A stretch of 62,786 bases of DNA from a virus, in IMG/VR virus record IMGVR_UViG_3300035429_000044, positions 1 through 62,786 of that record. The stretch is one strand, 5' to 3'. The notes under the pieces were generated by a model. That model had not been told where the DNA came from. It made no database searches and saw nothing but the letters and a program-made list of their open reading frames with translations. A program made the translations under genes and the position numbers. Positions 1 to 62,786 of this stretch are shown in pieces; positions within the stretch are counted from its first letter, which is position 1, and the number at the start of each line of letters is the position of its first letter.

Positions 1-27
1 GTGCCCCCGGTGGGACTCGAACCCACA
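1..27. repeat. att core repeat, integrase-distal copy (orphan tRNA 3'-end fragment)
   Basis: gtgcccccggtgggactcgaacccaca is identical to 62760..62786. On the minus strand it reads as T-arm plus acceptor 3' strand (GTGGGTTCGAGTCCCACCGGGGGCA). No matching 5' acceptor strand (GCCCCCG) occurs in the next 100 nt, so this is not a full tRNA. The repeat length is window-limited. Confidence 0.85.
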
Positions 28-164
28 TGCAGGGGTTCGGCCCACCCCGTCGGAATCGTTGGGATTCGGCGGTTTTCCCTTGCGGGAGTAAGGTTCATGC
101 GCCCTCGGCCACTTTTCCAGAGTTTACCCGTTTTTACCTGTTTTGACCGTGGTTTGCGTTTTTT

Positions 165-186
165 TGTGTCCAAACTGTGTCCAAAC
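165..186 (+). promoter_or_regulatory. Tandem 11-mers TGTGTCCAAAC x2; putative integrase arm-type binding sites (distal arm)
   Basis: This is a perfect tandem duplication preceded by a T7 run. A near-identical pair (CGTGTCCAAAC TGTGGCCAAAC, also after a T-run) lies at 62667..62688 on the other side of the att core, in the same orientation. Confidence 0.5.
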
Positions 187-254
187 AGTCTGGGTACGCG
201 CCTAAAACTGCCGCCTCGGTCAAGCTCCTATATATATAGCATAGCCGGTGACAC

Positions 255-788
255 CTATCCGGCCACGCTCGTCGCGGGCAGCAGTCCGGTCTCGATGAGT
301 TCGAGTGTGCCGAGCAGGGCGCCATTGACCGCTCTCATGCGTGGATCTGCGAGCATCTCGTCGAGCGTCCACCACGTGCAGTCGTGCCCGGAGACGTCGA
401 ACTCGAAATGGTCGAGGCGGTGGAACTCGGTCTCCCCCTCCCAGTCGTCCATGTCGATGAGGTAGTGGTTGATCACGCAGTCGTGCTCGTAATCCTCGAC
501 TGGGTCGATGTCGTAAAACCCGATCGTGTAGATGTAGTGGCGCGGCACGTCGTCGTGTTCGGGGCATGGTTTGTAGCTATCGACTATGAGCGTTGGTGGC
601 ACGCGGTAGTAGCGGAATGGCATGCATGGCAGGTAGTCGATGGCCAATGTGCCCTGCGCATGCTCTGGGGTGTCTGGCTCGTGGATGGTTTGGTTGGGCA
701 GGAGCCAGCTGTCCCAGTCGTCGTCCCAGGTGAGCAGGATCCGGCCGGAGTTGCGGATGATGGCTATGGCGCTCTCGATGGTTTTCAT
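255..788 (-). CDS. Hypothetical protein, Nudix-fold-like with a degenerate Nudix box
   Basis: 177-aa ORF with an ATG start. The N-terminus (AIAIIRNSGRILLTWDD..WLLPNQTIHEPDTPEHAQ) follows the usual Nudix beta-strand/loop pattern. The REUXEE catalytic box is absent (GTLAIDYL instead). Confidence 0.55.
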   Translation of the reverse strand: MKTIESAIAIIRNSGRILLTWDDDWDSWLLPNQTIHEPDTPEHAQGTLAIDYLPCMPFRYYRVPPTLIVDSYKPCPEHDDVPRHYIYTIGFYDIDPVEDYEHDCVINHYLIDMDDWEGETEFHRLDHFEFDVSGHDCTWWTLDEMLADPRMRAVNGALLGTLELIETGLLPATSVAG

Positions 789-819
789 GGGTCCATTGTC
801 TCATGGCGCGACACGCCGT

Positions 820-851
820 CGGTTACTAAAAGTAACCGAATGTGTTATAGT
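820..851 (+). promoter_or_regulatory. Promoter with overlapping palindromic operator for the 909..3502 module
   Basis: There is a perfect inverted repeat cggttact-aaa-agtaaccg (820..838). The -35-like TTACTA (823..828), a 17-nt spacer and the -10 TATAGT (846..851) lie in the divergent intergenic region. Confidence 0.5.
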
Positions 852-908
852 GGTAATCACAAGGAGGAAGCACAAGGCAGGCCTCCACAGAGCAGAAAGG
901 CTCCGATC

Positions 909-1199
909 ATGACCACCTTCACCACCGACATCGAGACCATGGTCCGCGACTACGCCGGCGACTTCGCCAACGATTTCGACATCGACGCCATCGTCGACGA
1001 GTACATCGAGAAGTTCGACGCCCAGATCAAGGACGGCATGTGCAGCCTCCACGCCGACGGGTCCATCACCGACTGGGATTGGGCCAATGAACCCGGCTGG
1101 GACGAGCGCCACATCCCCACCGGGGAGGAGATCGACGAGATCAGCGACTCCATCGACCTCGACGCTCTCATGGCGGCCCATGACATCTCCAATAACTGA
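909..1199 (+). CDS. Small, very acidic hypothetical protein (96 aa; 26 D/E vs 4 K/R)
   Basis: An internal ATG of track ORF 384..1199 with an upstream purine-rich stretch (agaaagg). The composition is DNA-mimic-like. It is followed by a hairpin. Confidence 0.65.
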   Translation: MTTFTTDIETMVRDYAGDFANDFDIDAIVDEYIEKFDAQIKDGMCSLHADGSITDWDWANEPGWDERHIPTGEEIDEISDSIDLDALMAAHDISNN

Positions 1200-1207
1200 T
1201 CCACACC

Positions 1208-1231
1208 GGGGCGGGGTCTACACCCCGCCCC
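1208..1231 (+). terminator. GC hairpin plus short T tract after the acidic ORF (terminator/attenuator)
   Basis: ggggcgggg-tctaca-ccccgcccc is followed by tttcc. Confidence 0.45.
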
Positions 1232-1256
1232 TTTCCATACGCGAAAGGCCACTGGC

Positions 1257-1928
1257 ATGCCTACACACAAGTCATACAATCAGCGGGCGCTCATCGCGCT
1301 CGGCACCGCTATCAGCCGCCTGTACGGCGCGCTCTACACCAGCGGCGACGCATACACGCGCGACGACGCCAAACTCATCTCCGCCGCATTGCGCCGCACG
1401 GACCGCGACGAACTGCTCAACGAGGCCATCGCCCACACCGGACGGCAGGACAACGGGCTACGCGAGCTCGAACTGTTCGTCGACGACGAACTGCAGCGGG
1501 ACGGGTTCGATCCGTTCGAGTCCCTCCCGGCCGCCGAACGCCGCCTGACCCCGGCCGAATTCAAATGCCTGCGCACTTCACTGGGATTGACGACGAAATG
1601 GCTCGCCGACCGGTGGGACGTCGCCGAATTCTCCGTCAAACGCTGGGAACGTGCGCGCATGCTGCCCGAGGAATTCAGCGAGGACATGCTCGGGTTGCGC
1701 CAGTGGTTCCTCGATGAGGTCGCCCAGCGCGAGGCGTGCGTGGCGGATTCCATCTCGGTGCCACGCACCGACCGCGACACCGATCTGGGTTTCCCGGCGG
1801 CATGGTGGCAACTGATAGCGTGGCGCGTACATGAGGATACCGGCCAGACGATCCTCTTCTACGACGATTTCACCGAGGACCTCGAACCCGAACCCGATGA
1901 CCTGGAGGACGGTGATGGCGATGAGTAG
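1257..1928 (+). CDS. HTH protein with Aca2/DUF1870-like central domain, extra N-terminal domain and acidic tail
   Basis: 223 aa. The segment LTPAEFKCLRTSLGLTTKWLADRWDVAEFSVKRWERARMLPEEFSEDMLGL matches the pattern I recall for Aca2/YdiL-type HTH proteins (ELxxIRxxLxL..A....VS.RSWxxWE.G....P..V...ML.L). Confidence 0.6.
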   Translation: MPTHKSYNQRALIALGTAISRLYGALYTSGDAYTRDDAKLISAALRRTDRDELLNEAIAHTGRQDNGLRELELFVDDELQRDGFDPFESLPAAERRLTPAEFKCLRTSLGLTTKWLADRWDVAEFSVKRWERARMLPEEFSEDMLGLRQWFLDEVAQREACVADSISVPRTDRDTDLGFPAAWWQLIAWRVHEDTGQTILFYDDFTEDLEPEPDDLEDGDGDE

Positions 1929-2663
1929 GCGCCATGCGAAACCACGCCTGAGCCCTATCTGGATGCCATATTTGCGCGACAAACTCGCCGATCATCTGGA
2001 CCATCCGCCATTGCCGTTCCACCATGTGACGGACTACCAGCGTGAGCTGGCCGGCGCCTGGAGTAATGGCGACGGACTGCGCCACTCGCCCATGTGGTGG
2101 GTCAGCCGTGACATGACCACCCTCGCCGTGCACACCGCGCTGCACGAGGATCCACCCGAAGTGGATCCGCCATCGGCGACGGGTTTCATCCTGTTCGATG
2201 GTGGCCTCGACCTGACCGGAGCACCGGACACGCCACTCGCGCATATCGTCGGCCTACGGTGGGCCGTGGAGACCTCAGCGGACGGAGCGGACCATGTGGG
2301 CATGGAGATGTTCTCCGACGATCCGGGCGTCCGCGAGCTCATGCAATGTCCCCTGCCGCTCGTCCCGATGCCCCGGAGCGTCGCCAATGACGCCGCGTTC
2401 GTTCGGGAGGCGAATGTGTTCGAGCGGGTCCTGCGGGCGGTGTGGGCATTGAGCGCCGAACCGACCGTGTGCACCGTCGACCGGCCGAACCGGCCAGACA
2501 GGCTCGACCCATTGCCGCCGCGCATGGTCGACGACGCCGTGCGTGACGTGCGTATGGCAAAAACCATGAATTGCGCCGACGCCAATGGATCCCCCCATTC
2601 GTCAAGGGGCCCGCCGACAAACCACTGATCGCGAAAGAGACGGTGCGCATATGGCGGCGATGA
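1915..2663 (+). pseudogene. Internally deleted, frame-shifted paralogue of 40058..40930
   Basis: An ATG at 1915 has a GGAGGA RBS and overlaps the upstream stop. In frame 1 it aligns with the island paralogue (e.g. LRAVWALSAEPTVCTVDRPNRPDRL vs LRTMFALWAEPRVCEVGEPRPERL) up to ..DVR at about 2552. The conserved C-terminus AYGKNHELRRRQWIPPFVKGPADKPLIAKETVRIWRR* continues in another frame (2550..2663). About 35 codons, including the HRFIVSGHWR block, are missing. Confidence 0.6.
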
Positions 2664-3502
2664 GCCTGGACGAGGTGATCGCCGCGTACCTGCTGCCATA
2701 CGACGGGCAGACCTACAAGCAATACCGCAGCGCGCTGCGCGCGTGGCTGCGCTGGTGCGACCTGAACGACATCGACCCCCTGCATGCGAGCCGCTCGCAT
2801 ATCGAGGCGTATTGCCAGTGGCTTGGGCGTGCGCACCCGACTGGCACCGTGCGCGACAATGTCGGGGCGGTACGCAGATTCTACCGGTTCCTCACCGAGG
2901 AAGAGGTCATCGCCCGCGATCCGGGAGCCGGTGTGCGCCTGCCCCGCAAATACCGGCGCTCGACCGGTAGCTTCCTCACCGTCGAACAGGCGCGCGCGTT
3001 CCTCGCCGTCGCCCACGGCATGGGGAGGCAGGAATACGCATTATGCGCGCTGCTGCTGCTGGCCGGGCCGCGCATCAGCGAGGCCCTCAGGCTCGACGTC
3101 GAGGATTTCGACCGGGAGACCTCGACCCTGCGCTACCACCGCAAAGGCCACTACAAGCAGACGGTGCGCGCATGCAGCGCGGTCGCGAGCGCACTGCGGG
3201 CACATATCGGCGGACGCCGGCATGGTCCGATGTTCCGCGCCCCGCGTGGCGGCAGGCTGCGAGCGGACGACGCGCGAAACACAGTGCGCCTGATCGGCGC
3301 GCATGTGGGACGGCCGGACATCACGCCGCATTCATTGCGGCGTACATTCTGCACGCTCGCGCTGGACGCTGGCGTGGCGGAGCGTGACATCATGGCCGCC
3401 TGCGGCTGGGGCACGACCGCGATGGTCGCATACTATGACATGGCCAATCGTGCGGTCACCCAACAGGTCGGCGATGGGGTCGCCGGCCTGATCGGCCTAT
3501 GA
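2651..3502 (+). CDS. Small tyrosine recombinase (XerC/D-like, no arm-binding domain)
   Basis: Catalytic motifs are visible: ..LLLAGPRISEALRL.. (Arg I), HSLRRTF (His-x-x-Arg), GWGTTAMVAYYDM (Trp/Tyr). ATGs are present at 2651 and 2660. The 2660 ATG forms an ATGA overlap with the ancestral stop of the upstream paralogue. Confidence 0.85.
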   Translation: MAAMSLDEVIAAYLLPYDGQTYKQYRSALRAWLRWCDLNDIDPLHASRSHIEAYCQWLGRAHPTGTVRDNVGAVRRFYRFLTEEEVIARDPGAGVRLPRKYRRSTGSFLTVEQARAFLAVAHGMGRQEYALCALLLLAGPRISEALRLDVEDFDRETSTLRYHRKGHYKQTVRACSAVASALRAHIGGRRHGPMFRAPRGGRLRADDARNTVRLIGAHVGRPDITPHSLRRTFCTLALDAGVAERDIMAACGWGTTAMVAYYDMANRAVTQQVGDGVAGLIGL

Positions 3503-3526
3503 CCTGCGAGCGCCCTATAGAAACGC

Positions 3527-3580
3527 AAAAACAGCCCCGCTCCTCTCACCATGGTTGGCGAGTGGGGCGGGGCTGTTTTT
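3527..3580. terminator. Bidirectional hairpin terminator between convergent recombinase and methyltransferase genes
   Basis: aaaaacagccccgc ... gcggggctgttttt has an A-run on one side and a T-run on the other. Confidence 0.7.
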
Positions 3581-3651
3581 CTCAGAATTCTTGGAATAAT
3601 ACCATAATTCTGGGGTTATTCCGGGATTCCCGAGTGTCTCCCTAGTATTCC

Positions 3652-4452
3652 CTAGTCATGTGTTTTGTTGAGTGTGTCGATGATGGCGTGCTCCCGTGGT
3701 GAGAGCGTCCAGACGAAATCGTTGGCCGCTTTGGCCGCTTTGGCCGCTTTGGCCGCTTTGGCCGCTTTGGCCGCTTTGGCGTACCGTGCCTGCAATGCGT
3801 GGCTCATGAGGAACCCGTTGCCGAAGATGCTTTTGCCGGCTGTTTTTTGGCTGTCGAGCCTGCTGATGCGAGCCACCTCGCTGCGGGAGATGCGCAGGTC
3901 GATTCCGTAATGGTCGAGCTGGCCGACCCGGCTGACGGTGAGCACCTCGCCCGGATATTGGTATGACGGCAATGGCGTGGGCTTGTGCGCGTCCTGCACG
4001 GCGCTGATCGCCTGTGACAGGCCGGGCGCGGTGCGAATGAAATCGTCGCCCAATGTGGTGAGAAACGCGGTCTTGACCTTCGCGCCGTTCTCATAGACGA
4101 TCGTCGTGTCGGTGACGATGTGGTTGACCGGAATGTCTGCGCTGAAATTGGTCAGGTATGGTGCGAAGAGAAAAAAATCGATATCATGCTCGAGGTACCA
4201 TCGGCAGATCTTCGAGAGGATGCTGAATGGCGGATTGTCGATGACGACGCACTCCGCCGGGTAGGTTTCGTGCTGGTAGTCGCCACCCGGCCAGAACGGG
4301 CGCACAACCGGCCTGCCCTGGATCCCGTATTCGTCGCTCACCCATTGCAGGACCGTGGCATACACATCGGGGGGGGTATAGCAGTCATCCGTGGTTTTCT
4401 TCGGTTTGAATTTGTCGACGAACGCCTCGTACTCCAGTTCGCCCTGCTCCAT
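3652..4452 (-). CDS. Orphan N6-adenine DNA methyltransferase (EcoRI-methylase-like family, tentative)
   Basis: 266 aa. It has the motif IV-like VIDNPPFS and the N-terminal KKTTDDCYTPPDVY. There is an AAGGAG RBS. No adjacent restriction gene is present. Confidence 0.7.
   Translation of the reverse strand: MEQGELEYEAFVDKFKPKKTTDDCYTPPDVYATVLQWVSDEYGIQGRPVVRPFWPGGDYQHETYPAECVVIDNPPFSILSKICRWYLEHDIDFFLFAPYLTNFSADIPVNHIVTDTTIVYENGAKVKTAFLTTLGDDFIRTAPGLSQAISAVQDAHKPTPLPSYQYPGEVLTVSRVGQLDHYGIDLRISRSEVARISRLDSQKTAGKSIFGNGFLMSHALQARYAKAAKAAKAAKAAKAAKAANDFVWTLSPREHAIIDTLNKTHD
3724..3780 (-). repeat. In-frame 9-bp tandem repeat (ggccgcttt x6) encoding (KAA)6 inside the methyltransferase
   Basis: Six perfect units plus a partial unit are read directly from the sequence. 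The protein reads YAKAAKAAKAAKAAKAAKAAND. Confidence 0.95.
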
Positions 4453-4483
4453 ATCGCAAATCTCCTTGGTGGTGTGGGGTATA

Positions 4484-4523
4484 TGAGAAAAGCCGCGGCA
4501 CCACTGGATTGTGATGCCGCGGC
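4484..4523 (-). terminator. Intrinsic terminator after the holin gene
   Basis: The 8-bp palindromic stems gccgcggc (4492..4499 and 4516..4523) are followed on the minus strand by TTTTCTC. Confidence 0.6.
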
Positions 4524-4545
4524 ATGTGTGGTCAGGTCACACGGG

Positions 4546-4878
4546 CTAGTCCCGCGTGTCCGTAATGGTGGCGATGCTGGAACCGTCGTCGACTTCGGGT
4601 ATGCCGGCAATGCTCGTGAGCAGGCTCAATACGCCGCCCATGAGGGCAACGCTCAACACATTCATCCAGTCGGCTTGCATGAGGCCGATCGCGCCGGTAC
4701 CGAGCACGCCGATCGCGGCCTGCGCCATGGTTTTGAGCGCGCGGATCAGGGCGGCGCGCACCCACACGCGCGTCGGACTCGGCGTAGGTTCACGCGTGGG
4801 CAGACTGTCGGGGAGCGCCTGGTCAGTGTCGTCTGGCGTGTGGTGGTCATGCAGGGTGTCGAGCGCTTCGTTGCTCAT
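4546..4878 (-). CDS. Holin
   Basis: 110 aa with two hydrophobic helices (AAIGVLGTGAIGL; VLSVALMGGVLSLLTSIAG). It lies immediately downstream of the endolysin. Confidence 0.7.
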   Translation of the reverse strand: MSNEALDTLHDHHTPDDTDQALPDSLPTREPTPSPTRVWVRAALIRALKTMAQAAIGVLGTGAIGLMQADWMNVLSVALMGGVLSLLTSIAGIPEVDDGSSIATITDTRD

Positions 4879-4886
4879 GCTGCCTC

Positions 4887-5876
4887 CTAGTCGATTTTGA
4901 GTACCTGACCGGGGTAGATCAGGTTGGGGTTGCTGATGCCGTTTTTCGCGGCGAGAGCCTGATAGGTTGTGCCATAGCGTGCGGCGATTGAGCTGAGGTT
5001 GTCCCCCGCGCGCACGGTGTACGTGCGGGCGGCCGGCTTGGAGGCTGCACTGCCGCCGTTGATGGTCAACACCTCGCCGGGGTAGATCAGGTTGGGGTTG
5101 CCGGAGCGGTAGCCGCTGATGGCGCTGGTGGATACACCGAGCTTGGCTGCGATACCAGAGAGCGTGTCACCAGCCTGCACGGTGTACGTGCGACCCGAGG
5201 GCTTTGCGGCGGGGGCCGGTTTTGCCGGGGCTGCGGGCTTCGACGGTGCAGCGGCGGGCTTGCTTCCGCTCTTCGCCGCATACTTCATCCACGCGTTGCG
5301 GTCCATGTACGCGATATTCAAATCGAGGTTGCCGCCGTAGCCGGGCAGACGGCCAGCGCTCGTGTACTGGCGGATCGCGCACGCATACGCGCCCTCATTC
5401 CACGGGTGCGCCTGATAGCCGGTGGGGTCGTTGCTCGCGTACTGGGCGATCCACAAACCGCAGTCGAGTTTCTTGGCGACCGTGGCGACCTGCGCGTAGC
5501 GGGACGCCATCGAGTAGATCAATGGTTTGACGCCGGTACGTTCGATGACACGACGCACGAGCTGCTCGAGATACGCCTCGTTGCCCCACGCGCCGTTCTG
5601 TTCGGCCTCCCAGTCGATCGCGAGGATCGCCTCGCCGATGTAGCCCTTGATGTTATCGACGAAGTAATCGGCTTCCGCCTGTGCGTTGCCGCCGGCGACG
5701 TAGTGGTAGACGCCGAGCAGTCGGCCGGCCTTTTTGGCCTGCTGGTACTGGCGGTCGCAATCGGGGCTGATGTAGTTCGTGCCCTGTGTGGCTTTCATGA
5801 TGACGAAATCGGCCGGGACCGCAGCCAAGTCGATGCCGGCCTGCCAGTTCGACACGTCGATGCCGTTCATGGTCAT
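4887..5876 (-). CDS. Endolysin: GH25 muramidase plus two LysM domains
   Basis: The N-terminus [37 protein letters not shown] is GH25-like. Two C-terminal repeats YTVxAGDxLSxIAA...NLIYPGxVL are LysM-like. Confidence 0.9.
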
Positions 5877-5904
5877 AATGACCCTCCTTGATTGTGATTA
5901 GATA

Positions 5905-5937
5905 TGAAAAAGGCCGCAGCGGGGTTGCTGTGGCCTT
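5905..5937 (-). terminator. Intrinsic terminator upstream of the endolysin gene
   Basis: On the minus strand, aaggccacagc-aaccccg-ctgcggcctt is followed by TTTTT. It separates the tail-fibre region from the lysis cassette. Confidence 0.55.
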
Positions 5938-5955
5938 ATGGCTTGTTGATGGCGG

Positions 5956-6393
5956 TTAGTAGTCGCCTTCGTCGGTTTCGTCGCACATGCGGCTGGTCGT
6001 GTCGCCGCCGGGCGGCACGCTGGGCAGGCGGCGGATGTCCTCGATCATTTCGGTGCCGGTCCCGTTGCCACCGATCGAGTGGTAGGCGGCGTACAACCGT
6101 TCGAGGACGTGTTTCTCGTTGGGATGCAGCCAACCGTGGCGCATCGCGTTCTCGTGCCGTTCACGGATACGCAGGTAGGCGAGCTCTACGACGGCGTTGT
6201 TCAACGCGTCGAGCTTGTCCGCCAACGTGGACAGGTCAATCTGCCGGTTCAGTTCCTCGATGCGCTTAACGAGTTTGTCCACGTCCACGGCCGGGTGACG
6301 CCGGTCGAAACGGTTGAGCAGCCATGTGGTGATACTGCTCGCGCCGATACCGGCCGCCAACCCCGCCAACGCGGTGAGGCTCTCGATATTCAA
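5956..6393 (-). CDS. Hypothetical membrane-anchored protein (possible holin-associated)
   Basis: 145 aa with an N-terminal hydrophobic segment (LTALAGLAAGIGASSITTWLL), a coiled-coil middle and an acidic tail. Confidence 0.6.
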   Translation of the reverse strand: MNIESLTALAGLAAGIGASSITTWLLNRFDRRHPAVDVDKLVKRIEELNRQIDLSTLADKLDALNNAVVELAYLRIRERHENAMRHGWLHPNEKHVLERLYAAYHSIGGNGTGTEMIEDIRRLPSVPPGGDTTSRMCDETDEGDY

Positions 6394-6438
6394 AGATTCA
6401 ATTCACCTCCCCTCCCCCAAATTGAAATCAAGACGCGT

Positions 6439-6912
6439 TCACAATTCCCATGGGCCGGTCTGCCCGGCTTGCGCGTCGCGTGGCCCCGCAAGCCACGGAT
6501 GGGTGATGTCGCCATTTTGATAGAGCGCGTACAGGCGCTCCCAATCCTCCGGGCTGTAGCAGCCGGCCTCCTGCAACACGAACGGGCCGTTGCGGAGCCA
6601 GATGGCATGATTACCGACTAATCCGTCAGCGACCCGTGCCGCTACCCATCCATTACGCCGCACCAATAACGACGCAGCTTCGATATCCATCCCGTCCAAC
6701 ACCGCTTGTTTGCTCGATGTGACACGCGCGTAGAGCACCTTGCCGGCCAAGAACTGGTTTGTCAGGCCATTCCATGCGAACACACTGCCACTCGACGAGT
6801 CGGCACTGAGCTCATACCGCCATTTCTCACCATTGGCAGTAGCACCACCGTTCCACGTTGTGCGTTGACGCAAACACCGCGGGTCGGGATGCAGATTCCT
6901 GATCTCGTTCAC
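6439..6912 (-). CDS. Hypothetical protein, tail-fibre region
   Basis: 157 aa. A GTG start forms a GTGA overlap with the upstream stop. Confidence 0.6.
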   Translation of the reverse strand: MNEIRNLHPDPRCLRQRTTWNGGATANGEKWRYELSADSSSGSVFAWNGLTNQFLAGKVLYARVTSSKQAVLDGMDIEAASLLVRRNGWVAARVADGLVGNHAIWLRNGPFVLQEAGCYSPEDWERLYALYQNGDITHPWLAGPRDAQAGQTGPWEL

Positions 6913-7244
6913 GCGGCCACCCCCAATCGGTGGAGGCGGTGTGGATAGGCGGCTAGGAGGCTAAGCCCCCCCCCACCCGAACGCGGGTAGGTGTCGCCGT
7001 CGAACCACATGAGATTCAACGGATCACCGTTCGCGTCGATGAGGGCGCGCATGGCGTCGTAATCCTGTTTGGACGCCAATATCATGGCGTACCATGCCAG
7101 GGATTCTCCCGTAGTGTGCGGTCCGGCGAGACGTAGGGACGCCGTGGTTTCCGTATCCAGATGGAATTGGACTGTGTAGCGTTTGTCCCTGGAGGCTGCC
7201 GGACGTGGATTCGGCAACAAATTGCGCGCTACCGGGTCACTCAT
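6909..7244 (-). CDS. Hypothetical protein, tail-fibre region (contains a G9 run)
   Basis: An ATG at 7244 (MSDPVARN..) is coupled to the upstream 44-aa ORF. 111 aa. Confidence 0.6.
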   Translation of the reverse strand: MSDPVARNLLPNPRPAASRDKRYTVQFHLDTETTASLRLAGPHTTGESLAWYAMILASKQDYDAMRALIDANGDPLNLMWFDGDTYPRSGGGGLSLLAAYPHRLHRLGVAA

Positions 7245-7371
7245 GGGGTTCGCCTCCCGTCTGCTGTTGCATGGTTTGGATTTGTGCTTGCAGTACGGCG
7301 ATCTGCCGGGCTTGCGCACTGATCTGATCGCACAAGCGGGCGATCACCTGATTCGCATCCACCTCAATCAT
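7237..7371 (-). CDS. Small coiled-coil protein (44 aa), below the ORF-track cut-off
   Basis: There is a perfect RBS (aaaGGAGGtct-ATG). The translation is MIEVDANQVIARLCDQISAQARQIAVLQAQIQTMQQQTGGEPHE. The stop overlaps the next start. Confidence 0.6.
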   Translation of the reverse strand: MIEVDANQVIARLCDQISAQARQIAVLQAQIQTMQQQTGGEPHE

Positions 7372-7387
7372 GAGACCTCCTTTCGGG

Positions 7388-8686
7388 TTAGATGATGATG
7401 GTGTAATTGACGCGGAACACGCCCGAGACCGCAGATGCGAGCCACACGTACCACCGTTTCGTGGAACCTCCGTACCCGGCGCCGGTCACCGCAACGTTCT
7501 GCGCGGTGACGTCACCGTTTGCCACGAGCACGGTCGGATACCCCTCCGTGATGCTTGTGCCGGTGATTTTCGCCCACTCGTCCTCCTCGAACAGTGTGTG
7601 CCGGTTCGAGCTCGCTGCCGGGGTGATGACCTTGCTGCCCGTGTAGATTCGTGGCATACGACACCCGTTGACAGTGACCGGGCTACCGTTGATAGCAACC
7701 CCTTCGGCTGGCGCACCGACACCGATGCCGATACCACGACCGCCCGCACTGAAATCCAAGAGGAAGCGTTGCGGGCCGACTGTTGTGTACGCGTTCACGG
7801 TCCCGTACTTGTCTTTCACGACCACACGGAACCGCCATGAGGCGTCCGCGGACAACCCTGTCAGGGTGACCGTGCCCGTGCCTGTGGCGCCGCTCGCGGT
7901 GACCGGCGTCTCTTTCCATGTGCCACCGTCCTGTACCGCGATTGTCACTGACTGCACTGTGTTCGCACTGTCACCGGAGGTGTCGCATTTCCATGTGACG
8001 TACAATTTCACGCGCGTGCCGGATTCAACCATATTGCCAGCCTCGTCCACGCGTTGCGCGGTGAACGATTGGATGGTGGGTGGTTTCGTCGCCAGTTTCC
8101 ACACCGCGTACAGGGTCACGTTGTTGTCCGCACTGTACTGGCCGCCAGGCTGATAGGCGACCGCACCGTTCGCACTCGTCGCCCACCCGAGGAACGTGTG
8201 GTTCGCGCGCGTAGGCCGCGTGCTCGACAGGGTGAGGACCTCACCCCACCATTTCGTCTGACCGCCAGGAGCCCCAGACCCGCCATTCGCGTTATATGAC
8301 ACGGTGTGCGAGGGTTTCGGTGGTACGTCCACGGCCACATGCACCTGACTGAACCCGGCCGCGAACCCGTTGACCCGCACATCCGCGATGCAATCGATGC
8401 TCTGCCAGTTACGGGTCTTGGACACCCTGAGGGTTTTCGACACGAGTTCGACCGTGCTGTTCGCTCCCACGTTCACGCCGGTCTTGTCCACGCCGGCCCA
8501 TTGGCCGTTGACGCACGCGCCGGCATGAATGTTCAGACCGGAATACCAGTAGCCGCCGAACGATTCGATCGAACTGGTGGTTTTGATGGTCGCCGACCCG
8601 TTGTCCTGCGCGATGATCTTCGAATGCCCCCGCACATGCCAATTGCCGACGTTGCCGCCCGTACCGTTGTTCTCACTGAGCGCCAT
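7388..8686 (-). CDS. Tail fibre / receptor-binding protein candidate with a Listeria-Bacteroides-type repeat
   Basis: 432 aa. The segment HTVSYNANGGSGAPGGQTKWWGEVLTLSSTRPTRANHTFLGWATSANGAVAYQPGGQYSADNNVTLYAVW fits the InlB-B/Flg_new repeat pattern. It is the last large tail gene. Confidence 0.65.
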   Translation of the reverse strand: MALSENNGTGGNVGNWHVRGHSKIIAQDNGSATIKTTSSIESFGGYWYSGLNIHAGACVNGQWAGVDKTGVNVGANSTVELVSKTLRVSKTRNWQSIDCIADVRVNGFAAGFSQVHVAVDVPPKPSHTVSYNANGGSGAPGGQTKWWGEVLTLSSTRPTRANHTFLGWATSANGAVAYQPGGQYSADNNVTLYAVWKLATKPPTIQSFTAQRVDEAGNMVESGTRVKLYVTWKCDTSGDSANTVQSVTIAVQDGGTWKETPVTASGATGTGTVTLTGLSADASWRFRVVVKDKYGTVNAYTTVGPQRFLLDFSAGGRGIGIGVGAPAEGVAINGSPVTVNGCRMPRIYTGSKVITPAASSNRHTLFEEDEWAKITGTSITEGYPTVLVANGDVTAQNVAVTGAGYGGSTKRWYVWLASAVSGVFRVNYTIII

Positions 8687-8687
8687 G

Positions 8688-11600
8688 TCACACCTCCTGA
8701 ACCGTTGCGCTGCCGCCGACGTATTGCAGGCTCATGTGTCCGTTGTCTCGTGGCAGGAACGCGAAATTACCGATACGCAACGTGTTCACGACCTCCGCGT
8801 TGTTGATGTACAGGCGGTCGTTCGACACGTAGGCGGCGACAGTGTTGCCCGCACGGAATTGCATCATCGTCGAGGTCAATTGCACGCTGTACGCGTCCGC
8901 GTTCGTCAGGTCGCCGATGGTCAACCCGTTGTTCGGGTCGAACTGCATGTACTGTTTACGTGCGTCGATCTCCTCGTCCAACCGGTCTGCGGTCGCCCCA
9001 ACCTGTGTCTGCACATTCGTGACGGATTCACCCAATGCGTCGGTCGTCTGAGTGAACGTGGCGAGCGGCGTATACGAATCATGCACCTCGTCGGTCAGGT
9101 CGGATACACGGCTATCCGCCGCGATGCCCGACGTGCCCAAGTCCACGGCACCGTCAGCCGCGAAACTGATGACCGTATGGCCGCCATGCGTGACCGTCAA
9201 CCCGGCAGACGTGATGCTCACCCGGTTGTCCGCGTCCGTGCTCGTATAGATGTTCGTGCCGACCATCTCGCCGGCCGAAATGGTCGGCGCGTTGAACACG
9301 GCGTTCGTGGAAATGGCGCCGTCGAGTTTGAGCTCACCCGTGGCTGCGGTGAACGTCATCGAGTATTCCTCTTTGCCGTTGTTCTTGTATGCGAACATGC
9401 CGCCGTCGGTAATGACCATGCCACGGTATTTCTTCGCGGCTTCACTGGACTGCCACTCGGTGTTCGTGCGGATGACCGCACCCGTGATGGCTGCGCCCGA
9501 TATTTCCCCGCCCGACTGGATGGCGCCTTTGAGGGAGAGCACCCACTGGCCGTCATCGTTTTTCGCATACGACAAATGGTCACCGAACACAACGCCATCC
9601 GAGTTGAGGCGGGCAACGGTGTGTTTGTCCGCACCGCTGCCAGTAGTGAGCTGGTAGTCGGCGCCCTCGATACTGCCGCCGCTGATCGCCGGCGTGCTGA
9701 TGCCGGCCCCGATGATGTTGACCGACTGCAGGATCGCCTCACCGGTTTTCGCGTCCAATGTGACGACCGGATTACCGGACGAGTCCACCATCGTGAACCC
9801 GTTGTTGTTGAGCTGGATGCGCTCGTTCGACGTGAGGAACGCGCCGCCTTTGACGACCGCACCGTCGAAAAAATCCGCCGACACGAGACCCGCGCTCACG
9901 GTGCCGCGCACGAACAAACTGTCCGCGGCGAGCGTGAGGTCAGCCCACCGCGTGCCGTTCCACGTCCAGATATGTTCGACCTCGCCTGAATGGTCGACGA
10001 GCACGGAAACGGAATTGTTCGGTTCGCCCATCCAATATGTTTCGAGTGGTTTGCTCGACGTCTGCCACCATTCGTCACCCGGTTTGAGTAGATCATAGTT
10101 GGGCTGCTCCGGTTGCACGAAGCGTTTGTTCTTGCTGTCGGCGGTGGTCTGGGCTCCGATGACGGCCGCCTCCGCGGCCTCCAGGCGGGCGTTCGAGTTG
10201 GCTAGATCAGTTTCGAGCTTGCGGGCGAGCTTGGTCGCCTGCTCGGCCTGCTGTTCCGCCTCATACACGAGCGTGACGTCCGTGATGGAGGCGTCGTCGA
10301 AATACGCGTTCACGGGCTGGTTGAACGCGATTCTGGCGCGAATGTATTTCACGCCGTCGGGGATGACCGCCTCCTGCACGGACTCAGCCCACGTATCCCC
10401 GGTGAATACCATGTTGACAAGCGGCTTGAAATCCGTCCACGACGTACTGTCGGTGACCGTGGTGGAGGGCGTATACTGCAGGCGCAAACCACCATTGTCA
10501 TTGCCCGACAGGGCGGTGAGCAGTTTGTACCACACGCGGAACCGGTACCGGCTGCCCACCGTCACCGCGACGGGCTTCGTGCTGACCAGCTCCCGCGTGC
10601 CCGCACTGCCGTTGAGATAGGCTCGCCACCCACCAGAGCGGCACCATGGGCTCTGCTGGGCGAATCCAGCCCCGGCCACATTAGTCGTCCAGCCTTCCGC
10701 GCCATGCTCGAACCCACCGTTAAACAGCAATTCCTCAACTTGTGTGGACAGCACGTTGAGCAGTGCCTGCGCGCTGGCCGCGGCCTGTGCAGCAGTGTTC
10801 GCGGTGGCCGCGGTGATCGCGTGCGCCTTGTCGAGACGGTCGACCTCACCAGCCGTGGTCTGGCTGAGCGTGTCCGCGTTCTGCGCGAGTCTCGCCGCAT
10901 CCTCCGCGCTGTTCTGCGCGGCCTGCGCCATTTTATAGGCGCCCGACTGCGTGACCTCCGTCCACGCCCACTGCCCATCGCTGTAATCCACACGCGTGGA
11001 CGTCCACAGATTGCTCGCCCGGTCCAACGCGGGCTCCACCGCGCTCCACGCACCCTCGGGGTTCTTGCCGGCCGGTTTGGCCGGCTTCGACACGGCGAGC
11101 ACATAGTAGGGGGTGATCGCGGTCACGCTCACACCAGTCGCACCCGTCGCGCCCTGCGGGCCAGCCGGGCCGGTCGGACCAGTCGCACCCGTGGCACCTT
11201 GCGGGCCAGCCGGCCCCTGTGGGCCGGTCGCACCCGTGGCGCCCTGTGGGCCCTGTGGGCCGGTCTCACCGGGCGCGCCCTGCAGACCCTGCTGCCCCAT
11301 GGGGCCAGTATCACCCGTCACCGGTGTCGCGCCCGTGACCGTCGTGCGCCCGCCGCCGTAGGTGATCTTGGTGCGCATCCACACTGTCGCACCGGCTGGA
11401 CGGGTCACATTCCCGGTCGTCCACCCGCTCGTCGGGGCCGCGGTGGCGCCACCCACCGCATACTCGATCGTCGAGCCGGTGATGGTCTGCGCGGCGTTGT
11501 CCGTGGCGAGCTGCTTCGCCGCGTTCGCGGTCCGCTCCGCACCCTCGGCCGTGCCCTTCGCCGCGTTCGCGGTCCCGGTCGCTTTTTCGATGTCCTTGGC

Positions 11601-12437
11601 CTGCTGCTCCTGCGTACCCTCCACGCTCTCCACACGCGACACCGTGTCGAGCATGTCCTGCTTCACACTGGCGACGTCCGTCACCATGCCAGCGTAATCG
11701 CCCTTGAGTTTCTCGGTCTCCGTTTTGATGGCGGCCGTCGTCTCACGTGCTGCCTTGTCCGCCTCCGCACGCAGGTAGGCTTCCTGTTCGAGCCCCTCAC
11801 GGTTCGCCTCAATCGCCTGCTGTGCCTCGGTGATCGTCGTGTTCACCTTGTCGATCTGCGCTTTCACGGATTCATCCGCCGCCGCCAGGATGTTGTCGGC
11901 GGCCTCGTCGAACTCCTGTTGGCTGACGATGGGTAGAATCTCCACCTGCACATGCTCGGATTCCACCGACTCGTTAAACGCCGGGGAACCGTCCCTGTCG
12001 TGCGCGTTGTCCAATGCGGTGGCCCACACGTCCAACGTGGTGCCCGCAGCGAACACACCCGTGTTCACCTCACCAGCAGACGAAAGCACACCCACCAACG
12101 TCTTCTCATCCGCCGTGGCGCCCACCTGTTTCGCCCAGATTTGCACACACCGGAAATCGGACGGAATGCCACCTTCCAATTCCCCGCCCCAGCGAATAAG
12201 CGCGGTACCAAGATGCGAGGTTGCTTCAATGTCCAACGGCTTGCCGGGCGGGGTCGTGTCCCCCACCCACGGCGCCACACCATTCACACCCAACACCGTG
12301 TCCGACCCGTCACGGTTGGGCACGACGATCACGCCGGCGGTACGCGCCGCGTTGTCCGTGCCCAGCAGACGGTTGGCTCGCGCCGCCATGAACGGCAGCG
12401 CCGCATCGTCCGGGTTCAGTTCCTCATGAATCGCCAT
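8688..12437 (-). CDS. Large tail fibre protein with coiled-coil and collagen-like segments
   Basis: 1249 aa. It carries about 20 Gly-X-Y triplets, long Ala/Gln-rich coiled coils and a position downstream of the tail tip genes. Confidence 0.8.
11133..11315 (-). repeat. Collagen-like Gly-X-Y repeat region (aa ~375-435 of the fibre)
   Basis: [61 protein letters not shown]. Confidence 0.9.
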
Positions 12438-12455
12438 ATGGCAACCTCCCTCAAC

Positions 12456-14099
12456 TCAGGTCACGGGGTCGGCCATGATGTCGAACGTCAGCTCGACCTT
12501 GCCCGTCTCATCGCCGCTCATCTGCATCAGCCGCATCGCATACACGCCGTCAGGCACGTCCGGGAACCCCTGAATCGACACGTCGAACATCTCCCCCGGC
12601 CAGAAACTGCCCAACGCGTGCAACGGCATGCCACCCGACACGTCGAACGCGTTGATCTCACCCTTGATTTGCATCAACGGTCGTGAGTTCGCCTGCAACA
12701 CGGCAGTGGCGCCACCACGCAACACGTTGATCTCCTCGGCCTTGGAATCCTGATACGTGGATTCCATGAGCGGCCACGGGTCGCTCCGGGTCACCAATGA
12801 CAGGTCCTCGGCCAACACCGTCAACGTGCCACTGCCGGTACCAGCGCCGACACCGTACACGCGGTGCACGGGTTGCGCACGGTCCACCGTCACGTTCTCC
12901 AACGTGCACGACTGGCCCGCCGCATACGTCAAACTCAACCGCTTGTCCTGATACAGGAACACGTCACCATCGGAACCGGCGAGGAACCGGAAACGGATAT
13001 GCTGCCCGTCCTCGGTCAAATAGGGGCGGAATTGCATGTCGGGCCCGCCAGCCGAATTGGCGATGGCGCGTAGGATGTCCGAACACCGGTGGTTCACCAC
13101 ATTGAAGTCACGGTACTTCACCTCGGTTGGTTTCTGCTCCACCGTCGTGGTCGGGCCCTCGGTATGCTTCGTGCTGCCGGTCTCCTTGCCGTCCTTGTCA
13201 TACGAATACGTCGTCACGGTTTTCGTGACGGTCTTCTCGACACGGTACGAGCCTTTCGGTTTCGTCTCCGTCTTCACCTCGGTCACCGTGCGACCGGTAC
13301 GGATTGTCTTCTGCTTGTCACGGGTGCGTTCGACCCGCTTGCCTTTCTGCCATACCGTGTACTTCTCCTTGACCGTGACCGTCTTGGACGTGACCTTCTC
13401 CGTATGGTCCACGACCGTCGTTTTATCGGCCTCTACAGTGGTCGAAACCCACCCGTCCGACTTGTTGACCTTCTTCACGGTCTTCTCACCGGATTCAGGC
13501 TTGTCCTCCTCATCACCGGCCACCTCCGGCAGCTGGTGCGTGCCATGCTCACCCAAATACGGCAAGTCAATCGGCAGCGCGCCACCGGGCTTCACCTCCG
13601 TGCACTGACGGATCGTCTCACACGCAAGCGCTCGATACGACAGGTTCACCCAACGGAACTCGTCAGGCGAACTATTGCCCGCTCCCTTGCCGAATCGCCC
13701 CTCATGCACCAAATACCGGTCCTCAAGAAGCCCCAGCATCGACACGAACGGCACACTCACGTCCAACTGGGAGGACTTGCGCACACCAAGCGCGCCAGCC
13801 AACACGGGCCGGCCCGGCTTGTTCGGGTCATCAGCCTGCGAATGCCAGAACAGGACAAGGCCACGCTTGTACGGCATCAACGCCGACGCGCGAGCGGCAG
13901 CGTCCACACCGGGAATCTGCCCCCACGGCAACTCCAAGCCCGACACGTCATCAATCCCGAAACCCTTGTCCTTCGTCGTGGAAAACGACGCGTCAGACAC
14001 ACTCATCGACCACGTGAACGACGGAACGTCGATCTGTTGGCCGAGCAAACCGGTCACCGTGTCATACAAGAACGCGTTCCAACCATCACGAAACGCCAT
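12456..14099 (-). CDS. Minor tail protein (tail tip)
   Basis: An ATG at 14099 (MAFRDGWNAFLYDTVTG..) lies 2 nt after the upstream stop. 547 aa. Its position and N-terminal pattern are typical of actinophage minor tail proteins. Confidence 0.65.
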   Translation of the reverse strand: MAFRDGWNAFLYDTVTGLLGQQIDVPSFTWSMSVSDASFSTTKDKGFGIDDVSGLELPWGQIPGVDAAARASALMPYKRGLVLFWHSQADDPNKPGRPVLAGALGVRKSSQLDVSVPFVSMLGLLEDRYLVHEGRFGKGAGNSSPDEFRWVNLSYRALACETIRQCTEVKPGGALPIDLPYLGEHGTHQLPEVAGDEEDKPESGEKTVKKVNKSDGWVSTTVEADKTTVVDHTEKVTSKTVTVKEKYTVWQKGKRVERTRDKQKTIRTGRTVTEVKTETKPKGSYRVEKTVTKTVTTYSYDKDGKETGSTKHTEGPTTTVEQKPTEVKYRDFNVVNHRCSDILRAIANSAGGPDMQFRPYLTEDGQHIRFRFLAGSDGDVFLYQDKRLSLTYAAGQSCTLENVTVDRAQPVHRVYGVGAGTGSGTLTVLAEDLSLVTRSDPWPLMESTYQDSKAEEINVLRGGATAVLQANSRPLMQIKGEINAFDVSGGMPLHALGSFWPGEMFDVSIQGFPDVPDGVYAMRLMQMSGDETGKVELTFDIMADPVT

Positions 14100-14101
14100 G
14101 G

Positions 14102-15028
14102 CTACACCGCCGCACCCACATCGACAATCAGGAAACGACGGCCCGTCCACACCGCGTTCTGGTCACCGGTCGCATCGTTGTAATGGAAGTTCGGCTTCGA
14201 CCCATACCCGAACCAGCCACCGATCTCCGCGGTATGCGTGCCCGCGGCCACCGCCGAAATATAGCTCGTCTCATGGGTCGTCCACGACGTGTTATGGGAC
14301 ACCATGTTGGTCGCGGAATGATCCAACGGCACACCGTCCACATAGAACTGCATCGCCCACTCGCTCACACTGTCCTTGGTCGCGTTCTGCGCCGAGAAAT
14401 TGCACTTGTACGTGAACCTGAGCAACCGGTCCGTGGGAAGCGTGAACGTGACCTTCTGCTCACGCACGATCACACCCTTGTTCGCAGTCCACGAGAAATT
14501 ACGCCGATCCCAGTTCTCCGCGACCACACCAAGCGTGGACCCGTACGGCAACGCGTACGGCACCGTCCATATCATCGACGCTGATTGCGTGCTCGTCGCC
14601 CCGGCCGGCATGCGCATGCAACAAATCTCGGTCGCATCAGCGGGAATCACCGGTTTCACCGGGTTCGCGGACGCCACACCCATCGTCACACCCACATGCA
14701 CCTGATTGTCTTTGTCGGACGAGTAATCGGGCTTGTTGTTCGCCTTGATCCAGATGACATCCACACGAGGGTTCGACGGGTCACCAGCGTTCACCGCTTC
14801 CTCGGTCGTACCACCCGGCCAATACGCGAGCATCTTCCCATCACTGGCCGCGCGTGAACACACCGCGACACCAGCCGCAACCGCATACTTCAAATCGGAA
14901 CGGCCAGTCACCTTCAACCCGTCCACGACGCCCTTGTTCTGGAAGAACGCGCCGATAATCATACGGTGCGTCAACGGGGTCACACCATTGTCGTTCTCAT
15001 CGACGCTCACACCCAACGCGGTGGTCAT
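14102..15028 (-). CDS. Minor tail protein
   Basis: An ATG at 15028 has a strong RBS (aaaGGAGGcgcgtATG). The track ORF start at 15088 is a TTG with no RBS. 308 aa. Confidence 0.65.
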   Translation of the reverse strand: MTTALGVSVDENDNGVTPLTHRMIIGAFFQNKGVVDGLKVTGRSDLKYAVAAGVAVCSRAASDGKMLAYWPGGTTEEAVNAGDPSNPRVDVIWIKANNKPDYSSDKDNQVHVGVTMGVASANPVKPVIPADATEICCMRMPAGATSTQSASMIWTVPYALPYGSTLGVVAENWDRRNFSWTANKGVIVREQKVTFTLPTDRLLRFTYKCNFSAQNATKDSVSEWAMQFYVDGVPLDHSATNMVSHNTSWTTHETSYISAVAAGTHTAEIGGWFGYGSKPNFHYNDATGDQNAVWTGRRFLIVDVGAAV

Positions 15029-15117
15029 ACGCGCCTCCTTTGCATACAAGAAGACCGCCACACCCCAATGGGGTATGACGGTCTCCAACTCCTTGATTTC
15101 CTACTCGAAACAGGTGG

Positions 15118-16077
15118 CTACATCCATGTGTCCCGCACCAACGCGTTCACAAACCCAGTGCCGGCCGTACGCAACGTGACCGTGATCGACGCACCCGGTT
15201 CAATCACGGGGAAGCCGCGCTGCTCCAACGTGCGCGACACATCCAATCCACCAACAGACGCGGTACGGCTACGAGAATCCAAAACGAGAGGCTCACCATA
15301 CACGGGTTGTGAGCATTTCAACCACAAACCGGTGCCCTCCACAACCAGATCGACACCGTTCGGCATCGGCCCATTACACGTGAACACTGGGTACGCGCGG
15401 GACGTGCCATGATTCTCGAGCACCAACTGGTTCGACTGCAACGAGGTACGCGGCCCCGCATACGTCAACGGATACCGCAACCCTTTCGTGCCCGACAAGT
15501 CAGGGTATTTCAGAACCGACACACTGTTGTTCGGTTCACCCAACCAATGCGTAGAGAGGAGCTTTTGATTGTAGGACAAGCCACCCTGGCCACGGCCAGC
15601 GGTATCCACCGGCAACAATTGACCCGTCTGCGGTTGTGCCGCCAGAATCTCAGGACGGTTGCACACCACCGTGAGCACACCCTCCATCAAATCCGGCTCC
15701 CACTCGGCAGGCCCCTCAAGTTGGAACATTCCCTCCACATACGCGTCCCGAGTATCATCGACAAGCCTCAACCGCACCAAACGATGCGTGAATTGGCGTA
15801 CCTTATCCCACTCACGCAAGGTCTCACCACGGTCGCCACCCATCGCCGCCACATGCACCTGCACCGTACGCGACGCGTAATCAATGACCGAATCGGGAAT
15901 ATCATGCGCACCATCACCGCTCCCACGTTCAACCGTGCTTACCTTCAGGTCAGGCGTCGAATACCAGCCCGTGATACCCGCCTCGAGAAAATACAAGCGG
16001 GCCCCCTCCCCCGGTTCGCATTCGAAACGAACCGGGGGAACACCGTTCGTGGACAATTCCAAAAAAGCGACACTCAC
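15118..16077 (-). CDS. Distal tail protein (Dit-like)
   Basis: 319 aa. A GTG start forms a GTGA overlap with the tape-measure stop, the canonical position after the TMP. Confidence 0.65.
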   Translation of the reverse strand: MSVAFLELSTNGVPPVRFECEPGEGARLYFLEAGITGWYSTPDLKVSTVERGSGDGAHDIPDSVIDYASRTVQVHVAAMGGDRGETLREWDKVRQFTHRLVRLRLVDDTRDAYVEGMFQLEGPAEWEPDLMEGVLTVVCNRPEILAAQPQTGQLLPVDTAGRGQGGLSYNQKLLSTHWLGEPNNSVSVLKYPDLSGTKGLRYPLTYAGPRTSLQSNQLVLENHGTSRAYPVFTCNGPMPNGVDLVVEGTGLWLKCSQPVYGEPLVLDSRSRTASVGGLDVSRTLEQRGFPVIEPGASITVTLRTAGTGFVNALVRDTWM

Positions 16078-19000
16078 AAGCGCGCCTCCCTCCTAGCGGT
16101 ACGCATCAACGCCGCACGGTCAATCTGCGCCGCCGCATGCAAATCCTGATCCGAACGCACGATCTTCGTGCTCACGTTGAACGTCTGGTTCACCGTCTTG
16201 CCACCATCAATGACCACGGTCATCGAATCCTGGCTCAACGCCTTCTGCACCCTGCCACCCGTCGCATACGCGCCACGCGCCAAACTCACAGCAGACGCCA
16301 AATACCGGTTCGAAGCATTCGCCAACGCCTTGTTGACATCACCAGTACGGTTCAACACGTTCAGGAAGTTCGGGCCAACCTCACGATCCAGTTTCGCCAC
16401 CGACGCCGCACGAATCACATGCTCGTTATTCGACAACATCGCAGGAATCGAATCACTCGTACCCGTACCCGGACCATGAATACGACCACCAGTAGCAGCA
16501 TGAACCTCACCGGAGCCACGGGTCACGATGTCCACATAACGTGTCGCGATCACCGAACCGTTCGTGCTCGCAATCGCACTGATGACAGCGTTCGCACCGG
16601 AAGCATCGCCGTCGACACGCGCCCAAGGCTTCGCAATCGTCCGTCCATTGAACGCCTGAATCAACATGATAGCCATACGAGCCATCGTGTTCTCACCCTG
16701 CACACGCGTCCACGGCTTCGAAAGCGTCCTACCACCAAACGCCGCGATGGCGTTGATAGCCAACGACGCCAACACGTTTTCACCCAAGACACGAGCCCAA
16801 GGATTCGCAATCGTCATCCCGTTGAACGCACTCACACCACCAATGGCATTACGCGCCTGCGTATCGTCACCGAGAATGAGCGCCAACATGGAAGCCAACG
16901 TTTGACCACCAAACGCTTGCATCGCCCCGATTTTCGTACGCGCATCAGTGTCATCACCCTCCACGCGAACCTTCGCCGGAGGAATGAACAAGGAACCGAT
17001 AATCGAACCGATACTCGCAATCGTGCTCACAATGGACGGTTGTTCAACCTCGGTCTGCACCGGCTTCTTCACCGCCACCGCAGCGAACGCATTGACCTTG
17101 CTCTCAGCCTCATCAAGCGACAAATCAGCCGGAATCGTCTTCATGGCCGAATTGTCATTGATGAACGCGGACATCTTCGCCTTCGCAGGGTCAGTATCCG
17201 CATCGACCTTCTGCTTCGCTTTGGAATTGTTGATTTCATCCAACAAGCCAAGCCAACCATGTTCAGCGGTCAACGTGTCGCAAATCAGTTTGATCTGCGC
17301 ATCGCTCATGCCCAGTTCGCGCAGCTTGTTCTGAATATCAGCAAGTTTCGCCTTGCCCTCTTCAGACCTCACGTCAATGTTCGCCGGCCAATCAATGCCC
17401 AAGCCCTTCAACGCGGACTTGATGTCATCAATCTTCCCGGAAGCATTGTCATCAGTGACACTGAGCAACATGTTCACATCAGGATTGTTGCGCAGTTCCT
17501 GAACCTTCTTATAGGCTTCATCAATAGTCTTGATGTCACCGTTCATCACAAGGTTCATCACCATGTCGAAGGTCTTGCCGTCATCATCAGGGAACGCGGC
17601 CCGCAGGTTGCTGACGAACAATTCGATCATGGACTTCGCCTCGTCAGCGTGCACCTTGATGAGCGTATCCACCTGTTCAGGGATAAGCCCATACTGTTGC
17701 GCCAACTGTTCAGCCGCCTTTTGTGGCACCCCCATGTCAATCGCGGTTTGGATGAACTCGTCACGCATTCTGCTGGTAGCGGCCGTGACCTGTTCCGCAG
17801 AGGAACCAGACTCGACCATCTTCTCCATCACGTCATACGCGGACGAACCCAACGTTTCCAACGACTGTTGAGCCAACCGACCCGATTCGGACATCGTGTT
17901 GAACGCGCCCTCAACGCCCGGAAGCAGCGTACTGGTCTCGTCCCACACCTTGTTCTGATCGTTCGTCAACTCTTTGACACGGGCAACCGTGTCCTGCATA
18001 CCGGAAAGCGTCGCCTGATAGTTCGACGCGGCAGACATCGCATTACGTGCAGCCACACGCTGATCGTTCAACGAATCCACGTGCATACGCGTCGCTTGAG
18101 CCACCATCTTCTGACGTTGCTCCTGCGTTGCGATCTTCACCGCCAACTGGTCGGAGGAAATACCCGCCTCGATAAGAGACTTCGCGTATCCTTCCGTGTA
18201 CCCGTTCGCTTTCGCGGTCTCCTCGGCGGCGTCGATATACTTCTTACGCAACGCCTCCATGCTCTGCCGATACTTCTTCGCGGATTCTGCGGCATCGGTC
18301 ATGACAACTCTTGTACCCGATGTGGTCGAACCGTACATGCCTTGCACCTGAGTGCCTTGCGTGATGATGTCCGTCAGACGGTCGAACTCTTTTTGATATT
18401 CCTTGGTGCTGCCGGAAGCGACCCCAATCGCCTGTTCAGTGGTGATACCCAGAGTACGCATCGCTTCTGTAGTGTCAGCCACACCATTGAACACGTCATC
18501 AAGCCAGGAATGTTCACCCAAATCAGGATTGTTCAACGCGTCACGCAATGACTGTTGAACAGCGTTCATCGAAGTAGACGCATCATACCCCTCGTCGGCC
18601 AAACGGCCGAACGCCGAAGCAATGTCATCCACGATCTGCTGGTTGGACGCGGCTTTCGAACTCATGTCCGACAATGCCGCGCCAACTGCGCCCACAGCGG
18701 CGATAACACCAGCCACAGGCCAATTGACAGCACTGAACAAGCCACCAGCCAACGCCTTGAACTTACCAAACGCGCCAGTCGCCTGAGCCACGGCACCAGT
18801 CACGGAAGACAACGCCGGAGACGCCGAAGCGAACCCACTGAGCGCGTCCTTCATGCCGATACCGACACCCTTGGCTTCCAATCCAAGACCATTCAGCATC
18901 TTGCGGTACTGCAACATGTTCGCAGTGGTCTCAAGGATACCCACTTTGAGGCTGTTGAACGCGGACATGCCAGCACGCCCGAACGTCGCCCACAAGCCAA

Positions 19001-21890
19001 TAGCGGCCTGCACTGGTTCAGGCAGTTTCGCGAACGCGTTCGCCACCGATTCAGCAGCCTTGGCCATCGACTGAATCAACGGAGCCGCAGCACGCAACGA
19101 CGAAGCCAACGTGCCACCGAACGTCTTCGACAATTGGCCGGCAGTGGTCAACAACTGGGAGAACATCGGCGCCACATCACCAAGCGCATCGAACACCGTC
19201 TGGAACCCACTGGACACGCCCGACGAAAAATCGGAGATGCCCGTCTTCGACCGGGCCAGCAGACGACTGATGTTCGAAGCGAACGAACCGATCGTGGAAC
19301 CGGCATTACGGAACACGTCAGCAGTGGTGGAACGCAGCTCATACGCCGCATCGCCAATCGCGGAGAACGAGCCACGCATGTTCTCCTTGGCGTCAGCGGC
19401 ACCAGCGGCCCACGCCTGCAACGTCTCTTGGAACCTCACGCTGTTCACCGCGTCAGCGGCATGTTCCACAGCGGTGCTGAACCCTTCAAGCCCGTTCTGT
19501 TGTTCGGCAAGCCCCCGATACAAGCCGGACGCAATATCAATCACACCCTGAAAAGCGGTCTTCAAATAGCCGGCCTGTTCAACGACCTGAGCCATCGACT
19601 TGTTGATCTCACCACTCAGCCGCGCATTGTTCACCCACCGGGAGAACTGTTCAGCCAAATCGGAAACATAGGTAGCCGCACGGGGAAGATACGTGCTCGT
19701 GGAATCACTCAACTCAAGGAACGATTTCACAACCGATTCCACACCCGGCACCAGATTCTCGATGGACTTGTTCACATCCGTGAACACGCTCCCCAACTGG
19801 CCTATCTTGTTGGATTGCGTGACCATCTTCAACATGCCGTTGAACACGTCAGCCTCAAGCTCAGCCAGCTTCCGCATCTGCGGGCCGACCACATCACCTA
19901 CAGCATTCGCGAACTCCTTGAACGCCGGAGCCGCCTTGCCATAGAACGCTTCCTGTAGCTTCTCACCCAAGCCTTCCAACGCCGTACCGGCAAGATTGAT
20001 GTTCTCACTCCACGCCTTGCCCTTGTCGCCAATAATCATGCGCAGGGAGGCGTACGCGACACCAAGGCCAGCCAATGCGGACGGGGCTGCGAGAGCCGCC
20101 TTGCTCATCGACACAATGGACGCCCCAACACCAAGCACACTGCCGGACAAGTTGATTGCCCCAGCACCGATACCCGCCATCGCGGTACCCAACGCGCTCA
20201 CCTTGGGAATGATCGTGTCGAAGTTGTCGAACAGGTTCACCAAACGGTCGAACTGGTTCTGCACACCCTTGATACCTGTCGCCCCAGCGGTCATACCGCT
20301 GAGAATCTTACCCAAATCCGTGCCGTGGAACTTCGCGAAGATGTCCACCGTGCGGGGCCGCGTGAAATACGCGAGATGGGCGCGCGCCAACGCGGTTTCC
20401 AAATCCACGTCCATGTCGAGCTTGTCATAGTCGTTCTGCAAGTCCCGCAGCTTACGACGCGCGTTCGCCTCGTCAATGTCTACATTCGACTTGACTTCCC
20501 AATCCATGTCAGGATTGCGGCGAATCTGCTCGATAAGACGCTTGCGTTCCGCTATCGCGTTCTCATAATCCACCTTCAAATCAACGGGAATGTTCACACG
20601 CTTGTGCTCAAGCTCGAACAGTTCACGTTCCAACCGTTCCAACGCTGCCTGCTGCGCGTTGACACGCACCTCAACCTCAACGTCACGCTGCAAACGAGCC
20701 AACTCAGCCTGCAATGCGCCCTTATCGAGTTCTGCCTTGAACTTGATTGTCGCACTCGGATTGTCCCGAACCTTGAGCAACGCCTTCTGCAACTCGTCCA
20801 CACGCCTGGTCATGGCGTCCAAGTCCTTGACATGGCCCTTGGTGTCCACGAACTGCAACTTGCTCAACGAGCGACGCAACCCGTCCACATTGCCCTCGGT
20901 CTTGAGCAACGACTTCGAGAGCTCACGCTGCCGGTCAATGTGGCCGGCCACCTGTTCGGACGCCTTGCGGAACACGTCGGCGTTCCGTTTCAGGTCACGT
21001 TCCAACCGCTGATAGCTCAACCCGTTACGGTCAATGAGCATGTCCTTCGTACGAAAGACATTGTTCAGCTTGTCCTCAGCCGCAGCTTCAGCCAACACCG
21101 ATTTCGTGGTGCTCTTGACGAGCTTGCGCTGCTCACTGATCTTCCCATTGACCTTATCAAGCTCATGCGCATTCTTCGCCATAAACTTCGAATGCTCACG
21201 CGCGAGCTTCGCCGCCTCACGCTCCTGCCGGCGAATCTCATTACCCAACTGGGTGTATTCGCTGCGCAGACGCTTCACTTCCGCACTGGCCGCACGATAC
21301 TCGTCACTGTTGCGCTTGAACGAATCACGACGCAGTTTCGCCGCGTCCAACGCATTCCCAAGCTGTTTATGCGCTTCGATGTTACGGCTGATCTCACCAC
21401 GCACCGCCGTGAGACTATCCTTGTAGGAAGCCATATGGTTCCACTTATCGAACCACACCGCGTCACGCGCTGCATTAAGCTCGCGCAGCTTCGCAACCTG
21501 CTTGCGCTGCTCACGCACCGCATCGGTATCCATCGCCTTGAGCGCGTTCGCATGGTTCTGGCGCATCTTGTCGAACGAGTCGGCCAAACCCTTGTCGAAC
21601 CGTGTCGTGTCGGCCTTCACGTCAATCTGCGCCATCGACGTCATCTCGGCCAGTTCACGGTGCACGCGGTCGAACGCGCGCGTATTCACACGCACATCGA
21701 AATCAATCGTGCCACCCGAACGCTGCAACCGTTCAATCTGCTGGCGCGCGCCCATCGTGTCCAAATCCGAATCCAAATGGATCGTCTGGTCATCCAGACG
21801 TTCCAACATGGCCTTCACCTTACGGTAGAAGCCACGCGTCTCCGGTTCAAAAGCAATATAGACGGTACCCGCCTTGAATCCGTCAGCCAT
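16074..21890 (-). CDS. Tail tape measure protein (1938 aa)
   Basis: It has very long helical repeats, a central hydrophobic Gly/Ala-rich block, and a position after the G/GT chaperones. Confidence 0.9.
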   Translation of the reverse strand: MADGFKAGTVYIAFEPETRGFYRKVKAMLERLDDQTIHLDSDLDTMGARQQIERLQRSGGTIDFDVRVNTRAFDRVHRELAEMTSMAQIDVKADTTRFDKGLADSFDKMRQNHANALKAMDTDAVREQRKQVAKLRELNAARDAVWFDKWNHMASYKDSLTAVRGEISRNIEAHKQLGNALDAAKLRRDSFKRNSDEYRAASAEVKRLRSEYTQLGNEIRRQEREAAKLAREHSKFMAKNAHELDKVNGKISEQRKLVKSTTKSVLAEAAAEDKLNNVFRTKDMLIDRNGLSYQRLERDLKRNADVFRKASEQVAGHIDRQRELSKSLLKTEGNVDGLRRSLSKLQFVDTKGHVKDLDAMTRRVDELQKALLKVRDNPSATIKFKAELDKGALQAELARLQRDVEVEVRVNAQQAALERLERELFELEHKRVNIPVDLKVDYENAIAERKRLIEQIRRNPDMDWEVKSNVDIDEANARRKLRDLQNDYDKLDMDVDLETALARAHLAYFTRPRTVDIFAKFHGTDLGKILSGMTAGATGIKGVQNQFDRLVNLFDNFDTIIPKVSALGTAMAGIGAGAINLSGSVLGVGASIVSMSKAALAAPSALAGLGVAYASLRMIIGDKGKAWSENINLAGTALEGLGEKLQEAFYGKAAPAFKEFANAVGDVVGPQMRKLAELEADVFNGMLKMVTQSNKIGQLGSVFTDVNKSIENLVPGVESVVKSFLELSDSTSTYLPRAATYVSDLAEQFSRWVNNARLSGEINKSMAQVVEQAGYLKTAFQGVIDIASGLYRGLAEQQNGLEGFSTAVEHAADAVNSVRFQETLQAWAAGAADAKENMRGSFSAIGDAAYELRSTTADVFRNAGSTIGSFASNISRLLARSKTGISDFSSGVSSGFQTVFDALGDVAPMFSQLLTTAGQLSKTFGGTLASSLRAAAPLIQSMAKAAESVANAFAKLPEPVQAAIGLWATFGRAGMSAFNSLKVGILETTANMLQYRKMLNGLGLEAKGVGIGMKDALSGFASASPALSSVTGAVAQATGAFGKFKALAGGLFSAVNWPVAGVIAAVGAVGAALSDMSSKAASNQQIVDDIASAFGRLADEGYDASTSMNAVQQSLRDALNNPDLGEHSWLDDVFNGVADTTEAMRTLGITTEQAIGVASGSTKEYQKEFDRLTDIITQGTQVQGMYGSTTSGTRVVMTDAAESAKKYRQSMEALRKKYIDAAEETAKANGYTEGYAKSLIEAGISSDQLAVKIATQEQRQKMVAQATRMHVDSLNDQRVAARNAMSAASNYQATLSGMQDTVARVKELTNDQNKVWDETSTLLPGVEGAFNTMSESGRLAQQSLETLGSSAYDVMEKMVESGSSAEQVTAATSRMRDEFIQTAIDMGVPQKAAEQLAQQYGLIPEQVDTLIKVHADEAKSMIELFVSNLRAAFPDDDGKTFDMVMNLVMNGDIKTIDEAYKKVQELRNNPDVNMLLSVTDDNASGKIDDIKSALKGLGIDWPANIDVRSEEGKAKLADIQNKLRELGMSDAQIKLICDTLTAEHGWLGLLDEINNSKAKQKVDADTDPAKAKMSAFINDNSAMKTIPADLSLDEAESKVNAFAAVAVKKPVQTEVEQPSIVSTIASIGSIIGSLFIPPAKVRVEGDDTDARTKIGAMQAFGGQTLASMLALILGDDTQARNAIGGVSAFNGMTIANPWARVLGENVLASLAINAIAAFGGRTLSKPWTRVQGENTMARMAIMLIQAFNGRTIAKPWARVDGDASGANAVISAIASTNGSVIATRYVDIVTRGSGEVHAATGGRIHGPGTGTSDSIPAMLSNNEHVIRAASVAKLDREVGPNFLNVLNRTGDVNKALANASNRYLASAVSLARGAYATGGRVQKALSQDSMTVVIDGGKTVNQTFNVSTKIVRSDQDLHAAAQIDRAALMRTARREARL

Positions 21891-21919
21891 ACACGCCCCC
21901 TAACCAAACAACCTTGTAG

Positions 21920-21995
21920 TGTCCATGACCGGACTCGAACCGGCATCGCCCCAGACGTACTCCGGGGCGCGCAACTACCAATTAGCTACATGGAC
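21920..21995 (-). tRNA. tRNA-like element with a non-canonical anticodon arm (possible pseudo-tRNA)
   Basis: Acceptor GTCCATG/CATGGAC, D-arm GCTA-ATTGGTAG-TTGC and T-arm GCCGG-TTCGAGT-CCGGT are canonical. The anticodon arm is an 8-bp stem (CGCCCCGG/CTGGGGCG) with loop AGTACGT, lacks U33, and leaves only 2 nt of variable region. Confidence 0.45.
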
Positions 21996-22043
21996 GAAAC
22001 AGGGCAGGGAACAGTCCTCAACAACCATTCCCCGCCCCGACAA

Positions 22044-22924
22044 TCACGCACCCACACTTTCGGAAAGATGCGTTTTACCCTTCGCTGCCGCGATCCTCAC
22101 GAACTCAGCAGCAGACACCTCACCACGCTTGGTCTCACGTGGCGGCGTATAGAACGGAGGCTGCACCACACTTGGCTCAACCTTGCGACGCTTCTTCCCA
22201 TCACTGGATTGCGCCACAACCCACGCCTCCAACGTGTTCCGCACATCAGCAAGCAGCATCGTCGGGGAATCCCACCCAAGCCAAGGCAACACCACAGGCT
22301 TCGCCTTATCTTCACCCTTGGAATCGAACTCCCCCGCCTCCGTCTGCTCCTGCAACACGCGAGCCCGGTACAACGAATCCGGCCACGCGGCCAAACCAGC
22401 CACAAGCCGTATCGCACGCACCGGGTTCAACCGTGGCCCCGTCACGATATCCAACCCATAGAAGCGTTGGAAATCAGCGGTAAGTTCTACTTCGTACTTG
22501 TCGAAGAGGTCTTCGACCGCACGGATTTTCCCAACTGGTCCGCATAGAACTGCACCACCACAAGCAACACCAGGAACAACGTGTTCACATCAATACCACT
22601 GGTGAACTCGTCCACCTTGGCAGGCTCCTCCGTGATGGTCTTAAGGAACGCGATCATGTCACGCAACGCGGCCACACGCTCCTCGACCATATCAACCGCA
22701 GTCGAATCATCATCGTTACGGGTCGAATCATTGTACGCGACATACATGCGGGTACGCACCTGTTCGAAACGCGCCGACACATCGAACGTGAACTGTTCGG
22801 CCGGCAACAATACAGGCAGTCCCGCAAGCAGCGGATTCTGCTCTACGAGCGCTTCCCACGTTTGCGGGAACTCGACTTCTTCTTTGTCTTCTTTCGTGTC
22901 TTGCACGCCATTGGCAGCACTCAT
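22044..22924 (-). CDS. Tail assembly chaperone frameshift product (gpGT-like)
   Basis: A -1 slip at GGGAAAA joins the G frame to the frame of ORF 22044..22454. The junction reads ..QLGK/IRAVEDLFDKYEVELTADFQRFYGLDIVTGPRLNP.., a typical gpT sequence. Confidence 0.7.
22487..22924 (-). CDS. Tail assembly chaperone (gpG-like)
   Basis: An ATG at 22924 has a GGGAGA RBS (the track start at 22948 is a TTG). 145 aa, acidic, upstream of the TMP. Confidence 0.75.
   Translation of the reverse strand: MSAANGVQDTKEDKEEVEFPQTWEALVEQNPLLAGLPVLLPAEQFTFDVSARFEQVRTRMYVAYNDSTRNDDDSTAVDMVEERVAALRDMIAFLKTITEEPAKVDEFTSGIDVNTLFLVLLVVVQFYADQLGKSVRSKTSSTSTK
22526..22532 (-). promoter_or_regulatory. -1 programmed ribosomal frameshift slippery heptamer G_GGA_AAA
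   Basis: The plus strand reads ttttccc. The zero frame reads ttG GGA AAA, and I checked the frame arithmetic against both ORFs. Confidence 0.7.
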
Positions 22925-22957
22925 ACTTTCTCTCCCATCAGATTCCAACTCCCATCA

Positions 22958-23002
22958 GATAAAAGAAAACCCCACGCATGGATGGGAGAAACATGCGTGG
23001 GG
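22958..23002 (-). terminator. Intrinsic terminator after the major tail protein gene
   Basis: An 11-bp stem ccccacgcatg/catgcgtgggg is followed on the minus strand by TTTTCTTTT. Confidence 0.6.
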
Positions 23003-23050
23003 AAACACAATCAGACACGCGGCAACACCACGCGCCACACCATCAACAGA

Positions 23051-23641
23051 TCACTCGCCAGCGTCCTGGAGCAGCATGAACTCGAAATCATCCTTGCCGG
23101 TGCCCGGCGATTCCACCGTGAACACCACACCCTGCTCGATGAAATCACCGTTCAACTGCGGGCCACCGGACGGGGCGGCCTTCGTCTTCGGGAAATAGAA
23201 ACCAAACTCAGGGTTGGCCGCATTCTGCGCCTCCTGCGTGATGACCACAATCGCCAACGGCTTCGGATCGGAATTGATATTCGCACCAACACCATTCGTA
23301 GTGGCCCTGCCATTGAAAATGAGCTTGAGGGTTTCCGCATCCATCTGCAACGCGTTCGCCGTGACCGTCATCGAACCATCCGAACTCTTCTTCGTCTTCA
23401 GGTTCGACTTGAGCCAACTACGGAACGCCTCACTCTCACCACCCTCAAGACTGATCTCCAGCTTGTTCGAGTTCGACGTGTGACCAAGGTTTTGCCACTT
23501 CTTGCTCGCTTCGGTACTGGCGACTTCCGTATCGGTCAAATGGAACGCCTTCAAACCACCTGTCGGCAACGGGGTACCAACCTCCGCGTAGAACACCGTT
23601 CCATATTCGGCGAAAAACACCGAATCGTCATTGATTGCCAT
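23051..23641 (-). CDS. Major tail protein
   Basis: An ATG at 23641 (MAINDDSVFF..) has an AAGGA RBS. 196 aa, between the head-tail connectors and the chaperones, and followed by a terminator. Confidence 0.7.
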   Translation of the reverse strand: MAINDDSVFFAEYGTVFYAEVGTPLPTGGLKAFHLTDTEVASTEASKKWQNLGHTSNSNKLEISLEGGESEAFRSWLKSNLKTKKSSDGSMTVTANALQMDAETLKLIFNGRATTNGVGANINSDPKPLAIVVITQEAQNAANPEFGFYFPKTKAAPSGGPQLNGDFIEQGVVFTVESPGTGKDDFEFMLLQDAGE

Positions 23642-23762
23642 ATTGTGTCCTTTCAAACACGAAAGGCCACCACACCCCGAACCGGATGTGATGGCCTCCA
23701 ACTACAAGAAAACCCGCCCGCCAATGGCGGTACGGGTGGATTTCAGAATCTTCGATTATGGG

Positions 23763-24290
23763 TCAGGAAACACAATCCCTGACATGGAACTCGCACACTG
23801 AAGCGGTCGCATACTGCTTGATGCGCTTGGACGTGGCCTGCTTGCCGCCAGCCGCCTTCGCGAACGACGGGGGAACCATGACCTTCGTCACCTGCCCCCA
23901 TTCGGTCGCGTCCATCAACGGCCAACACATGACCAATTGACGCACATACGAGGCGAGCCTGAACGCCCTATCCACGTCCACGCTCTCCACCAGCACACTC
24001 ATGGAGCAATCCCACATGCGGGACCTATGGCGCCGCCCCGCGAACACTGGCGGCTCCACATGGAAGACGACCACATCCGTCGCTTGCGCGTACGCGTCCA
24101 CATCCACGTCGATCTCGTTGAACACGAGCACCTTCGGCAACCCGTCGGGAACCGTTTGGAACTCTCCACCGACCGACCCTTCGGGCGGTTGTTCAAACCC
24201 ACGGTTGAACAATTCCATGACCAGGCTTTCCGCATCCAACTGGGGCCTAAGCTCTGGGTGCACATTCAGGTCAATACGAGGACTTCCCAT
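23763..24290 (-). CDS. Head-tail joining / tail terminator candidate
   Basis: 175 aa. The call rests on position only. Confidence 0.45.
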   Translation of the reverse strand: MGSPRIDLNVHPELRPQLDAESLVMELFNRGFEQPPEGSVGGEFQTVPDGLPKVLVFNEIDVDVDAYAQATDVVVFHVEPPVFAGRRHRSRMWDCSMSVLVESVDVDRAFRLASYVRQLVMCWPLMDATEWGQVTKVMVPPSFAKAAGGKQATSKRIKQYATASVCEFHVRDCVS

Positions 24291-24295
24291 TGCGG

Positions 24296-24628
24296 TCAGC
24301 CTCCCCTCGCGGCCTTCTGCATCACATGATGCCCCTCAACGAACTTGCCGGCCTGCTTGTTCCAAGCGCCGAACTCGTGCGCCAACGTCACATCACTGCC
24401 ATCACGGCCAATGACCGTCATACCCACCGTCGTGTCAATACCGTGGTATTTGATACCGAACTCGATGCGGTCGGCGACCGAATGACCGGGGTTACGGCCG
24501 ATAGCCGCCGACGTGGCCAACGCCTTCGCACGGCCAAGCACACGCCTACCTTCCGCACGGGTGAGTTCAGGCCCGAACTCCTCAGCCACGCGACGACTCA
24601 GGTTGCGGTCGAGCCGGATTCGTACCAT
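24296..24628 (-). CDS. HK97 gp10-like head-tail connector
   Basis: 110 aa. The pattern ..RAKALATSAA..GHSVADRIEF...LAHEFG.. resembles gp10-family proteins. Confidence 0.5.
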   Translation of the reverse strand: MVRIRLDRNLSRRVAEEFGPELTRAEGRRVLGRAKALATSAAIGRNPGHSVADRIEFGIKYHGIDTTVGMTVIGRDGSDVTLAHEFGAWNKQAGKFVEGHHVMQKAARGG

Positions 24629-25146
24629 CCCAACACCCCCTTCGATTCACCCCACACTGGCGCATCCGGTGCAGGAACAGGCGGTTGCAGACGGAACCGT
24701 TCAGGAATCTGCGCCATATCAGCCGCACGACGCACACGCATCTCCCAATGGTGCGTCCTGCCATGCTCACGATGCTCGGCGGCACCATCCACGTCATAGA
24801 TGTCACCATCAATCCACACGAACGTGTGAATATCACCATGCCATTCACGCGCCAATATCTGCTTGACCGTGACCTCACGCAAACCACCAGACGACTGCGG
24901 GTTCTTATCCTCAGCCCCGGAAATCGAGAACATGCCCGCCTGCTGTTCACGTCCCTCAAGAGAACACCAACAGTAGAACGCGTCACTCCACTCATACGTC
25001 ACACCATGCGCGCTCCGCCTAATAGTGGACGGCGCAACGATGATCTTCGACGTATAGAACATGTCCGTCGGCTTGACGAACGGCTCATTCTCGAACGAAG
25101 AATCGACCGGCTCCTTGGGCTTGTCCGACGAAAACAAGTACGCCAT
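24598..25146 (-). CDS. Head closure / head-tail adaptor candidate
   Basis: 182 aa. The call rests on position in the connector block. Confidence 0.45.
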   Translation of the reverse strand: MAYLFSSDKPKEPVDSSFENEPFVKPTDMFYTSKIIVAPSTIRRSAHGVTYEWSDAFYCWCSLEGREQQAGMFSISGAEDKNPQSSGGLREVTVKQILAREWHGDIHTFVWIDGDIYDVDGAAEHREHGRTHHWEMRVRRAADMAQIPERFRLQPPVPAPDAPVWGESKGVLGWYESGSTAT

Positions 25147-25152
25147 TCGGCA

Positions 25153-25590
25153 TCACCTGCCATACGCTCGGTCAAGACCCAACGACACCGTTCCAAACGG
25201 GGCAGACCCTTCGGTAACCCCCGTCAGCAACGCCCGCTCCTTCTTCGTCACATGCAAATCCGGGCTGACCTCCCAACCGGGCGGGTTCATGTCCATGACC
25301 TGATCGGTACGCGTATACGCGCCGTTCGATTCGCTCTTACGCATCGACCAACGCGCCACACGCAACACCATCGCACAAATCACATACGTGAACGTGCGTT
25401 CGCTCAACGCGCCACTATTCAACCTGTAGCGGGCTGACGGGCACTCAGCGAACGCAATGTCACACGCAGTCAAACAATGCGGGATGATCCACTTTTCATC
25501 ATCCAAACGGTCAAGGAACACTTCAGGCGTGCCACCACCATACGTGAGTATTGCACCCACCCAATCAATGTCTTCAACATCAACGGCCAT
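25153..25590 (-). CDS. Head-tail connector candidate
   Basis: 145 aa, directly downstream of the major capsid gene. Confidence 0.45.
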   Translation of the reverse strand: MAVDVEDIDWVGAILTYGGGTPEVFLDRLDDEKWIIPHCLTACDIAFAECPSARYRLNSGALSERTFTYVICAMVLRVARWSMRKSESNGAYTRTDQVMDMNPPGWEVSPDLHVTKKERALLTGVTEGSAPFGTVSLGLDRAYGR

Positions 25591-25615
25591 CGCACACCCT
25601 CCTTCCCGACACAGG

Positions 25616-26677
25616 TCAGAGCACGTTCGCTTTGAACGTGGACACAGCCTGCTGGAGAATCGGCATGTACGAGCCGTTCACCCACACGTCGTAACGGGTA
25701 GGCGCCGCATCGCTCATGACCAGACCGATCATGCCGCTGTTGTCGGCACGGTTGATTCCATACTCCGGGTCGGCTGCCTCAACGGTCGGGCCGGACGCGG
25801 TGAAGCCAAGCGTCATGTCGTTGAAGCTGGAGAACATCAGGAACGTCGCGTCAGGGATCAGCGAGCTCACCGAGACCGGCAGCAGGATGCCATTGTCACG
25901 TTCCAACTGCGTGTACATCAGGTCAATCTCCTGAACGTCAGTCAGACCCACATAGGATGCAAGCACCTGACGGACATTGTCCGGGGAGATGAACGACGGG
26001 CTATTCGCCGCACTCTGACCAGTGAACGCGGTGATGATCTCCTCGTTCGTGGTCAACGCCTCGATGACAGCGCTTGTCGTAAGCACAGCGGACGGGGTGC
26101 GGCCGTGGTTGTCGGCCATCAGCTTGACCCACTTCTTGATGTCCTTCAACGGGGTGGCGCCAGACACATTCCACTTCTTCGTCGGCGCGACATTATGCAA
26201 CGCGGATGGACGCTCGAAATCATACGTGGCGTTGACGCCGTTCTCCTTGATGGAGATTTTCGCGTCCACCATCGCCGCGATACGCAACAGTTCCACCTTG
26301 ACAGCGGCCTCACGGCCCAACTGGTCGAACTGTTCCGACAGCTTGGCACGAAGGAACGTGTTGTCACCGGTACGGCCAACAAGGTCACGTTCGGAGATGT
26401 GCGCCTTCTTCGACATCGGAAGCAGGCCAGCATACTTCTCCACGCTCTGCTCGGTGGTCTTCAGGTATCCGGCTTCAGCATCCCATGCGCGCAGAAGCAT
26501 CGCGTCAATGGCAGGTGCAGGAATATACGGCGTCCATCGCACAGTCTTCTCACCATTGTTCGAGGTGACCGGCAGGACGCGGGAGAACGGCAGCTTCGCG
26601 TCAAGCGTGTTGAACGCTTCATCGGTGATACCCGACGCCGCCGAAGGGCTGAGAATCGTCTTCTCAACAGTAGCCAT
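25616..26677 (-). CDS. Major capsid protein (lambda gpE-like class, tentative)
   Basis: 353 aa. It lies after the scaffold and decoration genes and before the connectors. Confidence 0.8.
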   Translation of the reverse strand: MATVEKTILSPSAASGITDEAFNTLDAKLPFSRVLPVTSNNGEKTVRWTPYIPAPAIDAMLLRAWDAEAGYLKTTEQSVEKYAGLLPMSKKAHISERDLVGRTGDNTFLRAKLSEQFDQLGREAAVKVELLRIAAMVDAKISIKENGVNATYDFERPSALHNVAPTKKWNVSGATPLKDIKKWVKLMADNHGRTPSAVLTTSAVIEALTTNEEIITAFTGQSAANSPSFISPDNVRQVLASYVGLTDVQEIDLMYTQLERDNGILLPVSVSSLIPDATFLMFSSFNDMTLGFTASGPTVEAADPEYGINRADNSGMIGLVMSDAAPTRYDVWVNGSYMPILQQAVSTFKANVL

Positions 26678-26698
26678 AGGTTAATTCCTTTCAGATAT

Positions 26699-26726
26699 GC
26701 AAAAACCCGCCACAATGGGCGGGTTT
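26699..26726 (-). terminator. Hairpin plus U-run between the decoration and capsid genes
   Basis: The minus strand reads aaacccgcc-cattgt-ggcgggttt followed by TTGC. Confidence 0.45.
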
Positions 26727-26753
26727 CAAAACTCAATGCCTGTAATCGCGGCC

Positions 26754-27275
26754 TCACGCACCGACACCCGGCACAGCAGCAGCAACCGTGTTGGGAAGAC
26801 GCTTCGTGGTGCCGGTCTCCGGGTCAACAGACACGAAATCACCATTCCACGCAACCGTTTCAGCCGGAACGACCGGCAGGTTCTTGACAATCACATTGCC
26901 ACGGAAACGCATGCCGACCACTTCACTGTCCTCGACCTCCCAGCCGCCGACGGTCACGTTCACCTTGATCTGCGATTCCAACAAGCCTGCGACACGTTCC
27001 TGACGGCCGTCACTCGCTTCCGGGTCATACGGGCCATACAAACCATTCGACGCGCCGGACGTAATCAAGGCGAGCGGAAGGCCGGACTTGATGTACACTT
27101 CGGTCGCGGAATCATCCATTCCCGTCAGGTACTTCTCCTTTTTGGCCTTGGTCGCGTTGGAGAACGTGGCAAGATCAAGGGTGATGCTCACCGTGCCAGG
27201 CAACTGTTCGCCATAACGCCAAGTCTGGTCGTCTGCGATAGTGCGCACACCCGTGCCGTGAATCATGTTGACCAT
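26754..27275 (-). CDS. Head decoration protein candidate
   Basis: 173 aa, between the scaffold and major capsid genes. Confidence 0.5.
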   Translation of the reverse strand: MVNMIHGTGVRTIADDQTWRYGEQLPGTVSITLDLATFSNATKAKKEKYLTGMDDSATEVYIKSGLPLALITSGASNGLYGPYDPEASDGRQERVAGLLESQIKVNVTVGGWEVEDSEVVGMRFRGNVIVKNLPVVPAETVAWNGDFVSVDPETGTTKRLPNTVAAAVPGVGA

Positions 27276-27306
27276 GAAAAACTATCCTTTCGAAACTTGT
27301 GGTTGA

Positions 27307-27933
27307 TTATTTGCCGGACGCCACGCCCTTATGGGCGCGCTCAAGACGTTTCTCCGCGAACTTTCGGGCGATTTCACGGCCGTCTTCCTCGGATTCGACC
27401 GCGCCCTTCATCTTCCCGCCGCCAATCTGATTCGCACGAATCGCGGCCTGCACTTCCGGCATGGACGAACCGATATGCACCGGCTTATTTTCCTCGGCGG
27501 GACGCTCAGTCTCTTCTTCCTGCTCTTCTGGTTCGGTCTTCGCCTGTTCAGGCACAAGACCAGCGAATGCAGAAGCCCACGCCTCAACCCCTTCGGGAGT
27601 GTCAGCGGCGCACAGTTTGTCGAACATCTCGTCAGTGATCTGCGGATGCTCACGCTGCGCTGTCAGACGGGCGATACGCATGTTCGCCTCACTCAACTGC
27701 GCGTTGATACTGTCGCGTTCCTTGGCGGCTTTCTTGAAATCGTTCTCGTTCTTGCGGCTCATGCGCTTCCAATGCTCAAGGTCGCTTTCTGGAGTGTCGT
27801 CTTCCGGCGTGTTCACACCGGGGTCAGTTACCGTGTCCGGCTTGGATGTGTCGATGTTCTTCGGCACACCAATGGTGTCGGGTTCCTCGACCTTTGCGGT
27901 TGCAGTGGTTCCCTCGGTATTGTTCTCAGACAT
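27307..27933 (-). CDS. Capsid scaffolding protein
   Basis: 208 aa, highly charged and helical (E/K/A-rich), between the MuF-like and capsid genes. Confidence 0.65.
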   Translation of the reverse strand: MSENNTEGTTATAKVEEPDTIGVPKNIDTSKPDTVTDPGVNTPEDDTPESDLEHWKRMSRKNENDFKKAAKERDSINAQLSEANMRIARLTAQREHPQITDEMFDKLCAADTPEGVEAWASAFAGLVPEQAKTEPEEQEEETERPAEENKPVHIGSSMPEVQAAIRANQIGGGKMKGAVESEEDGREIARKFAEKRLERAHKGVASGK

Positions 27934-27963
27934 GTCGTCCTTTCGATTGATGTCTTTTCCCTA

Positions 27964-29040
27964 TCACAGATCAGGCCACTCATTGCGAAGGGCCTGAACA
28001 TAATTCCTGTAAAAGTTTCGTGATTGCACCATCGTCGCACGACGTGTCTGTTTGAAGATGCGGGTGTGGCCGTCAACAGTCTTTTTGACCTGTTCCTTAC
28101 CGTCCAACAGCTCCTTGTACATGGCGTCGTAGGTTCGATAGTTGCGTATGATGCGTTTCGCCTGTTCCCGCGTGGTTTTTCGGTCAGGCGGCGTCCAGTT
28201 GCTCACAGTGCGACCCGACTTGCGGGCCTCGTCCGCCAGCACGGGGCCGAGTTCGCCATTGGTCTGCACCTGCAAGCGGATGCTTTTCAGGTCGGCGGCG
28301 GTATTACCACCGGCCAAGTCATAGAAACGCTGCAAATCAGCTTCGGAAATATCCTTGCCGACATCGTTCGCCGTGGTGATGGGCGCCACACCGCACTTGC
28401 AGTTCGAATGCAACGGCATCAACGAACGCGTATGATACGTGCGCGTGGACGCCACAGCACACAAGCCACACGTACCGGTCTTCGACAACTCAGGGTGAAT
28501 CACACGCCGATACTGCGTGACACCCTTCGATTCGAACCGGCCCAACGCGATACGGTGCGCGGTCAACTGCGCGTCAGTGTTCGCTATATCCTCAAGCCGG
28601 TCAAGGGACGCGCGGAGCCAACCCGTCACCGTGGACAAGTCCGCGCCTTCCAACACGTCCCAGGATTCAGGACGCAACGAAGGCGACTGCACCGCCAGAT
28701 GACGGTATGCTTCAGCCGGGCGCAGCATGACATCCAATGGTGTCGTACCTTGTCGTGGCGCCACATACGACGTGTCGAACACGCCACCAGTATCCACATC
28801 GGCCATGCCGAGCATCGCATCCGCATAGCTCACACCAAGCCGACCAACCGCCTCCAAGAACGCCATCTCAAACCGTGCAGCCTGGGAGGCGGCACCCAAT
28901 GTGACAGCATCATTCCACCAGTCCGAAGGCGTCAACGACTTCCATATGTTCCACACTTGTCGGACATATGTTTGTATCAGTTCAGCCCGCTGTTGCGCGA
29001 ACGTATCCACAGCTTGTTCGACACGGGTCAACACCGCCAT
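27964..29040 (-). CDS. Head morphogenesis protein (SPP1 gp7 / Mu F-like)
   Basis: 358 aa. It carries ..TGTCGLCAVASTRTYHTRSLMPLHSNCKCGVAPI.., typical of MuF-like minor capsid proteins, and follows the portal. Confidence 0.75.
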   Translation of the reverse strand: MAVLTRVEQAVDTFAQQRAELIQTYVRQVWNIWKSLTPSDWWNDAVTLGAASQAARFEMAFLEAVGRLGVSYADAMLGMADVDTGGVFDTSYVAPRQGTTPLDVMLRPAEAYRHLAVQSPSLRPESWDVLEGADLSTVTGWLRASLDRLEDIANTDAQLTAHRIALGRFESKGVTQYRRVIHPELSKTGTCGLCAVASTRTYHTRSLMPLHSNCKCGVAPITTANDVGKDISEADLQRFYDLAGGNTAADLKSIRLQVQTNGELGPVLADEARKSGRTVSNWTPPDRKTTREQAKRIIRNYRTYDAMYKELLDGKEQVKKTVDGHTRIFKQTRRATMVQSRNFYRNYVQALRNEWPDL

Positions 29041-29133
29041 CAGCGGCCCCGCTTCCGCAAACTCGGATACTTACGCTCCCTGGGCAACGCGAAATTAGAA
29101 CGCTTGATACGCTTCCGACCACGAGGCGTCAAC

Positions 29134-30732
29134 CTAGCCATCCACCTCACCGCCAACATCGACAAGCGCCTTTGAACCGTCATCGAAATCATCGACGCTC
29201 ACCATTCCGCCAGTCTGCTCGGAGGTACGTTCCGCAGCGGAAGCCGCAGCAGACGCGGAAACGAGTGCGGTCTGATACGTCGAATCGGTCATGTCCTGCA
29301 TGGCCTCGGAAATCTCAGTCTCCGTCATATGCAGGAACCGGCGCATAATCAGTTTGACCGGCAGCACATCCTTCACGTAATTCACCGCTTGAGCCATGTT
29401 CAAATCACTGTCCGCAGCGATCGGCGCCCACACCGTTTCAAACTCGTCATCAGCGGCTTGAGCATTCCCAGACGCGACCATCGCCATACGCAATACACGA
29501 ATGAACGCATCATTGGCACGCGCGTTCAAATCCTCAACCTTGGAAAGCAGACTCTCACGCTTCAACGAAGCACCCTCAGCGCTACCCGCCACATCAGGGC
29601 TGAGAATATCCAACGGAGTTCCGGTGGACACCGCCAACTGTTTGACATCATGCGCGGAAGCCGTACACCATTGCGTAATGTCAGTGACCTGAGATTCCCA
29701 AATCTCCGTATCCTCCGGGAGCATCCACAATGCGGCCGGCCCCATCGCATACAGTTCACTGAAATCAATCGGGTCACCGGCACGGGCCATACCAGCCTTG
29801 ACCTGTGGATCGTCTTCCGTGTACACATTGCGTTTCAGGCCCTTGATTCCACGCTGGCGGAACGCCTGCATCGTCTGGATACAGAATCGGTCGAACTTCT
29901 GCTGATCCAACGCGCTCAACGCGGGAATGTGCGGCTCGATCTGCCCCATACCCGTGCCAGAGCCAAGACGAATCAAAGGAAGATACCCACAATCAGTGGC
30001 ATACTGCAACGTCTTGCGCCCCTCGTCCCATGTGAAGTCTTGATTGAACTCAGGCGCTTTGGCATCGGCGTTATTGCTGAACTCGTAGATTCCACTGCCG
30101 TTCGATTCATCGAACAACGTTCGAGCATCAGCTTGGTGTGAAGCGGAACGATAATACACGTTCGACACAACGTTGTTCTTGTCGCGCTCACACCGGAACA
30201 ATATGAGTTTCTCTATATTGTTCACGTCGTCGAACGAATAGTAGACAGCCGCTTCATCATCCTCGCTGACATACGTGTTCCACGGCGTCAACACCGTAAT
30301 CTGCGCAGCATCACCCAAGGAATCCACCAGAAGATACCCTGAACCATACAACGCCACATCATGGAACACCTGACGAGACTTCAAATCCATACGATTACGC
30401 CGCCATGTCGTATCCGCCTCAACACTACGAGACACACGATCCGACACCTGACGGAACCCAACCGGCTTCTGCCGACTCGACACATTATCCGTGATGATAC
30501 GCGCATAATTCACAGTGCCCAATTCCAAGAACCGCTTATAGATCGCGAACGACTTCTGGTCAGTCCCCGAAGGAATCGCACTAGTCGGCACCTGCTCACG
30601 CCCATCATAGAACGTGCGCAGCTTGCACAAGGTCGGGATACGCGCAGCGAGCTTGTTCGCCAACACACTCAACCAATACGCATCCGGGTCATCATCGGCA
30701 GCATCAACTATCAGATTATTGAACTCAACCAA
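29134..30732 (-). CDS. Portal protein
   Basis: 532 aa, directly after TerL. It has a TTG start with an AAAGGGGGTG RBS. Confidence 0.85.
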   Translation of the reverse strand: MVEFNNLIVDAADDDPDAYWLSVLANKLAARIPTLCKLRTFYDGREQVPTSAIPSGTDQKSFAIYKRFLELGTVNYARIITDNVSSRQKPVGFRQVSDRVSRSVEADTTWRRNRMDLKSRQVFHDVALYGSGYLLVDSLGDAAQITVLTPWNTYVSEDDEAAVYYSFDDVNNIEKLILFRCERDKNNVVSNVYYRSASHQADARTLFDESNGSGIYEFSNNADAKAPEFNQDFTWDEGRKTLQYATDCGYLPLIRLGSGTGMGQIEPHIPALSALDQQKFDRFCIQTMQAFRQRGIKGLKRNVYTEDDPQVKAGMARAGDPIDFSELYAMGPAALWMLPEDTEIWESQVTDITQWCTASAHDVKQLAVSTGTPLDILSPDVAGSAEGASLKRESLLSKVEDLNARANDAFIRVLRMAMVASGNAQAADDEFETVWAPIAADSDLNMAQAVNYVKDVLPVKLIMRRFLHMTETEISEAMQDMTDSTYQTALVSASAAASAAERTSEQTGGMVSVDDFDDGSKALVDVGGEVDG

Positions 30733-30745
30733 CAGGCACCCCCTT

Positions 30746-32641
30746 TCAGTACACGCGGAACGGAATGAACTGTGTCACGTCCTCTTCCTTCACGCCGTCG
30801 GTCAGATACCTGTTGCGCGCCGTATACGCGAGCAAACCAGCCATCATCGCATCAATCTTCTCCGGTGAGTTCGGTGTCTCCTTGAACACGAGATAGCCGA
30901 ACGAACGTTCACGTTTGCGCGCATTACGGAAATGCGCCACCAAACGCGGGTCGGCAAGCAACGCGATGGATGACACGTCCGGCTCGGCATGACGCGGCAC
31001 CTGCTTCATCTCATACGTGAAGTTCGCAGCCATGTTCACCAAACCCTGATACACGTCCCGAGACCAATTGTTCGTCCAATACTTGATCTTCGTACTGTTC
31101 CGGCCACGCGGGCCAACCGCGAGCTTGTCCGAAAAATCACGCTCCCACGCGTCAATCATGCTCTCCCACGGGTTCACATCAGCGAAGAACGCGACCACGT
31201 TGTAATGACCGAACATGTAACGCACCATGCCATCGAACGCCTCACGATCCACACGCCACTCAGCCGCACGCGCATCATCAGGCTTCTGCTCAAGTTTGAT
31301 CAGGAACAACAACCCATCACGCACACGGCACCCAACAAGCGCCGTGGAATCATCACTGATGGAACCATCGAAACCAAGCGTGATCTCGTCATCAGCATGA
31401 ATTACATTCTTCCAAGCATCCATCATCTGCCGGCGGTCACCAGACAAATACATGTCCTTACCCACCAAATGCGCTTGAATCTGCGATTCAGGAAGCCACG
31501 AATCCATCGCAGACGTCAACGAGTTCAAATAGAAACGAATCGCCTCGGACGGGTCGGAACCAGCATTCAGGATATAGCTCTTCGGCTTATCCATGATGAC
31601 CCAACCGTTCTTCGACGGTCCAGGCTCAACACCCGGCGACGCCAACGAATACCCTTCATCGTCCTTGCCGGTACGCGGATTCACGCGGGTGATACGCCCA
31701 TCGGGAAGAATCAGATGATCGTACCCATCAGATGATTTCATCACCGAACCATGCGATTCCATCAACGCATGTTCCAGCTTCTTCTCATTGCCCAGCTCCT
31801 CGATGGGCAACGACGCATAACGATGATCGAACAATGTGCGCTGATCATGCTTGACCTTGCCCTCGGCAATCGACCACGCCGTACGGTACGTGTCCTCAGC
31901 CAACGAGTTCAAACCCGGCTGGTACATCGTCGTCGTCTGCAACGACCACGGTTCATCCATACCACGCTTCGTCAGATTACGCAGCAACGTGCGCGCCATG
32001 CCCTTCGCACGGCCAACAAACAAATGCGACTCGTCAAGCACGGTGAACGTCTGCAAACCACCATCACGCGAAGACGCGCCACTCGTGGCCGGTTTGATCT
32101 CACCGCCACCGCACTCTTCTGGAATGATGATGCGCGTCTGTCCCACGTCCAAGCCGACGCCACGCAACTGCGCCAACGGGCCTTTCACGCAATTGTGGTA
32201 CACAACGTCATACACGTTGCCGGTCTGGTCCTCACTGTTCGCAGCCAACGCGATACGCGAGCCACGAATCAGACGCCCGACCGGCTCACCCTCCTGATAC
32301 ACATACTTGCGGCCAAGGAACGTGTACGTTTCCCCTGCTTCGGCCCAATGGTCGAACCGGCACGGGGCCAACGCCTCGAACAACACGATAAGCGCCGCCA
32401 AACCACTCTTGTTCGACCCCTTCGGACGCGACAGGAACACACGGTCGAACAAGCGATGCCCAGACTTATCCAGCGCATAACAGTTGACCAGGAACTCCGC
32501 ATACTCAGGCGTGAACACCATCGGCTCGTCCTCAGCAGGAGGCGAACCCACCACGCAAAACGTCTCAATCCACCAAATGGCGAAGAAGCCCATACTGCGG
32601 CGCTTCTGTTCCAACGTGACCTTGGGGATGATGTCATGCAC
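30746..32641 (-). CDS. terL: Terminase large subunit
   Basis: 631 aa. It has an ATPase-like N-terminus (..SRPKGSNKSGLAALIV..) and a nuclease-like C-terminal half. The start is GTG with a GGGGGTGA RBS. Confidence 0.9.
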   Translation of the reverse strand: MHDIIPKVTLEQKRRSMGFFAIWWIETFCVVGSPPAEDEPMVFTPEYAEFLVNCYALDKSGHRLFDRVFLSRPKGSNKSGLAALIVLFEALAPCRFDHWAEAGETYTFLGRKYVYQEGEPVGRLIRGSRIALAANSEDQTGNVYDVVYHNCVKGPLAQLRGVGLDVGQTRIIIPEECGGGEIKPATSGASSRDGGLQTFTVLDESHLFVGRAKGMARTLLRNLTKRGMDEPWSLQTTTMYQPGLNSLAEDTYRTAWSIAEGKVKHDQRTLFDHRYASLPIEELGNEKKLEHALMESHGSVMKSSDGYDHLILPDGRITRVNPRTGKDDEGYSLASPGVEPGPSKNGWVIMDKPKSYILNAGSDPSEAIRFYLNSLTSAMDSWLPESQIQAHLVGKDMYLSGDRRQMMDAWKNVIHADDEITLGFDGSISDDSTALVGCRVRDGLLFLIKLEQKPDDARAAEWRVDREAFDGMVRYMFGHYNVVAFFADVNPWESMIDAWERDFSDKLAVGPRGRNSTKIKYWTNNWSRDVYQGLVNMAANFTYEMKQVPRHAEPDVSSIALLADPRLVAHFRNARKRERSFGYLVFKETPNSPEKIDAMMAGLLAYTARNRYLTDGVKEEDVTQFIPFRVY

Positions 32642-32660
32642 CGCACATCACCCCCAGCCA

Positions 32661-33086
32661 TCAGCCGCCAAGAATCGAGTTACGCAGCCCGTTCATACGT
32701 TCGGCACTCACATCGTTCACATCGGCGCCACCACCGGCGGCCATCTGGTTCGGGTCAGGCGCATCCCATTTCAACGCGTGCCGCGCCATCGGTGTAATAC
32801 CGAACGCGTTCTCACGCGCACGAATCTCCGCAGCCATCTGCGCACCAGGACGCCGGTAGAAGCAATCCTTCAAAAACACCAAGTCAAGCACCGACTGCCA
32901 ATCCAAGTCAGTGCCCATCTTCAACGCCTGTGGACTACGACGAAACTCCTCATAGTATTCAATCGAGTTAGGCAACCATTCCTTGCCATCAGGGCGCAAT
33001 CCCGGCATCTCAGGGCCACGCACTAAACCATCCCATTTAAGCGTCTCGCCGTTTACCCGCGATGCGCTTCTTCCTTGCCCTGCCAT
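32661..33086 (-). CDS. terS: Terminase small subunit
   Basis: An ATG at 33086 has a GAGGA RBS. 141 aa, immediately upstream of terL. Confidence 0.65.
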   Translation of the reverse strand: MAGQGRSASRVNGETLKWDGLVRGPEMPGLRPDGKEWLPNSIEYYEEFRRSPQALKMGTDLDWQSVLDLVFLKDCFYRRPGAQMAAEIRARENAFGITPMARHALKWDAPDPNQMAAGGGADVNDVSAERMNGLRNSILGG

Positions 33087-33582
33087 TCGCCGTCCTCGCT
33101 TCCCAACGAGCCTTGCACGCGATATGCAACGGCACCCTGTTCTCCAACACCGGTTCACCACCGGCCTCCAACGGCAACAACCATCCAGACGCACACGGGC
33201 CACTACGATCAATCAGCTTGTAACATTCGACACACACGCCATCAGACGCGGCCAACACGTCAGCGTTCGAAAACACCATCGTCACCGGCTCAGGTTCCAC
33301 CGGTTCAGGTTTGAACACATCCTCAGTGGTTATCACTTTGTTCAATCCACGACGTGGCGCATTGCCTTTACGCTTCGCACGCATATACCGCATACGGCAA
33401 GCCGCCCCACAAAAATCCTTAGCCTGGTTCCCCACGTCGAAATACGTGCCGCACATGAAACACAGCTTCTTCTTCTGCACCGGCTTCACAATCCGCCCAT
33501 GATACCGAACCATGTCATAATGCTTCCGACATAAGCCACGCGAACACTCAACCCGCGTGCACCCCTCAACCGAACACGTCAT
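33037..33582 (-). CDS. Cys-rich (zinc-finger-like) hypothetical protein
   Basis: 181 aa, with an ATGA overlap with the HNH stop. It has several CxxC pairs. Confidence 0.6.
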   Translation of the reverse strand: MTCSVEGCTRVECSRGLCRKHYDMVRYHGRIVKPVQKKKLCFMCGTYFDVGNQAKDFCGAACRMRYMRAKRKGNAPRRGLNKVITTEDVFKPEPVEPEPVTMVFSNADVLAASDGVCVECYKLIDRSGPCASGWLLPLEAGGEPVLENRVPLHIACKARWEARTANGRARKKRIAGKRRDA

Positions 33583-33914
33583 TTGAACGCGGGATGATCG
33601 TAGAACGCCGCATCCCTCCTCCGCTCGGCCGCACGCCGCTTGCCACGCGTGCTCTCCACCTGCGTCTTGATATTGTGGTGCTCGTGGCACAACGACCACA
33701 AGCGGCTCAACCGGTCATCATCATGCACCATGTTCTGTGCCATATGATCGACCTCATTCGCTGGACGACCACAAATACCAGCCGGGAACCCATTCGTATC
33801 AGTCACCGGCCACTGGCAGCGGTACCCGTCACGCTCCAACACCTTCACACGAACCTTCGCCCAACCCTTATTGAAACGCTTCTTACGTTGAGACGAACTC
33901 CAAGGCATCAGCAT
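33579..33914 (-). CDS. HNH endonuclease (terminase-associated)
   Basis: It carries ..RDGYRCQWP...EVDHM...LWSLCHEHHNIKT... A start at 33914 or 33908 is chosen because the track start at 33974 would overlap tRNA-Ser. Confidence 0.8.
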   Translation of the reverse strand: MLMPWSSSQRKKRFNKGWAKVRVKVLERDGYRCQWPVTDTNGFPAGICGRPANEVDHMAQNMVHDDDRLSRLWSLCHEHHNIKTQVESTRGKRRAAERRRDAAFYDHPAFK

Positions 33915-33933
33915 CACCCCCAACCAGCAAAAG

Positions 33934-34026
33934 CGGATAGTGCACGATTCGAACGTGCGGAACACGGAGTTCACCGCATTCGACGCATTAGCAATGCGCT
34001 GCTATAGACCACTCAGCCAACTATCC
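33934..34026 (-). tRNA. tRNA-Ser (anticodon GCU), class II with long variable arm
   Basis: I folded it by hand. Acceptor GGATAGT/ACTATCC plus discriminator G. Anticodon stem GCGCA/TGCGT with loop TTGCTAA. T-arm GCACG-TTCGAAT-CGTGC. 93 nt, CCA not encoded. Confidence 0.8.
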
Positions 34027-34137
34027 AAAGCGGGGCGTTCCAGAAAGAACCGAAAGAAGCGGAACACCCCTGATTACAAGAACCCGACCGTTGAAAGGAA
34101 CGGAAACGAGAAGGGAACACCTACACGGTCGGGCCAG

Positions 34138-34211
34138 TACCGGAAGCGGGATTCGAACCCGCACTACAACGATTTTGAGTCGCTTGCCTCTACCAATTGG
34201 GCCACACCGGC
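34138..34211 (-). tRNA. tRNA with anticodon CAA but class I (short variable arm) architecture; identity uncertain
   Basis: T-arm GCGGG-TTCGAAT-CCCGC. Anticodon stem AGCGA/TCGTT with loop CTCAAAA. D-loop AATTGGTAG. The acceptor stem has two G:U pairs and one U:U mismatch. Confidence 0.55.
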
Positions 34212-34216
34212 GCACA

Positions 34217-34429
34217 TCAAGGAGCGTCGAACGCGTCCGCGAAAGCGATGATGCCAGCACGGACACGTTCACGCAACCTATCGGTATCTATGACGGCATA
34301 AGCACCAGACCCGGAGTTAATGACCCGCATAGGCGGGGTCACTTCCACACTGCCGAGCGGATTATCACAGTCCTTGGCACAGAAACTGACGGTCATGGTC
34401 GGAAGGGAAGAATCGCAATGATCTACCAT
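34217..34429 (-). CDS. Hypothetical small protein (70 aa)
   Basis: ORF with a GAGGGTGG RBS-like motif. It ends 5 nt before the tRNA and could be spurious. Confidence 0.35.
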   Translation of the reverse strand: MVDHCDSSLPTMTVSFCAKDCDNPLGSVEVTPPMRVINSGSGAYAVIDTDRLRERVRAGIIAFADAFDAP

Positions 34430-34531
34430 GACACACCACCCTCGAAGCCAACAATGGTTAGTGAAGAACCACAGCGTCTAATCAGTGATGTGGTTGAGAG
34501 ATTTTGGCGTGCTATCAGAACGACGCCATAA

Positions 34532-34546
34532 GATACCATAGGTATC
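34532..34546. promoter_or_regulatory. Perfect palindrome gatacc-ata-ggtatc
   Basis: Read directly from the sequence, in the non-coding region upstream of the late/packaging genes. Confidence 0.4.
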
Positions 34547-34570
34547 ATACCACACTTTTTGTTGCAGTGT

Positions 34571-34618
34571 GCGTTTCAACTAGCGTTTCAAAGAGCGTTT
34601 CACTTTGCGTTTCAACCT
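34571..34618. repeat. Four phased 12-bp direct repeats (GCGTTTCA + 4 nt)
   Basis: Copies start at 34571, 34583, 34595 and 34607: gcgtttcaacta / gcgtttcaaaga / gcgtttcacttt / gcgtttcaacct. Confidence 0.9.
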
Positions 34619-34722
34619 CAACCCTACTGCCGATTGGGATTCGAGAAAAGTGTTACGCCGTTTCCAAATAGTCTCAGAGCGCATTCACAGTCAGAACCAG
34701 AACCCCAAGCGGCCATTTCTAT

Positions 34723-34728
34723 ATTATA
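34723..34728 (-). promoter_or_regulatory. Consensus -10 hexamer TATAAT on the minus strand (candidate late/tRNA promoter)
   Basis: The plus strand reads attata. No convincing -35 is present. It lies 22 nt from the R/Y tract. Confidence 0.3.
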
Positions 34729-34749
34729 CGGGGTACCCTCCCCTGCCCC

Positions 34750-34875
34750 TATGCGTACGCGCACATGCGTACGCGCACATGCGTACGCGTACACGCGCAC
34801 ACGCGCACACGCGTACACACGCGTACACACGCGCGCACACGCGTACACACGCGCACACGCGCACACGCGTACGCG
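34750..34875. repeat. 126-bp perfect alternating pyrimidine/purine tract built from ACGCG(C/T)AC-type units
   Basis: Counted base by base. The alternation is unbroken from t34750 to g34875, followed by a further 14 nt after one break. Confidence 0.95.
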
Positions 34876-34952
34876 ACACGCGCGCACACCGCCTGATATG
34901 ACTGCCCGCGGGCCTGATATGTGCCCCGATATGCGTTGCGCGACACGCCGAT

Positions 34953-35017
34953 AAACACTAGTGTTTCCAACGGTTTTACCTAACCAACTTGCTAACGTTT
35001 TGGTTAGCGTGTATAGT
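34953..35017 (+). promoter_or_regulatory. Strong sigma70-type promoter with flanking/overlapping inverted repeats for the + strand island
   Basis: -35 TTGCTA (34989..34994), a 17-nt spacer and -10 TATAGT (35012..35017). A 14-bp palindrome aaacactagtgttt lies at 34953..34966. The inverted repeat ctaaccaa/ttggttag (34980..34987 / 35000..35007) brackets the -35. Confidence 0.6.
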
Positions 35018-35024
35018 CATAACC

Positions 35025-35322
35025 ATCAACCAAACAAACCACCGAGAAAGGAACCGAGATGAAACGGATACAGACCACCTGAAGCCACTCGCGAGGGTTA
35101 ACCCGTAACCCCCGAGCCGGAGCCGAGAGGCAAGCACCAGCGGGCAGCGTAGAGTGACGTTGCGGCAGTGACCACTGGAATAGCAGCCACGGCAACCGGC
35201 CGAGACATAACCGGACCCCCTCAAGCTCACAAGATACAGAGCGCGGGACAACTGAAGAGTGTTGAATGTACATACAGCCAACTCCGCTAGTACAATCGTA
35301 AGCACACTGGAAAGGTGCAAAC
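35025..35322 (+). ncRNA. ~300-nt T-poor untranslated leader / candidate structured RNA
   Basis: There is no plausible ORF on either strand. I counted 15 T in the 180 nt 35041..35220. The motif CCGAG occurs five times, and there is a self-complementary gggttaaccc. Confidence 0.35.
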
Positions 35323-35517
35323 ATGGGACTAGCAGAGTTGCGAAAAAGCAAGAACCTGACTCAGAGAGAGTTAGCGGAACGTGCGGGCATATCGAACGTC
35401 ACAATCGCTAATTACGAGCGCGGCGATAGAGATACCGGCAATATGACGCTACGCAATGCGATACGCATTGCGGACGCTCTTAAGGTTAGGGACTTGCGAA
35501 AACTGTTGGACGATTAA
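35323..35517 (+). CDS. XRE/Cro-type HTH regulator (64 aa)
   Basis: LRKSKNLTQRELAERAGISNVTIANYERG is a classic HTH_3 pattern. Confidence 0.85.
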   Translation: MGLAELRKSKNLTQRELAERAGISNVTIANYERGDRDTGNMTLRNAIRIADALKVRDLRKLLDD

Positions 35518-35528
35518 CAGTCGTCCTG

Positions 35529-35619
35529 GCGCTAGTGGGTTTAGCCCTACCGGCTCGTAACCGGACTAGCGCACGGCTAATAAAAGGATTCCCCCGGGAA
35601 GGGGCAACTTCCCGGGGGA
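35529..35619 (+). terminator. Two strong stem-loops after the HTH gene (attenuator/terminator or processing site)
   Basis: The first has an outer stem gcgctagt/actagcgc with an inner ccgg..ccgg. The second is a 12-bp stem tcccccgggaag-gggcaa-cttcccggggga. No clear U-run follows. Confidence 0.35.
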
Positions 35620-35700
35620 TAAAGCCAAAAATACTAACCGTTTTCGGCTCTCTGATTGTATCACATGGGGGCCGATACAAGCTAATCAGAGGTGATTACC

Positions 35701-36117
35701 ATGCGTAACCTGACTATTTCCATCAACATCGAGTACAAGCGTAACCGCACGTGGGGCTGGAATCCCACGGCTACGGTTACTGCGGTGCTGGACGGCGTGA
35801 GGACCGACACGACCACTGGCAAGGCGAGCGGCTGGGGTTATGACAAACTCAGCGCCGCTGTATGCCGCGCGTTCAGCGAGAACCCACTACTTCAGACGCT
35901 GCTCATGTGGGACGGTTGGCAGACCGACACAGAGGCGTACGGTCCAGCTGTGGTGCGTGAGCATGAATGGTCGTTCGGTGGCATGGGTATGAGCGCTCTG
36001 CTCAGACATCTGCGCGCGAACGGCTGCCATGTCACTGAAACGCTGGACAAGCAATGCGATCCCGTAGCGTACACGGCTACGCGCGACATGCCGGCGTCGT
36101 TTGTTGCGCTTGTCTGA
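35701..36117 (+). CDS. Hypothetical protein (138 aa)
   Basis: An ATG at 35701 has an AGAGGTG RBS (the track start at 35692 is a GTG). Confidence 0.65.
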   Translation: MRNLTISINIEYKRNRTWGWNPTATVTAVLDGVRTDTTTGKASGWGYDKLSAAVCRAFSENPLLQTLLMWDGWQTDTEAYGPAVVREHEWSFGGMGMSALLRHLRANGCHVTETLDKQCDPVAYTATRDMPASFVALV

Positions 36118-36228
36118 CCACTTCACCAGGGCGGCGCTAGTCGTCGCCCTTCTCGCCCATATCGGGCTTCTTCAAACCAACAATCTTGCCGCAATGTTGC
36201 GGCCGCTCATAGAAGGAACTGACCTTAA

Positions 36229-36669
36229 ATGCGTACTGATATTCATGACATCGAACAAGCTGTTCGCGAGATGATGGATCGTGTCTACGTGGATGGCGTC
36301 GCGGTTGATTACACGACACAGATCATCGAGTCGAACCCGCCGCGTGAGGCTGACTCTGTAGCGCTCTACATGGGCGACACGGAACGCGCATGGGATATTG
36401 TGGGGCAGCGGTTCTACGATGCTCCAGACTGCTGGCTGTCGTTCGCGATCCTCGTCGATGATGAGGACGGTGGGACGATTGCCGTCTACCAGCATGACGG
36501 GTCCGGTTATGCGGATGTGCTGGACTACATCGAGATTGATACCAGTTTCGTGGGATCCGACGGCCCGGCAATCGAGCATGTCGAGTCCGAACAGCTCTAT
36601 GCGGGGCTGCATATCCGCGAGACACTCAACTATATCAAGCGTGTCATGCTCAACGGGAAGGCGGCGTGA
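36229..36669 (+). CDS. Acidic hypothetical protein (146 aa, net charge about -19)
   Basis: ORF with an ATG start. D/E-rich. Confidence 0.65.
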   Translation: MRTDIHDIEQAVREMMDRVYVDGVAVDYTTQIIESNPPREADSVALYMGDTERAWDIVGQRFYDAPDCWLSFAILVDDEDGGTIAVYQHDGSGYADVLDYIEIDTSFVGSDGPAIEHVESEQLYAGLHIRETLNYIKRVMLNGKAA

Positions 36670-36857
36670 CCATGCGTGCGATACTCTCAGCGATCTGTGT
36701 TGTGGCGGCTCTTGTGGTCGCCACGGCGTTCCCTCAAGTTATCCCGCCGTGTGAGTTTGAGGACGGCAGCGGCCAGGCTGTGTGCTACTGGGATGCAGCT
36801 ACGTCGGGGAATGGGCGTGGCGAGTCGTATCTCATGGTTGGTGGTGAGCGGCTATGA
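36666..36857 (+). CDS. Small secreted/lipoprotein-like protein (63 aa)
   Basis: It has an N-terminal signal-like segment (MRAILSAICVVAALVVATAF) and is GTGA-coupled to the upstream gene. Confidence 0.55.
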   Translation: MTMRAILSAICVVAALVVATAFPQVIPPCEFEDGSGQAVCYWDAATSGNGRGESYLMVGGERL

Positions 36858-37063
36858 GCAGATTGTTCGACGTGCTTGCCGTTGTGGCTTACGCACTGTT
36901 TGTCGGATTCATGGGCTGGAGTGCGTTGAATCCGGCGAGTGTAGATCAAACGGGATGCTTGGTGTCGTTTGGTGTGCTGTGCGCTCTGCCGGCGTTCTTG
37001 GTTGGTCAGCGTTCGCCGCGCACGCCGCGTCGTGTTTCATCCAGCCCGGTTTATCCTGACTGA
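36854..37063 (+). CDS. Small membrane protein (69 aa, two hydrophobic helices)
   Basis: ATGA coupling; segments VLAVVAYALFVGFMGW and VSFGVLCALPAFLV. Confidence 0.55.
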   Translation: MSRLFDVLAVVAYALFVGFMGWSALNPASVDQTGCLVSFGVLCALPAFLVGQRSPRTPRRVSSSPVYPD

Positions 37064-37128
37064 CTTCAATATGCTGCCGCGTCCATTTCGGTCGCGTCGT
37101 ACTGTGGACTATCGGTGAAGACTATTAT

Positions 37129-37299
37129 GTGCCGTCTGCCGGGGTGAACCGTTTCCTTTTTGGGTATCGGCTTTTCAATGCCGAGGGGAAATCGGTTCGT
37201 GCGGGTGTTCGTGCCCTTGACCTTGTGATGGATACCGACTTGGGTTGTGATTTCGCGCAGCTGCTCGAAACGAACGCTGAGATCGACGCGTTGCGTTGA
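37129..37299 (+). CDS. Possible small protein (56 aa, GTG start) or gene remnant
   Basis: It reads VPSAGVNRFLFGYRLFNAEGKSVRAGVRALDLVMDTDLGCDFAQLLETNAEIDALR, which is protein-like. It is below the track cut-off and is followed by two hairpins (37322..37353, 37380..37402). Confidence 0.3.
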   Translation: MPSAGVNRFLFGYRLFNAEGKSVRAGVRALDLVMDTDLGCDFAQLLETNAEIDALR

Positions 37300-37424
37300 C
37301 TCTCAAACCCATAGATGAAGTGAGCGGCAGCCGTAAGTGCTGTGCTGCCGCTCGATGCTGAGCATTGCCTATTGTGTCAGCCGTCTCATGATAGCAGACG
37401 GCACTAGTTGAAAGAAGAAATATC

Positions 37425-38183
37425 ATGGATAAGCGAGAGTTGCGTTCGATTGTTGAGCGTGTGGTGTCGTTTGCGGCTGGACGTGTGCCGTTTGAGGTTG
37501 AGCTCAGGTCATTCACGGTTGAGCATGGTTTCATGGATGCCGTGTTTGTGGTGGATGGTCGTGAGCTGGCGCTCGATACGTCGGCTGAGGATGAGGTGTC
37601 GGTGGCGCACATGTTGGCTGTTGAGGCTGAGTGGCGTGCGCGTGATGTGCAGCGCGGGTTTAATGTGGTGAACCTGTTGACGCAATGGTGGCGTGCTGAA
37701 GCCGGGTATGACATGGAAGATTTGCGGGATACCGCATTCAGTGTCGAGGCGATTGGTGAGAAGTTGGACGCGGTTCGTGAGCATGTCATGGCGGCTGTTG
37801 AATCGGATTCCGAATATTATAGGAATCTGTTGAAGTTGGCTGAAGTGTTGCGCGCGTATTCGGATCGTGTGAAGCTGACTGAGTTCGGTCAGATCATGCA
37901 GGGCATGGTTGAAACGGCTGTGGTGTCTGAGAATGGCACGTGGTTTGTTGAGACTGAGGACTTCGTTGGTGAGGGTGCTTGGCATCCCGAAGCGTGGAGT
38001 GAGTTCTTGGAGGACTTGGATGCGTTGCGCTCACGGTTCGGCGCTGACATGGTGGATAACCTGATTACAGTGGCGCCGGGCTTTGACCCAACGAATGAGG
38101 CGACGTGGCCGGCTGATGGTATCGCGGCGACGTTCTACGGGGACTTCCTGAAGCTGTTTGATACAGCTGACCTTGAGGCGTGA
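37425..38183 (+). CDS. Acidic hypothetical protein (252 aa)
   Basis: ORF with a GAAAGAAG RBS. Confidence 0.7.
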   Translation: MDKRELRSIVERVVSFAAGRVPFEVELRSFTVEHGFMDAVFVVDGRELALDTSAEDEVSVAHMLAVEAEWRARDVQRGFNVVNLLTQWWRAEAGYDMEDLRDTAFSVEAIGEKLDAVREHVMAAVESDSEYYRNLLKLAEVLRAYSDRVKLTEFGQIMQGMVETAVVSENGTWFVETEDFVGEGAWHPEAWSEFLEDLDALRSRFGADMVDNLITVAPGFDPTNEATWPADGIAATFYGDFLKLFDTADLEA

Positions 38184-38332
38184 GCCTTGCGGCCATTGTG
38201 TCGGGCGATAATGCGGCACGGTAAGATAATGAGCGAGGCCGCCATTCGTGGTGGCGGCCTCTGCTAATTTCCAGTCAATTCGATGTGCTCGAATTAGTTT
38301 CGAGCATATCACACAAAGGAAGTGTGATTACG

Positions 38333-38953
38333 ATGGGTAAGCATAAGAGTGTTGAAGCGCGGCGGCTTACGGAGCTTGGGCAAGGCTTGTACGCATGGTC
38401 CAAGGTGATGACGGGTATTTTTTTCAACAATCCTATGAGCGTGGCTGACTGTTCCTCTAAGGCAGCTATGCGTGAGATAGCGTTGATGGATGATACCTAC
38501 GAGAATCGTGAGCTGTTACGTGAGTCTGCATACCGTTGCGGTCTGCCTGAACGTGAGGCTGACGCGCTTGCACAGTGGGCTAAAAGCCCGGACGTGCTCA
38601 AGTATGGGCGGTCAAGCATGCGCTGTGAGCTTGCTGAGTACGTGCGGGGCACGTGGCCTGATGTTGAGGATTTGGCTGATGCGATCATGGACACTGATGG
38701 TGTTGATTCCAGTATGGTCATTGACAGCTCTAGGATGCTTCTCGAACGCGGTGACGTCCTGTTGCATGTGGCCTTGGATTGGGATGCTGCTGAATCTATT
38801 GCCATGTCTTGTCCTGATTTGGATAATCCGCCGATTGGTATTGCTATGGCTGTGAACGCTGGCGATGTTGAGCACATGGTGTGCGCCACTGTTGACCAGG
38901 CTGTAAACGCTGTGGTGGATCGTATTCATCGTCTTGATATGGAAGGAAAGTGA
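38333..38953 (+). CDS. Hypothetical protein (206 aa)
   Basis: An ATG at 38333 follows an AAAGGAAG RBS. The track start at 38285 lies inside the hairpin gctcgaa-ttagt-ttcgagc. Confidence 0.65.
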   Translation: MGKHKSVEARRLTELGQGLYAWSKVMTGIFFNNPMSVADCSSKAAMREIALMDDTYENRELLRESAYRCGLPEREADALAQWAKSPDVLKYGRSSMRCELAEYVRGTWPDVEDLADAIMDTDGVDSSMVIDSSRMLLERGDVLLHVALDWDAAESIAMSCPDLDNPPIGIAMAVNAGDVEHMVCATVDQAVNAVVDRIHRLDMEGK

Positions 38954-39453
38954 TTCAAATGGTGAAGACTGTTGAGGAAGTGTATGGTGTTGGTGCGATG
39001 CGCGGCTTTGATCCGGTGAAGGCGGCTGAGGCTCGTGAGCAGTGGATGCCGGCTGATTTGAGCGCGTTGGGTGACCCGGATAAGATGCACCCGTACTACT
39101 TGGAGAAGGCTGAGGAAGTGCGGCAACGTTTCAAGTTCGATGCTGATGCGGACATGCGTTGGTTGGCGTTGTGGGCTGAGCACTGGGATGAACTGCCGGC
39201 ACGGCAGCGGATTGCTATTGCGGATTCCACTGGGACTATCTGGGGGTTCGCGGTGCCGGCGTTGGAGCCGAGGGCGGTTGAGGTCGTGGCGCGTGAGACG
39301 TGTGACCGGCTGCGCCTTGGTGACTATGGCGAATACCCTGAGCTGGGTTTCGGGCTCGTGAGGATTGAGCAGCGTGTGTGCCGCCCGGTGGTTGTGGTGC
39401 GTGATTGGCTGTTTCATGGCCCGTCGAACCATCGTAAGGAGGTGCGGTCATGA
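38950..39453 (+). CDS. Hypothetical protein (167 aa)
   Basis: GTGA coupling with the upstream stop, after a GGAAGGAAA RBS. An alternative ATG lies at 38959. Confidence 0.65.
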   Translation: MIQMVKTVEEVYGVGAMRGFDPVKAAEAREQWMPADLSALGDPDKMHPYYLEKAEEVRQRFKFDADADMRWLALWAEHWDELPARQRIAIADSTGTIWGFAVPALEPRAVEVVARETCDRLRLGDYGEYPELGFGLVRIEQRVCRPVVVVRDWLFHGPSNHRKEVRS

Positions 39454-40061
39454 GTGGGCCGGTTGAGTATCGTGAAGCGGACGGCAAGGTTCGTGTGAAG
39501 TCGCCGTATTCTGCTGAGTTTGTCCGGTTGGCGAAACAGTCGGGCGGCAAGTGGGATGCGGCCGGTAGGGCGTGGGTGTGGGATGTGGCGAATGCCGATC
39601 TTGCGAAGCGCGCGGTGTTGGATTGTTATGGGATTGATATCAATGACGGGATTGCCCCACATTTGGTGACTGTCGAGGTGGATGCGGGCGTATTGCCTGA
39701 AGATGATGGCCGGCTGTTGTTGGACGGTGTGACGTTGGCGCGCCGGTATGGTCGTGACGATCCGGTGCGGTTGGCGTCGAACGTCGTGGTCATCGAAGGC
39801 GCGTTCCCGTCGTATGGTGGTTCGCGTGCCCATCCGGCTGTGTGTGCCCCTGAGGGTACGTGGCTGCGGGTGCGTGACGTGCTGCCGTCGCAGTTGGCAT
39901 GCTTGCGCGCCAATTACGATGCTGCCGACTGGCGTTTGGTGACGCCTGAATCGGAGCGTGTAGCCGTGTTGCGTCGTGAACGTGCGGAGCTCGTGGCGCG
40001 GCTGGAGAAGATCGACGCGGAGTTGGCGAGCCTGGACACTGAGAGTGGTGTGGAATCATGA
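39450..40061 (+). CDS. Hypothetical protein (203 aa) with a small N-terminal KxxYxxxFVxxAKxxGGKWDxxxxxWxW-type domain
   Basis: ATGA coupling. The N-terminus VKSPYSAEFVRLAKQSGGKWDAAGRAWVWDV resembles short domains seen at primase/topoisomerase termini (DUF5710-like, from memory). Confidence 0.6.
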   Translation: MSGPVEYREADGKVRVKSPYSAEFVRLAKQSGGKWDAAGRAWVWDVANADLAKRAVLDCYGIDINDGIAPHLVTVEVDAGVLPEDDGRLLLDGVTLARRYGRDDPVRLASNVVVIEGAFPSYGGSRAHPAVCAPEGTWLRVRDVLPSQLACLRANYDAADWRLVTPESERVAVLRRERAELVARLEKIDAELASLDTESGVES

Positions 40062-40930
40062 GCCGGAAGAAGGATATGATCCCGTTCTCACCTCTCTATG
40101 AGCCGTTGATTCGTGACCGGTATCGTGACAAGTATGTGGTTGAATCAGCGGCCCAGTATGCGCGGTGGCGTGGCTCGGATTCGATGCAGGGCATGTTGGC
40201 TGCGGATTATGCGGCACAATTTGAGGCTCTTGAGTCTGCCGGCATGTATTTTGCGAGGTCGGATATGGTGTCGTTGGCGGTCGCGGCGATGCTTGACGGT
40301 GACGTGCCACAGGTGGCGCCGCCTTCCCCCAGCGGGTTCCTCTTGTTGGAGGGTGGTGTGCGCCCGTTGGGACATGCTGGCGCGGATGCGCCCATGATCT
40401 ACGGGTTCCTCTGGTTCGTTGGCGTGGATGGTGGCTTGCAGTACGCGATGATTCCTGACGTGCTGTTCCCGCCGATTGGCGTGCGGGTTCCGCAGGTGCG
40501 CATGCAGGGGCACGTGAATGTGTGGCGTGACATGGCGGCGTTCAAAGAGCGTGACGTGCATGGTGCGCCGCAGGAAGAGGCGTTGCTGCGGACAATGTTC
40601 GCGTTGTGGGCTGAGCCGCGCGTGTGTGAGGTGGGTGAGCCACGTCCTGAACGGTTGGCTCGCGTGTCCTCGCGTGTGGTGGAGGCCGCGCGGCATGTGC
40701 GTGTGGTGGATGTGCGGGAGCATGACGAGCCGGAGCGTGAGGTGGCTACGGATGGCGTACGCAAGTACCGACCGTACGATCATCGGTTCATTGTGTCTGG
40801 GCATTGGCGTGAGCAAGCGTATGGGCCGAATCATAGTGAGCGGCGGCGCCAGTGGATCGCCCCGTTTGTGAAGGGGCCGCGTGATAAGCCGCTGGTGTTG
40901 AAGGATACGGTGCGTGTGTGGCGAAGCTGA
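40058..40930 (+). CDS. Hypothetical protein (290 aa), intact paralogue of 1915..2663
   Basis: ATGA coupling. The conserved basic C-terminus reads HRFIVSGHWREQAYGPNHSERRRQWIAPFVKGPRDKPLVLKDTVRVWRS. Confidence 0.75.
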   Translation: MSRKKDMIPFSPLYEPLIRDRYRDKYVVESAAQYARWRGSDSMQGMLAADYAAQFEALESAGMYFARSDMVSLAVAAMLDGDVPQVAPPSPSGFLLLEGGVRPLGHAGADAPMIYGFLWFVGVDGGLQYAMIPDVLFPPIGVRVPQVRMQGHVNVWRDMAAFKERDVHGAPQEEALLRTMFALWAEPRVCEVGEPRPERLARVSSRVVEAARHVRVVDVREHDEPEREVATDGVRKYRPYDHRFIVSGHWREQAYGPNHSERRRQWIAPFVKGPRDKPLVLKDTVRVWRS

Positions 40931-40937
40931 GAACAGT

Positions 40938-40980
40938 GAAGGGGCCGGACGCCTGTTGGGTGTCTGGCCCCTTCTGTTTT
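40938..40980 (+). terminator. Intrinsic terminator closing the + strand island
   Basis: gaaggggcc ... ggccccttc is followed by tgtttt. It is convergent with the minus-strand early operon. Confidence 0.7.
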
Positions 40981-41112
40981 GCCGTTGGCTGTGTACGCCA
41001 CTGGCTTTGTCAACTTGTTTTTTAACTGTGTTTTTGTGTCATGTTTTTCTTGCGTACGTGCGCGTTGGCGGTGTCTCGCACGGGTCTGCCGCCACACGTT
41101 TTATATCATGGT

Positions 41113-41892
41113 TTATTTATTCATTTTTAGGTACCGGTTGTAGACGTCGGAGAGCAGGTAGCGTCCGGTGGGTTCACCGTCCGGCGTGGTGGTCTGCTGG
41201 ATTTCGCCACGGTATGCCCATGTGCGGATGGTGTTGGCGTTGATGTCGATGCCGAATTGGCCGAGCATGGCCGGTAGTTCGCCGGGTTTGCCTTCCTCGC
41301 TGCTGGCGAGTAGTTGTTGGCTGGTGGCGCGGCGGAGCATGGCTGTGGTCCACGTGTTGTTGCAGTGCGGGCAGCGGGCGTCTTTGGCGTCGGGTGCGGC
41401 GTAGACGGGTTGTGCGCAGTCGGGGTTGAGGCAGTTGCCGACGTGGATGCGGGTTTCGTCCATGATGGCGATCGTGGATCGCAGCCGGTTGGTGAGCCGG
41501 TTGGTTTCTTTGGCGTAGACGGGGCTTGCGCTGGATTCCCACAGCTTGGGGTTGTCGCGCAAGAGTTGGGCTTGGCGGGCGAGGCAGCCGCGTGGCGCTG
41601 GCGGCTGGTTGAGGCATGTGGCCCATGTGTTCAGTGTTTCGAGGATGTTCCCGTCACGGTCGAGGTAGAGCAGGTCGTAGATGGTTTCGTGCAGGGGTGT
41701 GGGTGCTTCGCTGCGCCGTGCTCCCCCGTTGCCGCTCTTGTGCCCGCCGTAGGCGCGGTTGATGCGGTAGGTTTCGATGTCGGTCAGGTTGGTGGTGAGC
41801 CAGGTGAGGGTGGTGTGGGTGAGTGTTCGGCAGTCTTTGCAGGGGTTTACGGCGGTGTTGGGGGTGTGGCAGATGGTGCAGGTGGTGCTCAC
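41113..41892 (-). CDS. Zinc-finger plus C-terminal HTH-like protein (last early gene; possible late regulator)
   Basis: 259 aa. It has CxxC pairs at the N-terminus and in the middle (CPHCNN). The C-terminus reads ..IDINANTIRTWAYRGEI... Confidence 0.6.
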   Translation of the reverse strand: MSTTCTICHTPNTAVNPCKDCRTLTHTTLTWLTTNLTDIETYRINRAYGGHKSGNGGARRSEAPTPLHETIYDLLYLDRDGNILETLNTWATCLNQPPAPRGCLARQAQLLRDNPKLWESSASPVYAKETNRLTNRLRSTIAIMDETRIHVGNCLNPDCAQPVYAAPDAKDARCPHCNNTWTTAMLRRATSQQLLASSEEGKPGELPAMLGQFGIDINANTIRTWAYRGEIQQTTTPDGEPTGRYLLSDVYNRYLKMNK

Positions 41893-42410
41893 TCTTGGTT
41901 GCCTTTCTGGTTGGGGTTGAGATTGTCGAGCATGGTTCGCATGGTGTCTGCGAATCCTGTAATACCTCTGTTTGCGGTTTTTTGGGGGTTGTGAGCGTCT
42001 TTCGTGGTTAACGTGGGTGTCTTATCGTGTGCTGCCATGATAGCTCGTTCTCGGGCCTGTTTTGGCGTTTCGTTGTTCGCGAGGTGGTGGACGAGCGTGC
42101 GACGGTAGCGCAGTTCCGCCTCCGGGTCGCTGATCCCGTCCGCTTCGAGCAACCGGCACATGGTCGCCTCATCCGGCAGGCGCGCCGCCCTGTATCGTTT
42201 GCACAAGCGGTTCATGGCGGCGGCGCTCATCCATTTGCCTTCCGATGTCGCGTAGAAGTCGCGGATGGCGCGCCGCATGTCCGCCATGCTGTTGCGTGGG
42301 TCGAGTTCCGCGTGGAAGACGCGAACCATGTCCGGGTCGATGGGCGCGTTCCCGTGGTGCAAACGGATCACGGTCAGCAATTGGCTGGCTTCCTCAAGCG
42401 TGCAGCTCAT
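41889..42410 (-). CDS. Hypothetical protein (173 aa)
   Basis: ATGA-coupled ORF. Confidence 0.65.
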   Translation of the reverse strand: MSCTLEEASQLLTVIRLHHGNAPIDPDMVRVFHAELDPRNSMADMRRAIRDFYATSEGKWMSAAAMNRLCKRYRAARLPDEATMCRLLEADGISDPEAELRYRRTLVHHLANNETPKQARERAIMAAHDKTPTLTTKDAHNPQKTANRGITGFADTMRTMLDNLNPNQKGNQE

Positions 42411-42411
42411 G

Positions 42412-43011
42412 TCAGCCTTCCGGGTGGTCGCGGAAGTATTGCACCACGCCCATGTTGTGCGCGAGGTTCGCTTGTTCGCGGCTCAACCCCGGTGGTTGCG
42501 TGTTGGCGGCGGTTGTGGGGTTGCTCGCGCGCGTGCGCGTGGAGAGTGCGTTAGCACTCTTCCCACTACTACTCCTATCTCCTACTCCTACTCCTACTCC
42601 GGTAGCGAGTGTCTGGCAGTGTCTGGCAGTGTCTGGCAGTGTCTCGCGAGTGTCTGGCGAGACTTCCCGCACATCAGCCTCGTCAGGCGTGGGAAACAAG
42701 CAAACACTAGGATTGGTAATCTTCTGGTAGGTGAGGAAATTAGGCAGCCACAACAGGTGTTTACCACGCCACTCGTAGCGCACGATGCACCCCGCGTCTT
42801 CCAACTCATCCAACGCGGCTTCGATGCGTGGGATCACCTCGTCACCGTCATAGGGCATGCACGTGCCGCGAATCATGCGCGCGTTGTCCCGGTTCACGCC
42901 GTTGTCCTGCACGTACGACCAGAGGCATTCGAACACGAAGCGCGCGTCCCATGACACGTTCCCCATGCTTTCCGAGTCGTAGAACTCAGGTCTGATGCTG
43001 CGAATACGCAT
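42412..43011 (-). CDS. Replisome-organiser/DnaD-like protein (tentative) with an internal iteron array
   Basis: An ATG at 43011. The N-terminus MRIRSIRPEFYDSESMGNVSWDARFVFECLWSYVQDNGV resembles phage replication-organiser N-domains. A low-complexity linker is encoded by DNA repeats. Confidence 0.55.
   Translation of the reverse strand: MRIRSIRPEFYDSESMGNVSWDARFVFECLWSYVQDNGVNRDNARMIRGTCMPYDGDEVIPRIEAALDELEDAGCIVRYEWRGKHLLWLPNFLTYQKITNPSVCLFPTPDEADVREVSPDTRETLPDTARHCQTLATGVGVGVGDRSSSGKSANALSTRTRASNPTTAANTQPPGLSREQANLAHNMGVVQYFRDHPEG
42566..42658. repeat. Iteron-like array: five copies of GTGTCT(G/C)GC at 10-11-bp phasing plus hexamer (CTCCTA) repeats
   Basis: agtgtctggc occurs three times, followed by agtgtctcgc and gagtgtctggc (42608..42658), preceded by ctactactcctatctcctactcctactcctactcc. 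Confidence 0.85.
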
Positions 43012-43012
43012 G

Positions 43013-43216
43013 TCATTCGCCTTCCTTGCTTCCGTTCCAGGCTTTGATGAGGTCGGCGATGTTGGTGTAGTGGCCGGCGCGGATTCGTCCGCATTCGAGG
43101 CATTGGATGGTGACGATGCCACCTTCGTTCGACGCCAGTATGTGGCGTGCGAGCCGATCGCATTCGTTGGGGCATGGCTGGGGTTCGACGATGGTGTAGT
43201 CGAGTTCATTTCCCAT
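43013..43216 (-). CDS. Hypothetical Cys-containing protein (67 aa)
   Basis: Coupled ORF with CPNEC..CLEC motifs. Confidence 0.55.
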   Translation of the reverse strand: MGNELDYTIVEPQPCPNECDRLARHILASNEGGIVTIQCLECGRIRAGHYTNIADLIKAWNGSKEGE

Positions 43217-43487
43217 GATGGTGTTCCTTTCGTTGGTATTGGTGGGTTCTGAGTAGCTCTAGGGTGTCTTTTGGCGGGAGGTTGCGTGGGTCGATTGGTT
43301 CCGCGATGTAGAGGCACCGTAGAAGGGTTTCCGCTCGCCGCCACGCCGGCAGGTGGCTGTACATTCGCCAGACGCCGAGTAGTTCCTCGCTGGTTGAGCG
43401 TCGGTAGTTGGCGAACCTGTCTCGCGAGAGCGGGTAATGTTTTACGAATGCATTTGTTCCCTTGTTTTTTAATGTATTGTCTGTCAC
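43206..43487 (-). CDS. Hypothetical protein (93 aa)
   Basis: A GTG at 43487 forms a GTGA overlap with the upstream stop. The rest of track ORF 43206..43706 overlaps the preceding gene in another frame. Confidence 0.5.
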   Translation of the reverse strand: MTDNTLKNKGTNAFVKHYPLSRDRFANYRRSTSEELLGVWRMYSHLPAWRRAETLLRCLYIAEPIDPRNLPPKDTLELLRTHQYQRKEHHHGK

Positions 43488-43762
43488 GATGTTTTGTCTT
43501 CCGCGGGGAGCGTTTGGGGGAAGACATGGGTTTCTGTTTTCCCGTATCCGGTGCGTTTGATGGTGAGGTAGATCAGGATGCCGAAGATGATTACGGCAAT
43601 CAGGTCGATGGTGAGATACATGTAGTCGTGTCGTATGAGGTTCATGCCGGCGATGAACGCTTCGATGACGCCGAGGATGTAGTAGAGGCTGGCGCTGAAG
43701 AGGCATTGTGGTTTGGTGTCGAAGGTGAGGGTGGTGACCATCACGGTCTGTTGGTTGTTCAT
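43484..43762 (-). CDS. Small membrane protein (92 aa)
   Basis: ATGA coupling and two hydrophobic helices. Confidence 0.55.
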   Translation of the reverse strand: MNNQQTVMVTTLTFDTKPQCLFSASLYYILGVIEAFIAGMNLIRHDYMYLTIDLIAVIIFGILIYLTIKRTGYGKTETHVFPQTLPAEDKTS

Positions 43763-44121
43763 GGTTTGATTCCTTCCTTGAGTCGGTTGATGTGGGTTTG
43801 GACGGTTTGGCGCATTTCGGGGAGCATGCCGCGTTGTGCGAATATCCAGAAGAGGGGCCAGCCGATGTTGGATTCGTGTTGTAGCCGCTCGTATTTGAGA
43901 CCGGTCTCGTCTATGACGTGGATTGGCATCTTCTCTTTGTGGGCGATGGCATCGTCTAGGTATTCCAAGGCTTTTTCGAGGTTTTCGAGTGGTGTGTCTT
44001 TCTGTTTCCACCGCCATACGTATTTGATGACGTTGCCGATGTCGAAGCTGTACAGGCGGGCGAGTTCGATGCATTCGAATGGGCCGTCATAATGCTGCGG
44101 GTGGTGCACGTTGTCAGTCAT
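43759..44121 (-). CDS. DUF3310-family phage protein
   Basis: HPQHYDGPFECIELARLYSFDIGNVIKYVWRWKQKDTPLENLEKALEYL matches the DUF3310 pattern. Confidence 0.7.
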   Translation of the reverse strand: MTDNVHHPQHYDGPFECIELARLYSFDIGNVIKYVWRWKQKDTPLENLEKALEYLDDAIAHKEKMPIHVIDETGLKYERLQHESNIGWPLFWIFAQRGMLPEMRQTVQTHINRLKEGIKP

Positions 44122-44123
44122 GG

Positions 44124-44462
44124 TTAGTCTTCTTCCCTGTGCATGTGTGTGCGTGGGCCTTCATCGAACATGCCTCGGTCTATGTTTTTGACGTGGTTGA
44201 CGGCTCTTGCTGCTTGGATTTGGTCTTCGGTGATGTCGTAGGCGTCGCATAGGTTCACGATGGTTTGCAAAAGGTCTGCGATCTCGCTGGTGAGGGCTAT
44301 GCGGGCCGAGTGCTCGTATCCCGTCCCATGCAGGGTGATGTGTTCTTTGGCGGCTTCGACGACTTCGGCCGATTCCTCGAGAACTTTGAGCGCTTGCCAT
44401 TTGTCCATGCGCTGATGTGAGGGGTGGAAGATGGGCCATTCGCCTAAGTTGAGTGTGTTCAT
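44124..44462 (-). CDS. mazG: MazG-like nucleotide pyrophosphohydrolase
   Basis: An ATG at 44462 (ATGA coupling). It carries ..KVLEESAEVVEA...SEIADLLQTIVNLC... Confidence 0.65.
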   Translation of the reverse strand: MNTLNLGEWPIFHPSHQRMDKWQALKVLEESAEVVEAAKEHITLHGTGYEHSARIALTSEIADLLQTIVNLCDAYDITEDQIQAARAVNHVKNIDRGMFDEGPRTHMHREED

Positions 44463-44923
44463 CGGGTGTCCTTTCCGGTGTCGGCCCATTCGTCGGGGTC
44501 GAGGTGGTCGTCTTGGTCGATGTGGCGTGGGTAGATGATGTGGTCGAACTCTGTGTTGTACATGTTGAGTTCGAACCCGTTGAGGGTGCGGAACCGGTCA
44601 CGACCTTGTGCGTAGCTTTCCCAGTGGATCGCGTACGTGTTGCCTTGGTGGTCCACGTACCGGTAGAGTTTCAGTAGGTCTTCGATACGGATGAACCTGA
44701 GCGTGTCGGGGAGTACCTGATTTGGGTCTTCCCTGTAGAAGCTGTCGAGCAGTGGATGCGCTTCTTCCGCGATATAGATGATGCACTCACCGTAGAAGCG
44801 TGAATCCCTATATGTTAATGCTTCTTCGTGGTGTTCCCCGTCGGCTCCTTCCCATACGGCCCATAGGGTGATGGGTTTGGGTAGCCATCGGACGTGTTGC
44901 GGTTTGAATACGGGGATGCTCAT
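44459..44923 (-). CDS. Hypothetical protein, tandem paralogue A (154 aa)
   Basis: MSIPVFKPQHVRWLPKPITLWAVWE.. parallels the next gene. ATGA coupling. Confidence 0.65.
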   Translation of the reverse strand: MSIPVFKPQHVRWLPKPITLWAVWEGADGEHHEEALTYRDSRFYGECIIYIAEEAHPLLDSFYREDPNQVLPDTLRFIRIEDLLKLYRYVDHQGNTYAIHWESYAQGRDRFRTLNGFELNMYNTEFDHIIYPRHIDQDDHLDPDEWADTGKDTR

Positions 44924-45333
44924 GCTTGCTCCTTGTCTGGTGGGCAGATGATGTCGTGTTGGTATTGGTTGAATCGCAGCTTGTAACCGTTGAGTAGTGT
45001 GATGGTCGGCCCGGCTCCCCATGGCATGTTTGGTGCGGGCAGGAAGGCGTATGTGTTGTTATCCCGGTCGATGATGCGGGGGATTTTGGCTAGGTCTTCC
45101 ATGCGGAGGAATACGAGTGTGCCGGGTATCACCATTTCGGGGTTTTCCTGATAGTCGTCGGTGAGCAGTGGTTGGCGGTATGGCCATACCCATGTGCTGG
45201 GGTCGTTGTCGTCCTTGATCGTGACGGTTCTTTCGATGTGTTGGCCGCTGACGCTTTCCTCCCATATTGCCCAGAGTTTTGCTGGTTTGGGGAGTTTCTT
45301 GATGGCGCTTGGTGTGAATACTTGGATGTTCAT
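44920..45333 (-). CDS. Hypothetical protein, tandem paralogue B (137 aa)
   Basis: MNIQVFTPSAIKKLPKPAKLWAIWE.. and shared ..NTYA.. and ..LNG(F/Y)(E/K)L..N.. blocks. Confidence 0.65.
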   Translation of the reverse strand: MNIQVFTPSAIKKLPKPAKLWAIWEESVSGQHIERTVTIKDDNDPSTWVWPYRQPLLTDDYQENPEMVIPGTLVFLRMEDLAKIPRIIDRDNNTYAFLPAPNMPWGAGPTITLLNGYKLRFNQYQHDIICPPDKEQA

Positions 45334-45358
45334 TGGTTGGTTCCTTTCATGATTGGGG

Positions 45359-45568
45359 TTATTGGCATGCGTTCCAGAGGTGGATCACTGTGTCAAGGTT
45401 GCTGGTGGTACTTACGTATGAGTGGCATGTGTCGCAGATGATGTTCCATACACTGTTGTGTTTGCCGTGTTGTTCCACGGTTGGGTTCTGGTGGCAGCGT
45501 GCGCAGTGTTTGATGGGTGTGTGGATGCGTTGCTTGTTGATTTCGCAAGCGTTCCAGCTTTTGTTCAC
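45359..45568 (-). CDS. Cys/His-rich small protein (69 aa)
   Basis: ORF with CARCH..CDTCH motifs. Confidence 0.5.
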   Translation of the reverse strand: MNKSWNACEINKQRIHTPIKHCARCHQNPTVEQHGKHNSVWNIICDTCHSYVSTTSNLDTVIHLWNACQ

Positions 45569-45577
45569 GCTTCCTCC

Positions 45578-45763
45578 TTAGAAGAGTTTGGGTGGTTCGA
45601 TGAACTCGGGTGGTTGGGGTTTGTCGAAGGGGCTGTTGGTTGGGTTGGTGAGGACTGGTTTGACGATTGGTGTGCTCATATGGGTGATGCGTGCTATTTC
45701 TTGGATGGTGCAGCCTTGGTCGTGGAGGTCGCGTATGCGTTTGATGGTGTGCGCGGTTGGCAT
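45578..45763 (-). CDS. Small HTH protein (61 aa)
   Basis: IKRIRDLHDQGCTIQEIARITHMS resembles a resolvase/sigma-region-4-type HTH. Confidence 0.55.
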   Translation of the reverse strand: MPTAHTIKRIRDLHDQGCTIQEIARITHMSTPIVKPVLTNPTNSPFDKPQPPEFIEPPKLF

Positions 45764-45786
45764 GTGGTGTCCTTACGTGTGCGTGG

Positions 45787-45993
45787 TTAGAGGTAGCAGA
45801 GGGGTACAGTGCCGATGATGGTGAAGATGATGCCTATGGTGAGGTCGCGTGATACGTTGCTGGCGTTGTTCCAACTGCGATAGTTTTGGTCTGTGGACAT
45901 GAGGTAGATGTCTACGCTGCACACAAAGAGTGTGCGCACGGCGAAGGTGTAGCAGATGATGGCGATGCCGATGAGGATTGGCGCCCAGTTCAT
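45787..45993 (-). CDS. Small membrane protein (68 aa)
   Basis: Two hydrophobic helices. Confidence 0.5.
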   Translation of the reverse strand: MNWAPILIGIAIICYTFAVRTLFVCSVDIYLMSTDQNYRSWNNASNVSRDLTIGIIFTIIGTVPLCYL

Positions 45994-46005
45994 GTTTGTG
46001 TCCTT

Positions 46006-46092
46006 TCAGTTGTCGTGTTTGTTTGCTGCCCAGGTGAGGATGATGCAGAAGATGAGGCTCGAGACGAGGAAGATGAGGTCACCTGATGTCAT
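46006..46092 (-). CDS. Very small membrane peptide (28 aa)
   Basis: ATGA-coupled to the upstream gene; MTSGDLIFLVSSLIFCIILTWAANKHDN. Confidence 0.35.
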   Translation of the reverse strand: MTSGDLIFLVSSLIFCIILTWAANKHDN

Positions 46093-46268
46093 CGTCCGAG
46101 TTTCCTTAATCGTTGTTGGCGTTGTGCGCGTTTGGGGTCGTGTGGGCATGGGTAGTGTGGGTTGATGGCGTGTGGGCAGCGGCCTTCGCCTTGGTTGGTA
46201 CGCCCGCAGCATTCGCAGCGACGTACCTTGTATATGGTTTCCCACTCGTCGATGGTGTGTCTGGTCAT
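46089..46268 (-). CDS. Small Cys-rich protein (59 aa)
   Basis: ATGA coupling and a CECCGR..GRCPH motif. Confidence 0.5.
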   Translation of the reverse strand: MTRHTIDEWETIYKVRRCECCGRTNQGEGRCPHAINPHYPCPHDPKRAQRQQRLRKLGR

Positions 46269-46828
46269 GCGCTTGTCCTTGCCGGGGTGACGCCTGTCTG
46301 TCCTTGGTAATGTGAATTGCAGCGGGGATCCCCATATTGGAGTACCGATGGTGCGATCATGCGCTGGAAGCCGATTTGCGCGATGCGCATACCCGGACGC
46401 AGGATAAGCGTGTTGCCGGTCATGTTGGTGAGTTCCAGTGTGATTTGCCCGGTGAATCCAGGGTCCACGAGTCCAGCGGCTTCCACTTGCAATCCCATAC
46501 GTGCGATGGTGCTTTTGCCCATGACGATGCCCACGGTGTCGGGTTCGCACTGGATTGTTTCGACTGTGTGCGCGAGCATGAACTCGTGTGGCTTGAGTTT
46601 GATCTCATCCACGTTCTGGTATCGCATGTATGAGATGCTGCCAGGGCGTGTCAGGTCGATTGTCTGACTTGTCAGTTGGACTGTGAACTCGTCACCCAAG
46701 GTCAGATCGTATGATGCTGGTTGCAATTGGAAGTAGTCGAACGGAGTGATGAGGTCGCTGCACATCATGCGCGATTCGATCCAATCATCGTTGTACCAGC
46801 CGGTCGGAGTATTCGTGGTGGTCATCAC
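46265..46828 (-). CDS. dcd: dCTP deaminase / dUTPase-superfamily enzyme
   Basis: ..LQPASYDLTLGDEF.. and ..GLVDPGFTGQITLELTN.. are signature-like. Confidence 0.8.
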   Translation of the reverse strand: MMTTTNTPTGWYNDDWIESRMMCSDLITPFDYFQLQPASYDLTLGDEFTVQLTSQTIDLTRPGSISYMRYQNVDEIKLKPHEFMLAHTVETIQCEPDTVGIVMGKSTIARMGLQVEAAGLVDPGFTGQITLELTNMTGNTLILRPGMRIAQIGFQRMIAPSVLQYGDPRCNSHYQGQTGVTPARTSA

Positions 46829-47490
46829 ATATCCTCTCTTTCGAATCGTTTCTGTAGGCTATTGCCGAAGTCGCAATCACAGTTGGGGTCGTCGGCTGCC
46901 ATATGTTCTTTGACCCATTCGACCCAGTTCATCCAGTCAAGGATGTCGCGATTGAGGCAATCGTTCACACGATGCTTGGGGTTCTTGCTGTTCCTGTAGG
47001 GGTTGATGTCTACGGTTGCGAGGGTGAGTCGGACCGTGCTCAGGTCGAGTTTGCGGTAGGATACAGTGTCGTCCCACAATGGGGTAAAGATGAGTTTGGG
47101 TTGGTGGGCTTTGAGCCATGCGAGATCGAAGTCCACGTTGGTTCCGGCCGGATGCAGTGTGATGTGCAAGCCGCCGTCTTGCAGCTTGTCCACGATGTCC
47201 AGCAGCCATTCCCCCGGAGACTTGGCAGTTTGGGTGCCAAGCACTTCGTCCAACAGTCCGTTGTCCTGATGCATGCGAATCGCATGCTCGGTGTCTCGCG
47301 TGTAGCTGATGCGCGAGTGTGGTATGACGGTGCTGAAGTTGTATGGGTTGTACCCTTGCCATTCTGACGGGATTGTGCCGTCGAGGTTGGTGATGCGCAT
47401 GCCGATTTCGAGCAGTTGGCCGTCTTCTGGTTTGATCGCTGTGGTTTCGGTGTCGAGCCACAGCAGCATGCGGCGATTCTGATCGTTCAT
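46825..47490 (-). CDS. DEDDh 3'-5' exonuclease (oligoribonuclease/DnaQ-like)
   Basis: An ATG at 47490. Exo I is WLDTETT, Exo II is GTNVDFDLAWL, Exo III is HRVNDCLNRD. Confidence 0.75.
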   Translation of the reverse strand: MNDQNRRMLLWLDTETTAIKPEDGQLLEIGMRITNLDGTIPSEWQGYNPYNFSTVIPHSRISYTRDTEHAIRMHQDNGLLDEVLGTQTAKSPGEWLLDIVDKLQDGGLHITLHPAGTNVDFDLAWLKAHQPKLIFTPLWDDTVSYRKLDLSTVRLTLATVDINPYRNSKNPKHRVNDCLNRDILDWMNWVEWVKEHMAADDPNCDCDFGNSLQKRFEREDM

Positions 47491-47771
47491 GATTCCTCGT
47501 TTTCCACGTGGTTGATGAGTGTGGTGAGTAGTTGTTTGTTGGCTTCGTGCATGACTTGCATGTCGTGCGCGGATTGTTTGATGGCTTCTTCTTGTAGCCA
47601 GCAGAGCGAACCCATCATCACGCCCATGCCGATCAGAAGACTGCTGGATGCGGTGAAGATGATGCGGGGTGTCAGGTCGAGCCATTGGCTGCCGATGAGG
47701 GTTATCAATCCGCAGATGAGCGATACCGTTGTGAGTTTGTTGGCTTTCCACCATGTTTTCCATGTGTTCAT
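47487..47771 (-). CDS. Membrane protein (94 aa)
   Basis: An internal ATG at 47771. Two hydrophobic helices. Confidence 0.5.
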   Translation of the reverse strand: MNTWKTWWKANKLTTVSLICGLITLIGSQWLDLTPRIIFTASSSLLIGMGVMMGSLCWLQEEAIKQSAHDMQVMHEANKQLLTTLINHVENEES

Positions 47772-48034
47772 TACTGTTCCTCCTCGTTGGGGTCGGTTGG
47801 GCGCCATGCTGATTTGAATTGGCAGCAAGCAGTCCAGCTCGCATCCGAGGCGACGGGGTATGCGCGGCCGTCTTCGAAGAATACGGTGGTAAGGGTGTTG
47901 TCGAAGTCGAGGCCGAATACTGCGGTCACGAATCCTCTGGCTGTGTTGCCGCTTGGCATGGTGACGGTGAGCAGGTCGCCTATTTTGATTTTGTCGAGGC
48001 TTTCTACTGCCTCGTAGACTTTGTATTTGCTCAT
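47771..48034 (-). CDS. Hypothetical protein (87 aa)
   Basis: ATGA coupling with the upstream nuclease gene. Confidence 0.55.
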   Translation of the reverse strand: MSKYKVYEAVESLDKIKIGDLLTVTMPSGNTARGFVTAVFGLDFDNTLTTVFFEDGRAYPVASDASWTACCQFKSAWRPTDPNEEEQ

Positions 48035-48534
48035 GTCATGTCCTTGTCTGGTCCGAGTTCGAGCCCGTTGTTCAAGAGGGTGGCGAGTTGTTGGAGTGTG
48101 AGGCCGATCAGTAGCGGGTTGCGTGGTATGCGTGTGCTGGTGTTGTCGAGTTTGTTGGCGAGCTCGGGGTTTTCGAGCATGTCGGTCATTTGGAAGTAGG
48201 TTTGTTTCCGCGTGTACGCGAGATGCGCGCCTACCTTGTTGCGGGTGTCGATGCCGAGGCCGGGTTGTTTCCTGATGACCCAACCAAGCTCCGTGTCTCG
48301 GTTGCCCATCTCGATCTCGCATTCCGTCCAGTGTTTGCGCCAGTTGGGTGTGCGCGTGGCCTTGCACTCCAGGACGACGGGTTGCCCGTGGAAATACACG
48401 TTCCCGATGTCCCCGATGTCTTTCGCCCCGTGAAGGGTCAATCGTTGGATTCGTTCGTCATCCAACGCCCACCGCAGGTAGTCGCATACGGCCGACTCGA
48501 ATCGCGTACCCTTGGCCTTGCTCGGATTACTCAC
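48031..48534 (-). CDS. PD-(D/E)xK nuclease, Holliday-junction-resolvase-like (Hjc/RecU-type pattern)
   Basis: A GTG at 48534 (GTGA coupling). It carries KGTRFESAVCDYLR...GAKDIGDI...VVLECKAT. Confidence 0.55.
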   Translation of the reverse strand: MSNPSKAKGTRFESAVCDYLRWALDDERIQRLTLHGAKDIGDIGNVYFHGQPVVLECKATRTPNWRKHWTECEIEMGNRDTELGWVIRKQPGLGIDTRNKVGAHLAYTRKQTYFQMTDMLENPELANKLDNTSTRIPRNPLLIGLTLQQLATLLNNGLELGPDKDMT

Positions 48535-48719
48535 GACCGCCCCTTTCCGTTGTGACGCAGGAAACTGCGGCACTGATTGTTGTAGCCGGCAAAAAACAGG
48601 AAGAGCCGGCTTCTGTCTAACCAGATGCCGCAATTGTTGTACCACCACTGTCTGCACACAGGGCACCGATACACTTCGTAGAAGTTCCCACGCCTCGGGG
48701 GAAGATCGCAATGATGCAT
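48531..48719 (-). CDS. Small Cys-rich protein (62 aa)
   Basis: An ATG at 48719 with an AAGGAG RBS; motif CPVCRQ. Confidence 0.5.
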   Translation of the reverse strand: MHHCDLPPRRGNFYEVYRCPVCRQWWYNNCGIWLDRSRLFLFFAGYNNQCRSFLRHNGKGRS

Positions 48720-48729
48720 CACCAGCTCC

Positions 48730-48891
48730 TTACTCGTCGTTGAAGTCTCTTCCGATGTCTTTCCAGTCTTCGTAATCGTCTTCCTCATCGCGCCAGCAGT
48801 AGAAGCAGAGGCCTTGGGGGTCGAGCAGTGACCCACAGGTGGGGCACCACTCGACCTCTTCGGGCGTGTAACCGTAGAGTGGTTCGCGCAT
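48730..48891 (-). CDS. Small zinc-ribbon-like acidic protein (53 aa)
   Basis: CPTCGS..CFYC. The start overlaps the SSB stop by 1 nt. Confidence 0.5.
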   Translation of the reverse strand: MREPLYGYTPEEVEWCPTCGSLLDPQGLCFYCWRDEEDDYEDWKDIGRDFNDE

Positions 48892-49472
48892 TAGAACTCC
48901 GGTTCGCCCGTGTCGGTGACCTCGGTGTAACCGAATCCGCTGCCGCCGAACGAGTCGAAGCTCGTATTGGACTGGTTTGCCCACGGGTCGGTGTTGGCAG
49001 TGGTCGGGGTGGCTTGAGCCGCCGGCGTTTGCTGTGGCGCTTGCTGGAATCCTCCCTGCGGGGCGAACCCGTTCGACTGGAAGCCACCCTGCTGCTGGAA
49101 GCCACCCTGCTGTGGTTGGTTGCGTTGCACGCTCACCGACTGGCCCAACAAACTCACGGCGATCTCCGACGCGAGCAGTTTCTGCGAGGTCTTCTGTGAA
49201 CCATCCTGCGCCTGATACGATTCCGTCACAAGCCGTCCGGTGACGGTGACTCGCATACCCTTCGACAACTGTGAGCAAGCCTGCGCGAGGTCACCGAACA
49301 CGGTCACGCCACTCGCCCACGATTCCGTCGTCTCCCACTCATTCGTCTGCTGGTTACGACGCTTGGAATCAGCGATGATGAACAAGTTCGCATACGGTTT
49401 GCCACTAGAGCCGGTCTTGATGTCAGGATCTTTGCCAAGACGGCCGGTAACGGTAATGAAAGGGGTGCTCAT
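48891..49472 (-). CDS. ssb: Single-stranded DNA-binding protein (copy 2, recombination module)
   Basis: It has an OB-fold N-terminus (ITVTGRLGKDPD..), a Gly/Gln-rich linker and the C-terminal tip ..DTGEPEF. Confidence 0.9.
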   Translation of the reverse strand: MSTPFITVTGRLGKDPDIKTGSSGKPYANLFIIADSKRRNQQTNEWETTESWASGVTVFGDLAQACSQLSKGMRVTVTGRLVTESYQAQDGSQKTSQKLLASEIAVSLLGQSVSVQRNQPQQGGFQQQGGFQSNGFAPQGGFQQAPQQTPAAQATPTTANTDPWANQSNTSFDSFGGSGFGYTEVTDTGEPEF

Positions 49473-50281
49473 GCCTGCTCCTTAATGGTTTCAACCGGTG
49501 TGGTTGTGTTGACTGGTTTGGTGTTGCGGTTGAGGAAGTCGTAGTGTGGTGTGGTTTCGTCCGATACTGCGGCTGACTGTGCTTCGGTGGATACGGGAAG
49601 GTAGGGGAACGCGCGGCGTACGACGGTTTTGCGCGCCATCGCCACGTAATCGCTTTTCCATGGGCCCTTGTCCCCCGCTTTGCTGCGTGCCCTCACCGCG
49701 TCGATCTCCGCGCGGGTCATGTAGGTGCGGTAATGGCCGCCGTTGGTGAACTCGGCATTGAGGAACACGAACTGGAGCTTGGATGGGTCATGGTTCGCGT
49801 TCAGATTGACTTCACCGGCCTTGATATAAGGTTGCCCGGTTTCATCCATGAACAGTTTGATGCCATCATCCTCGAACACAGGGGTCGCGTTCAACGTTTT
49901 GATTTCGCCGGTACGGCGGGCAAGGTCGAGCATTCCCTTATATCCAAGGATGAATGTCGCTTCCATCTGCCCGGTCTGATAGTTCTTGTTCCCATAGGGG
50001 AGGATGTACGCTTTGCCCAGCCCATCAACGCTCGATGGTTTGAGGCCAAGCACTGCGCATTTCAAGCAGCATGAGATGATGCTTTCCGGCGTGCACTGCA
50101 ACAGTTTCGGTTCGCGTGCCATCGCCGTTTGCAGGATCGAATACAGCAGTTGCGGGTCAAGCGCGTTGCTCATCACGGCTTCTATCTGTGCGCGCTTACT
50201 ACGCACCAACGCGTGAATGTCGCTTTCCGTGGTCATGGGCGCCAGTTCGTTGTTTTGCGCTGTGGTGGCTAATGTTCCCAT
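49469..50281 (-). CDS. recT: RecT-family single-strand annealing protein
   Basis: ..CTPESIISCCLKCAVLGLKPSS..GKAYILPYGN...ILGYKGMLDLARR.. is RecT-like. Confidence 0.85.
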   Translation of the reverse strand: MGTLATTAQNNELAPMTTESDIHALVRSKRAQIEAVMSNALDPQLLYSILQTAMAREPKLLQCTPESIISCCLKCAVLGLKPSSVDGLGKAYILPYGNKNYQTGQMEATFILGYKGMLDLARRTGEIKTLNATPVFEDDGIKLFMDETGQPYIKAGEVNLNANHDPSKLQFVFLNAEFTNGGHYRTYMTRAEIDAVRARSKAGDKGPWKSDYVAMARKTVVRRAFPYLPVSTEAQSAAVSDETTPHYDFLNRNTKPVNTTTPVETIKEQA

Positions 50282-50292
50282 AGGGGTTCCTT

Positions 50293-51273
50293 TCAGTTGT
50301 CGTTGAGTGGTTTGACGTAGAAGCGGCGTTGTGTGTACGCGTCCTTCGCTGGAATGGTCTTCGCTGGTTGTGCTTTGAACCGCACGTCCTTGTAGCCGAC
50401 TTGGTTGTGTAGGCTGACGAGCCCTTGGCGGGTGTCACCAACCATCGTTTTCAACTGGTCACTGATACCTGTTTTCTGTTGTTTCGCGCTTTTCTCCGCT
50501 TCGTCGAACTGGTGCCAGAGGGCTGCGAGCCGGTCGAACTCGTCGTCCTCTACCTGTTCGTATCCTTCCGGTTGCGTGGATTGTTGCACCATGTCCACGT
50601 CGGTCGCCGTCAACGCCGGCGGCGTATCGTCCTGCACGTACGTCCAGAAGTCGCTGGCGGCTTTGATGATGGCCTCCACGTCTTCCTCATCGCGTTCGAA
50701 CATGATCTCGACCGGTTCCGCTTCCCCGATGTCCGCGTAGACCACGCCCCACGTCCAACCGGTGACGGCCAGATAGTGCGTGACCTGCGCCATGTAATAG
50801 TCGGGAATCTTCAGATTGCCGTCCATGTCATGCCAGTCGGTCTTGCCACGATGCGCTGAAGTCGTCTTGATTTCCAGCACGCCATAGCCGCGCGTCTCGT
50901 CGTACAGAACACCGTCAAGGGAAGCGATCAGGAACGGATGGTTCCGGCTGACCAGGCTCTTGTCGGTACCGTCGTAGCATTCCCACTCCGGGTGCAGGGC
51001 GCGGAACCTGTTACGCAGTTCCTTCTCAAGCGCATTGCCCTTGACAATCGCCCACTTGTCGCTGATGTCCACCGGCTGCTCCCGGCCGGTCTTCTCCAAC
51101 CACAATTCGTACGGCGTCTTGTACTTGTTCAATCCAAGGATCGTTGCCATGTCCGAACCACCCAAGCCCTCACGACGATGCTCGAGCCAAGCCTCATGCC
51201 GTTCCTTCGCGGTCAACTGTTTGAACCGTACAAGCGTGAACGCATCACAATCACGCAGAAGATGCCGCGCCAT
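50293..51273 (-). CDS. YqaJ-like viral recombinase exonuclease
   Basis: ..GLGGSDMATILGLNKYKTPYELWLEKTG.. and ..LDGV..GVLEIKT.. (PD-(D/E)xK). Confidence 0.85.
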   Translation of the reverse strand: MARHLLRDCDAFTLVRFKQLTAKERHEAWLEHRREGLGGSDMATILGLNKYKTPYELWLEKTGREQPVDISDKWAIVKGNALEKELRNRFRALHPEWECYDGTDKSLVSRNHPFLIASLDGVLYDETRGYGVLEIKTTSAHRGKTDWHDMDGNLKIPDYYMAQVTHYLAVTGWTWGVVYADIGEAEPVEIMFERDEEDVEAIIKAASDFWTYVQDDTPPALTATDVDMVQQSTQPEGYEQVEDDEFDRLAALWHQFDEAEKSAKQQKTGISDQLKTMVGDTRQGLVSLHNQVGYKDVRFKAQPAKTIPAKDAYTQRRFYVKPLNDN

Positions 51274-51755
51274 TATTCACCGCTTTCCTTGATGATGTTG
51301 ATTTTTTTGAATGGGGCGTAGTCCTCGTATTCAGATGGGAGTAGTATTCCCCCGCCAATCAGCCATGTTTCGTCACAGCTGACGCATATCGCGTTGAGGT
51401 CGTCGTTCACGATCCACGTGTCTAGGTTCTTGTCAGTCCATGGGCCGGGAGTGTCAGGCATCCGCATGTTCTCGATGGGGCGCCTGATGTTCGTGATTGT
51501 GTACTTTCGTCTCGCTAAGACGTTTGGGCTGTCGAGGACGTACTCTTCTTCGTCGTAGCTCGTGCGAACGTCAATACTATCCAGACCACAATGCGTGACT
51601 GTGCCGGTGATTTTGATGCTTTCTGACTTGTCGTCGTTCTGCCACAACAGGGTCACGATGTCACCCTCTTTGAGCATGTCGCGCAGTTCCTCATGCGTGC
51701 CCGAGTATTTCACGCATTTCCTGGTTCCGACGTAACCGTGTTTGCTGGTAATCAT
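51273..51755 (-). CDS. Hypothetical protein (160 aa)
   Basis: Coupled ORF in the early operon. Confidence 0.65.
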   Translation of the reverse strand: MITSKHGYVGTRKCVKYSGTHEELRDMLKEGDIVTLLWQNDDKSESIKITGTVTHCGLDSIDVRTSYDEEEYVLDSPNVLARRKYTITNIRRPIENMRMPDTPGPWTDKNLDTWIVNDDLNAICVSCDETWLIGGGILLPSEYEDYAPFKKINIIKESGE

Positions 51756-52249
51756 GCCACCTCCTGTTTGTTGATGATTTCCATTGCGGTGATAAGGGGT
51801 TTGAATGGTGGTTTCGGCGTATAGTCGAGGCCATTCAGGTAGTCGCAGCCACTGTCAGCGATGAGCATGTAATGCTTGTACGGACAGTCAAACCAGACCA
51901 CGTTGTTCTCACGGTCAAACCACAAACCCGTCGTCGGCGGGTCGGGATACTCGACATGGTGCACGATTCGCGTGAGGCGGTAAGTAGCGCTGGCCTTAAA
52001 AGGGTCCTCATAGGCCGCTTTGGGCTTAAGTTCCGATTTCAGATGGAGATATTCAGTCGCACCGCTGTAGCCGTCAATGACGATGGCTAGAGGTGTCAGA
52101 CCATCGCATACGCCATCTTCATATTGTTGTTCATAGGTGAGTTCGTCATCTGCACATATGCGACTCAATTCCTTCGTCAGCGGGGAATCATGGTGTACGA
52201 CTTCGTGTCCGTCCGGGTAGACTTCCACATATTCGACCGTGCGGCTCAT
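51752..52249 (-). CDS. Hypothetical protein (165 aa)
   Basis: An ATG at 52249 (ATGA coupling). The upstream part of the track ORF is an Arg/Pro-rich artefact. Confidence 0.6.
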   Translation of the reverse strand: MSRTVEYVEVYPDGHEVVHHDSPLTKELSRICADDELTYEQQYEDGVCDGLTPLAIVIDGYSGATEYLHLKSELKPKAAYEDPFKASATYRLTRIVHHVEYPDPPTTGLWFDRENNVVWFDCPYKHYMLIADSGCDYLNGLDYTPKPPFKPLITAMEIINKQEVA

Positions 52250-52653
52250 GCTTCCTCCTTGGTTTCGAAGGCGTCGGGGCCGTGGATGATGTAGTCGGTC
52301 AGTGTGGCCTCGTCGATCGGCTCGACCTCGTATACATACAGGTCGACCTCGGATTCCATGTTTTCGACGCCCAGCATCCATGAGAACAGGTCGTTGAGTT
52401 CGTCGACGGGGACCGTGCTGAGCTGGCTGAGCATGTTCCAGGTCCATGGGGAGGCGTCGTAGCCTCCGAACCGTGTTTCGCTGGTGATGCGAGCGCACCC
52501 GAGATACTCCTGCGAATCAGCGTCCACGAATATGAACGCGTGCGAGCGGCGATCCACTTGGCTGTCACGGATCTCGTAGCGTTTGCGCCCGTCCTGGATC
52601 ATCTGCCAATACTCGCGTCGAATCTTCGCGACGGTCACGCTTCGGGTGATCAT
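52246..52653 (-). CDS. ASCH/PUA-like domain protein (tentative)
   Basis: An ATG at 52653. It carries ..IRREYWQMIQDGRKRYEIRD... Confidence 0.5.
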   Translation of the reverse strand: MITRSVTVAKIRREYWQMIQDGRKRYEIRDSQVDRRSHAFIFVDADSQEYLGCARITSETRFGGYDASPWTWNMLSQLSTVPVDELNDLFSWMLGVENMESEVDLYVYEVEPIDEATLTDYIIHGPDAFETKEEA

Positions 52654-52835
52654 GCGTCCTCCTTGAGTGCTTGGCCGATGATGCGGCGGATCTCCTGCAG
52701 GTCGGCTTCGCTGTAGGTCAGGCGCAGCCATTGGCCGGGGCTGATGAGGATTTCGACGATGTAGGCTTTGCGCCCGCTTACGTCGAGATAGGGACTGCGC
52801 GTGACGCTGAACCCGCCGGGATCTTTGATGCTCAT
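52650..52835 (-). CDS. Hypothetical protein (61 aa)
   Basis: An ATG at 52835, coupled to the upstream gene. Confidence 0.5.
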   Translation of the reverse strand: MSIKDPGGFSVTRSPYLDVSGRKAYIVEILISPGQWLRLTYSEADLQEIRRIIGQALKEDA

Positions 52836-53110
52836 GAGATGCTCTCCAATCGTGTTACATGACAGCCCAGTTCGGTCAGGGCTCGCTCGAGGTTTGTTGT
52901 GTAGTCGCCGGACTGTTTGGTGGCTTGACGGCTGGCGCGTGAGATGATCTGGTCGATCCTCAATGCACCGTGGTCGGTGTGGGCGTACAGGCGCAGTCGC
53001 AGGTCCCGGTCTGCGCGTCCCATGCACGCCCGGCACAGGCGGCTCGTGCGGTCGATGCGCTTGTAGTGCTGGCAGCCGTGGCACTCATCCACGATCATGT
53101 CGCTGGCCAT
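52832..53110 (-). CDS. Cys-rich hypothetical protein (92 aa)
   Basis: CHGCQH..CRAC motifs. Confidence 0.55.
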   Translation of the reverse strand: MASDMIVDECHGCQHYKRIDRTSRLCRACMGRADRDLRLRLYAHTDHGALRIDQIISRASRQATKQSGDYTTNLERALTELGCHVTRLESIS

Positions 53111-53426
53111 GGTGTCCTCCTTCGCGATGGTCGGGGTGGGTGGGAAAACTTATCCATGCAGTGTCGTGCTCGATCGCGGCGCGCAGATCGGGCCGGTCGG
53201 CGAGCAGGTCTGGCAAACAGTCGAGCGTCAGGTCGACTGCGTACAAATCCCATGGGACGTCCCACGTGCGCCAGGTGATCCTCACCCACACGCCCTGGCA
53301 CCCGTCCATCGCGTCATGCACACGCTGCGCCAACCGCTCGATCTGGCGGCTGACATGCCACTCGTAGACGGCGAGCGCGAGCAGGATCATGGCGAGTGTG
53401 GGCAGGATGATCAGCGGCAGGCTCAT
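53085..53426 (-). CDS. Membrane-anchored hypothetical protein (113 aa)
   Basis: An ATG at 53426 (ATGA coupling). The N-terminus is LPLIILPTLAMILLALAV. Confidence 0.55.
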   Translation of the reverse strand: MSLPLIILPTLAMILLALAVYEWHVSRQIERLAQRVHDAMDGCQGVWVRITWRTWDVPWDLYAVDLTLDCLPDLLADRPDLRAAIEHDTAWISFPTHPDHREGGHHGQRHDRG

Positions 53427-54349
53427 GATGTGTGCTCCTTGCGGTTGAGGATGTCGGCCTGCGCCTGGCAGGCGCGCATCCATTCGGAGGGGGCGAACCC
53501 ACGGCGCTCGTGGTTGTAGAGGTGCTCTTCGGGGCCCATGATGGCCAGGACGTGCTCGCAGGTCATGGTGTGCCGGTGGGGTTCTGGGGTGTGCGTGGTG
53601 TCGCTGGGCCGGTTGGTGCGGCGGGTGAGGTAGCCGCCCTCGATGCCGCGGCGCAGCCACAGGGTGAACGCGGCGTCGAGGTTTTTGGCGATGTGCCCGT
53701 CGGCGAGCTGCTTGCAGCGGAACTTGTCGGCCTCGGCGTCGAGGTCGGCGTGCGCGCTGTTGGCGAGCGCCTCGTGTTCGCTGTTGGGACTCCAGTCGGC
53801 GAGCGCCTGCTCACGGCTGGCGGATTGTGTGGTGTCGGGTTCGTGTTCGCGCGCGGCCTCTCTCGGGTTTATTGGGTTAATGGGGTTAATGGGGTTAAGG
53901 GGGTTGTGTGCAGACAGGCTGCACCCCTGTTGCACCCCTGTTGCACACCTGTTGCACACCTGTTGCACGTCAGGGCCGTCTGTTTGGGGTGCAGATTCTG
54001 CACCCCTAGTTGTGGTGTGCGCGGGTGCGTGTTGGGGTGCAGATTCTGCACGTCTGTTGTGCTCGAGGTTGAGGTCCCAGACGACGCTGCGCCGGTTGGC
54101 GGGCAGGTAGTCTGCGAGCGCCTGGTCGCCTCGCATGATGATGCCGGCGGTTTCGAGGTCGTTGAGTTTGTTGCGTACGGTGCGTAGGCTCATGCCGGTT
54201 TCCTCGGCGATCGTGCTGGCGCTTGGGTATGCGCCGCGCCCTTCGTCGTTGGCGTTGTCGGCGAGGATGAGCAGGACGCGGTATGCGCTGGCGTCCTTGA
54301 GTGTGGATCCGATCTCGTAGATCGCCCATGTCAGTGCTCTCAGGCTCAT
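53423..54349 (-). CDS. Replication initiator-like winged-HTH protein with an internal origin-type repeat region
   Basis: The N-terminus LRALTWAIYEIG..AYRVLLILADNANDEGRGAYPSASTIAEETGMSLRTVRNKLNDLETAGII is typical of HTH_36-type phage/plasmid replication proteins. Confidence 0.7.
   Translation of the reverse strand: MSLRALTWAIYEIGSTLKDASAYRVLLILADNANDEGRGAYPSASTIAEETGMSLRTVRNKLNDLETAGIIMRGDQALADYLPANRRSVVWDLNLEHNRRAESAPQHAPAHTTTRGAESAPQTDGPDVQQVCNRCATGVQQGCSLSAHNPLNPINPINPINPREAAREHEPDTTQSASREQALADWSPNSEHEALANSAHADLDAEADKFRCKQLADGHIAKNLDAAFTLWLRRGIEGGYLTRRTNRPSDTTHTPEPHRHTMTCEHVLAIMGPEEHLYNHERRGFAPSEWMRACQAQADILNRKEHTS
53874..54051. repeat. Origin-like repeat cluster: 9-mers, 11-bp iterons and two 18-bp palindrome-containing repeats
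   Basis: gggttaa-tggggttaa-tggggttaa-ggggg. TGCAC(C/A)CCTGT occurs four times plus a partial copy (53920..53969). ggggtgcagattctgcac occurs at 53986..54003 and 54034..54051. Confidence 0.85.
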
Positions 54350-54753
54350 GATGGCTCCTCATTGGCTAGTGGTGTGATGTGGATGGACACGCGCCATAAT
54401 CCGGTTTTGCGTGTGGGTGGGCCCATGGTGTAGGTGCGTCGTCGCAAATGCGTGTAGTCGTCGTCCTCCCACAGTCCGGCGTCGGTCAGGCCGTCGACGA
54501 GGTGTTTGACGGTGGGTGCGAGGTTGTCCGGGTCGGCGCGGGGCGGTTTTTTCGGGTAGTGGATCTCGTATTCGATGTCCACATGGCTGTATGGCTGCCA
54601 TGGCTGGTGCCGGTTGATCCAATCCCGCCCGATGAGGGCGCCCTTGTGGCGCAGACGCTTGGCACGCTGTGAGTTGGCGTACACCTGCCCCTGCCCGCCA
54701 TTGGCTTTCATGAGCAGGTTCTTGGGCACGTCGATATGGATTGTGGCGGTCAT
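54346..54753 (-). CDS. rusA: RusA-family Holliday junction resolvase
   Basis: ..PRADPDNLAPTVKHLVDGLTDAGLWEDDD.. is RusA-like. Confidence 0.8.
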   Translation of the reverse strand: MTATIHIDVPKNLLMKANGGQGQVYANSQRAKRLRHKGALIGRDWINRHQPWQPYSHVDIEYEIHYPKKPPRADPDNLAPTVKHLVDGLTDAGLWEDDDYTHLRRRTYTMGPPTRKTGLWRVSIHITPLANEEPS

Positions 54754-55493
54754 CGCGTGCCGTCCTTGGTGCGGGCGAACACGACGTATTTGCCGTTTTC
54801 GACCTCGATGGCGCGCGCCTCAAACGCGCCGGCCGGCGTGAACGCCTGCACCCTGCCGCCGGCCACACGCCGGCACTTGTCGAGCGCGACCCGGCGCGCA
54901 TGCCGCCCGGTATGCACGCTGTACACGACCCACTTGCCGGGGTGGGCGCGGGCCGCGTCCGCGGTTTTCTGCGCGTCCGAGACGGCCACGCGTGCCCGGT
55001 GCAGACCCTCGGGCAACTCGTCGACGAGCATGCCCGGCTCCCAACGCACAGGCGTGGTGGGAGCCCCGGTGGCGGCATTGTCGGCTGTGTCCGTGCCGGC
55101 ACCGGCGGACACCGGCTGGACATCGGTGTCCGGTTGGTGTCCGCCAGTGGACGGTTCAGCGCCGGCGGCCTGCTGGATCTGCCACAATTCCATGGCGGTC
55201 CGCGACGGATTCATGTTGAGCGCGTCACGCAGACCAGTGCGCGCAGTGCTCTTGCCGTGGCCACACAGATGGGCGAGCACCACGCGCTGCTGGTTAGCGG
55301 TCAGATCATGCCATGGCGTGCGCGCCATCTCACGCAATTCGTTTTCGGTGATCTCCATATCGGGCTCCCCCATTCGTTGTATCGGTTGTGTCTGTGTTGG
55401 TCGTGGCTGCTGTCGTGGCTGGCTCATGCCGCGCAATTGGTTGATGTTGTCAGCGTCGGAACGGATCCACTCGTCCCAGTCGATCCCGTCCAT
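54750..55493 (-). CDS. Hypothetical protein with an HTH-like segment (247 aa)
   Basis: An ATG at 55493, 2 nt after the SSB stop. It carries ..LTANQQRVVLAHLCGHGKSTARTGLRDAL... Confidence 0.6.
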   Translation of the reverse strand: MDGIDWDEWIRSDADNINQLRGMSQPRQQPRPTQTQPIQRMGEPDMEITENELREMARTPWHDLTANQQRVVLAHLCGHGKSTARTGLRDALNMNPSRTAMELWQIQQAAGAEPSTGGHQPDTDVQPVSAGAGTDTADNAATGAPTTPVRWEPGMLVDELPEGLHRARVAVSDAQKTADAARAHPGKWVVYSVHTGRHARRVALDKCRRVAGGRVQAFTPAGAFEARAIEVENGKYVVFARTKDGTR

Positions 55494-55495
55494 GC

Positions 55496-56050
55496 TCAGA
55501 ACTCCGGTTCGCCAGCGTCGGCGGGCGTCGTGGTGCCGAACGCGCGCGCACCCCACGGATCACCAGAGGTGGCGAACGGATCCGATACACCAGTGTTGGC
55601 CGGGGCGCTCGCGGTGCTGCCTCCCGTGTATCCGGCTGGCTGGCCGAACCCACCGAACTGGCCGGCGTTGCTGTTTTGCTGGCGGGCGACTTGGGCGGTG
55701 GCGCGGCGCAGGCTGGGCCCGATCTGGTCGACCCGCAGTTCGGCCACGGTGCGCTGCGACCCGTCCTGCGCTTGGTAGGAACGCTGTGCGAGCCGGCCCT
55801 GAGCGATGACGGTCATGCCCTTGGCCAGCGAGTTCGCGATGTTGCTCGCCAACGGCGCGTGGCTCGAATCCCATGCGGAGCAGTTGAGGAAGAGCGTGTC
55901 GCCATCCTCCCACTGGTTCGTGTCACGGTTGAAGCGCCGCTCCGAGCTCGCGATCGTGAAGTTCACGACCGTCGAGCCGCTGTTCAGGGTGCGTAGTTCG
56001 GGGTCGCGGGTCAGGTTGCCCACGATGGTGATGATCGTCTCCCCTGCCAT
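55496..56050 (-). CDS. ssb: Single-stranded DNA-binding protein (copy 1, replication module)
   Basis: The OB-fold N-terminus is ITIVGNLTRDPELR... There is a Gly-rich tail and a C-terminal ..DAGEPEF. Confidence 0.9.
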   Translation of the reverse strand: MAGETIITIVGNLTRDPELRTLNSGSTVVNFTIASSERRFNRDTNQWEDGDTLFLNCSAWDSSHAPLASNIANSLAKGMTVIAQGRLAQRSYQAQDGSQRTVAELRVDQIGPSLRRATAQVARQQNSNAGQFGGFGQPAGYTGGSTASAPANTGVSDPFATSGDPWGARAFGTTTPADAGEPEF

Positions 56051-56051
56051 G

Positions 56052-56357
56052 TCACTCCTCCTCGGTGTCGTCGGTTGTGGCGAGCGCGTCAGTGGCCTGC
56101 CCGTACAGGGCGAGCGCGCTGCCGGCGAGCAGGAGCAGTTCGCCCTGCGTGCATTCGTCGAGTTTGGTGGACATGGTCAATGCGCCCTGTTCGCCGCGGC
56201 GGCGCAGGTTGACGCGTCCCACCGTGCGTGAGCTGTCAGTGTCAGCAATGGCGATCTTGACGTGCATAGTGCGCAATGCGTGCTCCGCGTAGAGCTGTTT
56301 GAGCGCTTCGGTTAGGTATTGTTCCGCGATTTTCATCGCGTTGACGGTCAGTGCCAT
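56052..56357 (-). CDS. Hypothetical protein (101 aa)
   Basis: An ATG with a GAAAGGAAA RBS. Confidence 0.65.
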   Translation of the reverse strand: MALTVNAMKIAEQYLTEALKQLYAEHALRTMHVKIAIADTDSSRTVGRVNLRRRGEQGALTMSTKLDECTQGELLLLAGSALALYGQATDALATTDDTEEE

Positions 56358-56747
56358 GAGCGGTTTCCTTTCGGGTGGGTCGTGGGGTGGGTGCGCTGGG
56401 GCTCCCAGGCGGGGCTGATCCGTCTGGCATGACTGCGGCCGAGAACCATCGCTCCCCTGTGCGCCGGGCTATCTCGGTGCTGGGGTGACGTTGACGCATC
56501 CACCTGAGCGGGCCGGGCGGGAATCGCACCCGCCTCCACCATGAGGACCCGGCCGAGGGGAAAAATGAGAGAAAAGGGTTCGGCCAAACGTCTCTGGTGG
56601 GGCTAGCTTGCACGGCCCCAAGCGCGGAGTGCGGGAGCAGGCGCGCCCCGCGCTGGATTGTGTTATTCGGTTATCAGCGGCCGGCGCATCACTCCGGCCA
56701 CAGTCCCCGTGTGCGGGCATCGGCGCGCACACGGGGAAGCATGTGGG
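56358..56747 (-). other. 390-nt GC-rich, hairpin-dense non-coding gap inside the early operon
   Basis: Only compositionally implausible ORFs are present. An 11-bp perfect stem (56705..56736) lies right after the upstream stop, and several further 5-6-bp stems follow. Confidence 0.5.
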
Positions 56748-57017
56748 TCAGCTGAGCGCGGCGCGCGCGTCGTCCATGCGCTCCTCCATGTCGCGGATCT
56801 GTGCGCGCAGGTCACGGATGAGGCTATCCACACTCCGCGGCTGCGGGTTCGACCCATATGACGCGCGCCTGTACTCGGTCAGCTCCTCCGTCTCGATGAG
56901 AGCCAGATGCTCGTTGAGTTCGACGAGGTCTTGCGCGGAGAGGAACCGTTCGTCGCTGCGCTCCATGAGTCCGTGTGCCTGCAGGATCTCCAGCAGCTGC
57001 GTAAGTGCCGTGCTCAT
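56748..57017 (-). CDS. Hypothetical protein (89 aa)
   Basis: Coupled ORF; helical and acidic. Confidence 0.6.
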   Translation of the reverse strand: MSTALTQLLEILQAHGLMERSDERFLSAQDLVELNEHLALIETEELTEYRRASYGSNPQPRSVDSLIRDLRAQIRDMEERMDDARAALS

Positions 57018-57334
57018 CGTCCCGCCTCCATGTGCGTGGTGGAGCGCGCCACACGAGCCGGCGACTGGCGCCGGTCGGCGAGCGCCGTCAGCCGATCATG
57101 GGCGTGGCGTGCCGCGTGGATAATGTGGCGGGCGACCGTGGTGGCGAGCGCGAGCAGCGTGTCGATCTGGGGGATCACATAGGCGAGTGAGCAGATCAAC
57201 AGGAGCCATGCCGCGCTGTAGGCCCATGGCGCCCACATGAAGCCCACGCCAGAACCGATGTAGGTGGCGGAGGTGAGCGCGGTAATCGTGGAGATGATGG
57301 TGAGCGCCTGGCGGGCGCGGGTGCGGTTACGCAT
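57014..57334 (-). CDS. Membrane protein (106 aa)
   Basis: An ATG at 57334 overlaps the upstream stop (ATGCGTAA). There are two or three hydrophobic helices. Confidence 0.55.
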   Translation of the reverse strand: MRNRTRARQALTIISTITALTSATYIGSGVGFMWAPWAYSAAWLLLICSLAYVIPQIDTLLALATTVARHIIHAARHAHDRLTALADRRQSPARVARSTTHMEAGR

Positions 57335-58265
57335 TGGTGGTCTCCTTGGCTTCGTCGATGAGTCGCTCGAGTTGAGTGCGGATTGTTTGTACGGTTGCGA
57401 GGCGGGCGTGCAGGTCGCTGGCGTCGAGGTCCCACAGGTCGCAGAATCCGATGGTCGTCTCATACGCGGCCTGTTCGCGGTCGAGGATGCCCATGAGCTT
57501 GTCGGCGCGGATAAGCGGGTCGGCGTGGGGCACCTCTTCCATTTCCTCGGTCTCGCACCGGCGGGTGGCCGCCAGGTCGCTGTGTACGGTGATGGCATTG
57601 CGGTAGCGCCATTCGGCGTTCGTCACTGCGCTCTGGTGTGACGACCAATCGTCACCTGCCTCGAGGAGGCGGTCGGTCCATTTGCCGAGCTTGTCGTACC
57701 CCAGTGTGCCGTTCTCGAGCTGGTGGATGTATTTGTCGGTGAGCATGTGCAGGTTCTGCGCACGGGCGGCGAGCGCGGCGCGCGCGTCGATCCGATCCCG
57801 GTCGAGCATGCTGCACAACGGGCATTCAGCGGTGGAGGCTGTCAGGTTATGGCTGTGGGCGATTTTGGCGGCTGGCACGGCGCTCATCTCCTCGGTCTCA
57901 GGCAGGGCGTCTGTCTCCCCGCTCGTGACGTGGCCGTCCGCGGCGATGCGCGTGTAGGCCACGTGGAACCGATGGTGCAGGCGAATGGATCTCCCCCACT
58001 CGTCGATCGCCGCGTGGCTGGCGGCACTGGCCTCGTCGACCTGCCGTTCGAGGTTGTCGAGCCGGGCCTGCCATGCACGGTGCGATGGCGTGCCGATCGC
58101 CGCGTGGCCGGCGTCCTGGACGTCCCGGTATTCGTCGTACGCCTGGTCGACGCGCCCGCTGGCGGCGAGCAGTGTGGCGTGCGCGTCGTCGACGCGTTTC
58201 TTGAGGCGGGCGCAGTTGGCGCACTGGTTCCAGTCGACATTCCAGCTGCAGGTTGTGGTTGTCAT
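57327..58265 (-). CDS. Hypothetical protein (312 aa)
   Basis: Long ORF in the early operon with no recognisable motif. Confidence 0.7.
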   Translation of the reverse strand: MTTTTCSWNVDWNQCANCARLKKRVDDAHATLLAASGRVDQAYDEYRDVQDAGHAAIGTPSHRAWQARLDNLERQVDEASAASHAAIDEWGRSIRLHHRFHVAYTRIAADGHVTSGETDALPETEEMSAVPAAKIAHSHNLTASTAECPLCSMLDRDRIDARAALAARAQNLHMLTDKYIHQLENGTLGYDKLGKWTDRLLEAGDDWSSHQSAVTNAEWRYRNAITVHSDLAATRRCETEEMEEVPHADPLIRADKLMGILDREQAAYETTIGFCDLWDLDASDLHARLATVQTIRTQLERLIDEAKETTNA

Positions 58266-58522
58266 GATCGGCTCCTAACGGGTTTTTTGTATCGTGTGCA
58301 GTCCTCGGGAAGAGTTCCGGTGCGGGGTTTCAATCTGTTGCTCCACCAGCGCTTGACGGCTATGGGGTCGTAGAGCACGCGCCGCCCATCTTTGAACCAT
58401 TCCAAGTCTGGGTGTAGTTGCAGCGACCGCCATTTTGCGAGGGTTTTCACCGACAGGCCCAGATAGTCGGCCGTCTTCTGCGGCGTCCAACAATTCGCAT
58501 ACCCATCAGGCACCGTGCTCAT
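58262..58522 (-). CDS. Excisionase/MerR-type HTH DNA-binding protein
   Basis: ..TPQKTADYLGLSVKTLAKWRS...RRVLYDPIAVKRWW.. fits the HTH_17/Xis family pattern. Confidence 0.65.
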   Translation of the reverse strand: MSTVPDGYANCWTPQKTADYLGLSVKTLAKWRSLQLHPDLEWFKDGRRVLYDPIAVKRWWSNRLKPRTGTLPEDCTRYKKPVRSRS

Positions 58523-58763
58523 CGCGCACCCCCTCCCCTGCCGCCGGGTTTATCCTGTTGAGGAGCGGGACGAGGATACGGTCGCAGACCGCCTCATAGT
58601 GCGAGATCGCATCCCGCAGCCGTTCGGCCTGTTTGGGGTGGCCGTCACGCTCCGCGCGCTTGAGGTTGACCTCGAGCGCGTCACACCACGCATGCAGGTG
58701 ACGGTCGACGTCATCGAGCGCGGTCATGTACCCCGGCCTGAACCCGTATCCCTCATCGCTCAT
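58506..58763 (-). CDS. Hypothetical protein (85 aa)
   Basis: ORF coupled to the Cro-like gene. Confidence 0.55.
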   Translation of the reverse strand: MSDEGYGFRPGYMTALDDVDRHLHAWCDALEVNLKRAERDGHPKQAERLRDAISHYEAVCDRILVPLLNRINPAAGEGVRDEHGA

Positions 58764-59023
58764 CGCTCACTCCCTTCTTTGTCTGCGAGCGCCTTGGTGG
58801 CGCTGAAATCCGGTGACAGCAGCCCAGCCCCGTCGATGCCCCAATGGCGGGCCAGCAGCTCGATTTCGTCGAGTGTGTACGAATACCGGCGTGCCAGGCG
58901 GGCCTTGAGTGTGGAGAGGGGTATATTGGTGTTAGCTGAAAGCTGCTCGATGCTCTCATGGGTGGCTCCGCGCATGGAATCGATGTTCGTCGCGGCGATG
59001 CTGTTCAGACTGCGATAGTTCAT
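58760..59023 (-). CDS. Cro-like HTH regulator
   Basis: 87 aa. It carries ..SIEQLSANTNIPLSTLKARL.. and is divergent from the CI-like gene. Confidence 0.7.
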   Translation of the reverse strand: MNYRSLNSIAATNIDSMRGATHESIEQLSANTNIPLSTLKARLARRYSYTLDEIELLARHWGIDGAGLLSPDFSATKALADKEGSER

Positions 59024-59101
59024 GCGAACTATTCTAGTTCAGATGGACTAGAAGCGCAACCCGATTGGACTATTTGGCGTGTCGGTGGGATAATCTGGTT
59101 C
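59024..59101. promoter_or_regulatory. Genetic-switch intergenic region with operator-like repeats
   Basis: A 78-nt divergent region. It contains the inverted repeat ttctagt-N8-actagaa (59032..59053) and recurring (G/A)ACTATT half-sites. Confidence 0.55.
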
Positions 59102-59536
59102 ATGGAAACTATCGCAACTTTTCGTCAGGCCATGGCGCAAATCATGAAGGGGCGCATGGCATTCCATGGAGTCAAACAAGCCGAAACCGCAGAAGCCATC
59201 GGAATAAGCCAGTCGCAACTCTCAAAAATCCTGCGCGCCGATCGACCGATAGACCTCGAAACATTCGAGGCCCTATGCACATTCCTCGGCGACGACGCCG
59301 CGGCACTAGTAGCCCAGGGCGGGGCGCTCGCAGATCGCAGCACAACCAACGACAACACCGACAAATCTCAGGATGCGCTCGCAGACGCCAATACAGCCGA
59401 TAGGGCGCCAGATATGTCTGGATGGACCGCTGACGAGCAGGCAGACTATATCGCCAACCATCTCGACCAATTCGATTATGCGGCCAAACGTGGCGACACC
59501 GAGGCTGAGCAGCTGGCATACGAGGAGATGCCATAA
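59102..59536 (+). CDS. CI-like XRE-family repressor
   Basis: ..GVKQAETAEAIGISQSQLSKILR.. is an HTH_3 pattern. It has an acidic C-terminal half and is the first gene of the lysogeny operon. Confidence 0.8.
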   Translation: METIATFRQAMAQIMKGRMAFHGVKQAETAEAIGISQSQLSKILRADRPIDLETFEALCTFLGDDAAALVAQGGALADRSTTNDNTDKSQDALADANTADRAPDMSGWTADEQADYIANHLDQFDYAAKRGDTEAEQLAYEEMP

Positions 59537-59667
59537 CAGTTTCCCGCGCTCGCTTCAGAGCGTGGATAAAAGAGAAGGAGGCCCATTATGGGTAACGTTG
59601 TGGAGGCAAGGGCTATTGTTCACGGGTCAGGTTCGACGGGGATTCGCTGATCTTCGAGTTCAATGGC

Positions 59668-60414
59668 ATGCATAAATCTACGTTGGGCATGGATTCCGCG
59701 GTCATTCCCGTGGCAAGCATCGTGGATGTGACGATGAAGAAGTCCACTTGGATGACGAATGGCGTCCTATGCGTGCAGGTGATGCTGCCGGATGGCCAAG
59801 TGAGCGAGGCGATAGACAATCCTGCACTGGCGATGGATAGCCCGTATTGTGCCAGTATCATGCGGACGAGGCAGGGTGAGTTCGACGCGTTGGTCGCCGC
59901 AGTGGGCGCGGCTCTGCCTGCCGTCCCGGTGCCAGCGGCCCAGAATCTGTTCCTGCTGACCAAGAGTGCCCGCAAACAGGCCAGTGGGATTGTGTCAGCA
60001 CGCGGCGCAAGCGTCCAGTCTGAGGTCGGAAACGTCACCGCGCCGGTAAGGAATATTCCCGCCGGCACTCCGGACTTCGCCACTCATGGGCAGAAAGTGG
60101 CCAAATTCAAGGGAGATGATGGGACAACTTTCCATCTGTACGAGCATGCAATCCGCTGCGGGCTCGAAGAGTACCCGTTAACCGGCGTGGTTTCCACTGT
60201 CGAAGACGGATCAGCACTTCAAGAGCGCCTGACCGCGACACGAATCTTCCTGGCAGGCCCGTTCGCGTTGGCATTCAAAAAGCGTAAGGGTGGCGAGAAG
60301 TGGCTCAGCATCGTCGGTCCTGATTTCGCATGGATCGCAAAAGCGAATATGAAGCACATCTCGGATGCCATGAAATTCTCAGCACAAGTGAACAACCAAG
60401 CTCGCAGGCAATAG
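59668..60414 (+). CDS. DUF4429/bacterial PH-like hypothetical protein (5' end probably disrupted; see findings)
   Basis: The ATG-initiated track ORF. The same frame stays open upstream and reads VRFDGDSLIFEFNG. A strong RBS plus an ATG sits at 59588 in another frame. Confidence 0.6.
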   Translation: MHKSTLGMDSAVIPVASIVDVTMKKSTWMTNGVLCVQVMLPDGQVSEAIDNPALAMDSPYCASIMRTRQGEFDALVAAVGAALPAVPVPAAQNLFLLTKSARKQASGIVSARGASVQSEVGNVTAPVRNIPAGTPDFATHGQKVAKFKGDDGTTFHLYEHAIRCGLEEYPLTGVVSTVEDGSALQERLTATRIFLAGPFALAFKKRKGGEKWLSIVGPDFAWIAKANMKHISDAMKFSAQVNNQARRQ

Positions 60415-60440
60415 GCAAAACACGTCGAAAGAGAAGAGCC

Positions 60441-61109
60441 ATGGATTACCTGCTTTTATACGCACTCTTGCTGCTTGGCGTGGCTTTCGTCGTCAAACCA
60501 TTCATACAGACCGACTCCAATAGCGGCAAGCAAAAAACACCTACTACCGCGGGTGCGGCCGACGGCGGCATATCGGCCGGCAGGCCCCTGCATTCATCCG
60601 AGGACTGTCTAGACCCCGTTTCCGAGCGCGCACTATTGGACGAAGACGGCGCCATCGAACGCATGCGGTTGAAAGACATAAGGCGAGCGCCCAATGGTGA
60701 TAAACTCGAGCGCGCTCTCTACCTCACTTTGGATGGGCACATCATTAATCCAGAGTCACGCTCCTTGTACCGATATGGGCTCTATGTGGCACCGGTACGA
60801 GGCGCGGCATACCGTCGGGAGCGAGATCTTATAGACGCCGATACGTCGCCCGGCAGTTCGGCGATATTGGAACGCGAGCCAGACAATGAGCACGATCCGA
60901 ACGCGATCATCATTCGGGATGCAGCAAATGGCCGGCACGTAGGGTATGTCAACAAACTCACTGCGAAACGGGTAGCCAAAATACTCGATGACGACCCCGG
61001 CGCGCTGCGCGCCGTCTTCATACGTGGCGATGGTCCGGGCATCTACGCTTCGCCCATGCGGATACTAATCGCCTCGCCCGAACGTCTAAGACGGCTGTTC
61101 TGGAAATAA
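60441..61109 (+). CDS. Membrane-anchored HIRAN-domain protein
   Basis: An ATG at 60441. The N-terminal helix is YLLLYALLLLGVAFVV. The HIRAN-like core is VAPVRGAAYRRE..AILEREPDNEHDPNAIIIRDAANGRHVGYVNKLTAKRVAKILDD. Confidence 0.7.
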   Translation: MDYLLLYALLLLGVAFVVKPFIQTDSNSGKQKTPTTAGAADGGISAGRPLHSSEDCLDPVSERALLDEDGAIERMRLKDIRRAPNGDKLERALYLTLDGHIINPESRSLYRYGLYVAPVRGAAYRRERDLIDADTSPGSSAILEREPDNEHDPNAIIIRDAANGRHVGYVNKLTAKRVAKILDDDPGALRAVFIRGDGPGIYASPMRILIASPERLRRLFWK

Positions 61110-61181
61110 TCTCAGTCCAAGAGATCGCATTGGATTTGTCCACTTTTACGAGAAGGGGTTTTTACGTCTGAGGAAGCGTTA

Positions 61182-61556
61182 ATGGCGGAGGCCGCGCGGA
61201 TCTGCCGATTGAGGGAAACGCGTCTGCGCGATGGATTGCAGGGCTTGTATGTGCGTGAAAAACATTTGATTCTGTTGGATACGCGTTTGCGTGGCGTGCA
61301 GTTGTGCTGTGTGCTGGCGCATGAGATCAGTCATGCGCGGCATATGGACGCGGGCTGCCGCGTGGATAAATGGGTGGAGCGGCGCGCGGACCAGGAGGCG
61401 GCGCTCATGCTCATAGATCCGCTCGAATACGCCTACGCGGAGACCATCTACGAAGGCAATGCGGTGGGCATGGCACGCGAGCTCAACGTGCTCCCATGGG
61501 TCGTGCAGGCGTATCGCGAGCGCCTGCATGATGATCCGTATTTGGTGCTGCAGTAG
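61182..61556 (+). CDS. ImmA/IrrE-family metallopeptidase
   Basis: 124 aa with the HExxH motif (LAHEISHARH). It lies immediately upstream of the integrase. Confidence 0.8.
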   Translation: MAEAARICRLRETRLRDGLQGLYVREKHLILLDTRLRGVQLCCVLAHEISHARHMDAGCRVDKWVERRADQEAALMLIDPLEYAYAETIYEGNAVGMARELNVLPWVVQAYRERLHDDPYLVLQ

Positions 61557-61564
61557 GAGGCGTT

Positions 61565-62659
61565 ATGGCGAATATCACGGCGTATGAGACGGCTGCTGGC
61601 CGGCGTTGGGAGGTGCGCTACCGCAAGCCCAATGGGCGGAGTACGCGTAAGCGTGGGTTTGAGCGGCGTCGTGACGCTGAGGCGTGGATGGCGGAGCATG
61701 TGGTCACGGCGATCGCGACCAACTCGTATGTGGCGCCGTCTGCGGGCGCGATGACGGTGGGCATGCTGTGGGGTAAATATGTGGCTGCGCATGAGGGTGT
61801 GTGGAAGCCGTCGCATTTGCGCACTCAGGACAGTGCGTGGCGGGTGCATGTGGCTCCGGTGTTCGGCGAGCGCCGTATCGCGTCTATTGTGCCGAGTGAT
61901 GTGCAGGCGTGGGTGTCGTCGATGAGCTCGAATGGGGCGTCGGCGTCGACGGTGTTGCGTGCGTTTGGCGTGCTCAAGGGGATCATGGAGATGGCACAGC
62001 GGGATAGGCTTATCGCGCATGCGGATTGTGTCGAGCATATCCAGTTGCCACATAAGCCGTCTGGCAAGGAGGACCGGCATTATCTGACGCCCGAGCAATT
62101 GGTCGCGTTGGCGGCTGAGAGCGGCTCTCATGGGCTGCTGGTGCTCGTTTTGGGGTTGTGTGGCCTGCGGTGGGGTGAGGCGAGCGGTCTGCGCGCGCGT
62201 GACGTGGACGTGGATAAGGGCGTCCTGCATGTGCGTCGCACGATCACCAAGGTGGGCACGCGGTATGTGGAGGGTGTGCCGAAGAGTTGGGAGCGGCGTG
62301 ACGTGCCGGTGCCCGCGAGCCTCCTGCGCCGTCTGCAGGCGTCCCTCCCCCATGACCCTGACGCGCTGGTGTTTTGCGAGGCTGATGGGCATGCGTTGCG
62401 CCAGCAGTCGTCGTCTCCGGCGTGGGGCTGGTGGTCGCGCGCCCTGGAACGTGCGGGGCTGGAGCGCATGACATGCCATGACCTGCGGCATACGGCCGCG
62501 AGCATCGCGGTGAGCAGCGGGGCGAACGTGAAAGCGTTGCAGCGGATGCTGGGCCACAAGTCGGCCGCGATGACCTTGGACGTGTACGCGGATCTGTTCG
62601 ACGAGGATCTGCTCGGCGTGTCCACGCGCGTCGACGAGCGCGTCCAGAGCCTGCTCTGA
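61565..62659 (+). CDS. int: Tyrosine integrase (phage integrase family)
   Basis: 364 aa. It has an N-terminal SAM-like/arm-binding part and the motifs ..GLCGLRWGEASGLR.., HDLRHTAAS and LGHKSAAMTLDVYADL. It is adjacent to the att/tRNA. Confidence 0.95.
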   Translation: MANITAYETAAGRRWEVRYRKPNGRSTRKRGFERRRDAEAWMAEHVVTAIATNSYVAPSAGAMTVGMLWGKYVAAHEGVWKPSHLRTQDSAWRVHVAPVFGERRIASIVPSDVQAWVSSMSSNGASASTVLRAFGVLKGIMEMAQRDRLIAHADCVEHIQLPHKPSGKEDRHYLTPEQLVALAAESGSHGLLVLVLGLCGLRWGEASGLRARDVDVDKGVLHVRRTITKVGTRYVEGVPKSWERRDVPVPASLLRRLQASLPHDPDALVFCEADGHALRQQSSSPAWGWWSRALERAGLERMTCHDLRHTAASIAVSSGANVKALQRMLGHKSAAMTLDVYADLFDEDLLGVSTRVDERVQSLL

Positions 62660-62666
62660 TTTTTTT

Positions 62667-62688
62667 CGTGTCCAAACTGTGGCCAAAC
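62667..62688 (+). promoter_or_regulatory. Tandem 11-mers CGTGTCCAAAC TGTGGCCAAAC; putative integrase arm-type sites (proximal arm)
   Basis: It matches 165..186 at 20 of 22 positions, in the same orientation, on the opposite side of the att core. Confidence 0.5.
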
Positions 62689-62710
62689 GGCCCTGCGGCC
62701 TGAAATCGGG

Positions 62711-62750
62711 AAGACCGGAGAATGTTGGAATCTCAACGTTCTCCGGTCTT
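62711..62750. terminator. 12-bp hairpin between the integrase and the tRNA 3' end
   Basis: aagaccggagaa-N16-ttctccggtctt, followed by tgtcc. Confidence 0.65.
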
Positions 62751-62757
62751 TGTCCTC

Positions 62758-62786
62758 TGGTGCCCCCGGTGGGACTCGAACCCACA
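62758..62786 (-). tRNA. 3' portion of a tRNA gene (encoded CCA, acceptor and T-arm) continuing beyond the window; identity not determinable
   Basis: The minus strand reads ..TGTGGGTTCGAGTCCCACCGGGGGCACCA. The anticodon lies outside the window. Confidence 0.8.
62760..62786. repeat. att core repeat, integrase-proximal copy
   Basis: Identical to 1..27. Confidence 0.85.

Follow-up and report, generated by a model that had tools for sequence, protein, structure and literature searches.

A conserved plus-strand operon with a putative distant AcrVA2/FinQ-family protein in a temperate Bifidobacterium phage lineage

In a Bifidobacterium-type prophage, the early and late operons, both encoded on the minus strand, are separated by a plus-strand block consisting of a promoter (34989-35017), ten open reading frames (35323-40930) and a terminator (40938-40974). 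The window refers to the whole stretch of viral DNA analysed (62,786 nucleotides). On the late side, the block is flanked by minus-strand genes for TerS, an HNH-like protein and an endolysin, and on the early side by those for RecT, a YqaJ exonuclease and a dCTP deaminase. The repressor and integrase genes (58958-59536 and 61565-62659) share the strand of the block, whereas all lytic operons are located on the opposite one. Eight phages were compared: the window, L003, L004, L005, L007 (= L013, B. castoris), L009 (= L012, B. choerinum LMG 10510), L010 and L011. Gene counts in the following list refer to these eight.

34953..34966, no strand assigned: palindrome AAACACT/AGTGTTT, ~22 bp upstream of the -35 hexamer
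34980-35007: inverted repeat CTAACCAA/TTGGTTAG
34989..35017, plus strand: promoter P1, sigma-70-type TTGCTA-17-TATAGT, 9/12 consensus positions
34991..35008, no strand assigned: GCTAAC-N6-GTTAGC, putative operator, shared in part with the -35 hexamer and spacer
35267..35296, plus strand: TGTACA-18-TACAAT, a second promoter-like site; g1 starts 27 nt downstream
35323..35517, plus strand: g1, 64-aa XRE/Cro-C1-type HTH regulator, in 8/8 phages
35529..35572, plus strand: conserved three-way-junction-like element, directly after the g1 stop codon
35590..35619, minus strand: GC-rich hairpin of 12 bp; with the T-run on this strand, it is oriented as a terminator against leftward transcription
35701..36117, plus strand: g2, 138 aa, in 3/8 phages (ATG at 35701 preferred; GTG at 35692 as alternative)
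36229..36669, plus strand: g3, 146 aa, acidic (pI 4.18, net charge -19), in 5/8 phages
36666..36857, plus strand: g4, 63 aa, hydrophobic N-terminus, signal-peptide-like, phrog_19904, in 4/8 phages
36854..37063, plus strand: g5, 69-aa membrane mini-protein, first two-thirds hydrophobic, in 6/8 phages
37425..38183, plus strand: g6, 252 aa, acidic (pI 4.30, net charge -29)
38333..38953, plus strand: g7, 206 aa, acidic (pI 4.59, net charge -15), in 3/8 phages (start as in the gene call of relative L004; longest ORF from 38285)
38950..39453, plus strand: g8, 167 aa, in 4/8 phages
39450..40061, plus strand: g9, 203 aa, C-terminal coiled coil, phrog_18108 (4.7e-23), in 4/8 phages
40058..40930, plus strand: g10, 290 aa, phrog_15934, putative distant AcrVA2/FinQ-family protein
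40938..40974, plus strand: intrinsic terminator, 17 pairs (11 G-C) followed by TGTTTTG

Much of this layout had been anticipated by the original prediction. ORF calls and the minus-strand flank genes confirmed an opposite-strand block of ~6 kb between the early and late operons, and all five predicted 4-nt overlaps were found (GTGA at 36666, ATGA at 36854, GTGA at 38950, ATGA at 39450 and ATGA at 40058). The same was true for the near-consensus promoter, the inverted repeats around it (34953-34966, 34980-35007 and 34991-35008), the clean terminator facing the early operon (a 17-bp stem plus T-run), the tiny XRE regulator g1, the strongly acidic 146-aa and 252-aa proteins (g3 and g6; g7 is acidic too), and the signal-peptide and membrane mini-proteins (g4 and g5). 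The description as tightly coupled held for the five overlaps, but not for the gaps of ~183 nt (g1-g2), 111 nt (g2-g3), 361 nt (g5-g6) and 149 nt (g6-g7).

The g1-g2 gap contains two conserved hairpin elements. The three-way-junction-like element (35529-35572) comprises 15 pairs, with 97.5% of cells paired and compensatory changes in 3 pairs; a search of Rfam gave no match. The hairpin at 35590-35619 preserves its structure in the relatives, where the stem sequences differ. Together with the terminator at 40938-40974, placed between the convergent block and early operon, it brackets the block.

The -35 and -10 hexamers of P1 align in the 8 related phages, and the palindrome upstream sits within a conserved block (GCGACACGCCGAT...) that is kept in 8/8. 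Promoter-like matches as a class were not enriched in the region (6 found versus 3.9 +/- 1.7 expected). Judged by its sequence, P1 is likely a host-type promoter that would not need a phage factor. The second promoter-like site, ~250 nt from P1, has a conserved -10 hexamer. The first gene product, g1, matched HTH_3 with an E-value of 1.5e-14 and also RM control-protein and capH models; by analogy, it can be described as Aca-like. L011, whose XRE protein is 95% identical to g1, has the same palindrome in its promoter spacer, and L003, L004, L005 and L009 (61-75% identical) have different ones. This change in step with XRE divergence suggests autoregulation, and the operon is probably self-repressed through g1 at its own promoter.

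For g2-g10, no family was matched in Pfam, NCBIfam or PADLOC, and PHROGs matches were limited to g4, g9 and g10, each to a function-unknown family. Likewise, the block proteins gave no match to replication, structural, late-regulator, anti-repressor or defence families, in agreement with the original view that this is not a normal structural or replication module. A functional clue was obtained for only 2 of the 10 proteins. The g6 protein is a fusion of two domains that sister phages encode as separate genes (~171 aa and ~130 aa); a fold search with g6 gave no match, its AF2 model being of poor quality. Distant homologues of g9 occur in Fusobacterium phages, a Dolichospermum phage and phage SSIP-1.

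All 8 phages with enough flank, the window included, carry a plus-strand block in the same slot, bounded in the relatives by HNH/TerS genes on one side and a 259-aa last early gene on the other. The block is opened by the 64-aa XRE gene in 8/8 and contains the g6 C-domain in 8/8 (down to 32% identity in L003). In all 7 phages whose sequence was available to the far end, the block either finishes with a g10 homologue or has one just before a small recombinase; L010 was left out of this count, its available sequence stopping short. Only these three components are conserved in all or nearly all relatives, while the other genes occur in 3-6 of 8 and form a mosaic middle. Between the window and L004, the flanks are 92-94% identical and the block 77-91%, where replacements and one deletion are also seen. 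In L004, g9 has been lost and a truncated g8 copy is fused to the g10 C-terminus. Whether g6 is split or fused depends on the phage. Whether the island is present or absent as a unit had been posed as a question in the original prediction; among these eight phages, it is a constant feature and not an island gained or lost as a whole. Syntenic conservation and matches to known replication or late-regulation families had both been named in advance as evidence against a separate cassette; the former was observed, the latter was not.

A functional clue came from the last gene. The AlphaFold (AF2) model of g10 (pLDDT 83, pTM 0.78) matched only AcrVA2 in the PDB below an E-value of 1e-3 (7ci2_A, 4e-4; 7ci1_B, 7.6e-4), with probabilities of 0.92-0.94 over 332-342 aligned columns and a weak superposition (TM-scores ~0.3, rmsd 13 A). 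Against BFVD, 13 matches below 1e-3 were obtained (212-420 aa), of which 9 are named uncharacterized phage proteins and 4 are nameless; just above this cut-off were proteins of jumbo Erwinia phages. Using AcrVA2-family alignments built from the supplement sequences of bioRxiv 10.1101/2022.11.29.518452, hhalign aligned the g10 profile to the AcrVA2/FinQ family with E-values of 1.1e-3 to 3.2e-3 at an hhalign "probability" of 10-20%. None of 100 column-shuffled profiles reached the observed score of 32.4 (mean 14.2, sd 2.4, max 22.9). The extended alignment is colinear across 199-210 columns and pairs P104, P112, G138, H291, G298 and W309 of AcrVA2 with P84, P89, G116, H249, G256 and W266 of g10. 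The L-x-L-C-x-x-E-P helix of AcrVA2 aligns with A-L-W-A-E-P in g10, which also keeps the C-terminal G-H-W and [RQ]-W-x-x-P-x-V motifs at AcrVA2 spacing, as well as the G-F-x-W and E-P helix motifs; one sister clade has GFWR in place of GHWR. HMM-to-sequence searches between the two families were not significant in either direction. Among 6,952 ORFs searched with the AcrVA2-family HMM, g10-family members made up 11 of the 20 best weak matches.

Together, fold, profile and motif similarities indicate that g10 is a distant, remotely linked member of the AcrVA2/FinQ family (AcrVA2 from a Moraxella bovoculi prophage, PDB 7CI1/7CI2; FinQ from plasmid R820a), the closest known system to this protein. 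Akin to these, g10 is ~300 aa long, multi-domain, phage- or plasmid-borne and usually found in hosts without Cas12a. Unlike AcrVA2, it has an extra conserved C-terminal tail (KGPxDKPLVxKDTV), does not conserve W79, and pairs the activity residues H286 and R288 with F244 and V246, an H242-R243 pair being located two residues upstream; moreover, the similarity is below HMM-to-sequence detection. The g10 family comprises 10,909 clusters and is mostly plasmid- and chromosome-borne across Actinomycetota. It is common on actinobacterial plasmids, with members on 86 plasmid records and in phages BigBern1 and PFR1. The part of the published list of ~1,800 AcrVA2 orthologues that was covered here contains one Actinomycetota-labelled entry, a Coriobacteriia MAG, and no Bifidobacterium, Mycobacterium, Streptomyces, Propionibacterium or Bifidobacteriales match.

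A second, decayed copy of g10 is found at the far end of the prophage, together with two further genes:

1257..1928, plus strand: orf223, HTH-containing protein, phrog_7950 (5.5e-6)
1921..2657, plus strand: decayed g10 paralogue, from tblastn and translation
2585..3502, plus strand: tyrosine recombinase (PF00589, 7e-17), XerD-like, abutting the g10 paralogue

By tblastn, g10 residues 1-200 match 1921-2505 (32% identity, 8e-15) and residues 255-289 match 2553-2657 in another frame (74% identity). Translation indicated an internal deletion of the GHW-motif region and a frameshift, consistent with the earlier claim of a decayed last-gene paralogue beside the second recombinase. No arm-DNA-binding domain was detected in this recombinase. 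Its orthologues (71-72% identity) directly follow the g10-like gene in the islands of L005, L007/L013 and L011. The two genes are translationally coupled in sister phages, a hint that g10 could serve another or a further function. Bifidophages also encode Rin, a shufflon tyrosine invertase (Mavrich et al. 2018, PMC6109161). Similar to Rin, the recombinase at 2585-3502 is XerD-like, lacks a detected arm domain and is encoded alongside a canonical integrase in the genome of a bifidophage. However, it is not beside receptor-binding-protein cassettes but paired with an AcrVA2-like gene, and the rix sites of Rin (TTCCCTAACCC) are absent in the window.

Considering the conserved slot, the shuffled content, the block's own promoter and the AcrVA2-related g10, an anti-defence or anti-rival kit appears the most likely reading, rather than core machinery. 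We propose, with a probability of about 0.5, that one lineage of temperate Bifidobacterium siphoviruses carries the block as a conserved, self-regulated accessory operon for inter-genome conflict, serving to neutralise host defences and/or exclude rival elements. Such a role is favoured by the type of g10, as its family includes anti-CRISPR and plasmid fertility inhibition functions. The earlier idea of an autonomous anti-defence cassette thus survives in part: the own promoter and terminator, the regulator-specific palindrome and g10 speak for it, but the island is not sporadic. Of the searches proposed at that stage, the fold comparison linked g10 to AcrVA2.

In the proposed mechanism, host RNA polymerase would initiate at P1 without a phage factor, and g1 would bind the palindrome over the -35 hexamer and spacer and throttle the operon, as operator/regulator co-variation suggests; this control would resemble that of Aca proteins at anti-CRISPR promoters. 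The middle products, mostly small, acidic or membrane proteins, may act on host or competitor targets. By analogy, g10 could bind a single target protein at its nascent N-terminal peptide and cause the mRNA encoding it to be lost. Cas12a is presumably not the target, as this type is absent among the CRISPR-Cas types of a 48-genome Bifidobacterium survey. CRISPR-Cas systems that target prophages, of types I-C, I-E, I-U, II-A and II-C, are abundant in bifidobacteria (PMC4521832). The 3' terminator and the leftward-facing hairpin would stop early-operon read-through, antisense across the block, into the late operon. With read-through blocked by both terminators, the slot may represent a safe harbour for cargo swapping. 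The orientation of the block, the same as that of the repressor and integrase genes, is in line with lysogenic expression.

It is possible, though rather unlikely, that the block is a lysogenic-conversion or superinfection-exclusion cassette, expressed from the prophage and protecting the lysogen against other phages or plasmids instead of the phage against its host. This overlaps with the accessory conflict operon and differs in beneficiary and timing. In its favour are the strand, shared with the repressor and integrase genes and opposite to all lytic operons, the host-type promoter and the putative secreted and membrane mini-proteins g4 and g5; FinQ, a homologue of AcrVA2, has an exclusion function in that it inhibits plasmid fertility (bioRxiv 10.1101/2022.11.29.518452). 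Furthermore, the g10-like genes of PFR1 and BigBern1 are located in a repressor/integrase-side block converging on lysis genes. However, g2-g10 match no PADLOC defence model, acidic cytoplasmic proteins dominate the block, and proximity to a putative cos end fits an infection-time role equally well.

An improbable alternative is a core regulatory module, either a second immunity/anti-repressor region or a late-transcription switch, with the divergent late promoter under the control of g1 and a requirement for the conserved genes in the lytic cycle. Its presence in 8/8 phages, directly facing the late-operon start, could mean a core function; the intervening non-coding region contains very conserved blocks and 12-bp-spaced repeats, and XRE, g6 C-domain and g10 occur in all or nearly all relatives. 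Against this stand the mosaic content, including the g8-g10 fusion without g9 in L004 and the split or fused g6, and the lack of any known late-regulator, anti-repressor or replication match. In addition, the mostly plasmid- and chromosome-borne distribution of the g10 family is a poor fit to a phage-cycle-specific role. We rate slightly lower still the possibility of a hitch-hiking cassette or its remnant, composed of an HTH gene, an AcrVA2-like gene and an armless tyrosine recombinase with two preferred insertion places in phages. The window would then hold an island copy without its recombinase and a far-end copy without its AcrVA2-like gene, matching the intact g10 without and the decayed g10 with recombinase. 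Besides L005, L007/L013 and L011, the g10-like/recombinase pair occurs in BigBern1, Bombiscardovia and Corynebacterium phocae (the last from coordinates only, with weaker identity), and an orf223-type HTH gene directly precedes g10-like genes in 7 distant actinobacterial loci. Yet in all relatives the island is delimited by the HNH-side non-coding block and by the terminator ahead of the last early gene, with or without a recombinase. Conservation of the XRE gene, the promoter and the g6 C-domain follows the phage lineage and not the pattern of a cassette, and Rin-type rix sites are missing. The remnant idea, already raised in the original prediction, is supported only indirectly, by the armless recombinase that sister phages carry at the 3' end of the block and that the window's block lacks.

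The accessory conflict operon shares several traits with acr-aca operons: it is on a prophage, encodes a small HTH regulator, has a palindrome overlapping the promoter core, and its cargo is small, fast-evolving and without known domains. In contrast to these, the HTH gene is first and not last, the block is much longer (10 genes, 5.6 kb) and its slot is fixed in the 8/8 phages examined; its members are at most candidate CRISPR-Cas inhibitors. Morons and prophage-expressed accessory cassettes, such as lambda bor/lom and the prophage-mediated defence genes of mycobacteriophages, likewise have their own promoter and terminator, opposite to lytic operons, and are unmatched to core functions. Here, however, the slot is occupied in every relative examined, with three genes in all or nearly all, and instead of a single gene there is an operon of 10 genes that has its own regulator. 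Phage host take-over regions include T7 gene 0.3/ocr and the first-step-transfer pre-early genes of T5; the right arm of mycobacteriophage L5 is read from P-left at the right cos end. Unlike these leading-end regions, to which it has no sequence relationship, the block belongs to a temperate phage and is oriented with the lysogeny genes. It resembles them in its host-polymerase promoter, its small acidic proteins and a probable position beside a genome end, read inward, the cos position being putative. Should cos be located in the conserved non-coding stretch beside the HNH and terminase genes, the operon would occupy the end of the virion DNA that is packaged last and injected first.

The DNA of the window is that of a temperate, siphovirus-type Bifidobacterium prophage. 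Named homologues of its proteins come from B. pseudocatenulatum and B. moukalabense, and the nearest species-level genomes are those of B. choerinum and B. castoris. Its modules are arranged as follows:

4887-5876, minus strand: endolysin, one of the lysis genes
minus strand: tail and head genes
30746-32641, minus strand: TerL
32661-33212, minus strand: TerS
33579-33974, minus strand: HNH-like gene
33933-34026, minus strand: phage tRNA Ser-GCT, upstream of the HNH gene
34137-34211, minus strand: phage tRNA Leu-CAA, upstream of the HNH gene
41113 to about 58.3 kb, minus strand: early operon with dCTP deaminase, RecT, YqaJ exonuclease and an HTH_36 replication-type protein
58.5-62.7 kb, plus strand: HTH_3 repressor candidate, HIRAN protein and canonical integrase

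Inside the phage, the plus strand carries the block at 35323-40930 and the lysogeny genes at 58.5-62.7 kb, and no further block. Between the repressor candidate and the integrase, 60330-61556 encodes the HIRAN-domain protein (PF08797, 9.6e-11) and another, small protein, whose metallopeptidase-like match is weak and falls short of the Pfam cut-off (DUF6782, E 9e-4). A 70-aa ORF (34217-34429, minus strand), kept in relatives, precedes both tRNAs.

The block consists of ten ORFs on the plus strand:

35323-35517: g1 (XRE)
35701-36117: g2
36229-36669: g3
36666-36857: g4
36854-37063: g5
37425-38183: g6
38333-38953: g7
38950-39453: g8
39450-40061: g9
40058-40930: g10 (290 aa)

All ten ORFs and their five 4-nt overlaps were found in the sequence, as were the TTGCTA-17-TATAGT promoter with its inverted repeats, the 17-bp terminator, the XRE protein, the acidic proteins, the two hydrophobic mini-proteins, and the decayed paralogue of the last gene beside the second tyrosine recombinase (1.9-3.5 kb). 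The original prediction had also described the operon as tightly coupled. The overlaps bear this out within groups, but the ORFs fall into the units g1, g2, g3-g4-g5, g6 and g7-g8-g9-g10, separated by gaps of 111-361 nt. The feature is real and of more interest than any random moron would be, and it is of a known kind, namely an accessory or anti-defence locus of a mobile genetic element (MGE) with a putative HTH autoregulator. What is new is that the block has a fixed position and a mosaic content in this lineage of phages, that a very large family of actinobacterial proteins can be assigned remotely to AcrVA2/FinQ, and that the g10 family is paired with HTH genes and armless recombinases.

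Using g10 and the large terminase as probes, we obtained seven further phages or prophages with enough flanking sequence: L003, L004, L005, L007 (identical to L013, B. castoris), L009 (identical to L012, B. choerinum LMG 10510), L010 and L011. Strain LMG 10510 has been reported to harbour an inducible prophage. In all eight phages, the window included, the block runs opposite to the terminase genes, is bounded by the HNH/TerS genes and a homologue of the 259-aa last early gene, begins with a 63-64-aa XRE gene, and contains the C-terminal domain of g6. Wherever the far end of a relative was retrieved, a g10 homologue lay at or beside it. Each of the other block genes occurred in three to six of the eight phages, and every phage carried further genes without a family match. 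Compared with L004, the flanks were 92-94% identical and the block 77% to 91%, with replaced segments. The complete occupancy (8/8) and the mosaic interior point to a slot that is fixed in place, keeps a few constant core genes and exchanges its cargo. The idea of a sporadic moron that is present or absent as a unit is thereby abandoned, as only the internal genes vary.

Several rearrangements were observed within and beside the slot. In the window, g6 is a fusion of two domains that are encoded by two separate genes in four phages; the separate genes are neighbours in L005, L007 and L011 (149-171 aa and 130 aa), and in L009 the 130-aa C-domain gene was present while an N-domain homologue was not detected. 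In L004 (9992-10537), the first 77 residues of g8 are fused in frame to the last 109 residues of g10, which arose by deletion of g9 and the N-terminal two-thirds of g10. In L003, an IS605-type TnpB gene (11286-12704; OrfB_IS605 and Cas12f1-like TNB domain) sits between the island terminator and the early operon, which suggests that the boundary between block and early operon tolerates insertions.

The region upstream of the block was analysed in a non-coding alignment of the eight phages. The promoter P1 (34989-35017) had been called near-consensus. Its 9-of-12 match is itself not above chance, since 6 such matches were found in the region where 3.9 were expected, but its -35 (TTGnnn) and -10 (TAnnnT) hexamers line up in 8/8 phages, a short way downstream of an invariant block, GCGACACGCCGA, which contains the palindrome AAACACTAGTGTTT. 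P1 therefore owes its credibility as a predicted promoter to conservation and not to the consensus match. The promoter spacer holds a palindrome in six of the eight phages. It reads GCTAAC-N6-GTTAGC in the window, with identical half-sites in L011, whose XRE protein is 95% identical. Where the XRE proteins are 61-75% identical to that of the window, the palindromes differ: GCGCT-N10-AGCGC in L004, GCATCATTAATGATGC in L003, AACTGGATATCCAGTT in L005 and CTTGC-N10-GCAAG in L009. A palindrome that changes with the XRE sequence is the pattern expected if XRE represses its own promoter, and we infer that the spacer palindrome is a putative operator for such autorepression.

Three further elements surround g1:

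35267-35296: second conserved promoter-like site, 27 nt upstream of g1
35529-35572: three-way-junction-like element of 44 nt, directly after the g1 (XRE) stop codon, kept in 8/8 phages
35590-35619: GC-rich hairpin whose stem differs between phages, with the loop (GGGCAA) and structure kept

The region from P1 to g1 folded marginally better than shuffled sequences (z = -1.97). The three-way-junction-like element comprises a 7-bp outer stem and two inner hairpins, one of them with a 7-nt CUCGUAA loop; its 15 pairs were paired in 97.5% of cells, compared with 22-44% in slid controls, and 3 pairs showed compensatory changes. It had no match in Rfam. In the window, L003, L004 and L010, the 35590-35619 hairpin has its T-run on the minus strand; in L005 and L013, both sides carry one. 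The hairpin looks like a stop for leftward read-through. Together with the terminator at 40938-40974, the hairpin provides two leftward-transcription stops that bracket the block. These stops would keep read-through from the early operon out of the late operon, and such shielding would make the slot a safe place for accessory genes.

A non-coding region kept in all eight phages adjoins the HNH and terminase genes and holds GCGTTTCA repeats and a G/C-rich block:

34571-34614: four GCGTTTCA copies with an exact 12-bp spacing, within a conserved block at about 34500-34750

The relatives have 4-5 copies of GCGTTGCA at the repeat site, and the conserved block ends in GGGGTACCCTCCCCTGCCCC. In phages that pair an HNH gene with terminase genes, cos usually lies near them. 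The 34500-34750 block is listed here as a candidate terminase-binding/cos region or late-promoter region. If cos is located in this conserved non-coding region, the island would be packaged last and injected first. The end of contig L006 (window-equivalent 34681) was considered as a cos marker and set aside, as it lies near the repeat tract and may be a simple assembly break.

Next to this block, 34750-34875 is a perfect 126-bp alternating pyrimidine-purine tract of the CGCGCACA/CGTACA type, which is Z-DNA-prone. It separates the divergent late operon from the island and precedes the island promoter by about 110 bp. The tract measures 141 bp in L009, 28 + 46 bp in L005, 27 + 23 bp in L007 and 18 + 51 bp in L011; L003, L004 and L010 have none of at least 18 bp. 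An Rfam search of 33500-41500 returned the two tRNAs as the only real matches, those in the alternating tract being low-complexity artefacts.

Searches of g1-g10 against Pfam, NCBIfam and PADLOC identified only the HTH of g1, which is an XRE protein (HTH_3, 1.5e-14) found in 8/8 phages and matched in PADLOC by generic HTH models only (capH, RM control protein). No PADLOC defence model matched g2-g10 at E <= 0.1. In PHROGs, g4, g9 and g10 matched families of unknown function only. Three of the proteins are strongly acidic (g3, g6, g7) and two are hydrophobic mini-proteins (g4, g5). The model of g6 was of low confidence (pLDDT 51), and Foldseek with it gave nothing below E 0.07. Sequence searches of the PDB with profiles of g10, the g10 C-terminus, g9, g3 and g8 yielded nothing usable, the matches being a coiled coil for the g9 tail and, non-significantly, AcrIF25 for g10 (E 0.55).

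Homologues of g9 were seen in other phages. A comparison of g9 with orf223, the HTH protein gene at 1257-1928, was negative. In two Fusobacterium phages (L092 1840-3319; L094 2998-4483), the g9 homologue is followed, just after the holin, by a small site-specific integrase, which it overlaps in FNU_1P and from which it is 1 nt apart in JD-Fnp2. In Salisaeta phage SSIP-1, the g9-homologous domain belongs to gp41, a protein with a structural annotation (L093 3686-4558). A general pairing of g9 with recombinases was dismissed, since it holds for the two Fusobacterium phages and not for a Dolichospermum phage or SSIP-1.

For g10, a word index gave 57 homologues, mostly from Bifidobacterium-type metagenomes, of which 40 were aligned for AlphaFold2; the resulting model was confident (pLDDT 83, pTM 0.78). 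When it was compared with the PDB by Foldseek, the sole matches below E 1e-3 were two chains of AcrVA2, an anti-CRISPR of a Moraxella bovoculi prophage (7ci2_A, 4e-4; 7ci1_B, 7.6e-4). These matches had a probability of 0.92-0.94 and extended over the full length (332-342 columns), and the next match was at E 0.28. The global TM-score was only about 0.3 with an rmsd of 13 A, which means that the domain orientation differs or that the match is partial. Among viral predicted structures, 13 phage proteins (212-420 aa) fell below 1e-3, none with a known function, and jumbo Erwinia phage proteins lay just above.

The AcrVA2 family is MGE-borne, occurs mostly in hosts that lack Cas12a, has about 320 aa and includes megaphage proteins and FinQ, the fertility inhibitor of plasmid R820a; its N-termini diverge among orthologues, and its C-terminal H286/R288/H291 region is conserved and needed for mRNA down-regulation (bioRxiv 10.1101/2022.11.29.518452). 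We aligned family sequences from the supplement of that study and compared profiles. With hhalign, g10 matched the AcrVA2 family at E 1.1e-3 to 3.2e-3. The score of 32.4 was not reached by any of 100 column-shuffled controls (14.2 +/- 2.4, maximum 22.9) nor by the reversed profile (17.8). At a relaxed threshold, the alignment was colinear over 199-210 columns, pairing Y-x-x-x-x-D-M with I-Y-R-F-D-P-D-L, a P...P strand, G-F-x-W, A-L-W-A-x-x-E-P with L-Y-L-C-x-x-E-P, G-H-W-R with [GA]-H-W-H, and Q-W-I-A-P-F-V-K-G with R-W-L-P-P-I-x-V-N. The global mode of hhalign was uninformative, and HMM-to-sequence searches linking the two families gave no significant E-value. When the AcrVA2-family HMM was run against 6,952 ORFs, 11 of the 20 best weak matches belonged to the g10 family, where about 0.3 would be expected.

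At the level of residues, AcrVA2 H291 aligns with g10 H249 in the G-H-W motif common to both, and the spacing to the next aligned pair, W309 and W266, also corresponds. Opposite H286 and R288, g10 has F244 and V246, with H242-R243 two residues upstream. In a sister clade of g10, F replaces the GHW histidine H249. Conservation of the N-terminal W79 and D89 was not found in g10, W79 lying outside the aligned region and D89 aligning with R67. Some g10 homologues bear the precomputed label PF26125, of which we found no mention in the literature. Together, the structural model and the profile comparisons lead us to conclude that g10 is a distant member of the AcrVA2/FinQ superfamily, in a relationship that is weak at the sequence level.

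An exhaustive search placed 10,909 clusters in the g10 family at E <= 1e-3. Its members include 145 genomic loci in Actinomycetota and 86 PLSDB plasmid records (Mycobacterium, Streptomyces, Rhodococcus, Cutibacterium, Rothia), and they also occur on phages and prophages; this carriage by mobile elements agrees with the AcrVA2/FinQ family. In the accessible portion of the published AcrVA2 orthologue table, one entry is labelled Actinomycetota, a Coriobacteriia MAG, and the names of actinobacterial genera and orders searched for there are absent. In phages PFR1 and BigBern1, the g10 homologue is part of a block running from the repressor/integrase side toward the lysis genes.

Two types of neighbour recurred. 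At seven distant loci in Actinobacteria, an orf223-type HTH protein (phrog_7950, 5.5e-6) is encoded directly upstream of the g10-like gene. In L005, L007/L013 and L011, the g10-like gene is directly followed by an armless XerD-like tyrosine recombinase, with a 13-nt overlap in L013, L005 and BigBern1; Bombiscardovia shows the pairing too, as does Corynebacterium phocae, judged there from coordinates alone. The far-left module of the window (384-3502: orf271, orf223, the decayed g10 paralogue and the recombinase) contains this trio of HTH, AcrVA2-like and recombinase genes. The trio is also found in BigBern1 (L001 12001-13694), and the set of the sister phages is at L013 7881-9703. In the sister phages, the AcrVA2-like gene and recombinase are inside the island, where an orf223 homologue was not detected. 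The second recombinase (2585-3502) was also considered as a Rin shufflon invertase and rejected, as the window has no rix sites.

Considering all of the above, a self-regulated conflict operon at the early/late boundary fits the block best. This reading is based on the predicted host-type promoter, the putative Aca-like repressor, the changeable cargo of unknown function, and the AcrVA2/FinQ-type protein at or near the far end; the cargo is rich in acidic and membrane mini-proteins. The HTH regulator within the operon resembles that of an acr-aca locus, as would autorepression at the putative operator in its promoter; the link to CRISPR is the remote homology of g10 to AcrVA2 only. Expression in the lysogen would also fit, because the block has the same orientation as the lysogeny genes and because AcrVA2 blocks the synthesis of new target protein; an exclusion cassette benefiting the lysogen is a rival reading of lower probability.

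A core regulatory module would agree with the slot being conserved in 8/8 phages and always opening with an XRE gene. The original prediction had named such syntenic conservation, combined with matches to known replication or late-regulation families, as evidence against an accessory island. The conservation was found, but no replication, recombination or late-activator family in Pfam, PHROGs or NCBIfam matched g2-g10. Nine alternative cargo proteins of the sister phages likewise had no Pfam or PHROGs match. The remnant of a hitch-hiking element was the remaining alternative. The block of the window lacks a recombinase, which speaks against a hitch-hiker with a recombinase of its own, and the sister phages have one at the 3' end of the block. 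Mainly because of the trio association, we retain the reading as a mobile cassette or recombinase accessory, and it is possible that HTH gene, AcrVA2-like gene and armless recombinase together are a mobile cassette of a new kind, with two hot spots in these phages between which it moves.

The conflict-operon reading can be extended to a more specific proposal, to which we assign a probability of roughly one in five. The block would be a counter-defence operon at the first-injected end, and the g10 family an unrecognised actinobacterial branch of AcrVA2/FinQ (about 10,000 clusters) made up of nascent-peptide-directed mRNA silencers whose target is not Cas12a; upstream of g10, several acidic proteins would be new inhibitors of Bifidobacterium defences. 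CRISPR-Cas systems occur in 77% of Bifidobacterium species, are of types I-C, I-E, I-U, II-A and II-C, and heavily target prophages, with many spacers against them; type V is unmentioned (48-genome survey, PMC4521832). This suggests that any target of g10 is something other than Cas12a.

Bifidobacteria are important commensals of the gut. For bifidophages, no host for lytic propagation has been reported (PMC6109161). If true, the counter-defence reading would help to explain why bifidophages readily form lysogens, yet have not been observed to plaque. Our literature searches turned up no characterised bifidophage anti-defence protein, and a fixed, putatively self-regulated slot with fast-changing unknown genes is an obvious hunting ground for such proteins. 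The g10 link would extend the AcrVA2/FinQ family, whose members silence one target via its nascent peptide, to a very large set of proteins from phages and plasmids of Actinobacteria. This set includes proteins of Mycobacterium, Streptomyces and Cutibacterium, in which Cas12a is not a likely target, and the link would thus offer a concrete handle on new targets of the mechanism.

A DNA similarity search of 34500-41200 against 50,697 phage records gave no match. The left edge of the window carries, at 6-22 and 1514-1530, two sequences resembling tRNA T-arms (GTTCGAGTCCC...) in inverted orientation; ARAGORN called no tRNA there, and they may be attachment-site remnants. On the plus strand, the early operon between 41000 and 48000 has a positive GC skew and a strongly negative AT skew despite its minus-strand genes. 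The skews of the late operon (12-34 kb) are opposite, so that the two lytic operons differ in coding-strand composition.

Follow-up and report, generated by a model that had tools for sequence, protein, structure and literature searches.

Candidate cis-acting RNA elements around a small regulator gene in a temperate Bifidobacterium phage

The immI region of Salmonella phage P22 has the order Pant - arc - sar RNA - ant, in which a small repressor gene is followed by a promoter and a terminator on the opposite strand, giving an antisense RNA before the next ribosome site. Phage lambda has the oop RNA. In phages P1/P7 and P4, RNase P excises a small RNA (c4 and CI, respectively) from the transcript of its own operon; by pairing with sites in this transcript, the RNA turns it off, which results in RNA-based immunity. 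Ribosomes are known to stall at runs of PPP in an EF-P-dependent manner, and mgtL and mgtP are the proline-codon leader peptides of mgtA and mgtCBR in Salmonella. Operon mRNAs and phage regulatory RNAs are processed by RNase P, as stated in PMC4919922 with reference to Li and Altman (2003) and Hartmann et al. (1995).

The stretch of DNA analysed here (the window, 62,786 nt) is a complete virus record of 62.8 kb and belongs to a temperate Bifidobacterium phage of the mouse gut. Relatives of this phage occur as prophages in B. choerinum, B. castoris and B. cuniculi. Comparison of positions 34400-36200 with 50,697 GenBank phages by BLAST gave no match, and 184 relatives of the 64-aa regulator encoded there were found in IMG/VR. 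We consider it moderately probable that the region around this gene controls the single rightward operon of the phage, whose start is beside the cos/packaging region, and that the region contains several separate cis-acting structured RNA elements, with attenuation in the leader and RNase P-type processing at a tRNA-like element. The features are compiled in Table 1.

Table 1 Features of the regulator region (positions in the window)
Feature	Position	Strand	Basis or detail
Promoter P1	-35 34989-34994, 17-nt spacer, -10 35012-35017 preceded by TG	+	consensus scan, 9/12 matches
Leader RNA, ~300 nt, U-poor (11% T)	35024-35322	+	composition, RNA-library contigs, folding
Mini-ORF, 7 codons (MKRIQTT)	35059-35082	+	read from sequence; ribosome site 35047-35053
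Irregular leader hairpin, 60 nt, 18 pairs, three helices	35129-35188	+	comparison of W, L003, L026 and L004
15-nt box	35245-35259	+	sole leader motif common to every lineage of the family
Promoter-like P2, just 5' of the regulator gene	35267-35296	+	consensus scan, 9/12 matches
64-aa XRE/Cro/C-protein-like helix-turn-helix regulator	35323-35517	+	Pfam HTH_3, E 1.5e-14
Hairpin with the regulator stop codon in its loop	35508-35526	+	compensating stems in 13 copies
tRNA-like element, 44 nt	35529-35572	+	covariation, 14 distinct copies
Perfect 12-bp terminator-type hairpin	35590-35601 / 35608-35619		T-run on the minus-strand side, 35580-35589
Candidate antisense RNA, ~70 nt	35580-35663	-	extended -10 35663-35655, predicted start ~35648, end at 12-bp hairpin and T-run
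Hairpin H4, antisense -10 in loop	35645-35674	+	minimum-energy fold
Small hairpin, ribosome site of the next gene in loop	35683-35698	+	sequence and fold; start codon 35701

The regulator was already recognised as a helix-turn-helix gene in the first-pass annotation of this DNA, which is confirmed by the Pfam match. PHROGs classifies it as a transcriptional regulator, and its nearest solved structures are controller C proteins of restriction-modification systems. As in P22 immI, and in line with lambda oop, a small repressor comes first in an accessory operon and is followed by an intercistronic region with a possible minus-strand promoter, a putative terminator hairpin and a candidate antisense RNA of ~70 nt before the next ribosome site. 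However, the regulator is of the XRE type instead of ribbon-helix-helix, and sequence similarity is lacking; the antisense promoter consists here only of a conserved extended -10, identified by eye, and the predicted RNA ends ~30 nt short of the ribosome site. With P1/P7 c4 and P4 CI, the locus shares a tRNA-like fold in a phage regulatory transcript, located between a constitutive-looking promoter and accessory genes, although the element follows the regulator gene instead of lying in the leader and the host is an actinobacterium. A small HTH regulator in an operon with strong promotion, small and rapidly changing genes of unassigned function and a link to CRISPR loci together resemble acr-aca operons. 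In this case, the regulator is the first gene and not the last, no match to known Acr or Aca proteins was obtained, and the CRISPR link consists of fragments inside arrays, which is not evidence of inhibition.

P1 is a near-consensus promoter with a predicted transcript start near 35024, in agreement with the start of about 35025 proposed earlier. In 60+ relatives, both this promoter and an upstream block (34943-34953) are kept, and the distance to the start codon of the regulator is constant at ~376-391 nt. The -10 hexamer of P2 is conserved throughout the family and is the sole upstream element remaining in L024; as a putative promoter, P2 may free the regulator from dependence on the leader. 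L036 and L024 have no leader, indicating that the regulator itself can do without it. Positions 35040-35387 are covered by RNA-library contigs of four studies, although assembled contigs cannot prove transcription; one of them is 100% identical to the window over 194 nt. The contigs of two studies begin at 35040, which is a weak hint only at the P1 start. Such contigs are absent over 34462-35028 and most of 35536-35646, a gap that cannot show silence. Contig depth was higher for the leader-only part than downstream, which cannot show abundance, and two contigs from one study both stop at 35233, which cannot show an RNA end.

The first-pass annotation had drawn attention to an extreme scarcity of T in the leader. 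Positions 35041-35220 indeed contain 15 T, which is among the lowest plus-strand counts for 180 nt genome-wide (minimum 14 at 35027). However, 471 plus-strand windows contain at most 15 A, many of them within minus-strand genes, and the T-poverty of the leader is therefore not unique on a transcript-sense basis. The flanks of the central hairpin are A/C-rich. The pentamer CCGAG occurs five times, as counted before (35042, 35054, 35112, 35123 and 35200), but five copies are reached by 15% of shuffled sequences. A self-complementary palindrome is likewise present (35095-35104). Neither this nor the number of CCGAG copies is significant, and neither motif is kept in the B. choerinum relative.

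Two long minus-strand ORFs (34976-35320 and 35004-35351) are closed in relatives and were dropped, which is in line with their earlier dismissal as genes. Their length results from the A-poor minus strand, which holds few stop codons. Translation of the leader as one read-through protein was also rejected, as the window has two in-frame TGA codons and L004 has five mixed stops in the same frame. Beyond the mini-ORF, comparison with relatives revealed no conserved leader ORF on either strand. The leader is nevertheless not free of ORFs, contrary to its earlier description: these seven codons near its 5' end follow a functional-looking ribosome site of the kind that precedes ordinary Bifidobacterium genes. 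Two DNA hits, L029 and L030, represent normal 5' UTRs of the host, and their use was limited to showing that this site is typical.

In relatives, the mini-ORF has a length of 11-41 codons. The version found in the window is 2 nt shorter than that of L004, and its frame differs as a consequence. A short, strongly initiated ORF that opens a long structured leader, together with two PPP runs in relatives, is reminiscent of mgtL and mgtP. The peptide encoded in the window differs from these in having no proline: it has lost the proline run kept by relatives, and the stalling mechanism may not apply here. Translation-coupled alternative pairings, as expected for a leader-peptide attenuator, were not identified.

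The leader hairpin is 100% paired in the window's own type (W), L003, L026 and L004, with five compensatory pairs and one change from G-U to A-U, while controls slid along the sequence were 19-54% paired and contained no compensatory pairs. Conservation largely extends to its loops and the 3' internal loop. The comparison comprises two independent lineages only, and a covariance model of the hairpin yielded true matches in the lineage of the window only; hits to L074-L076 lie inside host coding genes and were discarded as chance. About 60 related phages, referred to as the sister group, carry a different leader at the same place. It comprises 34 pairs and is 99.1% paired, with 11 compensatory pairs, and none of 500 shuffles was as good. 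Its many swaps between G-U, A-U and G-C pairs can be read on the plus strand only. A mini-ORF encoding a peptide of 14-15 codons with two PPP runs was found in 31 of 39 sister-group leaders, while 7 of the 39 have no ORF at all, a further difference from the Salmonella leaders. The sister-group locus gave no match to Rfam. The 15-nt box was seen in the W type, L004, L028, L033/L082, L020 (weaker), L025, L072 and all 39 sister-group leaders (39/39), at a distance to both promoters that varies among lineages. Scanning IMG/VR with the box motif returned two chance hits only, both inside unrelated coding genes.

Folding of the whole leader gave a z value of -1.61, with 15 of 200 shuffles as good, and its stability is thus not unusual. 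The spacer behind the regulator gene has a length of 183 nt, and the fold of 35500-35705 reached a z value of -4.59 (0/200 shuffles as good). This part begins with the stop-codon hairpin, for which two fully compensating stem versions track two versions of the C-terminal codons (DD-stop and EP-stop) in the 13 copies; an equivalent of 8 bp is present in the sister group. The tRNA-like element follows. It consists of an 8-bp outer acceptor-like stem (7-8 bp), a small hairpin A and a T-arm-like hairpin B with the loop UCRUA, which stacks on the 3' strand of the outer stem. The 16 pairs of the element are 91.5% paired with five compensatory pairs (0/500 shuffles as good), and all of its wobbles are G-U on the plus strand. 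Hairpin B shows four different stems under one loop, and the loop of L072 has 6 nt. The refutation envisaged in the first-pass annotation, a lack of conservation and covariation, is countered by the covariation of both the leader hairpin and this element. A model of the element aligned to host tRNA-Arg(ACG) via the acceptor stem and T-arm at 25-28 bits, a single weak match. Positions 35529-35572 were not called as a tRNA by ARAGORN or the Rfam model RF00005, and the outer stem and two hairpins form no cloverleaf. An origin as attP or as a deleted tRNA pseudogene was rejected, since the L003 and L004 prophages are contiguous across the element, both stem strands covary and identity to tRNA-Arg is ~70%. 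Hairpin B was also considered as an anticodon loop, which was dropped based on its alignment to the T-arm and the 6-nt loop in L072.

The element resembles mRNA substrates of RNase P and related tRNA-like domains (bacterial operon mRNAs, the tRNA-like domain of tmRNA, mascRNA of MALAT1) in that a stem of 7-8 bp is stacked on a hairpin of 4-5 bp contiguous with the 3' strand of the stem, amounting to an acceptor/T-arm helix of ~12 bp, the kind recognised by RNase P. The predicted cut is directly preceded by a stable hairpin. In contrast to tRNA-like substrates, its loop agrees with 4 of 7 T-loop positions, and a D arm, an anticodon arm and an encoded CCA are lacking. A tRNA-like fold directly 5' of a stable hairpin would also suit precursors of trans-acting small RNAs, either from 35529 to ~35620 or from the leader hairpin, in an RNA-based immunity like that of P1/P7 c4 or P4 CI. 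Lineage-specific hairpin modules are what immunity specificities would predict, and RNase P is known to cleave the c4 precursor (Hartmann 1995, cited in PMC4919922). By eye, a conserved leader motif (35100-35112) is complementary to hairpin A over 5-8 nt in W, L004, L033 and L028. However, this complementarity is short, was noticed post hoc, lacks covariation and is absent in L020 and L025, although both carry the element. The sister group has no tRNA-like element at all, and we regard a function as small-RNA precursors as unlikely.

The perfect 12-bp stem reported earlier for 35590-35619 was confirmed. Its stems covary among relatives and the hexaloop type is kept; no U-run follows on the plus strand. 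Interpretation as a mimic of a CRISPR repeat was rejected, as a scan of the window for the repeat core found 8 matches against 3.6 expected, which is chance level. On the minus strand, the pattern TGn plus TAnnnT recurs at the site of the candidate antisense promoter in five divergent lineages (W, L020/L025, L072, the sister group and L140, by eye), with only a weak T-run on this side in L004, L025 and the sister group. The antisense RNA predicted for the window (35580-35648) misses the ribosome site of the cargo gene (35688-35694), while its predicted start in L033 would overlap that site. The stems of hairpin H4 differ wholly in sequence between lineages with complementarity kept, and the loop measures 11-18 nt. 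The cargo ribosome site has an alternative pairing with 35650-35657.

The genes behind the spacer are exchanged while the intergenic region is kept, and six unrelated genes were seen in this position. L004, for example, keeps the whole intergenic region and has a different gene behind it. The 138-aa protein encoded downstream in the window has no relatives in IMG/VR, and cargo proteins gave no match to Pfam, PHROGs or PDB. Pieces of the module were also found inside host CRISPR arrays, and three arrays in two species contain 'giant spacers' of 0.4-1.9 kb consisting of module or neighbouring phage DNA.

Such a hypervariable, unannotatable cargo and the occurrence of the module in CRISPR arrays could fit RNA features without a special role. 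The leader would then be what is left of a small gene after decay, or a scar from recombination between duplicated promoter and ribosome-site modules, and the spacer a terminator with HTH operators in an acr-aca-like or moron locus. The window and L033 have a truncated mini-ORF, while L004, L082 and L025 have an intact one; the ribosome sites of mini-ORF and regulator interchange between relatives, and L036 looks like a deletion between them. Inverted repeats are also possible as protein operators. Against this, compensatory changes preserve 18 pairs in the lineage of the window and 34 pairs in the sister group, and the wobbles are G-U on the plus strand only; in DNA operators, they would be mismatches. 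The variable loops of H4 do not fit a fixed protein operator, and known anti-CRISPR proteins gave no match. The absence of any RNA role is accordingly improbable in our view.

The presumed cos/terminase-binding repeats (34571-34616) and an alternating purine-pyrimidine tract are at a distance of 100-900 nt from the region. This proximity could point to inverted repeats acting as DNA, as packaging (cos-accessory), replication or single-strand initiation signals near the genome end. However, the regulator and its 3' element travel together even in isolated fragments and tandem copies far from cos (L024, L036 and L040), RNA-library contigs cover the region and the G-U pairing is strand-specific, which makes such signals very unlikely.

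A single large ornate non-coding RNA of the GOLLD, ROOL or HEARO kind, spanning 470 nt and embedding the small gene, was suggested at first by nearby tRNA genes and long non-coding stretches and has next to no probability: the elements are separable, different lineages have non-homologous modules, the leader as a whole is not unusually stable by z value, no leader-spacer long-range pairs are conserved, P2 lies between leader and gene, and a strongly initiated short ORF opens the leader. The region does not constitute one multi-domain RNA of >400 nt with long-range architecture. Across the whole window, an Rfam scan at gathering thresholds yielded three tRNA hits only. A permissive scan of 34500-36000 with Rfam 15 (including GOLLD, ROOL, HEARO, raiA and OLE) found nothing credible in 35024-35700, with no match on either strand even at E <= 10, consistent with the earlier failure to recognise a known family. 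The claim of structured RNA at 35025-35691 is thus partly supported, by the leader hairpin, the tRNA-like element, the compensatory pairs of the sister-group leader and the RNA-library contigs, and is abandoned for one RNA of ~470 nt.

Taken together, we favour a control region with leader attenuation and RNA processing. Transcription from P1 would produce the U-poor leader of ~300 nt, of which a few codons would be translated before the lineage-specific hairpin folds. The regulator would come next, followed by the stop-codon hairpin, the tRNA-like minihelix, the 12-bp hairpin and the ribosome-site hairpins. As an attenuator, the leader would set the extent to which P1 transcription or translation continues into the regulator and the variable cargo. 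A cut at the tRNA-like element, made by RNase P or an enzyme like it, would leave a regulator mRNA with a protective 3' hairpin, uncoupled from the cargo mRNA. A short candidate antisense RNA might add a further control of the cargo, a tentative part of the scheme. That the tRNA-like element and the leader are parts of a device for RNA-based immunity or counter-defence, either as an RNase P-cut small RNA controlling the cargo like c4/CI or as a decoy for a tRNA-directed host nuclease, seems rather improbable to us; if true, the host would meet the module that enters first, which would explain the giant spacers in three arrays.

The leader hairpin, the much better supported sister-group leader with its polyproline mini-ORF and the tRNA-like element behind the regulator are at least three RNA motifs in no database. 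They appear to be new RNA motifs of a familiar regulatory kind instead of a single giant ornate RNA. Should the tRNA-like piece serve as a processing signal, a bacterial phage would offer a clear example of tRNA-style punctuation of mRNA. The giant phage-derived units in CRISPR arrays raise the testable question of how arrays and phages recombine. Bifidobacterium phages shape key gut bacteria, and gene control in them is almost unstudied. The region described here sits at a recombination hot spot that swaps cargo genes of unassigned function, and its motifs mark places to look for new anti-defence genes.

The region around the 64-aa helix-turn-helix regulator contains real, conserved RNA motifs, which were previously uncatalogued and are of a known regulatory kind. 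It opens the sole rightward operon (35.3–40.9 kb) of a phage with nearly all genes on the minus strand. The record represents a complete virus of 62,786 bp with terminal repeats and was found in mouse-gut metagenomes from several studies. Closely related prophages occur in Bifidobacterium choerinum, B. castoris and B. cuniculi.

Features of the regulator region and its flanks (window coordinates)
Feature	Position	Characteristics
Phased repeats	34571–34616	four 12-nt units; kept in relatives, unit slightly changed
Alternating purine-pyrimidine tract	34750–34889	in all relatives, length and unit different in each
Promoter P1	34989–35017	near-consensus, ahead of the leader
Mini-ORF	35059–35082	7 codons
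Palindrome	35095–35104	
Leader hairpin	35129–35188	60 nt, irregular
15-nt box	35245–35259	also in L086, L096, L112, L025, L072 and other relatives
Stop-codon hairpin	35508–35526	two fully compensating versions, matching two versions of the C-terminal codons
tRNA-like element	35529–35572	8-bp outer stem, small hairpin A, hairpin B with conserved UCRUA loop
12-bp hairpin	35590–35619	perfect stem; no U-run on plus strand, T-run on minus side; stems covary among relatives
Hairpin H4	35645–35674	stem wholly different between lineages yet complementary
Ribosome-site hairpin	35683–35698	ribosome site of next gene in small loop, or alternatively pairs with 35650–35657
Cargo slot	35701–36117	equivalents in L003, L004, L020, L025 and L033; different protein in almost every relative

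Two tRNA genes, the phased repeats and the purine-pyrimidine tract are located to the left of the operon. In Bifidobacterium prophages, the corresponding non-coding region contains cos (PMC6109161), and we infer that the operon begins where the packaged DNA has one of its ends. The phased repeats probably serve as binding sites next to cos for terminase or late control. In one relative (L028), the tract directly adjoins a CRISPR repeat. Elsewhere in the window, an Rfam tRNA model scores 35 bits (cut-off 29) at 21920–21995 on the minus strand, where ARAGORN calls no tRNA.

The first-pass annotation was correct on the promoter, on the HTH gene, whose protein matches HTH_3, and on the perfect 12-bp stem. 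The long minus-strand ORFs lack conservation in relatives. The leader was said to lack a credible ORF; it does contain the mini-ORF, which follows a ribosome site like those found ahead of ordinary Bifidobacterium genes. The leader flanks are A/C-rich, with C over G, and untranslated. The 15 T counted in 35041–35220 are indeed the lowest T count on the plus strand, but equally U-poor sense stretches occur in minus-strand genes. CCGAG was correctly counted five times, although 15% of shuffles contain some pentamer five times; the B. choerinum relative has retained neither this repeat nor the palindrome, which is present in the window.

Assembled RNA-library contigs from four studies cover 35040–35387, one of them with full identity to the window across 194 nt; such contigs show presence in RNA libraries, not strand, ends or amounts. 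Contigs from two studies start at 35040 without loose ends, which weakly hints at a transcription start behind P1.

Structured RNA had been proposed on both sides of the gene. Folding of the spacer is better than that of shuffles (z −4.59), whereas the whole leader is no better (z −1.61). Relatives were gathered via protein, pattern and model searches, and their comparison revealed compensatory pairs in the leader hairpin as well as in the spacer elements. All 18 pairs of the leader hairpin are kept in the lineage formed by the window, L003 and L026 and in the 70%-identical B. choerinum prophage (L004/L023). Across these two independent lineages, five changes are compensatory and one turns G-U into A-U, with largely conserved loops, compared to 19–54% pairing and no compensatory change in slid controls. 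The covariance model found no further copies in 151 Bifidobacterium genomes or other loci.

A search with the regulator protein alignment yielded 184 relatives in IMG/VR. A conserved block lies 355–470 nt (mostly 376–391, window 380 nt) upstream of the regulator start in about 60 loci. Leaders of the sister group (alignment A7, 39 IMG/VR loci, e.g. L086:2206–2503) form a two-domain structure of 34 pairs, 99.1% paired over 39 distinct leaders. Compensatory changes affect 11 pairs, with many G-U/A-U/G-C swaps; none of 500 shuffles reached these values and slid controls gave 31–55%. This leader has no Rfam match, is much better supported than the window's leader and appears a promising candidate for a new RNA family. 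A structured leader is thus a family trait, of which the window leader is a diverged variant. A 14–15-codon ORF with two PPP runs opens 31 of the 39 leaders; the window mini-ORF is missing 2 nt and so no longer has the proline frame. Different hairpins occupy the leader position in L033/L082, L020, L025, L028 and L072, and two relatives (L036 and L024) are devoid of any long leader. Only three features are common to every lineage: P1 with its upstream block, the 15-nt box and a −10-like hexamer before the regulator gene. The box is the only leader motif among these; its distance to both promoters varies and it is unpaired in consensus folds.

The spacer comparison comprised 13 copies from nine loci at first and 15 copies later. 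For the tRNA-like element (14 distinct copies), 91.5% of cells are paired and five pairs show compensatory changes, with four different sequences in the hairpin B stem. Every measure is better than in 500 shuffles, and all wobbles are G-U on the plus strand. Covariation with strand-specific wobble pairs shows that plus-strand RNA structure is under selection. Over 151 genomes, the element model also matches a host gene, once per genome, in about 20 of them; this gene is tRNA-Arg(ACG) in the five loci checked. The outer stem corresponds to the acceptor stem and hairpin B to the T-arm, while D and anticodon arms align as an insertion. By this alignment, the element is an acceptor/T-arm minihelix, the tRNA part recognised by RNase P. 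A true tRNA was ruled out by tRNA gene and Rfam scans. One B. castoris genome (G003) contains six copies at five loci (C4, C12, C17, C18, C21), including two regulator-plus-element modules in tandem (L024) and remnants between host genes (L036).

The element is absent from the sister group, whose spacer features, in the corresponding places, a stop-codon hairpin, another with a conserved loop on a variable stem, and a third, strong hairpin. In five divergent lineages, the minus strand of the H4 loop can be read by eye as an extended −10 promoter; together with the 12-bp hairpin and its T-run, this tentatively predicts an antisense RNA of about 70 nt.

The leader probably sets the share of P1 output that reaches regulator and cargo. 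Control would involve the strongly initiated short ORF, the A/C-rich untranslated flanks and a hairpin open to protein or ribosome. The tRNA-like element and the stable hairpin directly before it fit a processing site. Cleavage at this site would release the cargo mRNA, and the regulator mRNA would end in a protective 3' hairpin; operon mRNAs and phage regulatory RNAs are known substrates of RNase P (PMC4919922). The structured pieces possibly act instead as a c4/CI-like trans-acting RNA, for which short complementarity only was found, post hoc. The modularity of the elements and the absence of an Rfam match both contradict a single ornate RNA. The first-pass idea is partly right. A role at the DNA level conflicts with the strand-specific pairs and with copies far from any cos, and covariation contradicts a functionless scar.

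Pieces of the module were also observed in CRISPR arrays. A B. cuniculi type I-E array of 92 repeats contains one unit of ~397 nt (L032 12203–12599, G001:C13), which begins within the final 18 nt of a regulator gene from the same family and comprises the tRNA-like element, the hairpin and a 52-aa cargo gene. In a B. castoris array (L159, G003:C17), a ~625-nt unit (868–1492) extends from mid-leader into the cargo gene, and the next unit (~1880 nt, 1522–3398) holds other phage-like genes. At another locus (L028/L031, G003:C18), a mini-array of two repeats lies immediately against a third module copy. The three long units, two of which are fragments of the regulator/element/cargo module, take the place of 33-nt spacers in type I-E arrays, with boundaries at arbitrary positions of the phage sequence. 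They may be 'giant spacers' acquired aberrantly, or may have arisen when spacers recombined with their targets.

The gene that follows the conserved spacer is exchanged between relatives, with the exchange point at the start codon. Six unrelated proteins of 52–269 aa were found, none of them annotatable. This would suit a regulated slot that takes accessory or anti-defence cargo; the position looks like a cargo hot spot, where anti-defence genes could be sought.

What the first reader, a model, noticed from the sequence alone, without database searches (positions are those of the whole stretch)
59588..61109. Cargo pair (PH-like/DUF4429-type protein plus membrane-anchored HIRAN protein) wedged inside the CI-ImmA-Int lysogeny operon
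Five genes follow each other on the + strand: CI-like repressor, a ~250-aa protein, a 222-aa protein, ImmA/IrrE protease (HEISH) and integrase. The gaps are 51, 26, 72 and 8 nt, and I see no hairpin terminator before 62711. The ~250-aa protein opens with the xFDGxxLxI pattern (VRFDGDSLIFEFNG). The 222-aa protein has one N-terminal hydrophobic helix and a textbook-looking HIRAN core (EREPDNEHDPNAIIIRD..GRHVGYV..AKRVAKILD). Repressor/ImmA pairs are normally adjacent. Here two unrelated genes sit between them, in the one transcript a lysogen keeps making, which is the classic location for superinfection-exclusion or abortive-infection genes. HIRAN domains are known to bind free 3' DNA ends. Anchoring one to the membrane is an unusual architecture that would place it where incoming phage DNA ends appear. 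I know of no described defence system with this composition. By eye the segment is also more AT-rich than its flanks, suggesting a recent moron acquisition.
Basis: partly seen in the sequence, partly recalled or inferred. Interest (0 to 1): 0.7.

Follow-up and report, generated by a model that had tools for sequence, protein, structure and literature searches.

The report
Two independent cargo genes in lysogeny operon
A Bifidobacterium temperate phage carries two unrelated, swappable passenger genes between its repressor and its repressor-cleaving protease: a frameshifted relative of a proven lactococcal "keep other phages out" protein and an intact membrane-tethered DNA-end-binding (HIRAN) protein; they are not a two-gene system, and the kind of locus is already known.

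Summary
The five-gene + strand layout, the gaps (51/26/72/8 nt) and the HIRAN call are correct. The "~250-aa" gene is frameshifted. ATG 59588 is out of frame with VRFDGDSL because one base is missing between 59607 and 59608. The same deletion is in five independent assemblies, so it is a real allele. Intact relatives are 275 aa.

That protein has two PH-like domains. The N-terminal one is DUF4429-type. The C-terminal one is 49% identical to Lactococcus prophage bIL309 Orf2 (Sie309), a tested superinfection-exclusion protein that sits in the same repressor-to-integrase position.

The 222-aa protein has an N-terminal membrane helix, a disordered linker and a HIRAN fold. Its type was already named ThaL in pneumococcal prophages, with no function tested.

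The two genes co-occur only in near-identical cassettes. More distant relatives of each occur alone. The repressors share a conserved C-terminal tail and the M78/ImmA-like protease is conserved. Three related loci have them adjacent. Others carry AbiD, RhuM/PDC-S05, PDC-M24B, HSDR_N, bPH_1 or lipoproteins between them.

Verdict: a variable defence-cargo slot holding two independent genes that probably act at the membrane. It is not a new two-gene system. The untested membrane-HIRAN function is the only part of real interest.

The parts
59066..59094 (+). Promoter-like site (TGGACT, 17 nt, TG-GATAAT) upstream of the repressor. It is the likely lysogenic promoter of the operon.
   Evidence: Consensus scan. 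The count of such sites is not above the shuffle expectation, so this is only suggestive.
59102..59536 (+). CI/Xre-type HTH repressor, 144 aa. The last ~45 residues (59407-59536) are a tail conserved across repressors whose HTH domains differ. The tail is the probable recognition element for the ImmA-like protease.
   Evidence: Pfam HTH_3 E 7e-9. The tail profile hits the last gene before the cargo in 20+ loci. Homology with L001, L008 and L012 starts exactly at 59407.
59544..59565 (+). 8-bp GC-rich hairpin just after the repressor stop codon, with no U tract. Possibly an attenuator or processing site. It is not a classical terminator.
   Evidence: Fold, (66-nt segment, z = -2.56). The sequence is conserved in L001 and L002.
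59588..59650 (+). Remnant start of the PH-like gene. ATG with a GGAGG ribosome-binding site, then a 20-codon frame closed by TGA. One base is missing between 59607 and 59608 relative to intact 275-aa alleles.
59668..60414 (+). Remaining 248-aa frame of the tandem PH-like protein. The frame is open from 59593 and its first start codon is ATG 59668. It comprises an N-terminal DUF4429-type PH domain that lacks its first three strands, a disordered linker, and a C-terminal Sie309-like domain with a conserved hydrophobic loop followed by KKRKGGEK.
60441..61109 (+). Intact membrane-anchored HIRAN protein, 222 aa. Transmembrane helix at residues 3-21 (60447-60503), disordered linker about residues 18-43 (pLDDT < 50), folded module at residues 50-220 with the HIRAN core at residues 113-211 (60777-61073).
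61182..61556 (+). ImmA/IrrE-like (M78-type) metalloprotease, 124 aa, HEISH motif. It is the conserved right-hand border of the cargo slot.
   Evidence: phrog_87 metalloprotease E 3e-10. Pfam M78 and DUF6782 are only sub-threshold. A cluster member is named 'ImmA/IrrE family metallo-endopeptidase' by NCBI. 55-88% identity across loci, with an invariant HExSHA..D.GC..W.ERRA core.
61565..62659 (+). Tyrosine integrase, 364 aa, with an arm-binding N-terminal domain.
   Evidence: Pfam Phage_integrase E 4e-22, Arm-DNA-bind_4 E 3e-4. phrog_1 E 2e-62.
62645..62750 (+). End of the operon. A terminator-like hairpin with a T run lies at 62645-62658 and a 19-bp hairpin at 62711-62750. The arm-type repeats GTGKCCAAAC x2 (62668-62688) lie between them.
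62760..62786 (.). 27-nt att core, the 3' end of tRNA-Leu(CAA). It is identical to window 1-27.

Best explanation
WHAT IT IS
The segment is the variable cargo slot of a Bifidobacterium temperate-phage lysogeny operon: repressor, cargo, ImmA-like protease, integrase.
- The true functional pair is the repressor and the protease. The repressor's conserved C-terminal tail is most likely what the protease recognises and cuts at induction, as in ImmR/ImmA.
- The conserved DNA on both sides lets cargo be swapped by recombination.

THE TWO CARGO GENES
This phage holds two independent cargo genes, both predicted to act at the inner face of the cell membrane.
(1) A tandem PH-like protein.
- Its conserved C-terminal domain is homologous to lactococcal Sie309, which blocks phage DNA injection.
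- By homology and position it is a superinfection-exclusion protein.
- In this phage lineage it has a fixed 1-nt deletion at codon 8. It is therefore either dead or made only as a 248-aa protein with a broken first domain.
(2) An intact ThaL-like protein.
- It has an N-terminal membrane anchor, a ~30-residue flexible tether and a cytoplasmic HIRAN module.
- My inferred mechanism: it captures the free 3'-OH end of linear DNA entering through the membrane. The DNA could come from a superinfecting phage, or possibly from transformation or conjugation. Capture would stop the DNA from being circularised, replicated or recombined.

SHOWN VERSUS INFERRED
- Shown: gene structure, folds, homologies, the frameshift, slot variability and the lack of co-conservation.
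- Inferred: co-transcription from the repressor promoter, membrane topology, and both protective functions.
For: SLOT
- In L016, exactly 59537-61219 is replaced between conserved flanks.
- Tail and protease are adjacent in L019, L020 and L022. They are 0.7-2.9 kb apart elsewhere, with AbiD (three loci), PDC-S05/RhuM, PDC-M24B, HSDR_N, bPH_1 and lipoproteins between them.
- The repressor tail is conserved although the HTH domains differ, and the protease is conserved.

PH-LIKE GENE
- Intact 275-aa relatives exist.
- AF2 gives two beta-sandwich-plus-helix domains. Foldseek hits are PH and double-PH proteins.
- BLASTP against bIL309 Orf2: 49% identity over 94 aa, E 1e-19. tblastn: E 5e-12.
- bIL309 has the order cI, orf2, int on one strand.
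- orf2 is sie309, reported to give resistance to 936 phages by blocking DNA injection (PMC6127208, citing McGrath 2002 and Mahony 2008).
- The same domain sits just upstream of the integrase in Actinomyces phage xhp1 and next to integrases in 9 of 14 viral loci.
- Of the 150 best of 894 cluster representatives, most match only this C-terminal domain.

FRAMESHIFT
-.

HIRAN GENE
- Pfam, fold and HLTF alignment, with the invariant EPxNExDxNA core.
- The transmembrane helix is conserved in relatives at 49-97% identity.
- The N flank is acidic (MD) and the C flank basic. By the positive-inside rule this puts HIRAN in the cytoplasm (inference).
- It lies directly upstream of the protease in all 10 loci that carry it (L008-L014 here; also L001, L002 and the window).
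- Transmembrane-plus-HIRAN genes sit directly upstream of integrases in the unrelated viral contigs L054 and L057.
- thaL is a precedent.

INDEPENDENCE
-.
Against: - There are no expression or phenotype data for any Bifidobacterium member.
- Homology to Sie309 covers only the C-terminal ~94 residues. Sie309 has a SHOCT tail that this protein lacks. Sie proteins are reported to be very phage-specific.
- I could not read the primary Sie papers, only later papers that cite them.
- The PH-like gene is frameshifted here, so it may contribute nothing in this phage.
- No function has been tested for any membrane-anchored HIRAN protein.
- Topology rests on the positive-inside rule alone. An outward-facing HIRAN is not excluded.
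- The hairpin after the repressor stop codon could attenuate read-through. High-GC Actinobacteria are said to use terminators without U tracts (my own recollection).
- The HIRAN gene's constant position directly upstream of the protease could reflect a functional link rather than slot geometry.
- The loci sampled are few and not phylogenetically independent.
Confidence: 0.68

Rival explanations
1. The PH-like protein and the membrane HIRAN protein form one two-component defence system, for example a sensor plus an effector, of a composition not described before.
For: The genes are adjacent with a 26-nt gap and co-directional. They are found together in the window, L001, L002 and L035-L039, even where the repressor HTH and the integrase differ, as in L001.
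Against: - All co-occurrences are one cassette at 93-100% identity, so they amount to one evolutionary event.
- L065 (79% identity), L003/L004 (56%) and L005/L006 (44%) have the PH-like gene without HIRAN.
- L008-L014 (60-64% identity) have HIRAN without the PH-like gene.
- None of 25 HIRAN viral loci and none of 14 PH-like viral loci has the partner within 4 kb.
- The lineage in this window tolerates a frameshift in one partner while the other stays intact, on 23 contigs.
- The PH-like protein has no PADLOC hit.
Confidence: 0.06
2. The membrane HIRAN protein is not a defence gene. It is an accessory of the switch: a DNA-end or DNA-damage sensor that modulates the ImmA-like protease and so modulates prophage induction.
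For: - In every locus that has it, the HIRAN gene lies immediately upstream of the protease gene (10 loci).
- HIRAN domains recognise 3' ends at damaged forks (established for HLTF; PDB entries).
- What activates ImmA-type proteases after DNA damage is poorly understood (my own knowledge).
Against: - The repressor-protease pair exists without HIRAN in many related prophages: L003, L015-L023 and L065.
- The slot's other occupants are classic defence genes such as AbiD and PDC-S05.
- A membrane tether is an odd place for a sensor of chromosomal damage.
- Pneumococcal thaL sits in a prophage with a C1-type regulator, not an ImmAR-type one.
Confidence: 0.12
3. The HIRAN protein protects the prophage itself rather than excluding phages. 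It would block incoming transforming or conjugative single-stranded DNA, which enters 3' end first. That would prevent 'chromosomal curing' of the prophage by homologous recombination.
For: The paper that named thaL concerns the arms race between prophages and transformation (PMC12637031). HIRAN binds 3'-OH single-stranded ends (HLTF structures). The membrane tether would place it near a DNA-uptake channel (inference).
Against: That paper reports no test of thaL. Natural competence is not established in Bifidobacterium (my own knowledge). Nothing in the locus points specifically to competence.
Confidence: 0.1
4. The segment is decaying passenger DNA with no current function. The PH-like gene is a pseudogene and the HIRAN gene is a hitch-hiker.
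For: A frameshift at codon 8 is fixed in this lineage. No function is demonstrated.
Against: - The HIRAN frame is intact. The exact protein is on 159 contigs. Window and L001 differ by 13 synonymous against 6 non-synonymous changes, dN/dS 0.15.
- Downstream of the frameshift, the PH-like frame has no further lesions. Against intact alleles its dN/dS is about 0.1. This could simply mean the lesion is recent.
Confidence: 0.1

Closest known systems
Lactococcal prophage superinfection-exclusion protein Sie309 (bIL309 Orf2; the same gene is annotated 'Sie system' in proPhi1)
   Same: - The core domain is homologous: 49% identity over 94 aa, including the hydrophobic loop and the KKKKGGEK...GPDF motif.
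- Same place and strand, downstream of the cI-type repressor and upstream of the integrase.
- Both are constitutively expressed lysogeny-module cargo according to PMC6127208.
   Different: - Sie309 is 192 aa: an N-terminal region, the core domain and a SHOCT tail.
- The Bifidobacterium protein has an extra N-terminal DUF4429-type PH domain and no SHOCT tail.
- It sits between the repressor and an ImmA-like protease rather than next to the integrase.
- The copy in this window is frameshifted.
- The host is an actinobacterium, and no phenotype is known.
[quoted passage not shown]
   Same: Same architecture class (membrane anchor plus HIRAN) and same genomic niche, the lysogeny module of a temperate phage.
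   Different: - The ThaL prophage has a C1-type regulator, not an ImmA-type pair.
- The cited paper reports no test of ThaL's function.
HLTF/Rad5 HIRAN domain
   Same: Same fold (Foldseek E 1e-6, TM-score 0.6 on the target length). The core motif aligns, EREPDNEHDPNAI against QRDPNNPYDKNAI.
   Different: The eukaryotic domain is fused to a SWI/SNF ATPase and a RING domain and acts at stalled forks. Here it is a stand-alone module with an extra ~60-residue N-terminal subdomain, tethered to the membrane.
PADLOC candidate PDC-M03 (HipA kinase plus HIRAN protein, HipI-type)
   Same: The HIRAN protein hits the PDC-M03B models, best E 1.2e-7.
   Different: The match covers only the HIRAN domain. No HipA-like partner is among the four neighbouring genes searched. 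PDC-M03 needs both genes (PMC13245101). PDC-M03B proteins are proposed antitoxins, not membrane proteins (PMC11706625).
ImmR/ImmA (ICEBs1, phage phi105) and IrrE/DdrO repressor-protease pairs
   Same: An HTH repressor plus a small HEXXH M78-type protease in one operon with the integrase. They are adjacent in the relatives L019, L020 and L022.
   Different: The protease is only 124 aa and is below Pfam's M78 threshold. The repressors carry a family-specific conserved C-terminal tail. The pair is split by a cargo slot in most members.
Defence-gene hotspots of temperate phages: the integrase-to-repressor region of cluster N mycobacteriophages, P2/P4 hotspots, lactococcal and streptococcal sie/ltp loci
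   Same: A fixed position flanked by conserved genes, expressed from the prophage, with interchangeable defence cargo such as AbiD and PDC-S05.
   Different: Here the slot lies inside the repressor-protease pair. As far as I know, this position has not been described as a hotspot in Bifidobacterium.

Membership tests
HIRAN domain (Pfam PF08797) | Sequence match above the curated threshold | tested here: met
   E 7.2e-11, 42.2 bits against a cut-off of 24.7, residues 113-185.
HIRAN domain (Pfam PF08797) | HIRAN fold | tested here: met
   AF2 pLDDT 81.6. The 17 Foldseek PDB hits with E <= 0.001 are all HLTF HIRAN or lp_0118; Rad5 follows at ranks 18-19. Best E 1.2e-6, probability 1.0.
HIRAN domain (Pfam PF08797) | Conserved pocket residues that hold the 3'-terminal nucleotide in HLTF (N91, Y93 and D94, numbering from memory) | tested here: inconclusive
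   The alignment puts N149, H151 and D152 opposite them. N149 and D152 are invariant and H151 nearly invariant in 12 relatives. The HLTF residue roles are recalled, not checked here, and binding is untested.
ThaL-type membrane HIRAN proteins of lysogeny modules | Transmembrane segment plus HIRAN domain in one protein | tested here: met
   Hydropathy 2.41 over residues 4-22, helix in the AF2 model, conserved in P0020-P0025. No dedicated topology predictor was available.
ThaL-type membrane HIRAN proteins of lysogeny modules | Encoded in the lysogeny module of a temperate phage | tested here: met
   Between the repressor and the protease/integrase in the window and in L001, L002 and L008-L014.
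ThaL-type membrane HIRAN proteins of lysogeny modules | Sequence relatedness to pneumococcal ThaL beyond the HIRAN domain | not tested
   The ThaL sequence is not in the tools' collections. tblastn against the phage records found only one streptococcal hit, Javan409, which has a C-terminal anchor.
Lactococcal Sie309-type superinfection exclusion proteins | Homology to the Sie309 core domain | tested here: met
   49% identity over 94 aa, E 1e-19 pairwise and 5e-12 against 2.3 Gb. Both hit phrog_26783.
Lactococcal Sie309-type superinfection exclusion proteins | Gene lies in the lysogeny module, co-directional with repressor and integrase | tested here: met
Lactococcal Sie309-type superinfection exclusion proteins | Intact coding sequence | tested here: not met
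   A 1-nt deletion at codon 8 in the window and in L035-L039. Intact in L001, L002 and clusters P0001-P0004.
Lactococcal Sie309-type superinfection exclusion proteins | Membrane association | tested here: inconclusive
   There is only a conserved 11-13-residue hydrophobic loop followed by KKRKGGEK. It is modelled with pLDDT < 50 and is too short for a membrane span.
Lactococcal Sie309-type superinfection exclusion proteins | Blocks DNA injection and gives phage resistance | not testable with these tools
   Needs plating and DNA-entry assays.
DUF4429 (Pfam PF14472) | Sequence match above the curated threshold | tested here: not met
   20.3-20.4 bits against a cut-off of 25 for the window-derived sequence and for P0001, although the whole profile (1-94 of 95) is matched. 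Family member P0007 scores 39.4 bits. So it is a divergent member by transitivity only.
PADLOC PDC-M03 (HipA + HIRAN) | HIRAN component (PDC-M03B) | tested here: met
   Best E 1.2e-7, domain region only.
PADLOC PDC-M03 (HipA + HIRAN) | Adjacent HipA-family kinase (PDC-M03A) | tested here: not met
   None of the four neighbouring proteins hits it. The system is defined as 2 of 2 genes.
ImmR/ImmA-type repressor-protease module | HTH repressor | tested here: met
   HTH_3 E 6.9e-9.
ImmR/ImmA-type repressor-protease module | M78/ImmA-type HEXXH metalloprotease | tested here: inconclusive
   Pfam Peptidase_M78 E 0.066, below the cut-off. phrog_87 'metallo-protease' E 3e-10. HEISH plus a downstream ERRAD-EAA motif is invariant. 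NCBI names a cluster member ImmA/IrrE.
ImmR/ImmA-type repressor-protease module | Genes adjacent in one operon | tested here: not met
   They are 1.65 kb apart in the window. They are adjacent in the relatives L019, L020 and L022.
ImmR/ImmA-type repressor-protease module | Protease cleaves the repressor | not testable with these tools
   Supported only indirectly, by the conserved tail co-occurring with the conserved protease.

The most novel reading that the evidence does not exclude
The membrane-tethered HIRAN protein (ThaL type) is a new kind of single-gene exclusion factor. It holds a 3'-OH-end-binding module on a flexible leash at the inner face of the membrane. There it captures the leading end of any linear DNA that enters, from a phage or from transformation or conjugation, and blocks its establishment. 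It recurs in lysogeny modules of Actinobacteria and Firmicutes, with either N- or C-terminal anchors.
Probability: 0.3. Interest if true: 0.7.

Novelty: new member of a known kind. Interest (0 to 1): 0.35.

Why it matters
If the reading is right, three things follow.
- Bifidobacterium prophages have a well-defined, recombination-ready defence hotspot inside their repressor-protease pair. That gives a simple anchor (repressor tail plus protease) for mining defence genes in a genus that matters for gut health, where phage-host biology is poorly known.
- The lactococcal Sie309 core domain belongs to a much wider family. The profile search found 894 cluster representatives at 50% identity, and no Pfam model covers the domain. 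Its members sit next to integrases in several phyla.
- The membrane-anchored HIRAN protein is an intact, widespread, named but untested gene class. It has a clear and cheaply testable hypothesis: capture of 3' DNA ends at the membrane.

Tried and rejected
- A megablast of the 3.9-kb region against 50,697 phage records found nothing.
- NCBIfam gave no family for the PH-like, HIRAN or protease proteins.
- PADLOC gave nothing for the PH-like protein. The PDC-M03B hits for HIRAN turned out to be domain-only hits to a HipA+HIRAN candidate system, so I rejected that membership.
- Many apparent 'HIRAN' literature hits were the author name Hirano.
- A search for DUF4429 in the paper library found no paper.
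- Mahony et al. 2008 (PMC2570291) is not held, so the Sie309 phenotype is cited second-hand.
- I considered a sequencing error for the frameshift. I rejected it because the identical lesion is in five independent assemblies.
- I considered programmed -1 frameshifting. The GGGG run in ACG GGG ATT would allow a tRNA-Gly slip back into the correct frame. There is no canonical slippery heptamer, and the product would still carry 11 wrong residues in place of the first strands. I judged it unlikely but did not exclude it.
- I considered GC content as evidence of recent acquisition. I rejected it because the block is typical of the phage as a whole.
- The internal promoter-like site at 59834-59861 is not above chance (2 sites found, 1.8 expected).
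Full report
1. WHAT IS IN THE SEQUENCE

The window is a Bifidobacterium temperate-phage genome.
- Exact copies of its proteins occur in gut metagenomes and in MAGs labelled B. adolescentis.
- Members of the same 90%-identity integrase cluster are annotated in B. pseudolongum.

Five genes follow each other on the + strand at its right end:
- an Xre/CI-type repressor, 59102-59536;
- a PH-like gene, 59588-60414;
- a 222-aa HIRAN gene, 60441-61109;
- a 124-aa HEISH metalloprotease-like gene, 61182-61556;
- a tyrosine integrase, 61565-62659.

- A promoter-like site with an extended -10 lies at 59066-59094.
- The only convincing terminator-like elements follow the integrase.
- An 8-bp GC hairpin without a U tract lies right after the repressor stop, at 59544-59565. 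It is conserved in relatives. It is the one feature that could weaken the single-transcript assumption.

2. THE PH-LIKE GENE IS FRAMESHIFTED

- ATG 59588 has a GGAGG ribosome-binding site, but its frame stops after 20 codons.
- The VRFDGDSL... frame is the -1 frame, and its first start codon is ATG 59668.
- Relatives at 93-96% identity are 275 aa and begin MGNVVEAKGYCSRVRFDG.
- DNA alignment shows one base missing between 59607 and 59608.
- The identical deletion, with a linked synonymous change, is in five further assemblies from NCBI, ENA and JGI, including human and mouse gut samples. The exact 248-aa product was read on 23 contigs.
- So the lesion is a real, circulating allele.
- Downstream of the lesion the frame is clean. 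Against intact alleles dN/dS is about 0.1. This is compatible with a recent lesion or with use of the 248-aa product.

3. WHAT THE TWO PROTEINS ARE

HIRAN protein
- Pfam HIRAN is above threshold.
- The AF2 model (pLDDT 81.6) shows an N-terminal helix, a ~30-residue disordered linker and a folded module at residues 50-220.
- The best PDB matches are HLTF HIRAN domains bound to DNA.
- The EPxNExDxNA core is invariant in 12 relatives and aligns with the HLTF motif.
- The hydrophobic N-terminus is strong and conserved down to 49% identity.
- Its acidic N flank and basic C flank predict a cytoplasmic HIRAN module. This is an inference from the positive-inside rule.

PH-like protein
- The AF2 model of the intact homologue (pLDDT 74.7) has two beta-sandwich-plus-helix domains joined by a disordered linker.
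- Foldseek returns only PH and double-PH proteins at the top. PDB E-values are weak, but the fold class is consistent.
- The N-terminal domain matches the whole DUF4429 profile. It is below threshold here and above threshold in family member P0007.
- The C-terminal domain is the most conserved part. It has an invariant T.TR...G..A.A.KK..GGEK....GPDF.W motif. No Pfam model covers it.
- A profile search of 1.84 billion representatives found 894 relatives. Of the 150 best listed, most match only this domain.

4. THE LINK TO A TESTED SUPERINFECTION-EXCLUSION PROTEIN

- tblastn of the intact homologue against phage records hit Lactococcus prophage bIL309 Orf2: 49% identity over 94 aa, E 5e-12, and E 1e-19 pairwise.
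- In bIL309 and proPhi1 this gene lies between the cI-type repressor and the integrase on the same strand. In proPhi1 it is annotated 'Sie system'.
- PMC6127208 states that bIL309 orf2 is sie309 and is expressed in the lysogen. When expressed in MG1363 it gave resistance to several 936-group phages by blocking DNA injection. The paper cites McGrath 2002 and Mahony 2008. I could not read the primary papers.
- A single-domain relative lies just upstream of the integrase in Actinomyces phage xhp1.
- Nine of 14 further viral loci with this domain have an integrase next to it.

5. THE TWO GENES ARE NOT A PAIR

They co-occur only in one cassette at 93-100% identity: the window, L001, L002 and L035-L039.

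The PH-like gene occurs without HIRAN:
- at 79% identity (L065: tail, PH-like gene, protease, integrase);
- at 56% (L003/L004, where an HSDR_N protein precedes it);
- at 44% (L005/L006, next to the integrase at the other prophage end).

The HIRAN gene occurs without the PH-like gene at 60-64% identity (L008-L014: repressor, HIRAN, protease).

None of 25 HIRAN viral loci and none of 14 PH-like viral loci has the partner within 4 kb.

6. WHAT THE LOCUS REALLY IS

- All repressors in these prophages end with the same ~45-residue tail, ...PDMSxW..EQAxYIAxHLDQFDxAAKxGDTEAEQxAYEEMP. Their HTH domains differ.
- The 124-126-aa protease is conserved at 55-88% identity.
- In three Bifidobacterium loci (L019, L020, L022) tail and protease are adjacent. 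Elsewhere 0.7-2.9 kb of cargo separates them.
- That cargo includes AbiD in three loci, RhuM/PDC-S05, PDC-M24B, an HSDR_N nuclease-like protein, a bPH_1 protein and predicted lipoproteins or membrane proteins.
- L016 shows a clean swap. Its repressor is 91% and its protease plus integrase 89% identical in DNA to the window, but 59537-61219 is replaced.
- L001 shares only the stretch from the tail (59407) to the protease end, plus the integrase.
- Hence the repressor and the protease are the functional pair, by analogy with ImmR/ImmA. The space between them is a defence-cargo hotspot. The finding's two genes are two independent occupants of it.

7. MECHANISM

For the PH-like gene, homology and position point to Sie309-like exclusion at the membrane.
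- The conserved hydrophobic loop plus polybasic stretch would suit a peripheral membrane anchor (inference).
- In this phage the gene is crippled.

For the HIRAN gene no experiment exists.
- Membrane-anchored HIRAN proteins recur. L054 and L057 have N-terminal anchors and lie directly upstream of an integrase. L040-L042 and Javan409 have C-terminal anchors.
- The most economical hypothesis is capture of the 3'-OH end of entering linear DNA.
- I hold a regulatory role with the protease, or an anti-transformation role, as less likely rivals.

8. COMPARISON AND VERDICT

- PDC-M03 membership is rejected because there is no HipA partner.
- The GC argument is weak. The block is 55.9% GC, the window is 58.8%, and most of the phage is 55-57%.
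- The locus is a new member of known kinds: Sie-type lysogeny cargo, a ThaL-type HIRAN protein and an ImmA-type switch. It sits in a hotspot position that, as far as I know, has not been described for Bifidobacterium.
- Interest is moderate to low for the finding as stated. It is higher for the untested membrane-HIRAN idea.

Noticed in passing
window 1-27 and 62760-62786; L035 6093-6392; L002 9143-9219: The window is a circularly closed phage genome in attP form, not an excised prophage with two att sites. Its ends are the same 27 nt. In L035 the sequence after the integrase runs straight into the window's left end. In L002 the same core is the 3' end of a host tRNA-Leu(CAA) next to pyruvate kinase.
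   Followed up: yes
window 166-186 and 62668-62688: Two tandem copies of GTGKCCAAAC lie on each side of the att core: 4 matches against 0.36 expected, and none of 100 shuffles reached 4. They are probably arm-type binding sites for the integrase, which has an Arm-DNA-bind_4 domain.
   Followed up: partly
window 59407-59536 and the last ~45 codons of the repressors in L001-L023 and L065: Repressors with unrelated HTH domains (101 to 294 aa) share one conserved C-terminal tail and are always linked to the same small M78-like protease. This looks like a modular design: an exchangeable immunity specificity joined to a common protease-recognition tail.
   Followed up: partly
L015-L023 (Bifidobacterium castoris, criceti, cuniculi and MAGs), between repressor tail and protease: The slot carries AbiD (L017, L021, L023), RhuM/PDC-S05 (L023), PDC-M24B with DUF1828/DUF1829 (L017), an HSDR_N protein (L003, L018), bPH_1 directly upstream of AbiD (L021), and predicted lipoproteins or membrane proteins (L015, L016, L023).
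   Followed up: partly
window 33933-34211: The phage carries tRNA-Ser(GCT) and tRNA-Leu(CAA). The latter has the same anticodon as the host tRNA used as the integration site.
   Followed up: no
window 34734-34875: A ~140-nt tract of degenerate CA/CG-rich repeats (ACGCGCACA-type units, spacing 8 to 14 nt) lies about 0.5 kb from the two tRNA genes. Function unknown.
   Followed up: no
window 11126-11305 and 3713-3784: 9-nt-periodic repeats lie inside large minus-strand ORFs. One is a Gly-X-Y-like (collagen-like) tract in the 1249-aa ORF 8688-12437. The other is five to six copies of TTGGCCGCT in ORF 3652-4452.
   Followed up: no
L036 2427-2869; L021 6863-7365: Other lesions in the same module elsewhere. 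The repressor of L036 is called as two pieces (71 + 89 aa). The M78-like gene of B. cuniculi (L021) is split into two frames.
   Followed up: no
L067/L068 2114-4342: In these viral contigs the order is M78-like gene, then a long open frame (up to 562 codons stop-to-stop) ending in the Sie309-like domain, then the integrase. This is a different architecture and order for the same parts.
   Followed up: no
window 58760-59023 (- strand): An 87-aa ORF with no domain evidence is transcribed divergently from the repressor across a 78-nt intergenic region. From its position I take it to be the Cro-type partner, and the region to be the presumed genetic switch.
   Followed up: no
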